A stretch of DNA of 64,000 nucleotides from assembly GCA_951406725.2 (NCBI GenBank), contig OX597818.1:101432001-101496000 (forward strand), read 5' to 3'. Numbering within the stretch: position 1 is the stretch's first letter; every line of letters begins with the position of its first letter. Below, one piece after another: positions 1-64,000 of the stretch. This stretch comes from Octopus vulgaris. Lineage: Eukaryota. A program made the translations under genes and the position numbers. The notes below the pieces were generated by a model. It was given only the letters and a program-made list of their open reading frames with translations. It had not been told where the DNA came from and searched no databases.

Positions 1-2001
1 ACATCAACTGCATGAAAGATATAAATTCATACAAATTTTAACGTTCATTTTCTATCCTAATCTGCGTGATATTCAGCATACAACAGTGCAAAAATACCTT
101 AAATATATTTTGACAATACAAATGGATAATTGATTAAAAGCTACCGACGTAAAAACAAATAGAGTGGTAACAATCTCTCGTCAGGCAAGTACTTCAGCCC
201 TTTACGTCTTCCAAACTAGTGGGAAAGATCTGCAACTAAATCATGATTCCTGAGTGCGCTACTACTGATATACTCTAGTTTGAAATCGGATATTCGTTCA
301 TCCCCTGTGCAGTATTTTTCAATCCATCTGGCCTGGCATATTGAGCAATCATGGTTCCCACTTTGCCAGAATAGACAGATATAGGAACCTGCTCTTTACA
401 AGTAAACCTTAGCTAGGACAACACACATACATGCATACAAATATACGCACACACATAATAGCTACAAGTGTTAAATATAACTGATCCTCATCTAAAAGAC
501 AACACACTTTTATGCGCTTAGGAAAATTACAACCGTATGCTTAATGTTGTATGGTTTCCACTAGTATTCCTTTCAATGTAAAAATAAATGAATATTATTT
601 TTTGAACTTTGTTAATGTATAGCTTACATGTAATTAAACACAACACACCTTGCAATCTTCAATAATTATACTGCTTCTTTATGAAAAGGAATCGTTAACT
701 CTAAAACTCGCATCACTAATGTATATCTGTAATATCGCTTAAATTTTTTAGCCTAGCATTTATGTGCAGTAAGTATGTTGATTCTTACTTTAATATAACT
801 TCGATTGAGAAATTACAAATTTTTTCTGAGAATAAGTAATCTGTGAAATTTAACATTTACAAACCTATTAAAATTAAACGATGATATGTTCAAGCATATC
901 TACATAATCTACATATGTCCAACAAATACCTTTGCGTTTTAAAGAAAGAGCTGGGAGAACAAATCTGATGTGACTCTAATCTAGGTGTTTGCATGTATGT
1001 ATATAAAATGAAAATGCAACCTACCTCATGAAGAAGAATTCCCAAGCGTGTTCCCTGCTTTTAAAGTGTACGAAATGATCATCTACACCCGGAAGCCTGT
1101 GATATAATTAGTATGAGTAGAAATTATGTTAGCTTCGTAGAATTATTAGATATTGTATATATTACCAATTTGATATCAAGAAAAATAAAATAATAATAAA
1201 TGTCAGAGCGAGTTATAAACAGTAGCTACAACACATTGTGACGTACATCTGTCATTTAAATATGGCTAACACCTAAGATTGGATGCTAATGTAGTTTGTA
1301 GCCCCAGGAGGACACCTCCTACAGCTGGCCATAGAGACAATTTCTGTGCCCTATCAGTGTTTGCAAAGGGAAGCCATCCTTCCCGTCTTAAACTTATGAT
1401 ACACACGGACTTGTGTGGATTTTGTAACCGATAATCCAATTTCCGACATTTTAGGAGTAATCATGTTCAATATATCTATACAACTATCAATATTAAATCT
1501 CCAACTTCATATTCAGAGTTATTTTACCTTATCTACGCTTGTGAATATTGAAATTTTTTTTAAATCACAAATATCTTCCCGCATATTGATATCTTGAAGT
1601 TATTTCGTTACCATGATTTTTCGCCAAAACACGCTGACCGTATTTTAAATGGTTTGAAAATGATGCAAAATATAGAAAAAAAGAATAGGAATAGTACATA
1701 TAACCTACATTAACAGGTTATTTTCATGGAAGGATAAATTCTGTAGCACTTTCAAAATGGAGTGGGTATCATAAAACTAAAAACGTTATTTGGAGGCTTT
1801 ATATCAAAAAAGGCATTTCAAATGAAAGAGCTCGGAAAAAATTCATATTGTTTTTATATCCTTTTAATGGTTTCGGCAATAGGGCTGAGGCCATGCTGGA
1901 GCACCAGCCTAATTTTCTATCAGTATTTAACGCCTTATGCTTGGAGGTTATGATTGAGTTGAACATCTCTCTGTGTATCCATGGACGATGGGCTGCCCCG
2001 G
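1..2001. repeat. Segmental/tandem duplication copy 1 (near-identical to 62000-64000)
   Basis: Position 1 acatcaactgcatgaaagat recurs at 62000 and the alignment runs to the window end with only scattered substitutions. Offset is about 61,999 bp. Confidence 0.97.
1025..1096 (-). CDS. Gene A 72-nt exon (LPGVDDHFVHFKSREHAWEFFFM)
   Basis: Acceptor tatatcacag| and donor AG|gtaggt, phase 2-2. Frame and splice sites are conserved in the paralogue at 63024-63095. Confidence 0.7.
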
Positions 2002-3051
2002 TAATGTCGTTAGGCCTTTATTCAATACGTGCTTTTTATTTTAAGATTTCCATTAGGGATTCGTTCTATATTTACATTTCTGATTTGTAGGTTTTGCCTA
2101 CTTTGAAAACTCGAGGAAGGTATAAATGCTAACATTGAAAGCGATTTATTTAAATTACAGAAATAGTTTGAGACAACTGAAAAAAGTCTATTTCACACCG
2201 AAATATTTCTTCAGATTTCATTTTTTTAAATATATCGGATTTCTATGATTCCGCAAAACATTGTGCGCAAATATTATTTTTTTCTGTTCCCCAAATTTTA
2301 TTTAACGATTATTATAACAAAATCTTGCACTATATCCTATATGTCAGGTAAGGCCTTATCTGAGGACTGTAAGCTTTGATGTCTCTCTAAACACTAAACT
2401 TTACCCATGATTGATAACCTACTCTTAAATCCTAACGCTAATCGATTATTTCGTTGTGGGTTGATTAGCTATCTGCTACGTTTCAAGTATATACTTTTGG
2501 AAAAAGCAGGAATATCAATAAGTACCACACGGTCCGTACTTTGAGACGAATTAAATAAAAATTACATTTCCCTACTACCAGTCGTGCAATTTTTTTTACC
2601 ATACTTACTTTCATTGCCCCTTCTTTCCTCCGTCCGGCATATATGTTCTGATTCTCTTCACTCCAAATATTACGGTCTTTCCACTCCCTCTCGCCGCCTT
2701 ATGTTGCTTCTCGCCCTTCGTCTAGATCTCCATTCCACGCTTGCCCGCTTTCATGCTGCTTTTCCTTAATGATTCGTTTTTCTCTTCCTCAAATTGCTTC
2801 AAAATTTAAATCAGTTGCTCTACTATGTGAGCTGGTTTTGCTATTTATTTTCTCTTCAAGACGGATATCGTTCTCATGGCAATATATCTTTGCAACTATT
2901 AAGTAGGATCATATGCATGACGTTTTGCACATTCAGTCTGATAATTGGGAATATAACGATAGTTAACTAATTTTAAGTTTCTAAGAAATAGCTATTTATT
3001 AAAAACATAATGCGTCCTCAACTTCATATTTTAAACTAATATATGTATATA

Positions 3052-3135
<84 letters not shown>

Positions 3136-3596
3136 CATCAATAAAAAACTGTTTCAATTTGAAAAATACAGAATACGTCATAATATGCACATATACCCAA
3201 CTTTTATCTTTTTGCATATTTCACCTCACGATTACATCACTGTACATAAATCCCTTCACTAAACAAGGTTTTCGAAACTTGTCTATGTCTGTGCACATAT
3301 ATATTCTCCGCATTACCGAAAGCTGAACAGTTATCACTCTTACCAACAAAAATAGCAATAATAGCGATAACGAATTACATCCATGTATTCATCTACTTTT
3401 GAATTTCATCACACACAACATGAACAAAATTTCTTCTTAAGAAAAAATACATATTCAAATAAGTAAAATATATGTTCATGAATAGCGATAGCGAATCCGG
3501 TCGATAGATTAAAAATTATATTAAAACTATGCAATTGTGCGTATTTTCCTTATTTAATTTCTTATATATATATATATATATATGCATGGATATACA

Positions 3597-3682
<86 letters not shown>

Positions 3683-3930
3683 CATACGTACATATATACC
3701 ATATATATGCAAAGATACGTACATATATATGTATATGTATATATATATATATCTAATTATGCATATATATACACACACACATATATATATATATATATAT
3801 CTATATTGTATAGAGGGCATTAATACACTTAAATGCCTCACACTAAGAGGGACAAAGTCATTACTACCAAAATTACACTAATCATACCTAAATGGAGTTC
3901 TTCAAAGCAAGACATTTAAAAAATGAATTT

Positions 3931-3988
3931 AGTTCTGTATCACCGTGATTTCACATTTAACTTACGTCTTATGATCCTCAGCAAAACT
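3931..3988 (-). ncRNA. Hammerhead motif, inverted copy of 4179-4236
   Basis: Exact reverse complement, lying in the inverted arm. Confidence 0.62.
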
Positions 3989-4178
3989 GATAAGAAGTTA
4001 TCCTTAATTGTTAATTTTATTCCGAAATACTTTTGCTACCCGACATGCAGTTCGAAAAAGCCCGCCATTTACCGAATATATGATTTATAAACATTCCATG
4101 TGCTTGGCCGGAGTGAATAGATGTCTGTTCGTCTTCGCTAGGTAAGGTTGGTGGTTTATTTATGATGTGTTCAGAATC

Positions 4179-4236
4179 AGTTTTGCTGAGGATCATAAGA
4201 CGTAAGTTAAATGTGAAATCACGGTGATACAGAACT
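4179..4236 (+). ncRNA. Type I hammerhead ribozyme motif in Penelope-type terminal repeat
   Basis: Stem I agttttg/cagaact, core CTGAGGA, weak stem II cat..atg, GAAA, stem III Atcac-g-gtgaT, cleavage site UA. Confidence 0.65.
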
Positions 4237-4492
4237 AACTTCATTTTTTAAACGTCTTGCTTTGAAGAACTGCATTTAGGTATGATTAGTGTAATTTTGG
4301 TAGTAATGACTTTGTCCCTCTTAGTGTGAGGCATTTATGTGTATTAATGCCCTCTATACAATATAGATATAATTAATTTGTTCAAAAGAAAAAAATTATT
4401 TTCGAATTCTTTTTTTTTATGAGGTTTTCACGCTAACTACCTGATAATTTCTTGTTAAGATTCCTTATTAAGAAGTTATCCTTAATTGTTAA

Positions 4493-4523
<31 letters not shown>

Positions 4524-4605
4524 CATACATACGTACATATATACCATATATATGCATACATACGTACATATATATGTATATGAATATATATATATATCTA
4601 ATTAT

Positions 4606-4685
<80 letters not shown>

Positions 4686-5233
4686 GTGCGTGTGTGTGTA
4701 CGAGGGCTGAGTATTGAGTATCGGGAATGTTGCCATGGTAACAAACTGAAACGCGAAAAGTGAAGTCACTTGGCCAAACTCTGCCTGCGAATAAATTTCT
4801 TATATTCTTACCATTTTCCGCGTTGTGCAGCAGTGCTTCCATGGCAGGTGTGTAACATGCGATCGTCGCCTTGCTAATGACAGAGTATCTGCATCATATT
4901 TAGGCAAAAGCTTGGCGATATGTGCAAAAAAGTTTCATAGTTATCGATAGATTAAAGCAGATAATGTGATGATAATGATCTGAACTCAACCGTATATAAT
5001 CTGGATAACTCGCGTATTGTAATTTTGTGATTTCTCCTCAAAGCTGTACGAATGGCTGCGATGTTTTTATCAGTACGGTTGGTTGCGGTTCTTCGAAAAC
5101 GTTCCACATCATCGACATTTTACGGCCATCTTGGAAACAATCACACATTATATCAATTCGACTATCAAACGCCACACAACATACATCCAAGTAGTGCAGT
5201 AAACAGCGGAGGTAAGCTAGAACGTATACCTTA

Positions 5234-6724
5234 GTGCGGATGCACAGCAATATTCAGGGACAATATGTACCTATCGGCTTTATTCTACGTTCTTTTGCTT
5301 CATTACTTTTGCATCATTCCGGATACAAATTCATCAGCCATTATATATATGCCGCAAATATCCATCAGGTAAAGAAAATGATCGCACATGCACTAGGAGC
5401 TAGTATAAGAGTTACTCTAAAAGGCCACGCATTTAAATTTAATAATAAAATATATGCACAGGACGAGGGGGCAGCCATCGGTGTTAGTATCGCTGGTGAT
5501 GTGGCCAACTTTTTCATGATATGGTGGGACAGAAGGCTTAAAGAACGCCTACTGCAGAAATCCATACTCGTAAACATTTACTATCGCTATGTTGATGATA
5601 TCAACATAGTAGTAAAATCACCCCCACAAGAGAGTAATGTTGATATAATAATAGAAACTAATACTATGGAGAGCATCCAGCAAATAGCTAACTCCATCCA
5701 CCAGAGTATTAAGGTCACAATAGACTACCCCACTAAACACCCCAACCATAGACTACCAGTACTAGACACTGAACTCTGGCTAGACATTGTGAAAAGTAAA
5801 ACCCAAATCCTTCATTCATACTATGCAAAACCTATGGCCTCAAAATACCTGATCCACCGGAACTCAGCCATTGCGGGCAATGCCAAATTCAATATTTTGA
5901 TGGCTGACCTTGTCAGAATAATGAGAAATGTGTCACGAATGTGCGAGCCTACAGAATTAAAGAGACACATACAGTATTTCATTCACCACATGCAGTTCTC
6001 AGGGTACAGCCATAAAGAAAGGATCAGTGTATACAAAGGAGCCATGAAGAAATTTGATAATATATTACGTAATGATAGGAATGGGATTTGCCCACTCTAT
6101 AGGAACAAGTCATGGAACGCTATAGAAAGGACAAAAAAGAAAATAGGGAATGCCAACTCTTGGTATGATAGCCATAAATACCAGAGTGTCATGTTCGTTG
6201 ACACCACCCCTGGAGGTGAACTGGCGTACCGCTTTAGAAGGACCCTAGATAAACTTAAACTAAGAATTAAGGTTGTTGAAAAGCCAGGCAACCCTATCAA
6301 ATCTATAATCGGTAGAACCTATCCTTTTAGTAGAACCCTCTGTACAGGTAATTATTGCACTGTATGTAGATTTAGCCCACCAACAAACTGTAAAGCCAGA
6401 AATGTAGTCTATAGTATAAGATGTATAGAGGGACGATGCAGTAACAAGACAGTAATATACGTAGGGGAAACAGCAAGAAGCATAGGAGAGCGGGAGAATG
6501 AACATTGGAGACAACTCAAGGAAGGTAAAAGCTCATCGATTCTGTACCAACACGCCGAACAGGAACATGGGGGATCAATCAATAACATAGAGATTAAGAT
6601 ATTGTCGACACATAGAACAGATGCAACAATTAGACAAATTACAGAAGCTACACATATAATAGAAAATAAACCTAGCCTGAATAGAAAACTAGAATGGAGC
6701 AATAGCACACACCACAACATATGA
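5234..6724 (+). CDS. Penelope-like element RT + GIY-YIG endonuclease, 5'-truncated (element-derived sequence starts about 5353)
   Basis: RT motifs [20 protein letters not shown]; C-terminal VVYSIRC..C...[12 protein letters not shown] and E...I......LN. The first ~40 aa are read-through from the mariner-derived repeat. Confidence 0.93.
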
Positions 6725-6847
6725 CGATAGAGGATTCCGAAAACATAATAAATACACAGATAAATAAACAAATAGAAATGAATAGCTATATATATGTATA
6801 TATATCTATGTATGTATATGTATGTATATATATATATATATATATAT

Positions 6848-6897
<50 letters not shown>

Positions 6898-7485
6898 GTG
6901 TATGTATGTGTGTATATGTATATATATATTTTTTTTTTTCGATTAGATTTATTATTACTATTACTAATATTGTTGTTATACATACATACAATCATATGTA
7001 ATGATAATAATGGGTGGATGTAAACACGTGAACAAAATTAGAACAAAAGCAACAACAACAAAATCAAAATACAAATTACATGAATGTATATAAACAGAAG
7101 ATACAAATATTACAGGCATCCCCCACACACACACACTAAATTAGCATAGACGCACATAGATATATAAGCATGCGCAAATGAAGACACACAATATATATAT
7201 GAAGACACACAAAATGGCCGACGGTTAGTAAGGAGAGACACAAATAAGTGAGAAGAAACGAAGGACCACTGATGCGGTCACAGGAGTGTGACGAAAGAAC
7301 TCTGGCCGAAATAAGATTATGATTAATGTAAAAATTAAATATCAAATAACACCAAAAATAACACCAAATATATAGTGCGTGTGTTTTTATTGGCTAAACT
7401 GGCAATATGACCATTCCGAAATATAACAATATCTGTTTCAACAAACGACTTCACATAAAAAATCTGGCACAACAAATATATAAAC

Positions 7486-7538
<53 letters not shown>

Positions 7539-7560
7539 CATGTATGTGTGTGTGTGTGTT

Positions 7561-8300
7561 TACGAGGGCTGATTATTGAGTATCTGGGCTGTTGCCATGG
7601 TAACAAACTGTAACGCGAAAAGTAAAGTCACTTGGCCAAACTCTACAGCACTTGCGCATAAAACTTTAGTATTCTAGCCAATTTCCGCGTTGTGCAGCAG
7701 TGCTTCCATGGCATGTGTGTAACTTGCGATCGCCGCCTTGTAAATGACAGAGTATGTTGAGCAAACAATCTGCATCAAAGCTTGGCGATATTTGCAAAAA
7801 ATATTCATAGTTATCGATAGATTAAAGCAGATAATGTGATGATAATAATCTGAACTCAACCGTATATAACGTGCATAACTCGCGTATTGTGATTTTGTGA
7901 TTTCCCCTCAAAGCTGTACGCATGGCTGCGATATTTTTGTCAGTACTGTTGGTTGCGGTTCCCAGCATATCGACATTTTTCGGCCATCTTTGAAACAATC
8001 ACACATTATATCAATTCGACTATCAAACGCCACACACCTTACATCCAAGTAGTGCTGTAAACAGCGAGAGTAAGCTACAGTTTAAACCTTAGTGCGCATA
8101 CACAGCAGTATTCGGGTTCAATATGTTCCTATGAGCTTTATTCTAACTTCTTTTGCTTCATTACTTTTGCAACATTCCGGATACAAATTCATCAGCCATC
8201 ATATATATGCCGTCGAATGGAGAGAACTTGAAATACTCAGAATAGAAAACATGAATGAGTGGTGCAATCATTTCGAATTTAGTTTTATTGAGGTCTAGAC
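7561..8300 (-). mobile_element. Second degenerate mariner remnant, repeated in every array unit
   Basis: TACGAGGG terminus; minus-strand remnant resembling mariner HTH2 (HKITIRE). Confidence 0.65.
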
Positions 8301-8431
8301 TTACAGGATCGAGAGCAGCGATAAGAGATAATCCAGATGAGCTGATATGGAGATACTGACACAGATAAGCATGCTTAGTCTTTATATAAATACATACAAT
8401 AACACACATACACAATGACGCACTCGCACGC

Positions 8432-8495
<64 letters not shown>

Positions 8496-8831
8496 GAGTG
8501 TGTGTATGTGTGCATGCGTGTGTCTCCGTATGAGTGTGTGTCCATGCTTGTGTATATATATATCGAGAGGATCTCTTAATTTTTAGAAGGGATCGAAACC
8601 TGAATATATGTCGTACATCACTGCGGATATTCATATTCTTTTACGTTAGAAACAAATGGGTAATGTGTTGCATCCTTCAGTATTTGGAACTGCAAATACT
8701 GTATATGTTAAAAACAAAATAATGTCCAACGTTTTGCTGAACAAATTTCAAACGTGGAACCAACGATTCACGGGTACATAGATGTTGCAAAGGGAATATG
8801 ACAATATCCATTGTAAATGAGGTGTACATAC

Positions 8832-8933
8832 CGAAGATTTGGCGTAGTCCTTATGGTACTTGTTACCTCATCTTGCAGAATTGTTTTGGTGTCATTTTGA
8901 ATCTCCTCCGCTGTAGTGGAATTCAGTGCATTA
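8832..8933 (-). CDS. Gene A 102-nt exon copy 4 (NALNSTTAEEIQNDTKTILQDEVTSTIRTTPNLR)
   Basis: Acceptor cctttttttctttaatgccag| and donor CG|gtatgt. Phase 2-2; the other two frames contain stops. Confidence 0.7.
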
Positions 8934-9845
8934 CTGGCATTAAAGAAAAAAAGGTCGTACATTTTATCCATTATTGCTACAGACACCAGCAGCATAATGA
9001 AACAATAATTGCTTTAAACAAAGTATAGGTGGTAGATTGTAATTAGCATTGACAATGATTAGTCACGTACAAAATATAAAACTTAAGTATTTAGAGAAGC
9101 AAATATCAAAACCCCACTTTAAAAATTCGTTCAATTTCTATGGATATCGGAAAAATCCATTCATAATTTTCCTTACAAGTGGTGCTATCAACGCGTTATG
9201 TACCTAGGTTTTAACATCATATACTTCGAGTCACCTTGCGCAGACACACACTGAACCCAGCGTCTCTGCCACTTTTGGAATTCGACCTTGAATACGTCGT
9301 CCGTACGTGTCGAGGACCTTCTGCTATTAACTGTGAATCTCGACAACGGTTTTGAAACGGTGATCTTTGTTCTACTTTTCATCGATGTGAATTGATGGAA
9401 GCTCGAAGGAGATAAATCTTACAAATGGCATTGTTGAAACAGCGATAACATTTTAGTTTTGACCAGAAACTCACGAGACAGATGTGGTGAAAAATACAAT
9501 TCTTTGCACTCCAAAACACGGTCGATTTCGCCGAATGTCCTATTTCAAAACATCGCAATCGAACCCTCTATTAACAGTTTGGTTCAAAGTATCCGTTATC
9601 ACCCTTACCAACAAAAATAAAAATAATAGCGATAACCAATTACATCACTGTACTTCTCTACTTGTGAAGACATTCACTCGTGAATTTCACCAAACACAAC
9701 ATGGACAAAATTTCTTCTGAAGAAAAAATACATATTCAAATAAGTAAAACAAAATATCTTGAATAGCGATAGCGAAACTTGTCGATATGATAAAAAATAT
9801 AATAAAACTATGTAATTGTGCGTATTTTCCTTTTTTTAATTTCTT

Positions 9846-9896
<51 letters not shown>

Positions 9897-9941
9897 CTAG
9901 TATATATATTTATATATATATGTATCTATATACATATATCG

Positions 9942-9973
<32 letters not shown>

Positions 9974-10339
9974 AATTTCAACAATTGAGGGTAAAATTAA
10001 TTAATTATTAATCAATTTCACCAAGTGTTCAGTATGCAAAGGGACCATTTAAGGCGAATTCAAATTATTACATTATATAAAAGGGCTTAGTAAAATAAAT
10101 TACTTCGCCGCATACTGAACTCATTAGAAATAGCAGCTAAAAAACTTTTTTAAAGCTATTTCTAATACTTAAAGAAAATCTCTCTCATATATAGCGTTTG
10201 CTTAATTTAACACACAAAAGGGGAGAACAGAAATGATTCACTTGCTTATTTGGGTTTGCTGGCACTGTTAGTTAAGAGCGGATCTTCGAAAGGGTATGTT
10301 CTTACTTTCAGTGTTTCCAAATCCAAACCAAGGAATTTA

Positions 10340-10392
10340 TGAGCTGAAGAGAGAAATGTTTGTTTTGACTAATCTTGAAACGTACGTACTCA
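10340..10392 (+). ncRNA. Type I minimal hammerhead ribozyme motif
   Basis: tgag CTGAAGA gaga...tctt GAAA cgtacg TA ctca, with palindromic stem III ACGTACGT. Confidence 0.7.
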
Positions 10393-10885
10393 AATAACCT
10401 TAGCATTTGATTTTTTAATGTCCTTACCCCCAAACTTTTGTGTGTTAAATTAAGCAAACGCTATATATGAGAGAGATTTTCTTTAAGTATTAGAAATAGC
10501 TTTAAAAAAGTTTTTTAGCTGCTATTTCTAATGAGTTCAGTATGCGGCGAAGTAATTTATTTTACTAAGCCCTTTTATATAATGTAATAATTTGAATTCG
10601 CCTTAAATGGTCCCTTTGCATACTGAACACTTGGTGAAATTGATTAATAATTAATTAATTTTACCCTCAATTGTTGAAATTATAATTAATCTCCCTCTAA
10701 TTATTACTTCGGATTTTACCGAAATAAGCATAGCGTTTGATGATTTTGACCCACGCTGGTGGAAAGGGGAGAACAGAAATGATTCACTTGCTTATTTGGG
10801 TTTGCTGGCACTGTTAGTTAAGAGCGGATCTTCGAAAGGGTATGTTCTTACTTTCAGTGTTTCCAAATCCAAACCAAGGAATTTA

Positions 10886-10938
10886 TGAGCTGAAGAGAGA
10901 AATGTTTGTTTTGACTAATCTTGAAACGTACGTACTCA
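10886..10938 (+). ncRNA. Second tandem copy of the same hammerhead motif
   Basis: Identical to 10340-10392, 546 bp downstream. Confidence 0.7.
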
Positions 10939-11121
10939 AATAACCTTAGCATTTGATTTTTTAATGTCCTTACCCCCAAACTTTTGTGTGTTAAATTAAG
11001 CAAACGCTATATATGAGAGAGATTTTCTTTAAGTATTAGAAATAGCTTTAAAAAAGTTTTTTAGCTGCTATTTCTAATGAGTTCAGTATGCGGCGAAGTA
11101 ATTTATTTTACTAAGCCCTTT

Positions 11122-11163
<42 letters not shown>

Positions 11164-12478
11164 GCATATGCATATATACACAAACATACATATATATATA
11201 TATATATAAATGTACATATGTATGTGTGTTTACGAGGGCTGATTATTGAGTATCTGGGCTGTTGCCATTGTAACAAACTGTAACGCGAAAAGTGAAGCCA
11301 TTTGGCAAAACTCTACTGCGCCTGCGCATAAACTTTTAGTATTCTAGCCAATTTCCGCGTTGTGCAGCAGTGCTTCCATGGCATGTTTGTAACTTGCGAT
11401 CATCGATTTGTAAATGCCAGAGTATGTTCAGCAAACAATCTGCATCAAAGCTTGGCGATTTGTGCAAAAAATGTTCATAGTCATCGATAGATTAAAGCAG
11501 ATAATGTGATGATAATGAACTGAACTCAACCGTATATAATCTGGATAACTCACGTATTGTAATTTTGTGATTTCTCCTCAAACTGTACGAACGTCTGCGA
11601 TGTTTTTATCAGTACTGTTGGTTGCGGTTCTTCGAAATCGTTCCACAATATCAACATTTTACGGCCATTTTGGAAACAATCACACATTATATCAATTGGA
11701 CTATCAAACACCACACAACATACATCCAAGTAGTGCAGTAAACAGCGGAAGTAAGCTACAACGAAAACCTTAGTGCGGATGCACAGCATAATTCAGGGAC
11801 AATATGTACCTATCGGATTTATTCTACGTTATTTTGCTTCATTACTTTTGCATCATTCCGGATACAAATTCATCAGCCATCATATATATGCCGTCGAATG
11901 GAGAGAACTTGAAATACTCACAATAGAAAACATGAATGAGTGGTGCAATCATTTCGAATTTAACTTAATGGAGGTCTAGACTTACAAGATCGAGGGCAGC
12001 TATAAGAAATAATCCAGATGAGCTGATATGGAGATAGTGACGCAGACGAGCATGCTTAGTCTTTATATAAGTACATACAGCAACACACATACACAAATAC
12101 GCACTCACACGCATATATATATATATATATATATATACATTTGTGAGTGTGTGTATGTGTGCGTGCGTGTGTCTCCGTATGAGTGTGTGTCCATGCTCGT
12201 GTATATATATCGAGAGGATCTCTTAAGTTTTAGAAGTGATCGAAACCTGAAGTTATGTCGTATATCACTGCGGATATTCATTTTCTTTTACATTAGAAAC
12301 AAATGGGTAATGTGTTGCATCCTTCAGTATTTGGAATTGCAAATACTGTATATATTAAAAACAAAATAATGCCCAACGGTTTGCTAAACAAATTTCAAAC
12401 GTGGAAACAACGATTCACGGGTACATATATGTTGCAAAGGGAATATGACAATATCCATTGTAAATGAGGCGTACATAC

Positions 12479-12580
12479 CGAAGCTTTGGAGTTGTCCTTA
12501 TGGTATTTGTTACCTCATTTTGCAGAATTGATTTGGTGTCATTTTGAAGCTCCTCGGCTGTAGTTGAATTCAGTGCATTA
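12479..12580 (-). CDS. Gene A 102-nt exon copy 3 (same peptide as copy 2)
   Basis: Intact AG/GT sites, phase 2-2, open frame. Lies inside ORF 12415..12642. Confidence 0.65.
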
Positions 12581-13488
12581 CTGGCATTAAGGAAAAAAAG
12601 GTCATACATTTTATCCATCATTGCTACAGACACCAGCAACATAATGAAACAATAATTGCTTTAAACAAAGTATAGATGGTAGATTGTATTTAGCATTGAC
12701 AATGATTAGTCACGTACAAAATATAAAACTTAAGTATTTAGAGCAGCAAATATCAAAACCCCATCTTAAAAATTCGTTCAATTCCTATGGATATCGGAAA
12801 AATTCATACATAATTTTCCTTACAAGTGGTGCTATCAACGCGTTATGTACCTAGGTTTTAACATCATATACTTTGAGTCACCTTGCGCAGAAATACACTG
12901 ATCCCAGCGTTCCTGCCACATTTGGAATTCGACCTGGAATACGTCGTCCGTACGTGTCGAGGACCTTCTGCTATTAATTGTGAATCTCGACAACGGTTTT
13001 GAAACGATGATCTTTGTTCTACTTTTTATCGAAATTATTGGATGGAAGATCGAAGGAGATAAATCTTCCAAATGGCATTGGTGCAGCAGCGATAACATTT
13101 TGGTTTTGGCGAGAAACTAACAGGTCAGATGTGGTGAAAAATCCATTTCTTTGCACTCCAAAAACACAGTCGATTTTGCCGAATGTCCTATTTCAAAACA
13201 TCGCAATCGAACCCTCGATTAACAGTTTGGATCAAGGTATCCGTTATCACCCTTACCAACAAAAATAACAATAATAGCGATAACCAATTACATCCATATA
13301 TTTATCTACGTGATAAGACATTCACTCGTGAATTTCACCACAGACAACATGGACAAAATTTCTTCTGAAGAAAATATACATATTCAAATAAGTAAAACAT
13401 AATATCATGAATAGCGATAGCGAAACTTGTCGATATATGAAAAATTATAATAAATCTATGTAATTATGCGTGTTTTCATTTTTTAATT

Positions 13489-13538
<50 letters not shown>

Positions 13539-13554
13539 ATCTCTCTCTCTATAT

Positions 13555-13608
<54 letters not shown>

Positions 13609-13628
13609 GCATATGTATATATAGACAA

Positions 13629-13678
<50 letters not shown>

Positions 13679-14944
13679 GTATGTGTTTGTGTGTGTTTAC
13701 GAGGGCTGATTATTGAGTATCTGGGCTGTTGCCATGGTAACCAACTGTAACGCGTAAAGTGAAGTCATTAGGCCAAACTCTACTGCGCCTGCGCATAGAA
13801 CTTTAGTTTTCTAGCCAATTTCCGGGTTGTGCAGCAGTTCTTCCATGGCATGTGTGTAACTTGCGATCGCCGTCTTGTAAATGACAGAGTATGTTGAGCA
13901 AACAATCTGCATCAAAGCTTGGCGATATTTAGAAAAAATGTTCATTGTTATCGATAGATTAAAGCAGATAATGTGATGATAATTATCTGAACTCAACCGT
14001 ATATTACCTGCATAACTTGCGTATTGTGCTTTTGTGATTTCCCCTCAAAGATGTACGCATGGCTGCGATATTTTTGTCAGTACTCTTCGTTGCGGTTCTC
14101 AGAAAACATTGCACAATATCGACATTTTTCGGCCATCTTTGAAACAATCACACATTATATCAATTCGACTATCAAACGTCACACACCTTACATCCAAGTA
14201 GTGTTGTAAACAGCGGGAGCAAGCTAGAGTCTAAACCTTAGTGCTCATGCACAGCAGTATTCGGGGTCAATATGTTCCTATCGGCTTTATTCTAAGTTCT
14301 TTTGCTTCATTACTTTTGCAACATTCCGGATACAAATTCATCAGCCATCATATATATGCCGTCGAATGGAGAGAACTTGAAATACTCACAATAGAAAACA
14401 TGAATGAGTGGTGCAATCATTTCGAATTTAACTTAATGGAGGTCTAGTCTTACAAGATCGAGGTCAGCTATAAGAGATAATCCAGATGAGCTGATATGGA
14501 GATAGTGACGCAGAGGAGCATGCTTAGTCTTTATATAAGTAGATACAGCAACACACATACACAAATACGCACTCACACGCATATATATATATATATATAT
14601 ATACATTTGCGAGTGTGTGTATGTGTGCGTGCGTGTGTCTCCGTATGAGTGTGTGTCCATGCTTGTGTACATATAACGAGAGGATCTCTTAATTTTTAGA
14701 AGTGATCGAAACCTGAAGTTATGTCGTATATCACTGCGGATATTCATTTTCTTTTACATTAGAAACAAATGGGTAATGTGTTGCATCCTTCAGTATTTGG
14801 AATTGCAAATACTGTATATATTAAAAACAAAATAATGCCCAACGGTTTGCTAAACAAATTTCAAACGTGGAAACAACGATTCACGGGTACATATATGTTG
14901 CAAAGGGAATATGACAATATCCATTGTAAATGAGGCGTACATAC

Positions 14945-15046
14945 CGAAGCTTTGGAGTTGTCCTTATGGTATTTGTTACCTCATTTTGCAGAATTGATTT
15001 GGTGTCATTTTGAAGCTCCTCGGCTGTAGTTGAATTCAGTGCATTA
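14945..15046 (-). CDS. Gene A 102-nt exon copy 2 (NALNSTTAEELQNDTKSILQNEVTNTIRTTPKLR)
   Basis: Intact AG/GT sites, phase 2-2, open frame. Confidence 0.65.
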
Positions 15047-15953
15047 CTGGCATTAAGGAAAAAAGGTCATACATTTTATCCATCATTGCTACAGACACCA
15101 GCAACATAATGAAACAATAATTGATTTAAACAAAGTATAGATGGTAGATTGTATTTAGCATTGACAATGATTAGTCACGTACAAAATATAAAACTTAAGT
15201 ATTTAGAGCAGCAAATATCAAAACCCCATCTTAAAAATTCGTTCAATTCCTATGGATATCGGAAAAATTCATACATAACTTTCCTTACAAGTGGTGCTAT
15301 CAACGCGTTATGTACCTAGGTTTTAACATCATATACTTTGAGTCACCTTGCGCAGAAATACACTGATCCCAGCGTTCCTGCCACATTTGGAATTCGACCT
15401 GGAATACGTCGTCCGTACGTGTCGAGGACCTTCTGCTATTAATTGTGAATCTCGACAACGGTTTTGAAACGATGATCTTTGTTCTACTTTTTATCGAAGT
15501 TATTGGATGGAAGATCGAAGGAGATAAATCTTCCAAATGGCATTGGTGCAGCAGCGATAACATTTTGGTTTTGGCGAGAAACTAACAGGTCAGATGTGGT
15601 GAAAAATCCATTTCTTTGCACTCCAAAAACACGGTCGATTTTGCCGAATGTCCTATTTCAAAACATCGCAATCGAACCCTCGATTAACAGTTTGGATCAA
15701 GGTATCCGTTATCACCCTTACCAACAAAAATAACAATAATAGCGATAACCAATTACATCCATGTATTTATCTACGTGATAAGACATTCACTCGTGAATTT
15801 CACCACAGACAACATGGACAAAATTTCTTCTGAAGAAAATATACATATTCAAATAAGTAAAACATAATATCATGAATAGCGATAGCGAAACTTGTCGATA
15901 TATGAAAAATTATAATAAATCTATGTAATTATGCGTGTTTTCATTTTTTAATT

Positions 15954-16011
<58 letters not shown>

Positions 16012-16027
16012 ATCTCTCTCTCTATAT

Positions 16028-16083
<56 letters not shown>

Positions 16084-16101
16084 GCATATGTATATATAGA
16101 C

Positions 16102-16162
<61 letters not shown>

Positions 16163-17060
16163 GTATGTGTTTGTGTGTGTTTACGAGGGCTGATTATTGA
16201 GTATCTGGGCTGTTGCCATGGTAACAAACTGTAACGCGTAAAGTGAAGTCATTAGGCCAAACTCTACAGCGCCTGCGCATAGAACTTTAGTTTTCTAGCC
16301 AATTTCCGCGTTGTGCAGCAGTTCTTCCATGGCATGTGTGTAACTTGCGATCGCCGTCTTGTAAATGACAGAATATGTTGAGCAAACAATCTGCATCAAA
16401 TCTTGGCGATATTTAGAAAAAATGTTCATAGTTATCGATAGATTAAAGCAGATAATGTGATGATAATGATCTGAACTCAACCGTATATTACCTGCATAAC
16501 TTGCGTATTGTGCTTTTGTGATTTCCCCTCAAAGATGTACGCATGGCTGCGATATTTTTGTCAGTACTCTTGGTTGCGGTTCTCAGAAAACATTCCACAA
16601 TATCGACATTTTTCGGCCATCTTGGAAACAATCACACATTATATCAATTCGACTATCAAACGTCACACACCTTACATCCAAGTAGTGTTGTAAACAGCGG
16701 GAGTAAGCTAGAGTCTAAACCTTAGTGCTCATGCACAGCAGTATTCGGGTTCAATATGTTCCTATCGGCTTTATTCTAAGTTCTTTTGCTTCATTACTTT
16801 TGCAACATTCCGGATACAAATTCATCAGCCATCATATATATGACGTCGAATGGCGAGGACTTGAAATACTCACAATAGAAAACATGAATGAGTGGTGCAA
16901 TCATTTCGAATTTACCTTAATGGAGGTCTAGACTTACAGGATGGAGGGCTGCTATAAGAGAAATCCAGATATGCTGATATGGAGATAGTGACGCAGACGA
17001 GCATGAGTAGTCTTTATATAAGTACATACAGCAACACACATACACAAATACGCACTCACA

Positions 17061-17101
<41 letters not shown>

Positions 17102-17437
17102 TTGTGAGTGTGTGTATGTGTGCGTGCGTGCGTCTCGTATGAGTGTGTTTACACGCTTGTGTATATATATCGAGAGAGTCTTCTAATTTTTAGAAAGAAT
17201 GGAGACCTGAATATATGTCGTATAACACTATGGAAATTAATTTCTTTTTCATTAGTAACAAATGGGTGATGTGTTGCATCCTTCAGTATTTGGAATTGCA
17301 AATACTGTATATATTAAAAACACAATAATACCCAACATGTTGCTAAACAAATTTCAAACGTGGAAACAACGATTCACGGGTACATATATGTTGCAAAGAG
17401 AATATGATAATATCCATTGTAAATGAGGCGTACATAC

Positions 17438-17539
17438 TGAAGCTTTGGAGTTGTCCTTATGGTACTTGTTACCTCATGTTGCAGAATTGTTTTGGTGTAA
17501 TTTTGAATCTCCTCCGCTGTAGTGGAATTCAGTGCATTA
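17438..17539 (-). CDS. Gene A 102-nt exon, first copy in transcript order (NALNSTTAEEIQNYTKTILQHEVTSTIRTTPKL)
   Basis: Acceptor tttttttccttaataccag| and donor |gtatgt. Open only in phase 2. Thr-rich with N-glycosylation sequons. Confidence 0.7.
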
Positions 17540-17799
17540 CTGGTATTAAGGAAAAAAAGTTCATACATTTTATCCATCATTGCTACAGCAGCATAATTAA
17601 ACAATAATTGCTTTAAACGAAGTATAGATGATAGATTGTAAATAGCATTGACGATGATTAGTCACGTACAAAATATAAAACTTAAGTATTTAGAGCAGCA
17701 AATATCAAAACCCCACTTTACAAAATTCGTTTAATTTCTATGGATAATGTAAAAATTCATACATAATTTTCCTTATAAATGGTGCTATCAACACGTTAC

Positions 17800-18608
17800 G
17801 TACCTAGGTTTTAACAGCATATACTTCTAGTTACCTTGCGCAGAATATACACTGTTCCCAGCGTCCCTGCTCCTTTTGGAATTCGGCCTGGATTTCGTCG
17901 TCCCTACGTGTATCGAGGACCTTCTGCTATTAACTGTGAATCTCGACAACGGTTTTGAAACGGTGATCTTTGTTCTAATTTTCATAGAAGTGAAGGGATG
18001 AAAGCCCGAAGGAGATAAATCTTGCAAATAGGACTGGTGAAAAAACGATAACATTTTCGTTTTCGCGAGAAACTCATGGTGAGATATGGTGAAAAATCCA
18101 ATCCTTTGCACTGCACAGACATGCTTGATTTCGCTGAATGTCCTCCCTTCAAAACCTCGCAGTCGAACCCTCGCTTAACAGTTTGGATGAAGGTAGGCTA
18201 GATCAAATCTCATTGCACAGTAACACATTTCCAGCTGTGATACTTGCGGTAGGTTTTTTAGAAGGTTAATTGTCTTCCAGGGATGTTTCCCCGCTTTTGT
18301 ACAGCACGTCACATTTGAAATATTGCGTAAAACCCATTGCTTGGTGGCTGTAAGCTTGCCGAAGAATGTGCAATTTCTCTGAAGCAGAATTGTCAAGTTT
18401 AATACAAAATTTCACGTAGGCTCTTTGTTCCGTATTCCTTCTCATGGCAGAATCGCAGACTACTGCATATACGCGACCGCATAAGGACAAAGTTCAGACG
18501 TCGGGAAGTAAACACTGTGATGTTATACGGTACGTTGGTTCATGATGGTCACTTCACCCTGCTGGCGCGTAGACAGCTACTCCGTGGATATTTTCATACA
18601 ACCTCATA
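17800..18608 (-). mobile_element. Degenerate, internally deleted mariner (Tc1/mariner) transposon
   Basis: N-terminus EQRAYVKFCIKL...AY...GETSLED. C-terminus DLSPSGFHPF resembles YSPDLAPSDF, and the array copies read W..RW..C..AQGD. TATGAGGTTG-type end near 18608. Confidence 0.8.
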
Positions 18609-19400
18609 CAACAGTTAGATTAGAAGTGGGATACCGACATTCTGGCGTTTGATATTAAGGGTATAAGTCTGCGAACTGATGGATAAATGTCAGTTCATTA
18701 CAACTGTTTCTTACACACTTTTTAGAAGAAAATTAGAATATGTAAATTCAAAACAACGTAATAGTCGGATGTAACATAATTCCAAGCGATAGGATATCCC
18801 AAGAACACAGTTGAAACATGCCTTAGGTCAGCCGAAGGTGACCGTGAAATAGGAGCAAGAAGAAAAAAAAAGGCTGTTACGGTCATTAGGAGGTGGAGTG
18901 AGAATGTTTAATATGACATTTATGGTCCGTGTGCCTTCAAGCTAAATGCACAATATACATATTAATACAAAAGTCAAGTTTGATGTTTGATTAAATGTAC
19001 ATAAAGATTAGATCGAAAGATAAGCAGTACCGTTTTATATATGTATATTTTGATTTGATTTTTCTAATTTATGCATGTTGTACAAATATAAACGTTTGTT
19101 CATGCAAAACTGGAATGACAGAGAATATGTGTATTGACTAAACAATTGTGAATGAATGTACATATTTTTTTTAGGACTTTGAACTTTAAAATCATTTTTT
19201 CATTGTTTAACGATTTGCATTTCCTCCACTATTTTCTTATCTTTTCCATCCTAATTCACCAAATTGACATCTAAAAATGTTTCTTTGTGAGAAAATGTGT
19301 TTATTAGCTAATATGTTGATAGGTATACAATAAAAAGGAAAAAGAAAATAAAAATCATTTGTAATGAAATTTCCAAGGATTGTTAACATCAAATTCAAAA

Positions 19401-19434
<34 letters not shown>

Positions 19435-20261
19435 TCATCTATCCTTTCTCCATCATTTATTATTTCTTGATTGTCATGACACCTCTCTCTCTGCCTATTC
19501 CCTACTCTTTCTTTTTTCTTTCTCTCCTTTTTGTCTTTCCCTCCTTTTCCCCAAAAAGAAAACTACTTCGCTCTAGTATTAAACAAATTCAAAAAGCATC
19601 GGATACATATAAATGCACAACGAAATTTTCTATTTTTAACGTTTTGATTTTGATTTTGTTGTGACGAGTTCGATAAACAAACGAAAGCGCTAGTAAAATT
19701 CCGACTACTTCCTTTTTCTCAATATACAATATCTATAAACTACTTTAAATACTCAAAGCCTACACGCACAAACACACACACTCACAAACACACACAAACA
19801 TATGTATACACTCAAGCCCACACACACATACATACTTATATATTTACTGTGGCTGTGTGTTCAGTGCTTATATCCTCAACACCACTTCATAATTGATGTT
19901 ATTTTGTTTACGTTCAAGTAACCTAGAGTTTCGTTATAAGAGGCCAATAACAAATGGACCAGGAATAAACAAAAAGTATAGGTGTCGCTCTGTTCGATAA
20001 AATTTCTTCAAGCCTGTGCCCAGTGTAATTGCAGTCTGATGACTGAAAATTTTAAGAGAACCACTGAACTCCGTAGTAAAAATTTGAGCTAAGGGAGATA
20101 ACACTTATTCGACTTTCACACTAATATTTTAGCCTTGAAAACTCTTGCAGCTAATTTACATGTTAGAAATAACAACCGAAATGGTTTTAAATCAGATGCC
20201 AATTCTCCATATTCGAGAAGCAAATTAATTCCTGATTTTTAAACCCCGATCATCCAGATTT

Positions 20262-20311
<50 letters not shown>

Positions 20312-20334
20312 GTATATATATGTATATATTTATG

Positions 20335-20373
<39 letters not shown>

Positions 20374-20400
20374 GTATATATATATGTACATATATATATG

Positions 20401-20452
<52 letters not shown>

Positions 20453-20485
20453 ACAAATTTAGGCAAAATTCAATTTGTACTAAAT

Positions 20486-20534
<49 letters not shown>

Positions 20535-20565
20535 GTACAAATTGAATCTTGCCTAAAGTTGTTCT

Positions 20566-20732
<167 letters not shown>

Positions 20733-22465
20733 AGCAGAGTTACACGGCGTTGCCCGTGTTACATGCAATTGAAGAATTGGACTTTTTGTCGTATATATTC
20801 TGTTGTTAACTGGAATACTTTTGTTTCGAATTTCATTGCAGATGGAGGTTATTTCCCTCTTTACACGCCCGAAAAAGATTGTAATCGTTCCACATGTATC
20901 CCATACCACTGACTGTTTATGCGCATCTTCCAAAATTCCAGTCTTTAAGAACCTGTTAAAAGGATTTTGCTCCTGATAAATGAAGGCCACGGAGCTCTAA
21001 AATGTGAGATTTAAGACCCATATTGGAGGTGAGCGTCATAATTCCAACCTGAGGAGTTGAATAGTAGAAAATCTTTTTTAAATTGGGTCTTATATCAATT
21101 GTTTGAATTTCTTTGAAATAGGAAATATATGTTCACTGGGTTTGTAAAAGAGAGCAAAGCTACAGGAAACCAAAAGACGAATTATCACAAGCAGTCACCT
21201 AGAGTAACCTAGTCGTTACCACTCTCAATGTAGGATTCCTCACCATACAGGTGACAGGTACAGCCGTAAGATGCATTATGAATCTATTGCAATTGGAAGG
21301 GTGCGAACCAACTGAAATATACATTAACAACTGTGTGACGTGAGGGCTAAGGGGAAATAAAAGTTGGAGTTTGCGAATGACCCCTCTACTGATACGTAAC
21401 TGGACAGAAAAAAATTACAATCTATAAATGTCTTTGACTAACCAGTCACTCATATGGGAAGGCCTTCAAATAATTGTTACCATCTGGAGACTATGTGTGA
21501 CACAGTGATAATAAAAAGACTGAAAGTGTGTCTGCAATCAAATAACTTTACTCAACACTTTGCAACTGAATCAGCGGAAATAAAGATGCCTCTCATTTAC
21601 TTAACAATTTATGCCGAAATCACAAACTAAGTGTATGTCAAAGCAAACTCTTACATTGTTGTACCATTGAATTGCAAATAATTCTCATACGTTATGCTCG
21701 GGTGACCCTACATCTTCCTAGAGCACAAGTGTATTCGTCTTTGCTTAGATAAAATGGTGAAATTGCGGGCATTACGTCTCCATGAAGGGGTCTTTCTAAC
21801 TCGTAAGAAGATAACATTTTATAAATATTACTTCATTTGTACCTTACATGTATGGTTAAAATTTCATGAACAGCAGAAATATATGAATTTTCGTGGTGTT
21901 TATGGCCTTTATGCATAGAATATAATTTCCAAATTTCCTAAAATCCATTCAGTACTTTTGCCCTAGTTTTGGATCATAAAAGAAATGACTAAAAGTTGGG
22001 AGTTAAGGCCACCATGGGGCTGTCTTACATTCCCCATGTGAAGTGGAAAACTTGAGAATATTTCTTGACATGTGTCAATTATCCATGGTTGAAATTCCAT
22101 CAACATTTTAAATTTAGAAATGTTCGTGGTGGTTCTGCCCCCTTTACGCCATCTGAAGTGCAAACCAAACATATTGCGTTATACCTGCCCTTATGCATTG
22201 AATCTAAGTTTCAAATATCATCAGGATACATTCAGTAATTTTGGTCCATGAAATTATATGAAACGCACAGCATTACCCTTCTCAATAGGCTTGGATTTTG
22301 TGTTCCAAATTTCATTATGATCGGTGCAGTCAGTTTCGAATGTATAAGTAACACTCGAACACATAAAGACATTAACTTTGATATAATAGATATAAATGAG
22401 CATATATACATACATCTATATATATGTATATATATATATCTGTGTGTGTGTGTGTGTGTGTGCTT

Positions 22466-22509
<44 letters not shown>

Positions 22510-22574
22510 AAAGATAATAATTTGATAGATATAAAGTAAGTGGGCAAGCAAAAATATGAGACACAGCCTAGTGC

Positions 22575-22890
22575 TTTTTTTGTTGATACGCCTGGTACTT
22601 ATTCTATCAGATTCTTCTTATGAAACTAGTAATTTATGGGGCTGTAATTAGACGAGCAGCAGTTTTGAAGCGGTGACGAGGGAGAAACACAAATACACAC
22701 ACATAGTCTTACATATATACATATAAATACGATTGATTTCTTTCAGTTTCTCTCTACAAAATCCACTGACAAGGTTTCGGTTGGTCTGAGGCACGAGTCA
22801 AATGCCAAGTCACCACACAGTGGGACTGAACCCAGGACCATATGTTTTGGAACAACGTTTGTTACCAGACAACCACACCTGCACTTATGT
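22575..22890 (-). mobile_element. Degenerate SINE (third family); related copy at about 44270-44650
   Basis: gggttcagtcccactgtgtgg B-box region and the shared caaatccac..caag core. Confidence 0.55.
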
Positions 22891-23332
22891 ATGTGTGTCC
22901 GTGGATGTATAAGTGTAATAGTTTCACTTTAATAGTTTCGGTATTAAAGTGAAACTATTAAAGTGAAAGCATTTGACATTACAACAGTGAGATGTTTCGT
23001 TTCACTTTTGACACATAATACTGAAATAGTGGAAGAGATATGATATTGCTGTGGGCTCGCTCTAGGCAAGAAGTTAAAGTGTTATTGCCCATTACATTAC
23101 ATGGACCCTAAGTAAGGCATGTATAAACTTTGAATGAAATTGGTTGAGTAGTTCTCAAGTAATAGGAATTCACACAGACACACAGACAGACACACATTCG
23201 CAGTTTTATATATATATAGATATATATGAACATGTAAACAAACACACATATACATATTCGTGATATGAGAATGTGTATGCGCACGATTATATATATATAT
23301 ATATGTATATATGTGTGTTTGTGTGTGTGTGC

Positions 23333-23366
<34 letters not shown>

Positions 23367-24196
23367 GAAAACATACATAAATACACGTATATGTGTACGC
23401 TTGTCTGTGTTGGTAAGTATAAGTTTATGACGATAAAAATATGTCGTAAAACGTAAAACCCTGATGAAAAGTTATGTTATAAGAAGCAAACTAAAACTTT
23501 TCTCTCTCCCTAAAATGTAAACTTATGTATTTGATATGTTTGTGAAAAGATATTAAAAAGTTAATAATGCGTTTAGAATAAAATGAAGATGTGATTGAGT
23601 TAAAATTTTGTCAGTATGAGATTTTCAATATGTAGAACAATAAATTAAAGGCATTGGTTGCAACAAGTACAGCAATCAATGTGTATACTATCAAGTGTAT
23701 TTATTTCTGCATAAGTTCTACTCAAAATATACGAATTTTCTTCGAAAAGGCAATAAAATTAGTAGTCGTTATATATGTACCATAAAAGGACGAATTATAC
23801 ATTTGTGCTAACCAGACTTTGATTAATAAGAAAGCATATAACACAAATGTTAACTTCGTATAATTAGAAATTACGCAATAGATTTGAAATATTTACGATA
23901 GAAGGTTTTGAACTATATAATTTGATGAAGTCTTCAAATTTTGCAATATAATTCTAACAGACCTATCTAAAACTATATTTATCTTGGCTTTATTTATTCA
24001 CTCATGAGATTCAGGATGTACAAAACAATTACTACAGGAAATTTCAGATCCCCCGAGTTAATATTTTCTCGACATGTGTAGATATATAAAACAATAATCT
24101 CCGGATATAATATTTATATCGAATGCATTAAAACATGTTATATCAAATGGGAACATTTTATATCAAATATAAAAAAAAATATCATAGTTTACTTAC

Positions 24197-24240
24197 ATAA
24201 GAGAAACGGAGAGAATGAGCACGAAAATTATATTTCGCAT
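24197..24240 (-). CDS. Gene A first coding exon, signal peptide MRNIIFVLILSVSL(I)
   Basis: ATG at 24240 with a basic-then-hydrophobic N-terminus. Ends AT|gtaagt (consensus donor, phase 2). Joins in frame to the 102-nt exon, giving ...SVSLINA-LNSTT, a plausible cleavage site. Confidence 0.7.
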
Positions 24241-25719
24241 ACTTATTTTTATTTCTCGTTTTTCAGCAATTCAAATTTCAAATATCTCAATCAGATTTCT
24301 TCATGAAATCTCAATGCTTGTCAAAGTGGAGCAGAAGGACTTATAGGTATTTAGTAATAAGAAACAGCTCAAATATCATTCATGTAATATACATAAAATG
24401 ACTAATAATCGTTCTGCTTCGGTGTCGAACAAAGGCTTTAAATCAAATGGATCTCAATGACGTTGCATGATAATTGTTGTAAACTTGAAATCCTGTATCG
24501 TAGTGCACATACCTATGCACACAGACACACCCAAACATATACACAGAGGAAAAACCCACACAAGTTGGTCGAGGACGTTAAGTGTATGGACTTGTTTGCA
24601 ATGTATATCTGATGTCGATTGCATCGATAACTAGCTACTGGTTTTATATATATATAGAACTTATAAACGAAAGCAAAAGAAAAATTATTTGCATGCTTAA
24701 ATGCTGATAACAGACTTTAATTCGTCAATTTCCACATATTCATATCATTAAGCACTAAAAATATACGTAGTGCTGAAATCGGGAAACTAGCCAAAATAAT
24801 TTTTTTTTAAATGTTTGTTATTTCTATATTAAATCATTTTCGGAATTAAATCCCATGGATTTTGTTACTCTTCAGTCGAAAATACGAGAAGAAATAAATG
24901 AAATACTTACATGCACCCATGGAAAAAGAGTAGAAGCACAAGTCATGTGTACATATAAGTATCCCAGTTATATCTAAATATACGATTCTATGTTATCAAC
25001 GTATTGGCATGGAAATAACTTTTCTTGTGCCCTTGTTTATAAGCTGTGTATAATTTTTAACCTTTAAAGGTATTTTAATATGCTGCTACTTTTTGATGAA
25101 ATTTTTTTCTGAAAAAGATTTCATCCTATATTAATAATATATTTTTTACTGACAACATACAAGGTCTTGGGATGCAATATGATCATAAAAATCTACTTGT
25201 AGAACTCTAACCTCAACTACAAATCTTGGGTCTGTCAGGGATGAGCAGGGAGTGAGGTTTCAACTGGACATTCTGAATATCGAAACCCTGTACAAAGAAT
25301 GTGAAGCTCTGTTATGTTGGTTGATTACTAGTTTTTCCTTAAAAAGGGCGTTTCCAGAAGCAAAATACAGACGAAAATCTTACTCTTCTATGTTTATGGG
25401 TAAGTTTCCTTGTGATATTAACCTAATATTTTTCATGAAATACAATTGTTTAACATTTTATATATGCTATCACCGAAAAACTATAACCTATGGAAAAAAC
25501 TGAAAAAGCACTTTTGCAGATCAAATTCTATTAAGTTCGCGTACATTTGTTTCTGCAATAGAATTTTTCATTAATTATTTTGACCAATTTTAATTATCAA
25601 CCGTATTTCTGCATCAATATAGTACATTTATTTTATGAGTTAACTTGCATTATGACACGTCTTTGCCGGGTCATAGTGCTAGTGCATGTATATATGTGTA
25701 TATATATATGTGTACATAT

Positions 25720-25759
<40 letters not shown>

Positions 25760-25989
25760 CACATAACATACAAAATACAAAGTTATATCTTGATATCACT
25801 TGTGATAACAATACTCAAAATATATAACAGACTGAAATTGTAGGACTATTCAATTTCTGCACGCTAATTTTATTTTTAATCTACTCCCATTTTTACTTTC
25901 GTTATGTTACGATTATATTATACTTTAGTTTGATTTTAGTTATTACTTACTACATTTAATTCAATTGTTATTATTACCTCAAACTTTCA

Positions 25990-26380
25990 TTGTTAAAGTG
26001 AAAGTATCTGACATGAAATGGAGAAATGTTTTTGTTTCACTTTTAACACGTAATACTGAAATAGTGGAGAAGATATGATATTGCTCTGGGCTCGCCTTAG
26101 GCAAGAAGTTGAACATTTGGTGCCCATGAAACTAAGTAAGGTAGGTGTAAAATTTGAATGAAATTGGTTGTGTAGTTCTCAAGTTTTAGGGAATCGTAGT
26201 GGAGAAGATATGATATTGCTGTGGGCTCGCCCTAGGCAAAAAGTTAAAGATTTTTTGCCGATGACACTCCCCGGACTCTAAGTAAGGCTTGTGTAAAATT
26301 GGTTGTGTAGTTCTCAGGTTTAGGGAAACAGACAGACAGACATACACACAGACACACATTCTCAGTTTTATATATAGAGA
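25990..26380. repeat. Interspersed repeat shared with 22955-23220, ending cagttttatatatatag (Helitron-like non-autonomous element)
   Basis: taatactgaaatagtggagaagatatgatattgct.tgggctcgc is present at both loci and internally duplicated. Confidence 0.55.
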
Positions 26381-26609
26381 GATTACTCTTTTACATAAAA
26401 CCCATGCCTGATAGAAACTTCTAAAATCAGATTCGGAAAGTTCACTTTCGTGGGACAAGAAATAGTTCGAATTTTGTTGACCAGTGTTATCAAAGATAAC
26501 AGAATATTTGAACATAGTCCATTATAAATATCAGTCACTAAACTGGAGATACAAAAGTTTGAGAAATTCGAGAAATTAATTATATTACTCAGCTTAGTAG
26601 AATATATTT

Positions 26610-27040
26610 ATTCTACTCTAAGCACAAGGCCCAAAATGTTGTGGGGATGAATGCTAGTCTATTAGATCGACCCCTGTACGCAACTGGTACTGAATATATC
26701 GACCCCGAAAGGATGAAAGGCAAAATCGACCTCGGTGGAATTTGAGCTCAGAATGTAAATACAGACGAAATACTCCTAAGCATTTCACCTGGCGTGCTGA
26801 ATTTTCTTATTTCTGTACCGCCAACAACGGGCTACACAGAGAGAGGACACACAAGGACATACAAATGGATTAAGTCGATTATATCGACTCCAGTGCGTAA
26901 CTGGTACTCATTTAATCGACACCGAAAGGATGAAAGGCAAAGTCCACCTCGGTGGAATTTGAACTCAGAACGTAGCGGCAGACGAAACACCGCTAAGCAT
27001 TTCCACCGGCGCGCTAACGCTTCTGCCACCTCACCGCGTT
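26610..27040 (-). mobile_element. Two adjacent copies of the same SINE family
   Basis: aaaggatgaaaggcaaa.tc.acctcggtggaatttga.ctcagaa occurs twice. Confidence 0.8.
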
Positions 27041-28854
27041 TAGGTCTATATATTGATATAGCATAATATATATTTAATCTCGATAAATCTAACTCCTAGT
27101 TAACACAGAATAGAAAAAGTGAAAAAATCGGTAATCGTATAAAAGAGCAAAAATAGGGCTATATCTTAGTTGCCTATTGGCATAATTATGATGATATTAT
27201 TATTTTTATCATAGATATTACACATATAGGGAGTTTAATCTTGGATTATAAATGAAATAAGTATAGATGTAAAGATAAATGTAATATTATGAATGTTTGT
27301 AGTGTAGGAAATATTTTCATTTTACATCCTGGCATCTTGTAATTAGTTCCTCTTATCGTTGAATCATAATTGATTTAGATTTACTATTTTAATTACAATG
27401 GAATGCGTCAGGTCCACATAGCTCACACCATCTATTGCTACCCTTATACGGTTTTGCGTTATATTCCATGAATCAAGCAATAATATATTCATTATTCGTA
27501 TGTATAAGAGAGTGTGTGAATTTGCCAACAACCGCATAATTAGCCTTGTTTGTATAACTCAATGTATATTTCTGATCATTCCCTCGAAGTTTGAATTACG
27601 AAGAGGATGCACCATTAGAAACATGTCATCTATAAGAGACATGTCCACTATAAGAGCAGTAATAGAATACTAAAACCTTGTTTCTGAATGGGACACATTG
27701 ATTTATTTCGACAGCTAGTTGAGTAATTTAGACAATTGATAGGTATAATCGGTTCAGTTAAATTATCATTAACAGTATTGTAACTAGAATTTAGTATATT
27801 TATTGCCTGCTGTAGATTTAATATTACGATTGCTTATATTGTTATAGATTGTTGTATTTTGTGTAGTATTATTTGTTGTATTATTGTTAGCTGTACGGTT
27901 TAATTAACAACAATTAAATCTAGCTATATATTTTCACGTGACTGAAAGTGGACTAACCGAATAGAATATATAAGAACTGAGTGAACTGACCGGGGATAGT
28001 TGACGGTATTAGGTCGATCGTGTAGGTTTATCGTGTTAATTCGACGTGCGTTGGATTTACAGCCGGTTGGTTCAAAAATGAAAATTTGAGCATGGTTCCT
28101 ATATTCGAGTAGTATAGAGTGCGTTCTCTCATTGGTTATTTTTCATAACCACAACCAGTTATTTATTTATTTGTGGTTATTATGTCATGTGTATACACCA
28201 AACCTGTATACCCATGACATAATAGTTATGTCGGCGAGATTATTCGAAGTTCATTCTAGACCGATTTTTGCTTGAACATGGAAGGTTTACTAGTTTCGAG
28301 AATACAATTACAGAAACAGGAACAACAACAACAACAGAAGGTTTCGGAATTTCATATGTAACAGTGACTCTTAGTGCAACTGATACATAAGAAACCTGAA
28401 AATGCATCTAGTTCGTTCACCTTCAACACTGTCGCAAACTCCATCGGAGAGTTCGCATATAACAAAGAACAGTGTACTACCTTCTCTGCTTATTTTCGAA
28501 GATAAGAGGAAATTTTTAGAGAAGAAGGCTGCGATTGGCAAGACGAGAACAGAGACACAACTTTGTTGAGAATATTGGCAGAAGCCGAGCATGAGAAATG
28601 TTGAAATTACATATCACAAAATATCTGGGTTAAGTTTGTTTTGAAGAAACGGTGAGATATTTTCAGCAAAATATGGTCTGTATTTAATACGTGCTGCTAA
28701 TGCCTGAATATTACAGCAACAACAACAACAAAAACAACAACAATAACAATAGCAATAATAATAATGATAATGATAATAATAACGACAACAACAACAATAG
28801 TAATAATAATAATAAGAATAAGAATAAGAATAATAATAATAATAATAATAATAA

Positions 28855-29169
28855 GGGGCTGATCGCTACCAAACTCAGATACCAGGAAACCCAAAAATGG
28901 CAGAAATTCAAAAGATAGTGCTCATGGGAACTGCTCATATCCTACGCAAAATACATTCTATGTAATCTCAAGGTTTAAAACAAACATAATTTTCGGGTTT
29001 AAAAAAAAAAAATTGTTTTTTTAGACGTTCATTAATACAACACCAAACCCCCCAATTATATGGCACACTAGGCATAACAACAACATGAACTTCCAACCTG
29101 TTGTCTCTTGAGGTCTCTGGGTGAGACTTGGAGCCAACTTGTACAAATGTAAAGCAAAACTCAAACATA

Positions 29170-29170
<1 letters not shown>
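28855..29170 (+). mobile_element. 3' end fragment of an R4/Dong LINE, same family as 50740-54730
   Basis: cagataccaggaaacccaaaaatggcagaaattcaaaagatagtg matches about 54428-54730; lies between (AAT)n tracts. Confidence 0.85.
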
Positions 29171-29245
<75 letters not shown>

Positions 29246-29293
29246 TACAATAATAATAATAATGATAATAATAATAATAATAATAACAATAAC

Positions 29294-29352
<59 letters not shown>

Positions 29353-29353
<1 letters not shown>

Positions 29354-32339
29354 TGCTAGGGCAATTGAAACCAGCTGTATGCCCCCGAAAAAACAAAGAA
29401 AACAAAACCTGGGAAGAAATCAAACCTGGAGTAGTAAAATTGAAAAAGAGATTGAATTTATGAGAGGGGAAATATCAATATTAAATGAACTAATATGTGG
29501 AAATGATGTAAGATCCAGAACAGGAAGAAAGATGAAGAGAAAATTTGGATCCTCACCAAGAGAAGAACTGATATCAATAAAAGAAACGCTGAAACAAAAA
29601 GTCCAAGCAAAAGCCCAAAGAATACGAAGATTTGAGAAGAGAAACAAGTTTTACAAGCAAAATAAGCTGTTCACATCCAATGCCAAAAAATTCTACAGAG
29701 AAATAGGGAAGGAGAAAGTAACCGTTAAAGACCCCCTCCCATGGAAGAAGTTCAAAACTTTTGGGAAAGGATCTGGAGTGACAAGAAGACGTACAACATA
29801 AATGCAGACTGGATTATACAAACTGAAGGATCCTACCAAAATTTACAACAACAAGCATGGGAAGACATCACAATAGCAGACCTAAGAAAGGCACTCACGA
29901 AGGCCCATAATTGGAAATCCCCCGGTAAAGATAGGGTGCCGAATTTCTGGCTCGCATCGCTCCCGTGCGCACACGGTAAGCTAGTTCAGCTGCTCAATGG
30001 AATTTTGAGAGACCCAAAGAAAACACCTGAATGGTTAGCAAGTGGCATTACTTACCTACTCCCAAAGAATAACGAAACCAACCTTCCAAAAAACTATCGG
30101 CCTATAACCTGTCTATCCACCACGTATACAATCCTAACATCTATCCTGGCGGAGAAAACATATGCATTCATGGAGAAGAACGATATTTTCCCCATTGAAC
30201 AAAAAGGGTGCCGCCGAGGCTCTTACGGATGCAAAGATCAACTGCTAATCAATCGTATGATCCTTGAGAACTGTCACAACAAGCGCAGAAATCTCAGCAC
30301 CGCATGGATTGACTATAAAAAGGCCTTCGACAGTATACCGCATCCATGGATCTTGAGATCGCTGGACATCTTTAAAATTTCCCCTGTGATTTCAAACTTC
30401 CTGAAGCACAATATGTCGTTGTGGAATACGAATCTCCAATTATACCACTCTAATGGAGTGCTTGCCTCAGAAAATATAAACATCAACTGTGGAATTTTTC
30501 AAGTTGACTCACTTTCACCTTTAATATTCTGCATAGCCCTAATACCCCTTACAAGTGAATTAAACAGAACAGGGTATGGGTATAAAATTGCCAATAAAAA
30601 AATAAGCCATCTATTTTATATGGATGACTTAAAACTTTATGGTAAAGACAATAATGAACTTGAATGCCTATTGCGCACCGTGAAAGCATTCAGCGATGAC
30701 ATCGGGATGGAGTTTGGACTTGAGAAGTGTGCCAAGGCCACTTTCCAGAAAGGGAAAGTGAAGACCACAAATTCAGTCGTGTTAGATGTTGACACAGTCA
30801 TAAGAGAGCTTGAGCAAGAACAGACATACAAATATTTAGGGATAAATGAAGGCTCTGGTATTCAGCATGCAAGCATGAAAGAGAAAATCAGGAAGGAATG
30901 TTATAGGAGAGTTCGTGCCGTCCTTAAATCTGAACTAAATGCACGTAACAAGGTGTTAGCTATAAATTCCTTAGCAGTTCCAGTTGTTACTTATAGCTAC
31001 AATGTGTTGAACTGGAATATGAGTGAAGTAAAGAATATAGATAGAAAAATAGAGTTGTAATAGGATGCACCACCCAAAGGCAGACGTAGATCGCCTTTAC
31101 CTTCCCAGAGCCCAAGGAGGTCGAGGCCTGATCCAATTTGAACTAGCTTACAAAACAACCACAATTGGACTGGCCAAATATCTCGAAATATCGAATGACT
31201 GGATGCTAAAGCTCGTGGAAAATCACGAGAGACGAAAGAAGCTTCATTCTATCATCAAGGAAAGCAAAAAATTTGCTATTGATCTCGTGCAGGATACCCA
31301 AACTGAACAAACCGAGGGAAGTACGGCAACTATTGTTGCAAAGAAGGTGAAAATGATGGCAATGAAAAAAGCGCACGAGCAATTGGCTGATAGGTGGGAG
31401 GAGAAACCTCTGCACGGCAAATATGTGACCCGCAGCAAACAAGCTGATGTTGACCAGAAGCAAACCCATCAGTGGCTGCGGAGCTCAGGGCTAAAAGCAG
31501 AGAGCGAAGGTTTCATCCTGGCTGCTCAAGACCAAAGCCTATTAACCCGGAACTACCAGGCCAATGTGATGAAAAATGGAGCAGACCCAAAATGCCGATT
31601 CTGCAACGACATGATTGAAACAGTGGACCACCTAATCTCTGGATGTAAAGTCTTAGCACCAGTGGAGTATAAATTAAGACATGACAGAGTTGGCCAATAT
31701 CTCCACTGGCTAATAAGTCGGCATTACAATATCGAAACTGCCGACAAGTGGTATAATCACCACCCTGAGGCTGTAACTGAAGGAGAAAATGTAACCATTC
31801 TGTGGGACTTTCCAGTACATACAGACCGAACCATCAAGGCCAATAAACCAGATATTGTTGTGAAAGACCAAAACAATAAAGTTTGCTTATTGATCGACAT
31901 GAGCATCCCCTGTGATCATAATATCTCAGCGAAAGAGTTTGACAAGCTCAGAAAATATAAAGACCTACTCATTGAAATTGAGAAAATGTGGCATCTCAAG
32001 ACGGTTACAATACCAGTGATCGTAGGAGCACTAAGAATGATCAAGAAGGGAACCGAAAATTATATGAGAATGTTCCCTGGCTTACCATCCCTGCAAGAAG
32101 TGCAAAACATTGTCTTAACTGGTACATCACACGTATTGAGAAGAGCATTGTCGATGTGAGAACTGTTGCTGCTCATGTATTTTAATTTTAATTTAACTTA
32201 AAAAAAAAAAAAAAAAAAAAATGAACGAACTACTGAGTTTGGTTTAATGGCCTACCAATATACACTATGAGTTTCTTTGCTCTAGGAGTCGGGAAGACAC
32301 TCGGCAAGAAATGGAAGAAAATTTGAAAGAAGAAAAAAA

Positions 32340-32340
<1 letters not shown>
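29353..32340 (+). mobile_element. R4/Dong-type non-LTR retrotransposon, 5'-truncated, lightly disrupted
   Basis: RT motifs WIDYKKAFDS, GIFQxDSLSP, LFYMDD; CRFC..ETVDHLISGC knuckle, RHD, KPD..D..K..KY REL nuclease. Flanked on both sides by (AAT)n. Confidence 0.93.
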
Positions 32341-32392
<52 letters not shown>

Positions 32393-33242
32393 TAGAGCTG
32401 AATAAGAAGCAAACAATACAAGAAATATCCGAGGAAATATAATAAATGTAAATCGCGAGAAGTGAATAACGGCACTCTTATTCAGTCGGTGCTGCCGAAA
32501 GTCAGAAATGAAATGTAGAAGATTAACGCTTCTTTTGGATGTGGAGAATTATACTACACATTCCACTGTCCTAGTAAAAATCGAAAATACTTCAAGTGTG
32601 ATAAGATAGCTCGTAAACAATCACATGTTAAAACAAAACTTAGAAAACAGTTCACCTGAGAACAGTCATGTAAACTGTTTATCGGCGAGAGGTAATGCAG
32701 AAAAGGCTCAAATAAAATGTGTGTATATAAAAAGTATTAATGCTGTTAGATATAGTTAGTGACATTACATTAATTAATGAAAACATATGGAAAACAATCG
32801 CGAAGCGTATACTAGTGAAACCTTGAAGTATGCACGTGAGGTATCGGAAATTAAATTAAGGTTTAAAGGGGAAAATATCTGTAACGTTGCATTTCGGAGT
32901 AAGACTAGAAAACATAAGAAAAATTTGTTTTTTAACTGACGGGAAGGAACTGTTCGACTTATGGGATTTGCTCACAAATAATTTATATAGAAATGTAACG
33001 GGACCATGTACCAGTTCTAATACAGTCAGATAACTTTTAAAAAGGAATGAAAATGTTTTCCCTGGCCATTATTTTTCCGGGAGAATTGGAACTACAAGAT
33101 GTCTGATAAAATATAGTTATTTTATTTAAATCATTTATAATCAAATATGCAAAACGTCTTATTTTTTCATTAATATATTTTCTTCCGAAAATATACTCCA
33201 CAAAGACATCATTTGGTCGTAATGATACCAAATTGCCAAACA

Positions 33243-33358
33243 TCAGCCTATCATAACGCAGATTAATAATACATATCCCATCCATGGTTGGTATTCAACT
33301 TTAGACCCGTTATCTTTTTTTTCTTTTTCTTCTTTTTCTGTGGTTGTAGGAGGTTCTC
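33243..33358 (-). CDS. Terminal exon of a further gene (B) with a short hydrophobic, GPI-signal-like tail (GEPPTTTEKEEKEKKDNGSKVEYQPWMGYVLLICVMIG*)
   Basis: Strong acceptor tttcattttttgtatattgcag|, phase 1. Hydrophilic stalk, NGS, spacer, hydrophobic end. Confidence 0.55.
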
Positions 33359-33675
33359 CTGCAATATACAAAAAATGAAATTTTATAAGAATATAATTTA
33401 TTATTTCATGAATTATCAATATTATCCAAATCCACTTGAGAATTGTAGGCTTCTGAAGCATAGTTGTTCCTTTCCTTTGTGAGTGTAAAACAGACTTGCA
33501 CATCGTGAACATCAGTCTAACACTTAATTGCAACAGATATAAATTTTGGCGGAATTAAATTATCTCCACGTACATCTTTTTGATCATTATTCCAATCCAT
33601 GCTTAATACGCATATCTAAAGGTTCCATTTTAAGTCCCAGACGATTTGAATTTATGTTCCATTTAACGTACAAAC

Positions 33676-33725
33676 CTCCACCCTCTGTACTCAAATCATG
33701 TTTTGTTGAAGTGTTGAGACATTGG
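33676..33725 (-). CDS. Candidate internal exon of gene B (QCLNTSTKHDLSTEGG)
   Basis: Acceptor tttcattttctcacacgtgtcag| and donor G|gtttgt. Phase 2 to phase 1 fits the terminal exon. The start resembles gene A NALNSTT. Confidence 0.35.
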
Positions 33726-34507
33726 CTGACACGTGTGAGAAAATGAAACTGTCATAAGTTAAGGAATTCAAATCTTTCACTAATTTTACGCGATTTAATT
33801 AGGATGTACCGTGAATATTTCACTTTCATTCTTCTCTCGTAATGCGTTTAAAATATATAATTAATATTACATTGATCGAGTAAATTAATAGAAAGAATTC
33901 GCTTACATATGTACGATGTATAATTGGAAACATGGTTAATATATACATATGTGTGTGTGTGTGTGTGTGTGTGATTTGTGTGATTGCCAGTGTGTGTGTG
34001 TATGTGTGTGTGTGTGTAAATATTTCAAACAATTAGTGCTCGCTTCGCAGTTATTCCGTAAAACTATTGATAACGTTGTAGCATCGTGGGTGGGATTATT
34101 GTCGAAAGATTAATGCCAAAGAATGATAATAGGCGATGTGAAGAATATGCTACCCTCAGAGTTCATACTAAAAAGGGCAATATATATATATATACGTACA
34201 TATATATGTATATTTGCATATGCTTTATTTATTAATTTATTATTACATATATATATGCGTGTGTGAGTGTACAAGTTCAGTGGAGCTATAGTTTAATATG
34301 ATATTATCCTCACAGTTTAAAAAAATGTGATTATAATCAAAATAAGCAGCAAGAATATCCAGAGGTAATGCAGTACGATCGTTTTTGTGTGCAGTTGAAT
34401 ATTACTCTACATATTAAATCGATATAATGTTTGCATTGTTGAAAGGAACGAAGTATCATTGCACGATCGTGCTGCATTACCTCTGGATATCCTTCTGGGT
34501 TATATTG

Positions 34508-34849
<342 letters not shown>

Positions 34850-34929
34850 GCTTGAGTTGCTTTTCATCAGAAGGATTATATGTGATATATAATCTAATGC
34901 GATGAGGTAGGGAAAAATATGCTAAAATA

Positions 34930-36257
34930 TGATCTCTTTAGTTTTGGTCACGGATTTTTAATTACCGTTTTTTTTTAAACTAAAGAGTTGAAAATTTCAT
35001 ATACTAGTGTAATTTCTCATGCAGAACACATTTTACGTTGACCATTTTTTAAAAAAATCTTATTTTAGAAGTCATTTCGTGCTAAAGTTGTTGTATTTCG
35101 GCAATTCTCACCAATTAATGGCGTATATTCAGTTGAAGAAATCTACTGCTGTTCTCCAGGGTAAGCGAATAGGAACGACCTCCGGCTTATCTCTACTAAA
35201 TGACACAATATTTTTCTATTTCATTGTTGTTTACAGCCTGTGTTGCATATTACAAGCTTTTCTTTTTGGTTATCGCATCGGAGTACTCAGTAAGCAATGA
35301 CGAATTAACAGGAAGAATGAATAAATACTATTTACCTAAATTTTTTGTTGCCCGACATCAGTATTCAAAGTGCAGGTCCGTAGTTTGGGGAAATGTTTGG
35401 TTTTATCTACACATAAACCGCACCAGTTTTAAAAGACCTATACAGCTATGGGTCCGCAGCTATCTTTTTTATTGTTGAAGTATATATAGTTTCAACATGC
35501 CTTATGTTACAAATATGTGATATATTGAATTTGTAATGATTTTATCTTACTATAATCAACATTTCGTCAATATAAAAAAAAATAATATTATCAAAGGATA
35601 AAGGTAAAAGAAAACAAATATACTTTGTTTTCTTCCGGACCCTAATAGTCTTTCACGTTGTTAGCCAACCGACCTTTCATCTGAAAAAATTCAGTGGAAT
35701 CGGTCGATCTCGATACACAAATGATTTTCCTCCTGAAACTATCAAAAAAGTACACATATTAAGCGCAACTTTCTATGAGCCAAACACTAAATATTCCAGG
35801 TAATATATATTGACTTATGCAGCGGAAAATAGTGTAATTGTTGTGACAGTGACTAGTTCACTCGTTGCTTGGGAGTCGATAGTGTAGGAGTGTCTGTCTG
35901 ACAGACAGTAGAGAGGGAAGGAGTAAGGAATGCACGGTGCTTACTAGAAAGGAACAAAGAATGACATAGGAACAGAACAGTGTGCTGGCATTTATTCCAG
36001 GTGACCCGGACGTTGTTCCTCTTTGATTCCTATCGCAAACCCCAGTAGATTTCATCAGCTGAATACACCTTAGTGATTGGCTAAAATCACCCTAATACGA
36101 CAAATTTAACACAAAATCGGTTCTAAAGTACGTACTTTCGTAAAAAATGTTCAAACTAAACCGTATTCTGCGTGAGGAATTACACCAGTACATGAAGTTT
36201 GAAACTGCTTAGTTTTAAAAAAATATAATAAACTGTGTGCTAAACTGGACAGATCCC
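34930..36257. mobile_element. Older long-TIR non-autonomous element ending in GATCCC
   Basis: Imperfect inverted similarity between about 34930-35120 and 36075-36257. Confidence 0.55.
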
Positions 36258-38861
36258 TGAAAATGTATTAGGTGCAAATATGTTCTGCTTCTAAGATAGA
36301 TATATCGGAAAATGGATGTTCACAGAATATTTTCTGTGTGACACACTTTTTGTTTGTAACGCACCTTCCCATGATAGGATATTGATGAAACTCTTCTTTA
36401 CAGCTTTACATAATCTGCAATATAGAGATTAGAAATATGTTAGTATTCTAGCTTAATAAATTATGACATTTTGAAAGTAAAACTGAAATCTGAAATTAAA
36501 ACTAACTCGGAAAGCTGTTTTAATGACCATTGGGATTATTGAGTGACAAATTCAAGCATTCCTTTCTTATTAAAAATAGAACGCAATGCAAAAAGAAAAT
36601 AGAAGATACTTGTGCCCCAAACCTTTAAATACAAGTGTTTTAAATGGAAAACCTCTGTTCACTGTGTCTGAACTAATTAAACATGAAAATATATTACGGG
36701 AAACAATTATGGGGTGAACATGAGACGAACGTAATAGAAGTGAGAGCTAAGAAACTGCTGTTCTCGTTCATAGCGCAACATTTTTAGTAGGGATTTAAGT
36801 GATGGCGTAACAAACAAGCGCTGAGAGTTGAGAGTGTGACAGCAGGATCAAGAAGATTTGCAGCTTCACATTCAGTTTTATGCGCATTAACTGAAGATAG
36901 TAAAACAGGTTCAGAATAAGAGATCCTAGATATAAACTTTATCAACTGTTTTACTCGTCATTTTAAATGCAATTGACAAATACATAGCTGAATTCAAAAT
37001 TTAGCATCTGTAAACAGATATAAACTGCAAAATTGGATTTAACACGTATCACCTAGCGACTGATGCCCGTGTTTAAATATTAACAAATATGTAAAATTCT
37101 AGCCATATTTATCATAAAACTGTTTCACAATTCTAAGAGAAAGGGAGGTTCAACAGTGAAGCAATGCAAACTTAAGAGACATGATAATGTTTCCGACATT
37201 AACCTGGAAGACGGACTACGAACAGCTATGACTGTACGGTTTCTGATATCATATAAATCTTACTAAACCTGAACACACTTCACTAGAAGAAGGTGGTCAG
37301 CAGATACATAAGTACGCATCTGTGTTTCGATATGATTTTACAATGTTATAAAACAAATTCTAGAGCAAAGAATATTAAATTGAGAAGCTTTAGCTTAGGT
37401 TAAATGTAACTTTAAAAATCATAACTATAATTCAATATAATTCAGTATCAATATAATTCAGAAGGTTTCTAGAAAATATCTAGTTATAAAGAAGCAAAAT
37501 GAAAGTGGCCGTATTTTGTTGAACACAGGACGAATATACATAGAAAGGGATGTTAACGCATATGTGGTGCTTGCATGACCCAGACGTTGATTGGTTATTA
37601 ACAGAATCCTATTTCAGCTGTTGTTCCTAATTTCGCAGAAAACGGTAAAATATTGAAAACAACATTTGGAAAATTAAGGTATAAAGAAATATCATTTTAC
37701 AAGCCTGAAATGATACTTGATATTACGTTTAACGATGTCAAAATAAACAACTGTTGGAATTACATTCTGAGGTAGAAGGTAAGAAGAGTCCCCATATTGC
37801 TAAATCTGGAATCAGGTACACAATGTGATCAATTCACGATGTAACTTTTTTGAATATTTAATTAACTTTTGCTACTTACCTTTTTCCACACACTTTTAAT
37901 TTGGTACATAACAAAGGTTAGAATGTTTGTTCTTAATATGTTATATGATCTAGTCATTCTCTTTGTATACTCATTTATTCTTGAATGTTAAGAGATGTTT
38001 CTTTTTGTTTCTCTTTCCCAATTTCTAAATGGCTTCGTTTTTATTTACCACGTCTCTAATATATATGATATACATGTTGAATTACGCAAACCCATCCATC
38101 TACATATGTGCACTCGTTTATTTCACAGACCTATACACCTGCCATATAATATAACGACAATGAAAATTTTGAAAGGTAAACACGCAAACTCACTGGTTTT
38201 CTACAAATATCATTCTGTGTGTTTCATCCAGGCATTTGAAGATATACTTTTCAAAGTCGTCGATCAGAGCCTTGAAACCTTTTAAGCTTGAATGACAAAG
38301 AAGAAACTTATTAAACATAATTTTTCTCTCGATAATAAGTGACAACTATACAAATTTTATGGTTTCCATATTTATCAATTTGCTTTCATTTTCGAATCGA
38401 CAAAGTATTTCGATATGTCATTTCACCAAATGCTGACCTGGTCGTACCATTATTTACATTATGTCATATTACTATTGTCAGCCCTAAGGTGGTGAGTTAG
38501 TCGGACCTTTAGTACTTATCGGCTATTCCTCAGGCTATACGTTGTAATTTCAAACGCGCATAATCCTGCCAGTCAATAAAAGGGATCACTTACAAACTTG
38601 GTTCAATAAGTCGATTGGCCACTACAAATTTTACCACAACACATTTCGCGACTATGTTATAATGAATTTTCGATTTTGACATTATTCATTCTAGACATTC
38701 TAGATCTCAAAGTGTAACAATGGGGTTTAACGCAATTTAATCATAGATGTTATAATAACTTTGAGAGGGCAGGGGAAAATTGGTACAAAATTAATCGAAC
38801 AACTATACAACCTCACTATAAGGATACGATTAACTCCATTAAACTGTTGTATTAATATAAT

Positions 38862-39021
38862 TCAGTAGGTTTCTAGAAAATATCTAGTTATAAAGAAACA
38901 AAATGAAAGTGGCCGTATTTTGTTGAACACAGGACGAATATACATAGAAAGTGATGTTAACGCATGTGTGGTGCTTGCATGACCCATACGTTGATTGGTT
39001 ATTAACAGAATCCTATCCCAG
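38862..39021 (-). CDS. Putative terminal exon of gene C (WDRILLITNQRMGHASTTHALTSLSMYIRPVFNKIRPLSFCFFITRYFLETY*)
   Basis: First AG (aacaacag|) after a 68-nt intron that contains a CTAAT branch-like motif. In frame with ORF 38862..39053. Confidence 0.45.
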
Positions 39022-39089
39022 CTGTTGTTCGTAATGAAGGCGTTATAATCCATTCATTAGTTTACAATAAAATATAGATAAATACTTAC

Positions 39090-39143
39090 AAACGAGCGTC
39101 TTGGAAGAGAACACTAGCGACATCTTGGCGTCTTATCTCGCGA
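39090..39143 (-). CDS. Short exon, 54 nt (REIRRQDVASVLFQDAR), putative gene C
   Basis: Acceptor aaatttactcttttag| and donor TT|gtaagt; only phase 2 is stop-free. Confidence 0.7.
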
Positions 39144-39803
39144 CTAAAAGAGTAAATTTTAAAATGATATGAAGTTATATTCATTTCTCGCAACGATGTA
39201 AAATATTGTCATTAATGCACAAATTGTCATCGTTTTCAAAGATTTGTAATTGTCAAAATATACAAGAACTTGTTACAAGAAAATATTCGAATACATAGAT
39301 CTTCTGTGGAATTATATTTCATTTATGTATCTATTCGAAGTGAATAGAAATAAATTACTGTAAGGAAAATATTGTTGTAACGGCATGGTGAACACCAAAC
39401 AAGGAGTTCAGTTACTATTACGCCTCATTCCACAATGAGGAATGACAAATGATAAAAATTTCAATTTAAAAGATTAATTCTTTTGTTTTACATACGAAAT
39501 AGAAGAAAAAGCTTGCCGAATCCATAAAATAGATAAATGTATGAATGTGCGTGTGTGTATGTGCGTATACATGCACGCATGTATGCCTGAATGTATGTCT
39601 GCACGCATGTGAGCATAAGGGGGTGCTAAAAACTTTCTGGTTTTAGAGGTGTTGCAAAAGGCACGGCTGGAGACCCAAATTTCATAATTCTTTTGCAGGA
39701 CTTAAAAAACTCAAGGAATATTGCAATATGCGTACAAATCTGAATCTGTAAGGGGAATATTTGGAAGAATCTTTTAAGGATATTTTCTTCAACTCCCCTT
39801 CGT

Positions 39804-39854
<51 letters not shown>

Positions 39855-39859
<5 letters not shown>

Positions 39860-40151
39860 TCGACCAGACTATCAGATGTTGCTACACGTCGCTGGTTACA
39901 ATACGCTTCGTATTGTTTTAGCCTTCAAATGACGCCACCCAACTGGCTAAGCGAGCAGGCCAATAGACGAAAGAGTGAGAGAAAGTTGTGGCGAAATAGT
40001 ACAGCAGGGATCGCCCCCCCCCTGCCGGAGATTCGCCGATCTTTTAGGTGTTTTCTCTCAATAAACACACACAACAGCCGGTCAGGGAATCGAAACCGCG
40101 ATCCTCCCACCGCAAGTCCGCTGCCCTAACCACTGGGCCATTGCGCCTCCA
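39855..40151 (-). mobile_element. tRNA-derived SINE (second family); partial copy at 41150-41268
   Basis: Minus-strand head ggaggcgcaatggcccagtggttagggcagcggacttgc...ggtttcgattccc with A/B boxes. Confidence 0.8.
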
Positions 40152-40161
40152 TACACACATG

Positions 40162-40193
<32 letters not shown>

Positions 40194-40361
40194 ATTGTAA
40201 TTTAGGGTATCTAAGAGATACCGCCACGCTGAAATAGCAGTCAAACTTGACTCTAAAACCACATTAAATGTCTACTATTTCTAGCGTGGATGTATCTCTT
40301 AGATACCCTAAATTATTATTTTAATTAAGATCGGTATTTGAATATAGATCTTATCTTTAGT

Positions 40362-40421
<60 letters not shown>

Positions 40422-40506
40422 CTAAGGATAAGACTGATATTAAAATACCGATCTTATCAGGTGGCCAGCATATATGTATATATATATATATATATGAACA
40501 TAAAAT

Positions 40507-40705
<199 letters not shown>

Positions 40706-40865
40706 CTAAAGATAAGATCATATTCAAATACCGATAATTAAAATAATAATTTTGGGTGTCTAAGAGATACATCCACGCTAGAAATAGTAGACATTTAATG
40801 TGGTTTTAGAGTCAAGTTTGACTGCTATTTCAGCGTGGCGGTATCTCTTAGATACCCTAAATTAC

Positions 40866-40955
<90 letters not shown>

Positions 40956-41266
40956 GAAAAACAGAATATGAAGTCCGGTGTATAAATAACAAAAAGCTGG
41001 AGTAGTGTAACGCTCTGGAAGTTGAGGAAGTCTTTTACGTTTCAAACGTACGCTCTTCAACAGGAACACTCGGAAATGAACAGAAGCGAGAACACACACT
41101 CACATACACACACAGACAAACCCATCCACACACACACATATGTATATAGCTCGTGGAGCTTTATGTGTTTTCACTCAATAAACACTCACAGCGCCCGGTC
41201 TGGGAATCGAAACTACGATCCTACGATTGCAAGTCCGCTGCCCTAACCACTGGGCCATCGCGCCTC

Positions 41267-41349
<83 letters not shown>

Positions 41350-41458
41350 TATATATACATATATTTATATATATATACATATATAAATTTTATAATTATA
41401 TATGCATATATAAATTTTGTCAATTCAAATAGAAAGTTATTAATTCAAATGAACTTAC

Positions 41459-41485
41459 TCCCTCCAGTTATCGGTATTGTGTTTT
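41459..41485 (-). CDS. Micro-exon, 27 nt (KHNTDNWR), putative gene C
   Basis: attcttcctttttag|AAAACACAATACCGATAACTGGAGGGA|gtaagt. Confidence 0.7.
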
Positions 41486-41682
41486 CTAAAAAGGAAGAAT
41501 ATTGAGAAATTAATGTTTCCTGAATAATGCAGAACCAGATTATTTTTGAAACATCAGAAAGCAGTTGAAAGGCAAAAGATTTTCAGGAAGTTGAACAAAT
41601 ATATAACAATAAATTGACTATGAAAAAGATAGCACAACACATATTTTTCTTAGGACGAGCATAATGACACAGCAGATATAAG

Positions 41683-41787
<105 letters not shown>

Positions 41788-41789
41788 GT

Positions 41790-41829
<40 letters not shown>

Positions 41830-41830
41830 T

Positions 41831-41873
<43 letters not shown>

Positions 41874-42132
41874 CTAATATCTGCTGTGTCATTATGCTCG
41901 TCCTAAGAAGAATATGTGTTTGTATGTGTGTATGTGTGTATGTTTGTCCCATCACACACAACGCTTGAGAACAGCGTTGGATTATGCTTATATCGCCGCA
42001 ACATTATGGTTCTACAACTGAGTTAGATAGAATAATTACCAGGCTTAAAATCTAACTAACGACGAATCATGTGACTAAATAGTCTTCACGGCATTTTTTC
42101 ACCAGTATAAGCATTCTAATTATCACACCTAC

Positions 42133-42144
42133 ATTTGGACACCA
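42133..42144 (-). CDS. Micro-exon, 12 nt (GVQ), putative gene C
   Basis: acatttacacttacag|TGGTGTCCAAAT|gtaggt. Confidence 0.55.
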
Positions 42145-42812
42145 CTGTAAGTGTAAATGTGTCATTGGCATTAAACGTTTTTGAAACATATTATATAAAT
42201 GGGACAAGCATTCATGTCAGAGAATTGTAACATTATATCTGTGGAAAATTCATGGATGCGTAATAAAAATAGCTTCGTAATATAGATATGAATGGCGCGA
42301 CTAGCAAGCGGTTGGACATTAACGTTTGCGACAGGAGGGTTGTGTGAAAAGCAAAGCTTATTGCATCCCCTCATAGCAGAGTAAAGGCAGTGAAGCACTT
42401 TGATATTGGTATTCATTTTGTGGTCGCCAGTCTTGATAGTCTTTATACAGGAGGTATATTTTTTTACAATCTGAGCTATTAAATCCTGAGTTAAATATAT
42501 AAAATGTGGGATATGCATAATTATTATTTTCATATATTCAGTGTTTATGTATGGGTTTAGTGGAAGAAGATTGGTAAGAAATGTGGTATATATTCTGAAG
42601 CTTATTGTGCAGGTAATATTGGATGCTCTTATTTTAGAAGGAGGAGTAGTGATCATGATATATAAGCTCTCCTTGGACAGTGTTCCTAATGTGGGTTTTA
42701 TAAAATCTCCTTCTTTTTGGAACGCTTTGATCTTAAGGGTAACTAAAACATGTCAATATCATGCAGTAAGTAACGATTGAAAATGTATGCGAATGAAAGG
42801 CCCAATACTTAC

Positions 42813-42848
42813 ATTTCGAAACGTATTTCTTTCATGAATTTCTCATCG
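42813..42848 (-). CDS. Micro-exon, 36 nt (DEKFMKEIRFE), putative gene C
   Basis: Acceptor cattttaattacag| and donor AT|gtaagt; only phase 2 is stop-free. Confidence 0.7.
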
Positions 42849-43184
42849 CTGTAATTAAAATGTGCATGACCCTGTAGTTTTAGCAGGATTTTAATCAATC
42901 AAATAATCGGTTAATCAACAGATACGTGTGTAATAATATAAATGCATGCATATTTATATAATGTCTGTAAATACATACACAAGTGACATAATACACAAAT
43001 ATATATTATACATATAAATATGTATATGTATGTTCTGCGTGCGTGCGTGTGTGTGTGTGTGTCTATGTGTGTAATATATTCCGGTTGGTGATGGTCGGTC
43101 ATAAAATTACAATTAATTTCCCGTTTTGTCTTGCTCTTAGCAATATAGGCGGTCCTTCAGATTAGCTGGATGGAAACGCATAAC

Positions 43185-43241
43185 CTGCTTACTAATGGAG
43201 GTGAGAAATAGCCTTTTGCCATCCATGTTGTGAACAAATTC
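43185..43241 (-). CDS. Short exon, 57 nt (NLFTTWMAKGYFSPPLVS), putative gene C
   Basis: Strong acceptor aaattttcatttcag|. Weaker donor AG|gttatg with a competing gtaagc 8 nt upstream. The preceding intron is only 61 nt. Confidence 0.45.
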
Positions 43242-43302
43242 CTGAAATGAAAATTTTGGATGCGAAAACCTCTTATGCGTCATATAGAATTAACTCACTT
43301 AC

Positions 43303-43320
43303 AATGTACGATTTTCTTCA
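43303..43320 (-). CDS. Micro-exon, 18 nt (EENRT), putative gene C
   Basis: ttctctgcttgatgactag|TGAAGAAAATCGTACATT|gtaagt. Confidence 0.5.
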
Positions 43321-45004
43321 CTAGTCATCAAGCAGAGAAGCTCCATAATACAATATGAATTTTCTCACATGAAAGCACCGATTAAACTATTAAATTTCTG
43401 AATTTTTAAGGAGGCCCCAGTGTTACGAAATTTAAAAAAATTATTGACCTCTCTGGCAATTATAATCTAAGTTTTTACAAAGCTTCCATTGAATGCTGTA
43501 TGGTCTTCATTTTTCTTTTAAATGCCATGTGTTGTTAACCAAAGGCGTAAAGATGCGTGTCCCTTGATTGACTGTTGTTATCATCACTACATCTACCATA
43601 TCCGAATATATGCAATTAGTACTTCCAGAATAGTTCACTTTCATTCTACATTCTCACTGTATGCCGCTGCCTCTCATCCCTCTCCCTAGTAGTCTCAAGA
43701 ACGCCTCATTTACCCGCTCATCCTAATTCAGTCATATGCATCCCTGTTTAGACATTGCTTTTAGTTCAATACAGTTCACACAATGCTTCTTACAAAAATG
43801 CAAGGAATATAAAAATATGAAGTCTTCGTAATAATCCGCTGCATTGCTTTTTCCTACCATAATTTATTCGAAATAAAGTTTCAAAACTTCGTTTTTTTTT
43901 TATATAACACCCACCATGAGAAATATATGAATATAAATACATCCACCTTCAAGTGGTTCTCCTTTTTGCACAAAGGAAACTAAGCTATATGTATCCACAT
44001 AATATTTATTGGGTTACGTTTTCACTTTTATCCGACTCTGTAGGAGTTATTTTGACCTTTAATTTTTCATCCACTTTGTTTCGACAGTATTCAAACAGAC
44101 TGATTAGACTATGTCATTCCGTTGGTAATTAAAAAAATTGAAATACTTTTATAGGAATATACGATTTTTTAAAGCTATATTTTCAATTTTACTTAAAAAG
44201 GTGTATTCTTTAACTTTCTTCTTTTACTTGTTTCTGTCAATACACGGTGGCTTTACTGAGTCGCAGACGTAGGGAATTATTCAGTTGAATGAATTGACAA
44301 CAGTGCAAACTGATTTAGCTTCGTAATTATTAATTTTGGTCTCTTTTCCCGAACATCCACGTTATGAGGACGGAAACACAGAGCACTGTTTGGTAACAGG
44401 TGATTAGGGACGTACACAGAAACATAAACACACGCATAAGTATACATGGACATACGAACACTCAAACACACGCACACATTCATATATGCATCTGATATGA
44501 TTCTTTCACTTTCCGTCGACCAAATCCACACCAAATGCTTTAGATGGTTCGAGGGTACAGCAGGAGACAACCAAGGTGCCACACATTGAAACTTAACCCG
44601 GAACCATGTATTAGAGGGGAAAGCGCTTTTTACACATAGCCGAACCTGTGCTTATGTACATAGAGTTAAATATCCAAATATCTTCATTAATGTAACTATG
44701 CATTTTTCTTATTTGTGTGAAAGGATAATTCAATAAATTTTATGATCCAATAGTTAAGTTGCAGTATTCAGTATAGGGCGTTGCACATCGTGGTCTGGAT
44801 GACACACCTCATTTTATTTAGAGTTTCCGGTATATAATGACGCAAATATGGACACATACACACACATATCTTTCAATATACGAGGGGTGTATGAAAAGTC
44901 TTGAGCCTCAAAAGAAAAACATAACATGGTAAAAGTCTTCTGACGAAGGTACAGGACTTGACGGTTCAAATCTTTTCACACACTCCACGTATTTTTGCTT
45001 ATAG

Positions 45005-45505
45005 CGGCGAGCTGGCTGAAACGTTAGCACGCCGGGCGAAGTGCCGTTACGTCCTGAATTTAAATACCGACGAGGTCGACTTTCCCTTTCATCCTTTCGG
45101 ACTCGATTAAATAAGTACCATTTACGAACTGGGGTCGATGTAATCAACTTAATCCGTGTGTATTTCCTTGTCTATCGCCTCTATGTTTAAACCCTTGTGG
45201 GTAATAAAGAAACAGGTATTTCGTCAGCGCTATGTTCTGAGTTCAAATTAGGCCGTGGTGGACATTACCTTTCATCATTTCAGGGTCAATAAATTAAGTA
45301 CCATCTACGCGCTAGGGTCGATATAATCGACATAAACCGTTTGTCTCTCCCTGTTTGTCTCCTCTGTGTTTAGCTCATTGTGGGTAGTAAAGAAATAGGT
45401 ATTTCGTCTGTCTGTATGTTCTGAGTTCAAATTACGCTGAGGTCGACTTTGCCTTTCATCCTTACAGGGTCGATAAATTAAGTACCACATGCGTTCTGGG
45501 TCGAT
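45005..45505 (+). mobile_element. tRNA-derived SINE with internal tandem re-duplications
   Basis: ggcgagctggc..aaacgttagcacgccgggcg head; three copies of gaggtcgactttgcctttcatcc...gataaattaagtacca. Confidence 0.8.
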
Positions 45506-45754
45506 TGGCAGGGGACCCTGTACCTAGTGTAAAACACAATATATGTATGCTTATGTATGTATCTACATAATGATTTCATATTTATATTTACCCATTTATG
45601 TAATATGAAAATCATTTAAGTTATACACGACAATACTTATGTTTATGAATGTCAGAATATAGTTATTCACTTGTAGCAAATACATGTTCTGTTTCAGCAA
45701 TAAATATAGAAACAATTAAATATGAAGTAGGAAAATATTTATAAATCTACTTAC

Positions 45755-45793
45755 ACCAATTCACTTACGAAAGGGACGAATCTTAATTTGATA
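45755..45793 (-). CDS. Micro-exon, 39 nt (IKLRFVPFVSEL), putative gene C
   Basis: Acceptor ttcattttttattatag| and donor GT|gtaagt. Only phase 2 is open. A competing donor lies 14 nt upstream. Confidence 0.55.
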
Positions 45794-45886
45794 CTATAAT
45801 AAAAAATGAATTTATTTCATCAATTATATTCTTTGAAGAGTAGTGTATGTGTAAAATTGTTAATCAATATTTGAAAGAATACTTAC

Positions 45887-45922
45887 TTTGTAATAAACTT
45901 ATTGCGCTCCTTGAATTGTCTC
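45887..45922 (-). CDS. Micro-exon, 36 nt (RQFKERNKFIT), putative gene C
   Basis: Strong donor AA|gtaagt, weaker acceptor (aatttatgtaag|). Phase 2-2, open. Confidence 0.45.
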
Positions 45923-46842
45923 CTTACATAAATTTCGATATGATACAAGCATAAACTTGTGTCTTCTTCACTTAAGTATTTTTCGAAATAAATTTACTAT
46001 GTCATTCTCTAACAGTTTGAATGTATTCCGATTTAGTCATCATCATGCATGTTATTTAAAATCCACATGCACTAGTTACTTTCCTATATTAAGCGCAAGT
46101 GCTTTGGCAAAATCTCTGATTAATTGAAAATTCATTTGTCAAAATTATTTCATCATACGTATATCCGTCGCATGATATATTCCTTGAAAGTCAAACATGT
46201 CTATATATTAATCAAAGAATATTTGAAATGCTAGCTGGATTTTCTATGTAATTCATTGGTAAAATATATTAGCGACATGCCAATATATATATTGAGAGGT
46301 AATATTTGTCTCCTCTTTAAACGATGATGCTCTCTTAGAACATACATTACTACAGCAGTTACTACGAGAGAAACTCTCTCACTGGCTTTTTGGCAAACGT
46401 CCACGTGTTTAAATTTCTTAAGCGTTGGTGGTTCAAATCGCTAAAAATAATGAAAAGTGAAGATTCATCCATCACTACTTCTAGTGCTGACACCGCCAGA
46501 TCATGTGATCTCAACGTCGTTTCATCATGTCAATGATGGACACTCTATCTCAAGAGACAGCAGTGATTCATCTCAATGCCAGCGCTGAATAGATTCACAG
46601 TGTCAGGACAGGCGCTGGTGTTGCCATTAGCTATTTATCTTCAGTAGAGCCGACATATGTCCTCCACACAGCGGTATAAATATGAGTGAATTTGCACTCA
46701 AAAACGCGTGTTTCTCTCATGGTAACGGTAAAATTTATACTAAAAGAACATCCAAGTACGACTAAATAAATACTTCCCTGAGATTTATTCATATTTGCTC
46801 CACGACATTTTGATAAGCATGATATAATAAAGGATCACTTAC

Positions 46843-46857
46843 GATGTAAGAGGCGGG
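46843..46857 (-). CDS. Micro-exon, 15 nt (PPLT), putative gene C
   Basis: atttttgttgtattttacag|CCCGCCTCTTACATC|gtaagt. Confidence 0.65.
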
Positions 46858-47199
46858 CTGTAAAATACAACAAAAATAATATGTCAATATAAAAGAACGC
46901 CACATGAAAGCATGAATACATGAATTACATGAGAGTTTGCGGTTGTTTGTGTGTGTATGTATGTGTTTGTGACTCTGTGTGTGTGTGTGTCTCTCTGTTT
47001 GTGTGTGTGCTTATGTACGGGTGCGTGCGTGGATGTGTGTAATTTTGGTCAGTTTGTTTCATAGTGCCATTACGAAACGAAGAATATAACTTCCCTTGCT
47101 TTGAGACTAATATTTCCGTTTCAGTTGTCCTAGCACCTTCGTGGCATTAAATGCCTTGGGTGATATTTTAGAACTAATGCACACCATTTCTCCCCATAC

Positions 47200-47380
47200 A
47201 GTTCTCTATTTAAGAGATGACGAATTACGTACATCATTTATATTATGTACATTCGACAAACATATTTCCTCATCTTATTTCTTGTTAGCACAACGTTTCG
47301 GTAGACATGCGCTCCAAGCTTCATCAGGTGTTCTGGGGAAATTTGGAACCTGGGTTCTAATTCCTAAGGTCTTTTTCGAC
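47200..47380 (-). mobile_element. Inverted, diverged copy of the same hammerhead-bearing repeat
   Basis: Minus strand aacac CTGATGA agcttgg...cc GAAA cgtt gtgct; homologous to 54775-54914. Confidence 0.65.
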
Positions 47381-47452
47381 ATTATGATAATAGTAATAAT
47401 AACAACAACAACAACAACACCAATAATAATAATAATAATAATAATAATAATT

Positions 47453-47495
<43 letters not shown>

Positions 47496-47573
47496 TAATA
47501 ATAATGATATTGGTAATAGCAATAATAATAATAACCCATTTTTTTCTGCGTCCTCTTATTCTTCTTATCATTT

Positions 47574-47697
47574 TCTTCTTCTTCTTCTTCTTCTTCTTCT
47601 TCTTCTTCTTCTTCTTCTTCTTCTTCTTCTTCTTCTTCTTCTTCTTCTTCTTCTTCTTCTTCTTCTTCTTCTTCTTCTTCTTCGTCTTCTACTTCTG

Positions 47698-47757
<60 letters not shown>
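47574..47757. repeat. (TTC)n tract followed by (ATT)n
   Basis: Direct reading. Confidence 0.99.
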
Positions 47758-47763
<6 letters not shown>

Positions 47764-47784
47764 ATTAATATTATTATTATTATT

Positions 47785-48277
47785 GTCTTTGCACAGCCTC
47801 TAAGAGATGTATTACAGTGTCTGCTGATCACTACCAGTGAACTAAGGTAACATTTCATATTTTTCGAGCACCGTCCGGAGAGCGGCGCTGTTTTCTGGAA
47901 GTGCTCCACCCTTATTGCAACCACTATTTGTTCCATATACTTATCAAGATTTTTATTCATTGTTCCTCGGTCTCCGACAATTTTTGGTACTGCTTCTACC
48001 CAAGCTAACATGTCATATCTATCAACATTTCTTTCTTCTTTATTGCATGTCTTGTTGTCAGCTGGGCATGTTATATCTATGATCCAGCATAGTTTGGCTT
48101 CATTCTAAATTAAGACTATGTCTGGTTTTCTATTATGTATCTCATAGACGCACTGGATAATAAAATCCCACAGGATCTTTGTAATATCGTTTTCGAGTTC
48201 TGGTGGTACCAATTTTTTGCTACGTCAAGTCCATTCATGTTGAAAAGTGTCCAATGGAAAGCCTTGATACAATTGTA
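47785..48277 (-). mobile_element. 3' fragment of an R4/Dong LINE (REL domain), antisense to its neighbours
   Basis: Minus-strand NWYHQ and QKTA remnants, flanked by (ATT)n and (AAT)n. Confidence 0.7.
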
Positions 48278-48288
48278 AGAATAATAAC

Positions 48289-48326
<38 letters not shown>

Positions 48327-48427
48327 TAATAACAACAACAACAACAAAACATTTATAATAATAATAATAATAATAATAATGATTATTATTATTAATATTA
48401 TTATTATTATTATTATTATCATTATTA

Positions 48428-48485
<58 letters not shown>

Positions 48486-48486
<1 letters not shown>

Positions 48487-50705
48487 GAGACAATGCCTGA
48501 ATGGCTCACGAAGGGGAAAACCATCTCAATTCCCAAATCAAATGAGACAGCAAAACCAGAAGACTACAGACCAATAACCTGTCTCCCTACTATGTACAAG
48601 GCATTTACTGCAGTGATATCGCAAAGGTTGAACAAGCACCTGGACGAAAACAACCTCTTTCTAGAAGAGCAGAAAGGATGTCGCAAAGGCTCATATGGCT
48701 GTAAAGATCAACTAATGATTAATAAAGCCGTAACTGAAGACAGCCACAGAAAGAAGAAAGACCTCAGTATTGCCTAGATCGACTACAAAAAGGCATTTGA
48801 TAACATCCCCCACACATGGATCCTCGAAACACTAGCCATTAACAAAGTAGCACCAACCCTTATAAAATTCATAGGGCTCTCTATGAATAAATGGCAAACA
48901 GTCCTACACCTCCAAACAAAAGAGGGACACATGAAAACCAAAGCGATCCCCATCAGAAGAGGAATATTCCAGGGAGACACGCTCTCTCCACTCCTTTTCT
49001 GCTTGGCACTGTCACCTCTAACTGATATGCTAAATAGAACTGGATGCGGATATAAATGTCACGGCAAAACAATCAGCCACCTTTTATATATGGATGACCT
49101 AAAATTATACGCTGCAAATGACAAACAGCTGGAAACACTATTAAAGACACTTCATAAAGAAATAGATTTGAAATAGGAATAGATATGAAATAGATTAGAA
49201 AAATGCGCCAAAGTATCCATGAAAAGAGGAAAACTAGTTAAGAGTAGCAACATCACACTAGATAAAACCAATGAGATAAAAGAATTAGATCAAAGCCAAA
49301 CTTAAAAATACTTAGGAATCCATGAACTAGATAGGACATAACACACACAAATGAAAGAGAAAATAAAAAAAGAATATTATAGACGAGTTAGATCAATACT
49401 GAAAACAGAGCTCAATGCTAAAAACAAGATAATAGGTTTTAACACTCTAGCTGTCCCAGTTATAGGTTACAGCTACAATATCCTTAACTGAACACTAAAT
49501 GAACTGACAAAAATAGATAGGAAAACAAGAAAAATAATGAGAGGATCTAGGATGCATCACACAAAATCTGACGTAGAAAAACTATATATACAGCGTATAG
49601 AAGGTGGTAGAGGCCTCATACAGCTGGAAAACTACTATAAAATAACCACCATAGGACTGCAAAATATCTACTTCAGAAGGAAGGAAAACTGTTACAAATA
49701 GCGGCAAAGCACGAACAAAACAAAAAATTGTTCTCAGTATTTAAGGAAGCTGACAAATACAAACAAGAAATCATACCACCTAATAAATATGAACAAGAAG
49801 AAGAAGAAGATGAAGAAACAACAAAAGCTATAAAACAAATGAAATCCAAACTAAAAGTAGAAAAGCAGCGAACCATGATAAAACGATGGCAAGAAAAGCC
49901 CCTTCATGGCAAATACTGGACTAAACTAAATGCAAAAGAAATAGACAAAGAAAAATCCCAGCAATGGTTGAGAAGCTCAGGACTCAAAGCAGACACAGAG
50001 GGATTTTTAATTGCAGCACAAGACAAAAGCCTCCCCACCAGAAATTACCAAAAACATGTAATGAAAAGAAATATAACAAGTAACTGCAGACTATGTGGAG
50101 TTGGACAAGAAACAATAAATCTTATTATCTCTAGCTGCCCAGTCCTGGTTAAGAAGGATTATATTCAGAGACATGACAGAGTTGGAACCTACATACATTG
50201 GAAGCTATGCCAACATTATGAATAACAACAGAAAAAAGATGGTATACGCACACACCAGAAAAGGTCACAAAAAACGAGAAAGCAACCATACTCTGGGATA
50301 TGCCGATACACACAGATAGATCAATTAAGGCCAACAGACCAGATATAGTTGTCAGAGATCATGAAGAAAAAAATCCTTTCTAATTGATGTATCAATACCG
50401 GCAGCTGACAACGTATCTCTAAATGAAATGGAGAAACTCTCAAAATACAAAGACCTGGAAATAGAGGTAACCAGAATGTGGAATCTAAAAACAGAAACAA
50501 TTCCTATCATAGTAGGTGCATTAGGCATGATAAACAAATATTCAGACAAATACATAACAAAAACACCAGGACTTACAAACACATATAACATACAGAAAAT
50601 TGCACTACTAGGTACTGTATACAACAAATCACAGCACATACCTAAGGCACACAGAGCTGCGCTTGGTAGTGAAGTGAAAGCACACTATAAAAATAAAACT
50701 ACTGA
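48486..50705 (+). mobile_element. R4/Dong-type LINE, 5'-truncated, degenerate
   Basis: YRPITCL, EQKGC, GIFQGDTLSP, YMDD, CRLC, RHD and KYKDL in broken frames; ends in (AAT)n. Confidence 0.92.
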
Positions 50706-50739
50706 ATAATAATAATAATAATAATAATTTTTTTTTTTT

Positions 50740-53700
50740 AATGTTTGGCGATAAAACTATCAACAAAAAATACAGACGAATATAGATCTGCTAGCCTTAA
50801 GAAGCTGCGCTATGAGTAACGCTTACATGTAGAGAACCCTAAACTGACAGATCCATCTCCTAATATAAGAATGGAAGCTCGCCATGCTTCAAGGTCAACA
50901 AATCAAACAATTAACCGCATTGGTCATTGCGCGGATTACAAAAGACCACGTACCCGAAAATTGAACCAAATTCTGATTGAAAAATCAGCTACTGGATCAA
51001 ACCTTCCCAACACACAGGGGCTGGACGTACCCCACAACCGGAATATTCCAACAGATGGCCATCCATGCTCATCACCAAATAATCAAAAGAAAAAGAAGGA
51101 AAAATGGTCTAGGGGAGATAATAAAGAAGTTCTTGAGGCCTTCTACCATGCCATATATTTCCCCACAGATAAATCTAACACTGTACAAGCATACTTAAAC
51201 TGGAGACAGAAACACCCTGAAGTAAGACCCTACATAGTAACAAACTTGCCAACGTCAGAAGAAACATTATAAAAAAAAATTACTGACTGAAGTAGAGATT
51301 GATCAAGTTAGACAAGCAATATCGGATAAAATGAACGAAGCTGCAGCTAGAGAAGATAATACAGAGGAAATAATTGTAGACCTGCCCAGGGCTGATAAAA
51401 ACGGAGTGAGGATTGAAAGAGTTAGTATAAGTGATAGGCAAAGTGAAATACTCCCTGAACCAATCATGAACAACTAAGACAGATGAGCATCAAATAGATA
51501 AAGAAAGTCACACAAATATTGACCCAACAGAACTACATGAGCTAAAAAATCAAATCATGATTGAATGGCTGAAAATTAAAGAAACCAGCATGGATGAACG
51601 TGATACACTCCCTAAAATCCGCAACTCTAACCAAAACATGAAAATAATTGGTAAAATCCGGCTTGCACTTAAGGATATAATTTCAGCTAATGATGTTGAT
51701 ATCACAAACCTCAACCACCTATACTATGCATCCGCGAAAATCTCAACGATCCTATGTGGTGTAAAGATTGGAAAACGGCAACACTCCCACAAAAAGCCTT
51801 CTTGGCAAGAGCGTCTGCAACAACAAATTAAAATATTTAGATCTGACATTGAGTATTTGAAAAACTTTAAGGCTCATAAGACTACCAAAGCTACAAAAAC
51901 CCAAAAATTACTGAAAAAATACAATATGAAATATATACTTGATATTGATGCCATCATAGAAACCATCAAACAAAAGGTATCTGCCAAAGCTGCCCGCATA
52001 GCAAGGTATGCAAAGCATGTTAGATTTTTCAAGGACAACAACATGTTCAAAAATAACCCCAATACTTTTTACAGGAAGATAGGAAAAACAGCGTTTACTG
52101 CAATGTCTGTACCATCAAAAGAAGAAAAGCAGGGATTTTGGAATAGAATCTGGGCAGAAGAAAAAGCACACAACGAAAAGACCCCCTGGATTGACAGAAT
52201 ATGTACAGAACTGGACCCCTTAGAAGAGCAAAAGTGGGAGGGTGTCAAGGTAGAAGATATAAGATCTGCTCTCAGGAGGTCAAGCAAATGGAAGTCTCCA
52301 GGAAAGGATAAAATTCCTAACTTCTGGCTGAATGCCTTCCCAGAGAGTCATGAACTGCTAACAGAACTGTACAATGATGTTTTGCAACACCCTAGTAGGA
52401 AGCCTCGTTGGCTAGTTAATGGGTTAACATTCCTGCTTCCAAAAAGTGAAGAAACAAATGAACCAAAAAATATAGATCCATAACCTGCTTAACAACTATG
52501 TACAAAACGCTAACATCTGTCTTGGCGGAATATAGCTATAGTTTTTTAACAGACAGCAGCATATTCCCTAATGAACAGAAAGGATGTAAACGTGGATCCT
52601 ACTGTAAAGATCAACTACTCATCAATAAGATGATCTTAGAAGATTGTCACAAACGACACAAATCTTATCAATAGCCTGGATAGACTATAAAAAGGCTTTT
52701 GATAGCCTACCACATAGCTGGATTAGGAAATGCCTGGAAATGTATAAGATAGCGCCTACACTGCGAAACTTCTTGACTGTAAGTATGAGATCATGGAGAA
52801 CCACACTAACTCTGAACAGTGACAATGAATCCCTAAATGCTGGTGATGTACAAATTTCGTGTGGCATTTTCCAGGGTGACTCACTGTCACCACTCCTCTT
52901 TTGTTTAGGCTTAATACCTCTCTCAAAGCTGCTCAATGACGCGCAGTACGGGTATAAAATGTTTGATAAAAATATAAATCATCTCATTTACATGGATGAT
53001 TTAAAGCTTTTTGCAAAAAATGACCAACAACTCAAGGGCTTACTAGCGATAGTCAAACAATACAGTGACGACATCAGAATGCAATTCGGCCTCGATAAAT
53101 GTGCAAAAGCTACCTTTATCAAAGGAAAAATGACAGAAACATCTAACGTTAACCTTGACCAGCAGAATGTCATAAAAGAACTAGACCCAGCGGAGAGCTA
53201 CAAGTACCTAGAGGTAATTGAAGGGAACGGAATAAGGCATTCAGAGATGAAGGAAAGGATCAGGAGAGAATGCTATCGAAGAGTGAGAGCAATACTCAAG
53301 ACAGAGCTGAATGCAAGAAACAGGATCGAAGCGATCAATGCATTAGCCATACAAGTCAGACTTACAGTTTCATTATTGTTAACTGGTCAATTACTGAAAT
53401 ATGTCAGCTCGACAGAAAAATAAGGAAACTGTTGACAATGCATAGAATGCACCACACTAAGGCAGATACAAAACGACTCTATCTGCCAAGAAAAGAGGGA
53501 GGCCGTGGTCTTTTACAACTGGCAATATCAATGAAGATTGCTACAATTGGCCTAGACACCTACCTGAAAAACTCTGAGGACTGGATGTTAAAACTTGTCT
53601 CAAAACATGAAAACAAGAAAGCATCATACTCAGTCACAAAACAGGCAAAGGGATATCTAAGTGAATTCCGAATACAACCAATTTCGGAATTAGAGATAGA

Positions 53701-54730
53701 CATAGAAGAAACAAGCACAGAAAAAGCTAGGCGCATGAAAACCCGTGCCAAAACTGCGGCCTTAGATATTCTGAATAATAAATGGCAAGAAAAACCTCTC
53801 TCTGGCAAATACCCAAAGAGAGCGAATAATGCTGATAATGACCTCTGGCTTAAAATCTGAAACAGAAGGGTTTATCATAGCAGCTCAAGATCAATGCCTA
53901 CCAAAAGAAACTACCAGGCCAACAATTTAAAGAACGGCAGTAGCCCAACATGTCGTGTATGCCGACAACAAAATGAAGCCATTAATCATGTTGTCTCCAA
54001 ATGCAGTCTTCTAGCGCCTACAGAGTACGTCATTAGGCATGACAGAGCTGCACAATATATTCACTGGGTAATTTGCAAAAACCTGGATTTGCCCCATGAA
54101 AAAACTGGTGCGAACACAATCCACCTCCAGTGCTTGAAAATGACCACATCTCACTCCTCTGGAACTTCACCATTCAAACTGACAGGAAGATAGATGCAAA
54201 TAGGCCAGACATCATATTGATAGACTTCAGACAAAGAACATGCCTCCTCATTGATATGACTGCCCCAATCGATATAAACGTATCTGTCAAGACCTACCAA
54301 AAACTGAGCAAATATAAAGATCTTAAAATAGAAATCAGCAAAATGTGGAAACTGAAGACTAAAACAATACCTGTTGTCATAGGTGCCCTGGGAATGATAG
54401 GGAAAGGGACTGATTGCTACCTAACTCAGATACCAGGAAACCCCAAAATGGCAGAAATTCAAAAGATAGTGCTCATGGGAACTGTTCATATCCTACGCAA
54501 AATACTCTCTATGTAATCCCAAGGTTTAAAACAAACTTTTATTTATTTATTTATTTATTTATCTTTTAATTTAAAAAAAAAAAATTATTTTTATGTATTA
54601 GACATTCACTTGTACAACACCAAAAAAAAAACCCAAATATATGGCACAGAACTTCTAACCTGTTGTCTCTTGAGGTCTCTGGGTGAGACTTGGAACCAAC
54701 TTGTACAGACATAAAGCAAAAGACAAACAT
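50740..54730 (+). mobile_element. R4/Dong-type LINE, near full length, frameshifted
   Basis: ORF pieces 50871-54516 cover the N-terminal region (KWSRGDNKEVLEAFY), RT (YMDD), CRVC knuckle and RPD REL domain; (AAT)n tail. Confidence 0.93.
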
Positions 54731-54774
54731 AGAATAATAATAATAATCATCATAATAATAATAGCAACAACATC

Positions 54775-54914
54775 GTAAAAATACCTTAGGAATGTAAGGT
54801 CTTTCCCCAAGACACCTGATAAAGGCTGGAGTGTATACCAGCCGAAACGTTGTGTTAACAACAATCAATATGAGGACAATTATTCGCCAAATGTAAATGA
54901 TATGAATAATGTAC
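54775..54914 (+). mobile_element. (AAT)n-associated Penelope-type terminal repeat with hammerhead-like motif
   Basis: gacac CTGATAA a ggctgg..ccagcc GAAA cg TT gtgtt; core G8 is changed to A. Confidence 0.65.
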
Positions 54915-55485
54915 ATTTCTGAACATATGAAACAGAAACAAATGATATGCAGAAGAGAGAAACAAAGAGAAAAAGAAATATGTTTACAGGTATTAAACTC
55001 ATAGTTTTACTGTTCTCGGGTAAAATGGCGTTGTAGAATGTAACTTTCGAGCGTAGAGATGTAGAACAATTATCCGAAATGATTATATTCGACACTTCAG
55101 TGTCCTGGTGTTCGTACAGAACCAAATTATATTTTGCTGAACTCATTTCCGTAGAAGGAAAAAAAAAATTCATATCGGAACATGTTAAGACAAAAAATAA
55201 CTTACATCAAAAATGTGCTTTTTTTTCTATGAAAATCCCTATTTTGTACAAATTCTTGACTGCTGTTTCGCCATTTATCGATATATTTCAACCAGAAAAA
55301 TGTTAATTTAAAGAGAATAACAAGTTACCTAGTGCAAAATTTTTACACTTCAAAAAAGATTGAAACTATGCCAAACCTTTGTTAACGCGACATCAAAGTC
55401 TGCCGTTTTAAGTGCAACTAAGAAACAAACCCGAGCAACGCCTGGCTATACTGCTAGTATTATATATAAAAAAAGAAATACTCAC

Positions 55486-55500
55486 ATTAAGCTGTTATCG
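55486..55500 (-). CDS. Micro-exon, 15 nt (DNSL), putative gene C
   Basis: tttcattgtttttcttacag|CGATAACAGCTTAAT|gtgagt; only phase 2 is stop-free. Confidence 0.6.
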
Positions 55501-56199
55501 CTGTAAGAAAAACAATGAAATTCCAGTATCAAATATAGTTGTATATCACATAATAATAATTTTTCTTAAAGTCACATCGCCTGTAATATTGGGGGAGGGA
55601 CTAGTCATTTACATCGGCCTCTACTCCTCTGGTAGTTGTGTAATCGACCAAGAGAGAATACAAAGTCAAATTCGATCTCTGGGGAATTTTAACCCGAAAT
55701 GTTAAGACGAATGAAATGTCGTTAATCATTTTGTCCTTCGCAGTAACGATTCAACATGCTCATTGACGTACGTAGCAAATATATCGTAAATAATATGACA
55801 CTGTACTTACAGTAAGAAAAACCTCTAGTAATTGCAATAATTCTAATGCGAGCGAGATTACGAATGATAACATAGCAGTGTCAATGATATTCTAATCCTT
55901 TCTACTGTATTTACAATGCCTGAAATTTTGGGAGAGATGTCTTGTCAATTTCATTGACCCTAATACTATACTGGTACTTATTTTATTAACTTCGAAAGGA
56001 TGAATGGAAAGTCGACCACCGCAGAATTTAAACTGAGGTAGTAGAGCCGGACGGAATACCGCTAACCTAAAATTATGTTTTGTGAACGAGTAATAGTTCA
56101 CAAAATCATTGGAGATGATAGAGGGCGATACATGTGGTTTATATAAAGGAGCATGTAAAAGCAGAGAAGCAACAACCGTAAATTTAAACAATGAATAAT

Positions 56200-57350
56200 T
56201 TGTCAAACCAAAAGGAGACTTACCCAGGGCTATACAAAACAAACCTAGAAAACCGCGGTGACACCGGCTACTCGGGTAAGTGTCCTTACTTCATACTTAT
56301 GTTGCAATCCTCGTAACAGGCCCGAACCATATGACTATATTTTCAACATAATCACGTTTCAACAAATTTGTAGACGTCACAAGTTCATATTCCATGCTCA
56401 TTTTCCATTTGAAATGGTAATTGAATACATTCATGAGATCTTGCCAAAATCTGTCCCTCGTCAGAAGTATCAATCTGGTACATTAGACCCCTTTTTCGAC
56501 ATAAGTCTATAAGGCATCACGAGTACAAACCAGATTCGTCTTTCTGATTACATACCTGGCAAATCCGTTTGACGGTCGGTACGTCTACCAGGACATTGAT
56601 TTCTGGAAATTATACATCGATGTTAACCTGAAATTCCACCAGCAGGGACCAGCTAGCTAATTCTCGTCGGCGCCCTGGGTCTCCTCCAAAACATTGTCGG
56701 CCTTGCCCGCCACTAAACATCTATAAAACATCCAAAATGGAATTTATACTGTCCGTAATGCCTGACTGTTAGACGACTGTATGCATTTAGTAACGGGCCC
56801 CAAACAGCAGACTAGGCTTGATCCAAAATTGCAAATAAAGAGGAAAAGCTAGGGAAAAGTGAGTGTAACAAATAGCGAAGGCATACCTGGTCTTCTATTT
56901 AGCGTATGTTGACAATAAATATAGATTCCGAGTAGTGAAATGTGAAATTTCCGCAGAATAAAGACAAATAGGCAATTCTACCCGTTCAAAATTAGCCAAT
57001 GGGGACTATTGAGATCAACAAAACAGATTGCAATTTGTGCTATGTGTAGCAGGTGACGGTAAAAGTGGAAGAATCTACCTATGATATCCTTATCTACTTG
57101 TCTGCAATTTTTTTTATTTGCAAACTACTTACGTAGCCCGATGAAGTTGTCCCCATCGACGTCGGGACATTCAAGAATTCAAGTCGGTACTTATCAGAGA
57201 CCTGAAGAGGTTGACTGAATCTATGCTGCTTTTGAAATTCCTTCCTTATCAGCTATCTATACCCAAACGTGCCTAAAAGATGACATCGTCCCAGGGTATT
57301 TTCAGATGTCAGAAGAAAGCCGGCTTCCACACTCACGTCAAAGCATAAAC
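56200..57350 (+). mobile_element. Degenerate Gypsy gag/protease remnant
   Basis: GC-richer than flanks, with fragments resembling the protease region (NKYRF.., LANG). Many stops. Confidence 0.4.
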
Positions 57351-57764
57351 AGGTACTAGATTGCTGGAACCCTCTCCGTTACTGCTCAAATCCAGAAATA
57401 CCAGCCTACCTCTTATGGGCAAGAAATTGATCTGTTCCATGAGATCTATACTTTCCAACATTCAGCGCCTCTTCCCAATCCCTGCACACATGATGATATG
57501 TAGATCTTGTATCTACTGCATACTGGCAGGAGGGCTTGTAAGTGCAAACAAATAGCTCTCTGGTAGCCATCATATCTATAGGTAGAGATTTGGGGCATTG
57601 AGCTTCCAAATCGACCTCGGGTCACGGGTACTGACAAACTTTAATAACAAAATGGACATACATATTAAGAGAGGAGGAGAGAAGAAATATTTTATTACCG
57701 TCTTCGGAGGAGCAGTTGTTCCCTGTCTTTGGCTACATGTGTATCTCTCCTTTAGAACTTATTT

Positions 57765-59327
57765 GGGATCTTTTCTAAAAGAAGGCCAGATTTTTCTAGT
57801 TAACTAAATAATTTGAAACTTCGTATAGTGGTAGAATGTGTCAAAAGAAAACATTAATTTCAACTAGTTTTCAACTGTATTTTATAAGTTTAAACGTAGT
57901 TTAAATCTGCGAATTTTAACCAATCGTATTGTCTGTTTTGATCTGAAATTATTAACTGCATAGTGTTACTGCGACGTAGACAGCTATTTTTGTGAAAATT
58001 TTAAACAGCGTGGGTAAGAAGTAAGCAAACCGCTGTGGTAGATGTGGTTATAATGGTAGTGGTGGTGGTGGTGGTGGTGGTGTAGTGGTGACAGTGGATG
58101 TGTATGATGACAGCAATTATAGTGTTGGTGTTTTTGAAGAGGTGGTGGTGGTGGTGGTGGCAGTGGATGATGATAGTAGTAGTGGCATCGATTAGGTTAG
58201 GATGTCTCAGTGGTGGTTGTGAAGATGATTCTGATATTGATAGTCTTTGCATTGGGGTGGTGGCAGAGTCAGAGTAAATAATAAGAGCCCAGTTAACACA
58301 AGATTCTTAAATTTCGGAGATCATAAGATAGAGAGCAAGAAGTTAAAACTTCCAATACTGGCCCAATTCCTACACCCCAGATTCTTCAACTATTTTGTAA
58401 GAAAGGGGTTAATGGCAGGATAGGGATTCAGCTTAAAAATAAATTGTATAACAGAATATACATAAATAAATTACTGCTCCAACGATGTAATTTTAGTATG
58501 TGTGTATGTATGTATGTATGTATGTATGTATGTATGTGTGTGTGTATGTATGCATCAAACCAGTTTTATTCAAATTCTGTGGTACTTATATATTCTCATA
58601 TATACATATACATGTAGATGTATATAACATATATATATATATATAATGTATGCATCTATAATACACACACATTATAAATATATACACATATATGCATATG
58701 CATTAGAATATGTGTGTCTACGGTGTATATATATATATATATATATATATATGCATACGTTTGTATACATGTGTGTGTAGCTATTTAGGATCTACACAAA
58801 TTTTATATATACTCCACGAAGTTTGAAAATGTTTAGTTACAAAAAATTATTTTTTAAATCTGTAGGTCAAAATGCAAAGATCCGGTATTTAAAATTTTTG
58901 TTGCATTTCTAATCTTTCTGATGTCTAAGGATGGATATTTATGCGTATGAATCTTTTTCTTTTTATTTTGTTTCAAATATAATTCTAGGAAACTGAAAAA
59001 TCTGAGTACGATGCCAATCGAATTTAGCTGTTCACGATAAGCGGATGTTTACTTTTTAGCTATTTAAATGTTTACGTTAAGTACGTCACAAAATAGCTGT
59101 TTACGTCACAGTAACAATATTTTGAGATGCAGTAAATGATATGAGGTTGAAACAAAGAATACCATTGGTTAAAATTCGAATTGTTAAACAACGTTAAACT
59201 TAGAAATTACAATTCCGTTTTCATTTTGATTTACAATTATGTTTTCTTTTGACACATTCTACCAGTATACGAAGTTTCAAATTGTTTAGTTAACTAGAAA
59301 AATCTGGTCCTTTTTAGAAAAGATCCC
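57765..59327. mobile_element. Non-autonomous DNA transposon with long TIRs (GGGATC...GATCCC)
   Basis: 57765 to about 57990 is the reverse complement of about 59095-59327; ttattt is duplicated at 57759-57764 and 59328-59333. Confidence 0.85.
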
Positions 59328-60572
59328 TTATTTACAGATGTTTTGTTTATGCTCGCATGGGATTCTTTCAATTCCCAGGGATATTCTATTTGCAGTTTGT
59401 TGCATGTTACATTCTTAGTTAATATAATCTATATATGTTTACGAGTGTTAAGTGTAGGTCGGATGGGTTTATTTAGATAATTTTGCTTATTGATTGCCAT
59501 CTTTCATTAAGTCACTGTTTATTGCTATTATTATATCTTCGGTTTCATCTTTGCCGGATCATGAGCGCAACGCTACTTAATCTCCTCCAATTGTTTTACT
59601 GTTCAAGTATGAAGCTTGCAGTGGGTCACATATAATGGCTGACGTTGTAGGTAAATGCATGTCTTCGGAGATTCTAGCAAGAGCCGCATTTGTCTCGGCT
59701 TTGTTGTGAGCAAAAAAATTAATTCAGTGAGTCTCTTCTAAAATGCATCAAGGTAACGAAATGTACATTTATAGCGAAAAGTACGATTATATACAAATCA
59801 TTTTAAAAGCTACAAAAGTTATCAGCAAATTGTTGAATCATATACTACAATATCATATTTGAATCTCTTGTGGCGGACGTCCCCAGGCGAGAAGTGGGAT
59901 GGTCCACTTCTACTAACTAGTGGACTTACACAGTCAGTAGGGAAGTCGGTCTATCGATTCGACACGTTAATATTCCTTCTTCTTTGTTTAATTCCTGTAA
60001 TCAATGACTTATTTCAAATATATAGGAAAAGGTATTGAAATGTCTAACCTGATTTGAATTGTCTGCTGCATGTCAAAAGGATTACTAAGAACTTCGTGAA
60101 AACATTTGAACGTTTTCCCAATTGTAATATGCTCTGAGTATTTGAAGTCGTAAATCGGAAAAAATAGTAGAATCTTCATATACCTGTAGAAACATTATGG
60201 AAATTAATATTAATCCTCTTATACAACATTCCTTTTGCATGCCCCCTCCCCATCGACTAATAAATACAACTGAATAGGCAAAAATCCAGTTTAATCCGAA
60301 GGCCGAAACTTAAAATTCCCTAGAGAAAACGGAAGACTTTATACGATTAATGTTGACTATGAATTGTTTTTGAGAGCGGAAACACAATATAATATGAAGG
60401 TGAAAATGTTGGTAAAAAAACCGGCAATGATACTCTGTATAACAAGGCTATATCAAGAATTGAATTAGATCTGCTATAAATATTTAACGCATTTGCGAAA
60501 GTTGTTCTACAATGCCCAAATTGAATTGAATATGTCGACATAGAGCAGATACGTTGCATTTTATATTTATTC

Positions 60573-60711
60573 TTACGTCATACAAGTTACCAAATATAAC
60601 GTGAGAAAGATTAAAACAAATATATATGAATGACTTAGTCCAACAGGTCCTAATGATCTAGAATTCCAAAATTTAGAAGCAATATAAAATGTTGATGATA
60701 GTTTAGGATGC
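60573..60711 (-). CDS. Gene A' terminal exon with GPI-anchor-signal-like tail (HPKLSSTFYIASKFWNSRSLGPVGLSHSYIFVLIFLTLYLVTCMT*)
   Basis: Acceptor tatccag|G in phase 2 matches the preceding exon. Small residues are followed by about 17 hydrophobic residues and a stop, with AATAAA immediately after TAA. The polypyrimidine tract is weak. Confidence 0.6.
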
Positions 60712-61999
60712 CTGGATACTACATATATTTAATGCGAAACACTAAGTGAAGATTGACCAACATGGACTAGCCATTTTATGTTTGATGAGAGAATTAATAT
60801 TAGAGAAAAAAAATAACAATGTTCAGAATAAATGCATTTTCTTATCCATGTTATTGTGTAACCCTTTTGGAAGGAATTGTTTCGCAGAATAAAACATAGT
60901 TTCAGATTCAATCAATTCGAAATAGCAGATGTTTATTCTTTGACAACTCAAATTCTATTAATGGAGTTGTTTGGATTTTGTAGTATCTCGTCCACCTTTA
61001 CGCTCTGACTTGAAATTCCGTCGACATTGAATACGTCTTTCATACCTGCCGGTTGCCAGTAATACACTGGGTTCGATGCAATCGACTTACCTCCTCTCAC
61101 ACACATTGACAGACACCAAATTTCAAATGAATACATAGATTAATTAATTCATTCATTCCAAAGACAGGCATTTACATTTTTGTTAGAAACCTGCTCCTTC
61201 CTCAAAGGCAGTGTTTAAGAAGCGACAAAAACAACAGAACATATATACAAGTATTGCATATAAGAAAAAATATGTGTGTGTATGTGTGTATGTTTGTGTA
61301 TGTGTGCATATATTCCTATATAGATAAGAATACATACTACATACACACACACATGCATACATAAACTCACATGCAGTCAGACAATGATGTCATAAACACT
61401 CACAATGTAAATATAAAATAAAATTAAAACTCCACCTACGGTTCGTCCCAAAACTTGTCCATGGATTGAATCATTATCGAACGAGTATATAGCAATTTCG
61501 CCTTGAAGAGCTTATTGCCGGAGCATGTACTCAAACTTAAAAGGGAGAAAAAAAATGATGTAATGAATATCCTGGAATAATATTATGTATGTTTTTATAG
61601 CTTTATTTACAATATGCTTGTGTGTTAAGCAAAGTTTAAGTTTAACTTGTTTGGAATGTTACATGAGGGAAAAAATATGTTTTACAGGTATGTCAACTCA
61701 TTTGATTTCATTCAGAAAATCAAGATGGTCAGGGTATACTGAAACATTGTTCTCACAGAATGGGTCTGGTATATTTTTAGCGAGGCTTTCGCAATGCTGA
61801 CGCATTCAAATTCACGAATGCCACGAACCTATATTCACCAAGAGAATTATGCTTCTTTCAACATGAAATGAATCCTATTAGTAAATTTTGTCATTGATAT
61901 TTTAAATATTCTCGCTAAAATAATTATTAAGCGTTCAAATAAAGGTTATGGGAAAAGCATAGTGTTAGTCTCCCATATATTAATGATTTACATGCTATT

Positions 62000-64000
62000 A
62001 CATCAACTGCATGAAAGATATAAATTCATACAAATTTTAACGTTCATTTTCTATCCTAATCTGCGTGATATTCAGCATACGATAGTGCGAAAATGCCTTA
62101 AATATATTTTGACAATACAAATGGATAATTGATTAAAAGCTACCGACGTAAAAACAAATACAGTGGTAACAATCTCTCGTCAGGCAAGTACTTCAGCCCT
62201 TTACGTCTTCCAAACTAGTGAGGAAGATCTGCAAATAAATCATGATTCCTGAGTGCGCTACTACTGATATACTCTATTATGAAATCGGAGATTCGTTCAT
62301 CCCCTGTGCAGTATTTTTCATTCCATCTGGCCTGGCAAATTAAGCAATCATGGTTCCCACTTTGCCAGAATAGACAGATATAGGAACCTGCTCTTTACAA
62401 GTAAACCTTAGCTAGGACAACACACATACATGCATACAAATATACGCACACACATAATAGCTACAAGTGTTAAATATAACTGATCCTCATCTAAAAGACA
62501 ACACACTTCTATGTGCTTAGGAAAATTACAACAGTATGCTTAATGTTGTATGGTTTCCACCAGTATTCCTTTCAATGTAAAAATCAATTAATATTATTTT
62601 TTGAACTTTGTTAATGTATAGCTTACATGAAATTAAACACAACACACCTTGCAATCTTCAATAATTATACTGCTTATTTATAAAAAGGAATCGTTAACTC
62701 TAAAACTCGCATCACTAACGTATATCTGTAATATCGTTTAAATTTTTTAGCCTAGCATTTATGTGCAGTAAGCATGTTGATTCTTACTTTAATATAACTT
62801 CCACTGAGAATTTACAAATTTTTTCTGAGAATAAGTAATCTGTGAAATTTAACATTTACAAACCTATTAAAATTAAACGATGATATGTTGAAGCATATCT
62901 ACATAATCTACATATGTCCAACAAATACCTTTGCGTTTTAAAGAAAGAGCTGGCAGAACAAATCTGATGTGACTCTAATCTAGGTGTTTGCATGTATGTA
63001 TATAAAATGAAAATGCAACCTACCTCATGAAGAAGACTTCCCAAGCGTGTTCCCTGCTCTTAAAGTTTACGAAATGATCGTTTCCACCCGGAAGCCTGTG
63101 ATATAATTAGTATGAGTAGAAATTACGTTAGCTTCGTAGAATGATTAGATATTGTATATATTACCAATTTGATGTCAAGAAAAATAAAATAATAATAAAT
63201 CTCAGAGCGAGTTATAAACAGTAGCTACAACACATTGTGACGTACATCTGTCATTTAAATATGGCTAACACCTAAGATTGGATGCTAATGTAGTGTGTAG
63301 CCCCAGGAGGACACCTCCTACAGCTGGCCATAGAGACAAGTTATGTGCCCTATCAGTGTTTGCAAAGGGAAGCCATCCTTCCTGTCTTAAACTTATGATA
63401 CACACGGACTCGTGTGGATTTTGTAACCCATAATCCAAGTTCCGACATTTTAGGAGTAATCATGTTCAATATATCTATACAACTATCAATATAAAATGTC
63501 CAACTTCATATTCAGAGTTATTTTACTTTATCTACGCTTGTGAATATTGAAATTTTTTTTAAATCACAAATATCTTCCCGCATATTGATATCTTGAAGTT
63601 ATTTCGTTACCATGATTTTTCGCCAAAACACGCTGACCGTATTTTAAATGGTTTGAAAATGATGTAAAATATAGAAAAAAAGAATAGGAATAGTGCATAT
63701 AACCTACATTAACAGGTAATTTTCATGGAAGGATAAATCTGTAGCACTTTCAAAATGGAGTGGGTATCAAAAAAGTAAAAACGTTATTTGGAGGCTTTTT
63801 ATCAAAAAAGGCATTTCAAATGAAAGAGCTCGGAAAAAATTCATATTGTTTTTATATCCTTTTAATGGTTTCGGCAATAGGGCTGAGGCCATGCTGGAGC
63901 ACCAGCCTAATTTTCTATCAGTATTTAACGCCTTATGCTTGGAGGTTATGATTGAGCTGAACATCTCTCAGTGTATCCATGGACGATGGGCTGCTCCGGT
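62000..64000. repeat. Segmental/tandem duplication copy 2
   Basis: Colinear with 1-2001, including the paralogous 72-nt exon. ORFs 1762..1953 and 63760..63951 are nearly identical. Confidence 0.97.
63024..63095 (-). CDS. Gene A' (paralogue) 72-nt exon (LPGGNDHFVNFKSREHAWEVFFM)
   Basis: Same splice sites as 1025-1096; 6 nucleotide and 4 amino-acid differences. Confidence 0.7.

What the first reader, a model, noticed from the sequence alone, without database searches (positions are those of the whole stretch)
8832..17539. One coding exon quadruplicated inside a 2.47-kb intronic tandem array, all copies intact
Seen: four copies of a 102-nt phase-2 exon keep AG/GT and an open frame while differing at several residues (I/L, D/Y, T/S, D/N/H, S/N, N/K). 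Surrounding unit sequence is decayed mariner and microsatellite with indels. Inference: the copies give either a tunable-length glycosylated stalk (1-4 x 34 aa) or mutually exclusive variants of the mature N-terminus, since each copy also supplies the end of the signal peptide.
Basis: partly seen in the sequence, partly recalled or inferred. Interest (0 to 1): 0.7.

Follow-up and report, generated by a model that had tools for sequence, protein, structure and literature searches.

The report
Octopus surface protein with multiplied exon
An octopus-only gene, predicted to encode a cell-surface protein, carries four intact tandem copies of one small exon; spliced transcripts join copies one after another, so the copies likely build a sugar-coated extension of variable length at the protein's outer tip rather than a menu of either-or variants.

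Summary
Observation confirmed. Four 102-nt phase-2 exons (minus strand) keep AG/GT and an open frame; spacings are 3647, 2466 and 2493 nt, and the middle two exons are identical. They are exon 2 of a 17-exon, 427-aa octopus-specific gene, predicted type I membrane protein: signal peptide, 4 x 34-aa repeat (two N-glycan sequons each), ~210-aa helical domain of unknown fold, TM, tail. Neighbouring paralogues hold 6 and 1 copies; the O. sinensis RefSeq gene has 3, modelled as abc, ab, bc, ac. Contigs from 3 of 5 RNA-type runs (2 organisms) join copy to copy, so strict mutual exclusion fails and the near-identical pair is unlikely to be an assembly artefact. The repeat lies at the distal N-terminus, not in a juxtamembrane stalk. 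One shared junction points to a single founding duplication, then unequal crossing-over. Exons diverge as fast as introns (7.3% vs 7.1%); nothing shows that copy number is selected or skipping regulated. Works like CD45 RA/RB/RC, oyster bindin repeats or LPA KIV-2; member of none. The scan noted other octopus exon arrays on other DNA, not this one.

The parts
24197..24240 (-). Gene A coding exon 1: start codon and most of the predicted signal peptide, phase-2 donor
   Evidence: matches N-terminus of O. sinensis P0006
17438..17539 (-). Repeat exon copy a (first in transcript order)
14945..15046 (-). Repeat exon copy b1
   Evidence: copy-to-copy joints in contigs
12479..12580 (-). Repeat exon copy b2, exon identical to b1; flanks differ at 6 of 655 nt plus one gap
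8832..8933 (-). Repeat exon copy c (last); spliced to exon 3 in run X2
   Evidence: joint 1095-8831, CT..AC
1025..1096 (-). Gene A exon 3 (72 nt), start of the family domain; 11 further exons lie below the window start, down to about 34.7 kb outside it
3330..18195 (.). Whole tandem array of four units; internal unit junctions at 9592, 13240 and 15705 share one sequence (mariner remnant fused to another repeat)
17801..18553 (-). Decayed mariner-type transposon; the array breakpoint (18195/18196) cuts it, so inner units carry only its 3' part
16175..16845 (+). Dispersed repeat of about 670 nt in every unit (2114 first-look candidates); family not identified by a tool
17100..17800 (-). Exon-bearing core of the unit: found only in the 11 array copies, apart from microsatellite-end hits, so not a recognisable transposon piece
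9971..11132 (.). Insertion with a perfect 250-nt inverted repeat, private to gene A; lengthens one unit to 3.65 kb
5216..6721 (+). 502-aa ORF with weak RT and GIY-YIG hits (Penelope-like retroelement) inside the last unit
   Evidence: E 4e-4 and 8e-3, both under Pfam cut-offs
33243..63095 (-). 3' part of paralogue A' (exon 3 to TM exon); A-like up to about exon 6b, C-like from exon 7; TGA at 33243-33245 inside the TM segment. Its six repeat copies lie just beyond the window end

Best explanation
The four units are a recent tandem multiplication of exon 2 of an octopus-specific gene predicted to encode a type I membrane glycoprotein; the copies are spliced in series, likely with optional skipping, and would add 34 N-glycosylated, Thr-rich residues each to the distal N-terminus. 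Shown: exon structure, open 427-aa frame, copy numbers 4/6/1 in three paralogues and 3 in O. sinensis models, copy-to-copy splicing, one shared unit junction. Inferred: one non-homologous duplication made the first dimer and unequal crossing-over changed the number since; the symmetric phase 2-2 makes any number of copies frame-safe; selection removes frame-breaking changes but leaves sequence and number loosely constrained; the extension acts as a glycan shield or spacer above the helical domain.
For: All 16 introns of gene A are AG/GT and the frame is open for 427 aa with a strong TM window at 377. Copy-to-copy joints: X1 (178-nt contig, 76+102 nt, CT..AC), X3 (203 nt, 101+102 nt) and X6 (132 nt, 88+44 nt); 3 of 5 RNA-type runs, 2 organisms, 2 studies; none in the intron-covering run X9, about 76% read. 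O. sinensis LOC115231167: X1 = a-b-c (223 aa), X2 = a-b, X3 = b-c, X4 = a-c (189 aa each). Same junction at 3 of 3 inner boundaries in A and 4 of 5 in A', none in single-copy C. Sequon 1 in 11 of 11 copies, sequon 2 in 9 of 11; 9-11 Ser/Thr per 33 aa. Two family members on other chromosomes whose first exons were both located (P0008, P0024) join the signal exon straight to the exon-3 equivalent. No disabling change in 11 copies vs about 4.5 expected.
Against: Contigs cannot count copies per transcript; no joint was seen in X5 or X2. Skipping rests on RefSeq models whose read support I could not see; reads across near-identical exons can be misassigned. The one-copy contig in X1, X3 and X5 matches paralogue C at its ends, so it is not evidence of skipping. 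Exon divergence equals flank divergence (0.073 vs 0.071) and pN/pS of 0.51-0.57 is not different from neutrality (p = 0.18). Glycosylation, surface location and function are untested. The repeat has a single Pro and AlphaFold models it as low-confidence helices (pLDDT < 50), so it is not a classical mucin.
Confidence: 0.72

Rival explanations
1. Constitutive inclusion of all copies with purely genomic, near-neutral copy-number drift (an LPA KIV-2-like VNTR); the two-copy RefSeq isoforms are noise or mapping artefacts.
For: Exon diverges as fast as intron; 10 of the 12 internal exon types are phase 2-2 or end in phase 2 through exon 11, so frame-safe skipping needs no special mechanism; copy number differs 4/6/1/3; no direct read evidence of skipping seen.
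Against: Three different two-copy models exist in RefSeq; copies a and b differ at the exon start, so exon1-to-b and a-to-c joints are at least partly distinguishable.
Confidence: 0.35
2. Mutually exclusive (Dscam-like) use of one copy per transcript.
For: Copies differ at several residues and are all intact. One-copy contigs exist.
Against: Copy-to-copy joints in 3 of 5 RNA-type runs; 4 of 4 models of LOC115231167 have 2 or 3 copies; the one-copy contig matches paralogue C.
Confidence: 0.04
3. The b1/b2 pair is an assembly artefact (two alleles laid in tandem); the true number is three, as in O. sinensis.
For: b1 and b2 exons are identical and the duplicated tract differs by only about 1% over one unit length; O. 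sinensis models have one b.
Against: X3 holds a 203-nt spliced contig of two b-type copies in tandem (1 and 0 differences); X1 also joins two b-like copies; A' has its own near-identical pair (P2/P4).
Confidence: 0.08
4. The array is a diversifying recognition module (gamete, self/non-self or pathogen-facing) under selection for variation.
For: Lineage-restricted surface protein, hybrid paralogue, copy order apparently different in X3, fast sequence change (pN/pS 0.52 between A and C outside the repeat).
Against: No pN/pS above 1; amino-acid differences among copies are few and conservative; no tissue or ligand data.
Confidence: 0.15
5. The repeats are cut out as peptides at the basic residue that ends each copy (polyprotein precursor).
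For: Each copy ends in Lys/Asn-Leu-Arg before the next; distant family members have an R-x-K-R site elsewhere.
Against: The junction lacks the P4 Arg of a furin site and is not dibasic (rules recalled); copy a ends in His/Gln in this genome.
Confidence: 0.04

Closest known systems
CD45 (PTPRC) cassette exons 4-6 (RA/RB/RC); PMC4730250 (passages), PMC3384337 (search listing only)
   Same: Combinatorial inclusion of cassette exons that change the size of a glycosylated extracellular segment of a membrane protein; that they lie at the distal N-terminus is recalled and fits a reference title seen in PMC4730250.
   Different: CD45 exons are ancient, O-glycosylated and tightly regulated, on a phosphatase; here they are recent near-identical duplicates with N-sequons, copy number varies in the genome, no enzyme domain, and regulation is not shown.
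Pacific oyster sperm bindin F-lectin repeats; PMC5712786 (passages of a review)
   Same: Mollusc gene with tandem repeats in introns holding microsatellites and a retroelement; 1-5 repeats per mRNA set by alternative splicing and recombination.
   Different: Bindin repeats are folded lectin domains under positive selection in a secreted acrosomal protein; here a 34-aa non-lectin repeat, no positive selection detected, TM anchor, tissue unknown.
LPA kringle IV type 2 VNTR; PMC6314250, PMC11462820 (search listings only)
   Same: Multi-kb exon-plus-intron unit repeated in tandem, copy number sets protein length.
   Different: 5.6-kb unit coding a folded kringle, 1-40 units; here 2.47 kb, one short exon, 1-6 units, with modelled skipping.
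Hybrid glycophorin genes GYP(A-B); PMC11073628 (search listing only); anti-Lepore geometry recalled
   Same: Paralogue A' is a 5'-A/3'-C hybrid lying between its parents, the expected product of unequal crossing-over.
   Different: Unrelated sequence; A' has a stop inside its TM segment.
O. sinensis LOC115231167/LOC115231142/LOC115212221/LOC115231305 and the wider family (LOC115222984, LOC115220626, LOC115220522/3; O. bimaculoides LOC106881475, LOC106881480, LOC106876345)
   Same: Direct orthologues and paralogues; all named uncharacterized or hypothetical by their sources.
   Different: Database models are fragments for this locus; members on other chromosomes lack the repeat and mostly have an R-x-K-R site followed by a Gly-rich hydrophobic stretch.

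Membership tests
Mutually exclusive tandem exon cluster (Dscam1 type) | Only one homologous exon per mature mRNA (definition read in PMC8373072 passages) | tested here: not met
   Copy-to-copy joints in X1, X3, X6; RefSeq models with 2-3 copies
Tandem duplicated exons included in series (repeat expansion) | Homologous adjacent exons with symmetric phase | tested here: met
   102 nt, phase 2-2, AG/GT
Tandem duplicated exons included in series (repeat expansion) | Copies spliced to each other | tested here: met
CD45-like cassette length control | Isoforms with different copy subsets from one gene | tested here: inconclusive
   RefSeq X1-X4 only; read support not seen
CD45-like cassette length control | Cell-state-regulated inclusion | not testable with these tools
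   No tissue labels, contigs give no levels
CD45/PTPRC family | FN3 and tyrosine phosphatase domains (recalled) | tested here: not met
   Predicted tail is about 30 aa, too short for a phosphatase; no Pfam hit above cut-off
Mucin PTS repeat | Pro/Thr/Ser-rich, O-glycosylated, extended repeat (recalled) | tested here: inconclusive
   S+T 9-11 of 33 but one Pro; low-confidence helical model; glycans untested
Oyster bindin / F-type lectin | F-lectin domain repeats | tested here: not met
   Repeat is 34 aa, far below a lectin domain; no lectin Pfam hit
Oyster bindin / F-type lectin | Positive selection among repeats | tested here: not met
   pN/pS 0.51-0.57 on 28 variants; low power
Coding VNTR (LPA KIV-2 type) | Copy number polymorphic within a species | tested here: inconclusive
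   Differs between paralogues and species; copy order in X3 differs from the reference; no population data
Any known protein fold for the ectodomain | Significant sequence or structure match | tested here: inconclusive
   Model of P0013 mean pLDDT 45.8; best VIA Z 6.5, rmsd 3.4, 99 aligned, generic for helical bundles

The most novel reading that the evidence does not exclude
A newly gained exon was amplified into a polymorphic, combinatorially spliced glycan extension on an octopus-only receptor family whose cluster also makes a hybrid, TM-truncated (possibly secreted decoy) paralogue: an independently evolved CD45/bindin-like diversification system for cell or gamete recognition in cephalopods.
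Probability: 0.15. Interest if true: 0.7.

Novelty: new member of a known kind. Interest (0 to 1): 0.4.

Why it matters
It is a young, fully readable case of exon gain followed by exon multiplication: a zero-copy state (distant paralogues), a one-copy state (gene C) and 3-, 4- and 6-copy states sit side by side, with the founding junction preserved. It corrects fragmentary annotation of an undescribed octopus surface-protein family (no paper found for six of its locus ids). If inclusion is regulated or the array is polymorphic, it gives a direct test of whether cephalopods vary cell-surface recognition molecules in the way CD45 or oyster bindin do. The mechanism itself is known.

Tried and rejected
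No RNA holder was on record as RNA; the runs are treated as RNA because contigs join exons across CT..AC introns. Contig depths were not used to rank genes or isoforms. No Pfam family above cut-off for the protein family; no PDB sequence hit; Foldseek PDB and viral libraries 0 hits at E <= 0.001; ESM Atlas no usable hit, best feature score 0.83, lead only; the spidroin N-terminal-domain rows in VIA (Z 5.4-6.5) were not accepted. These blanks rest on a low-confidence model. Amphipathic-helix idea for the repeat: moment not above shuffles (p about 0.29 in 3 of 3 repeats). Exon as exonised transposon: core unique to the 11 copies, so not supported. Homologous-repeat-mediated origin of the first duplication: the two sides of the junction are different sequences. 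A possible fifth unit at 3330-5354 has no exon and is part of unit c split by insertions. Homologues outside Octopus: none among 7 HMMER hits or 8 profile hits. Literature: 0 papers for the locus ids, 0 for cephalopod exon-duplication glycoprotein, 1 irrelevant-to-octopus hit, 4 unrelated listings; the primary bindin paper is not held; supplements were not searched and octopus omics tables may list these loci.

Full report
Observation. The window is AT-rich animal DNA (33.7% GC, no N). Four 102-nt exons lie on the minus strand at 8832-8933, 12479-12580, 14945-15046 and 17438-17539, each with AG and GTATGT and an open phase 2-2 frame. In transcript order they are a, b1, b2, c; b1 and b2 are identical. 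Spacings are 2493, 2466 and 3647 nt; the long one holds a private insertion with a perfect 250-nt inverted repeat. The genome holds 11 copies: 4 here, 6 in a paralogue about 62-69 kb away and 1 in a third.

The gene. Contig ends and protein searches led to Octopus records only, all named uncharacterized or hypothetical. Mapping them on the window plus 200 kb of flanks gave three tandem genes. Gene A: 17 exons, all AG/GT, 427 aa; C: 14 exons, 303 aa; A': 19 exons, 467 aa, ending at a TGA inside the TM segment. Gene A reads: hydrophobic N-terminus, repeats at residues 16-151 with 8 N-sequons, a ~210-aa domain with four Cys, a strongly hydrophobic window at 377 and a short tail. So the repeat is at the outer tip, not between domain and membrane. 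All introns from exon 1 to exon 11 are phase 2. The domain has no Pfam, PDB-sequence or fold match; the AlphaFold model of a relative is all-helical but weak (mean pLDDT 45.8). Its function is unknown; a surface receptor or adhesion role is inferred from topology alone.

Splicing. Five RNA-type runs were laid (X1, X5, X2, X6; X1, X3, X6 plus the intron-covering run X9). Three of five hold a contig joining the end of one copy to the start of another: X1 (178 nt, 76+102, skipped part ends CT..AC), X3 (203 nt, 101+102, both b-type) and X6 (132 nt, 88+44); two organisms, two studies. X9 shows no such joint. X2 joins copy c to exon 3. X5 and X2 show no copy-to-copy joint. A one-copy contig (X1, X3, X5) matches gene C at both ends, so it says nothing about skipping in A. 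The O. sinensis gene LOC115231167 has four models: a-b-c, a-b, b-c and a-c. Strict mutual exclusion therefore fails; serial inclusion is shown; skipping is modelled but its read support was not visible. [quoted passage not shown] One result is unexplained: a 61-nt X3 contig joins a c-type end to a b-type start, an order absent from gene A here and from the O. sinensis models; another haplotype or paralogue is the likelier cause, back-splicing the alternative.

Origin. The exon core is unique sequence between a decayed mariner and another dispersed repeat. Family members on two other chromosomes go from the signal exon straight to the exon-3 equivalent (P0008, P0024) and no relative elsewhere has the repeat, so the exon was likely gained in this cluster; loss elsewhere is not excluded, as no rooted tree was made. 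One junction, mariner fused to an unrelated repeat, recurs at 3 of 3 inner boundaries in A and 4 of 5 in A' and is absent from C: a single non-homologous duplication, then unequal crossing-over. First and last units of A and A' pair with each other in flank trees while inner units differ. The b1/b2 tract is one unit long and about 1% diverged; the b-b contig in X3 argues that it is real. A' is a hybrid: exons 1-5 differ from A at 11 nt and from C at 19; exons 8-12 differ from A at 29 and from C at 0. The order C, hybrid, A is what unequal crossing-over between C and A gives.

Selection. Mean exon divergence is 0.073, flank divergence 0.071 over 55 pairs. Of 28 internal variants 10 are silent and 18 change a residue: pN/pS 0.57 (pairwise 0.51), p = 0.18 against neutrality; the rest of the gene has 0.52 between A and C. 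Expected disabling hits are about 2.0 for four copies (P(0) 0.14) and 4.5 for eleven (0.011), of which stops and frameshifts make 3.4 and splice-site hits 1.0. The estimate is rough (flank homopolymer slips, gene conversion). It fits copies that are translated in series, where one frameshift ruins the protein; it does not show that each copy is needed.

Comparison. It works like CD45 cassette exons (PMC4730250, passages), oyster bindin repeats (PMC5712786, passages) and the LPA KIV-2 VNTR (listings), and is a member of none. No paper was found for the loci. Notes of this scan report other exon arrays in octopus genes (unchecked), none at this place or on this sequence, which suggests that such arrays recur in octopus and tempers the surprise.

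Verdict. Real, spliced and well explained in mechanism; new member of a known kind in an undescribed gene family. Interest 0.4.

Noticed in passing
window 33243-63095 (-) and beyond the window end: Paralogue A' is a 5'-A/3'-C hybrid (switch near 45.5-47 kb) with six repeat copies and a TGA inside the TM segment; either a pseudogene or a secreted form.
   Followed up: partly
run X3 laid on window 14945-15047: Spliced joint from a c-type end to a b-type start, an order not in the reference gene; the contig overlaps the b-b contig by 30 nt, giving a graph path of three copies.
   Followed up: partly
P0010, P0019-P0024; G000:C15 about 30.6-30.7 Mb and C21 about 13.8 Mb: Distant family members have an R-x-K-R site followed by a Gly-rich hydrophobic stretch of about 35 aa and a hydrophobic C-terminus, reminiscent (recalled) of cleavage-activated fusion or pore-forming peptides; both features are lost in genes A and C. 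Viral fold search gave nothing.
   Followed up: partly
gene A exons 2-11 (window 1025-24240 and below the window start): Every intron through exon 11 is phase 2, with five exons of 15-39 nt, so almost any internal exon can be skipped in frame; some database models do skip exon 4 or 7.
   Followed up: partly
window 5216-6721 (+): Penelope-like RT + GIY-YIG ORF of 502 aa in the last array unit, shared by A and A' but not C, flanked by a partial duplication of the 670-nt repeat (4638-5354 vs 7498-8212, 86%).
   Followed up: partly
window 9971-11132 and 3796-4500: Two fold-back insertions: a perfect 250-nt inverted repeat and a 98% 196-nt inverted repeat; both are dispersed in RNA-run contigs.
   Followed up: no
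window 29400-32156 and 48268-54513 (+): Several decayed non-LTR retrotransposon copies with long RT-like ORFs, judged by eye from the translations.
   Followed up: no
gene A exons 8-11 vs gene C: Differences between A and C cluster in exon 10 (12 of 54 nt) and exon 3 (9 of 72) while exon 4 is identical; possible binding surface or gene-conversion mosaic.
   Followed up: no
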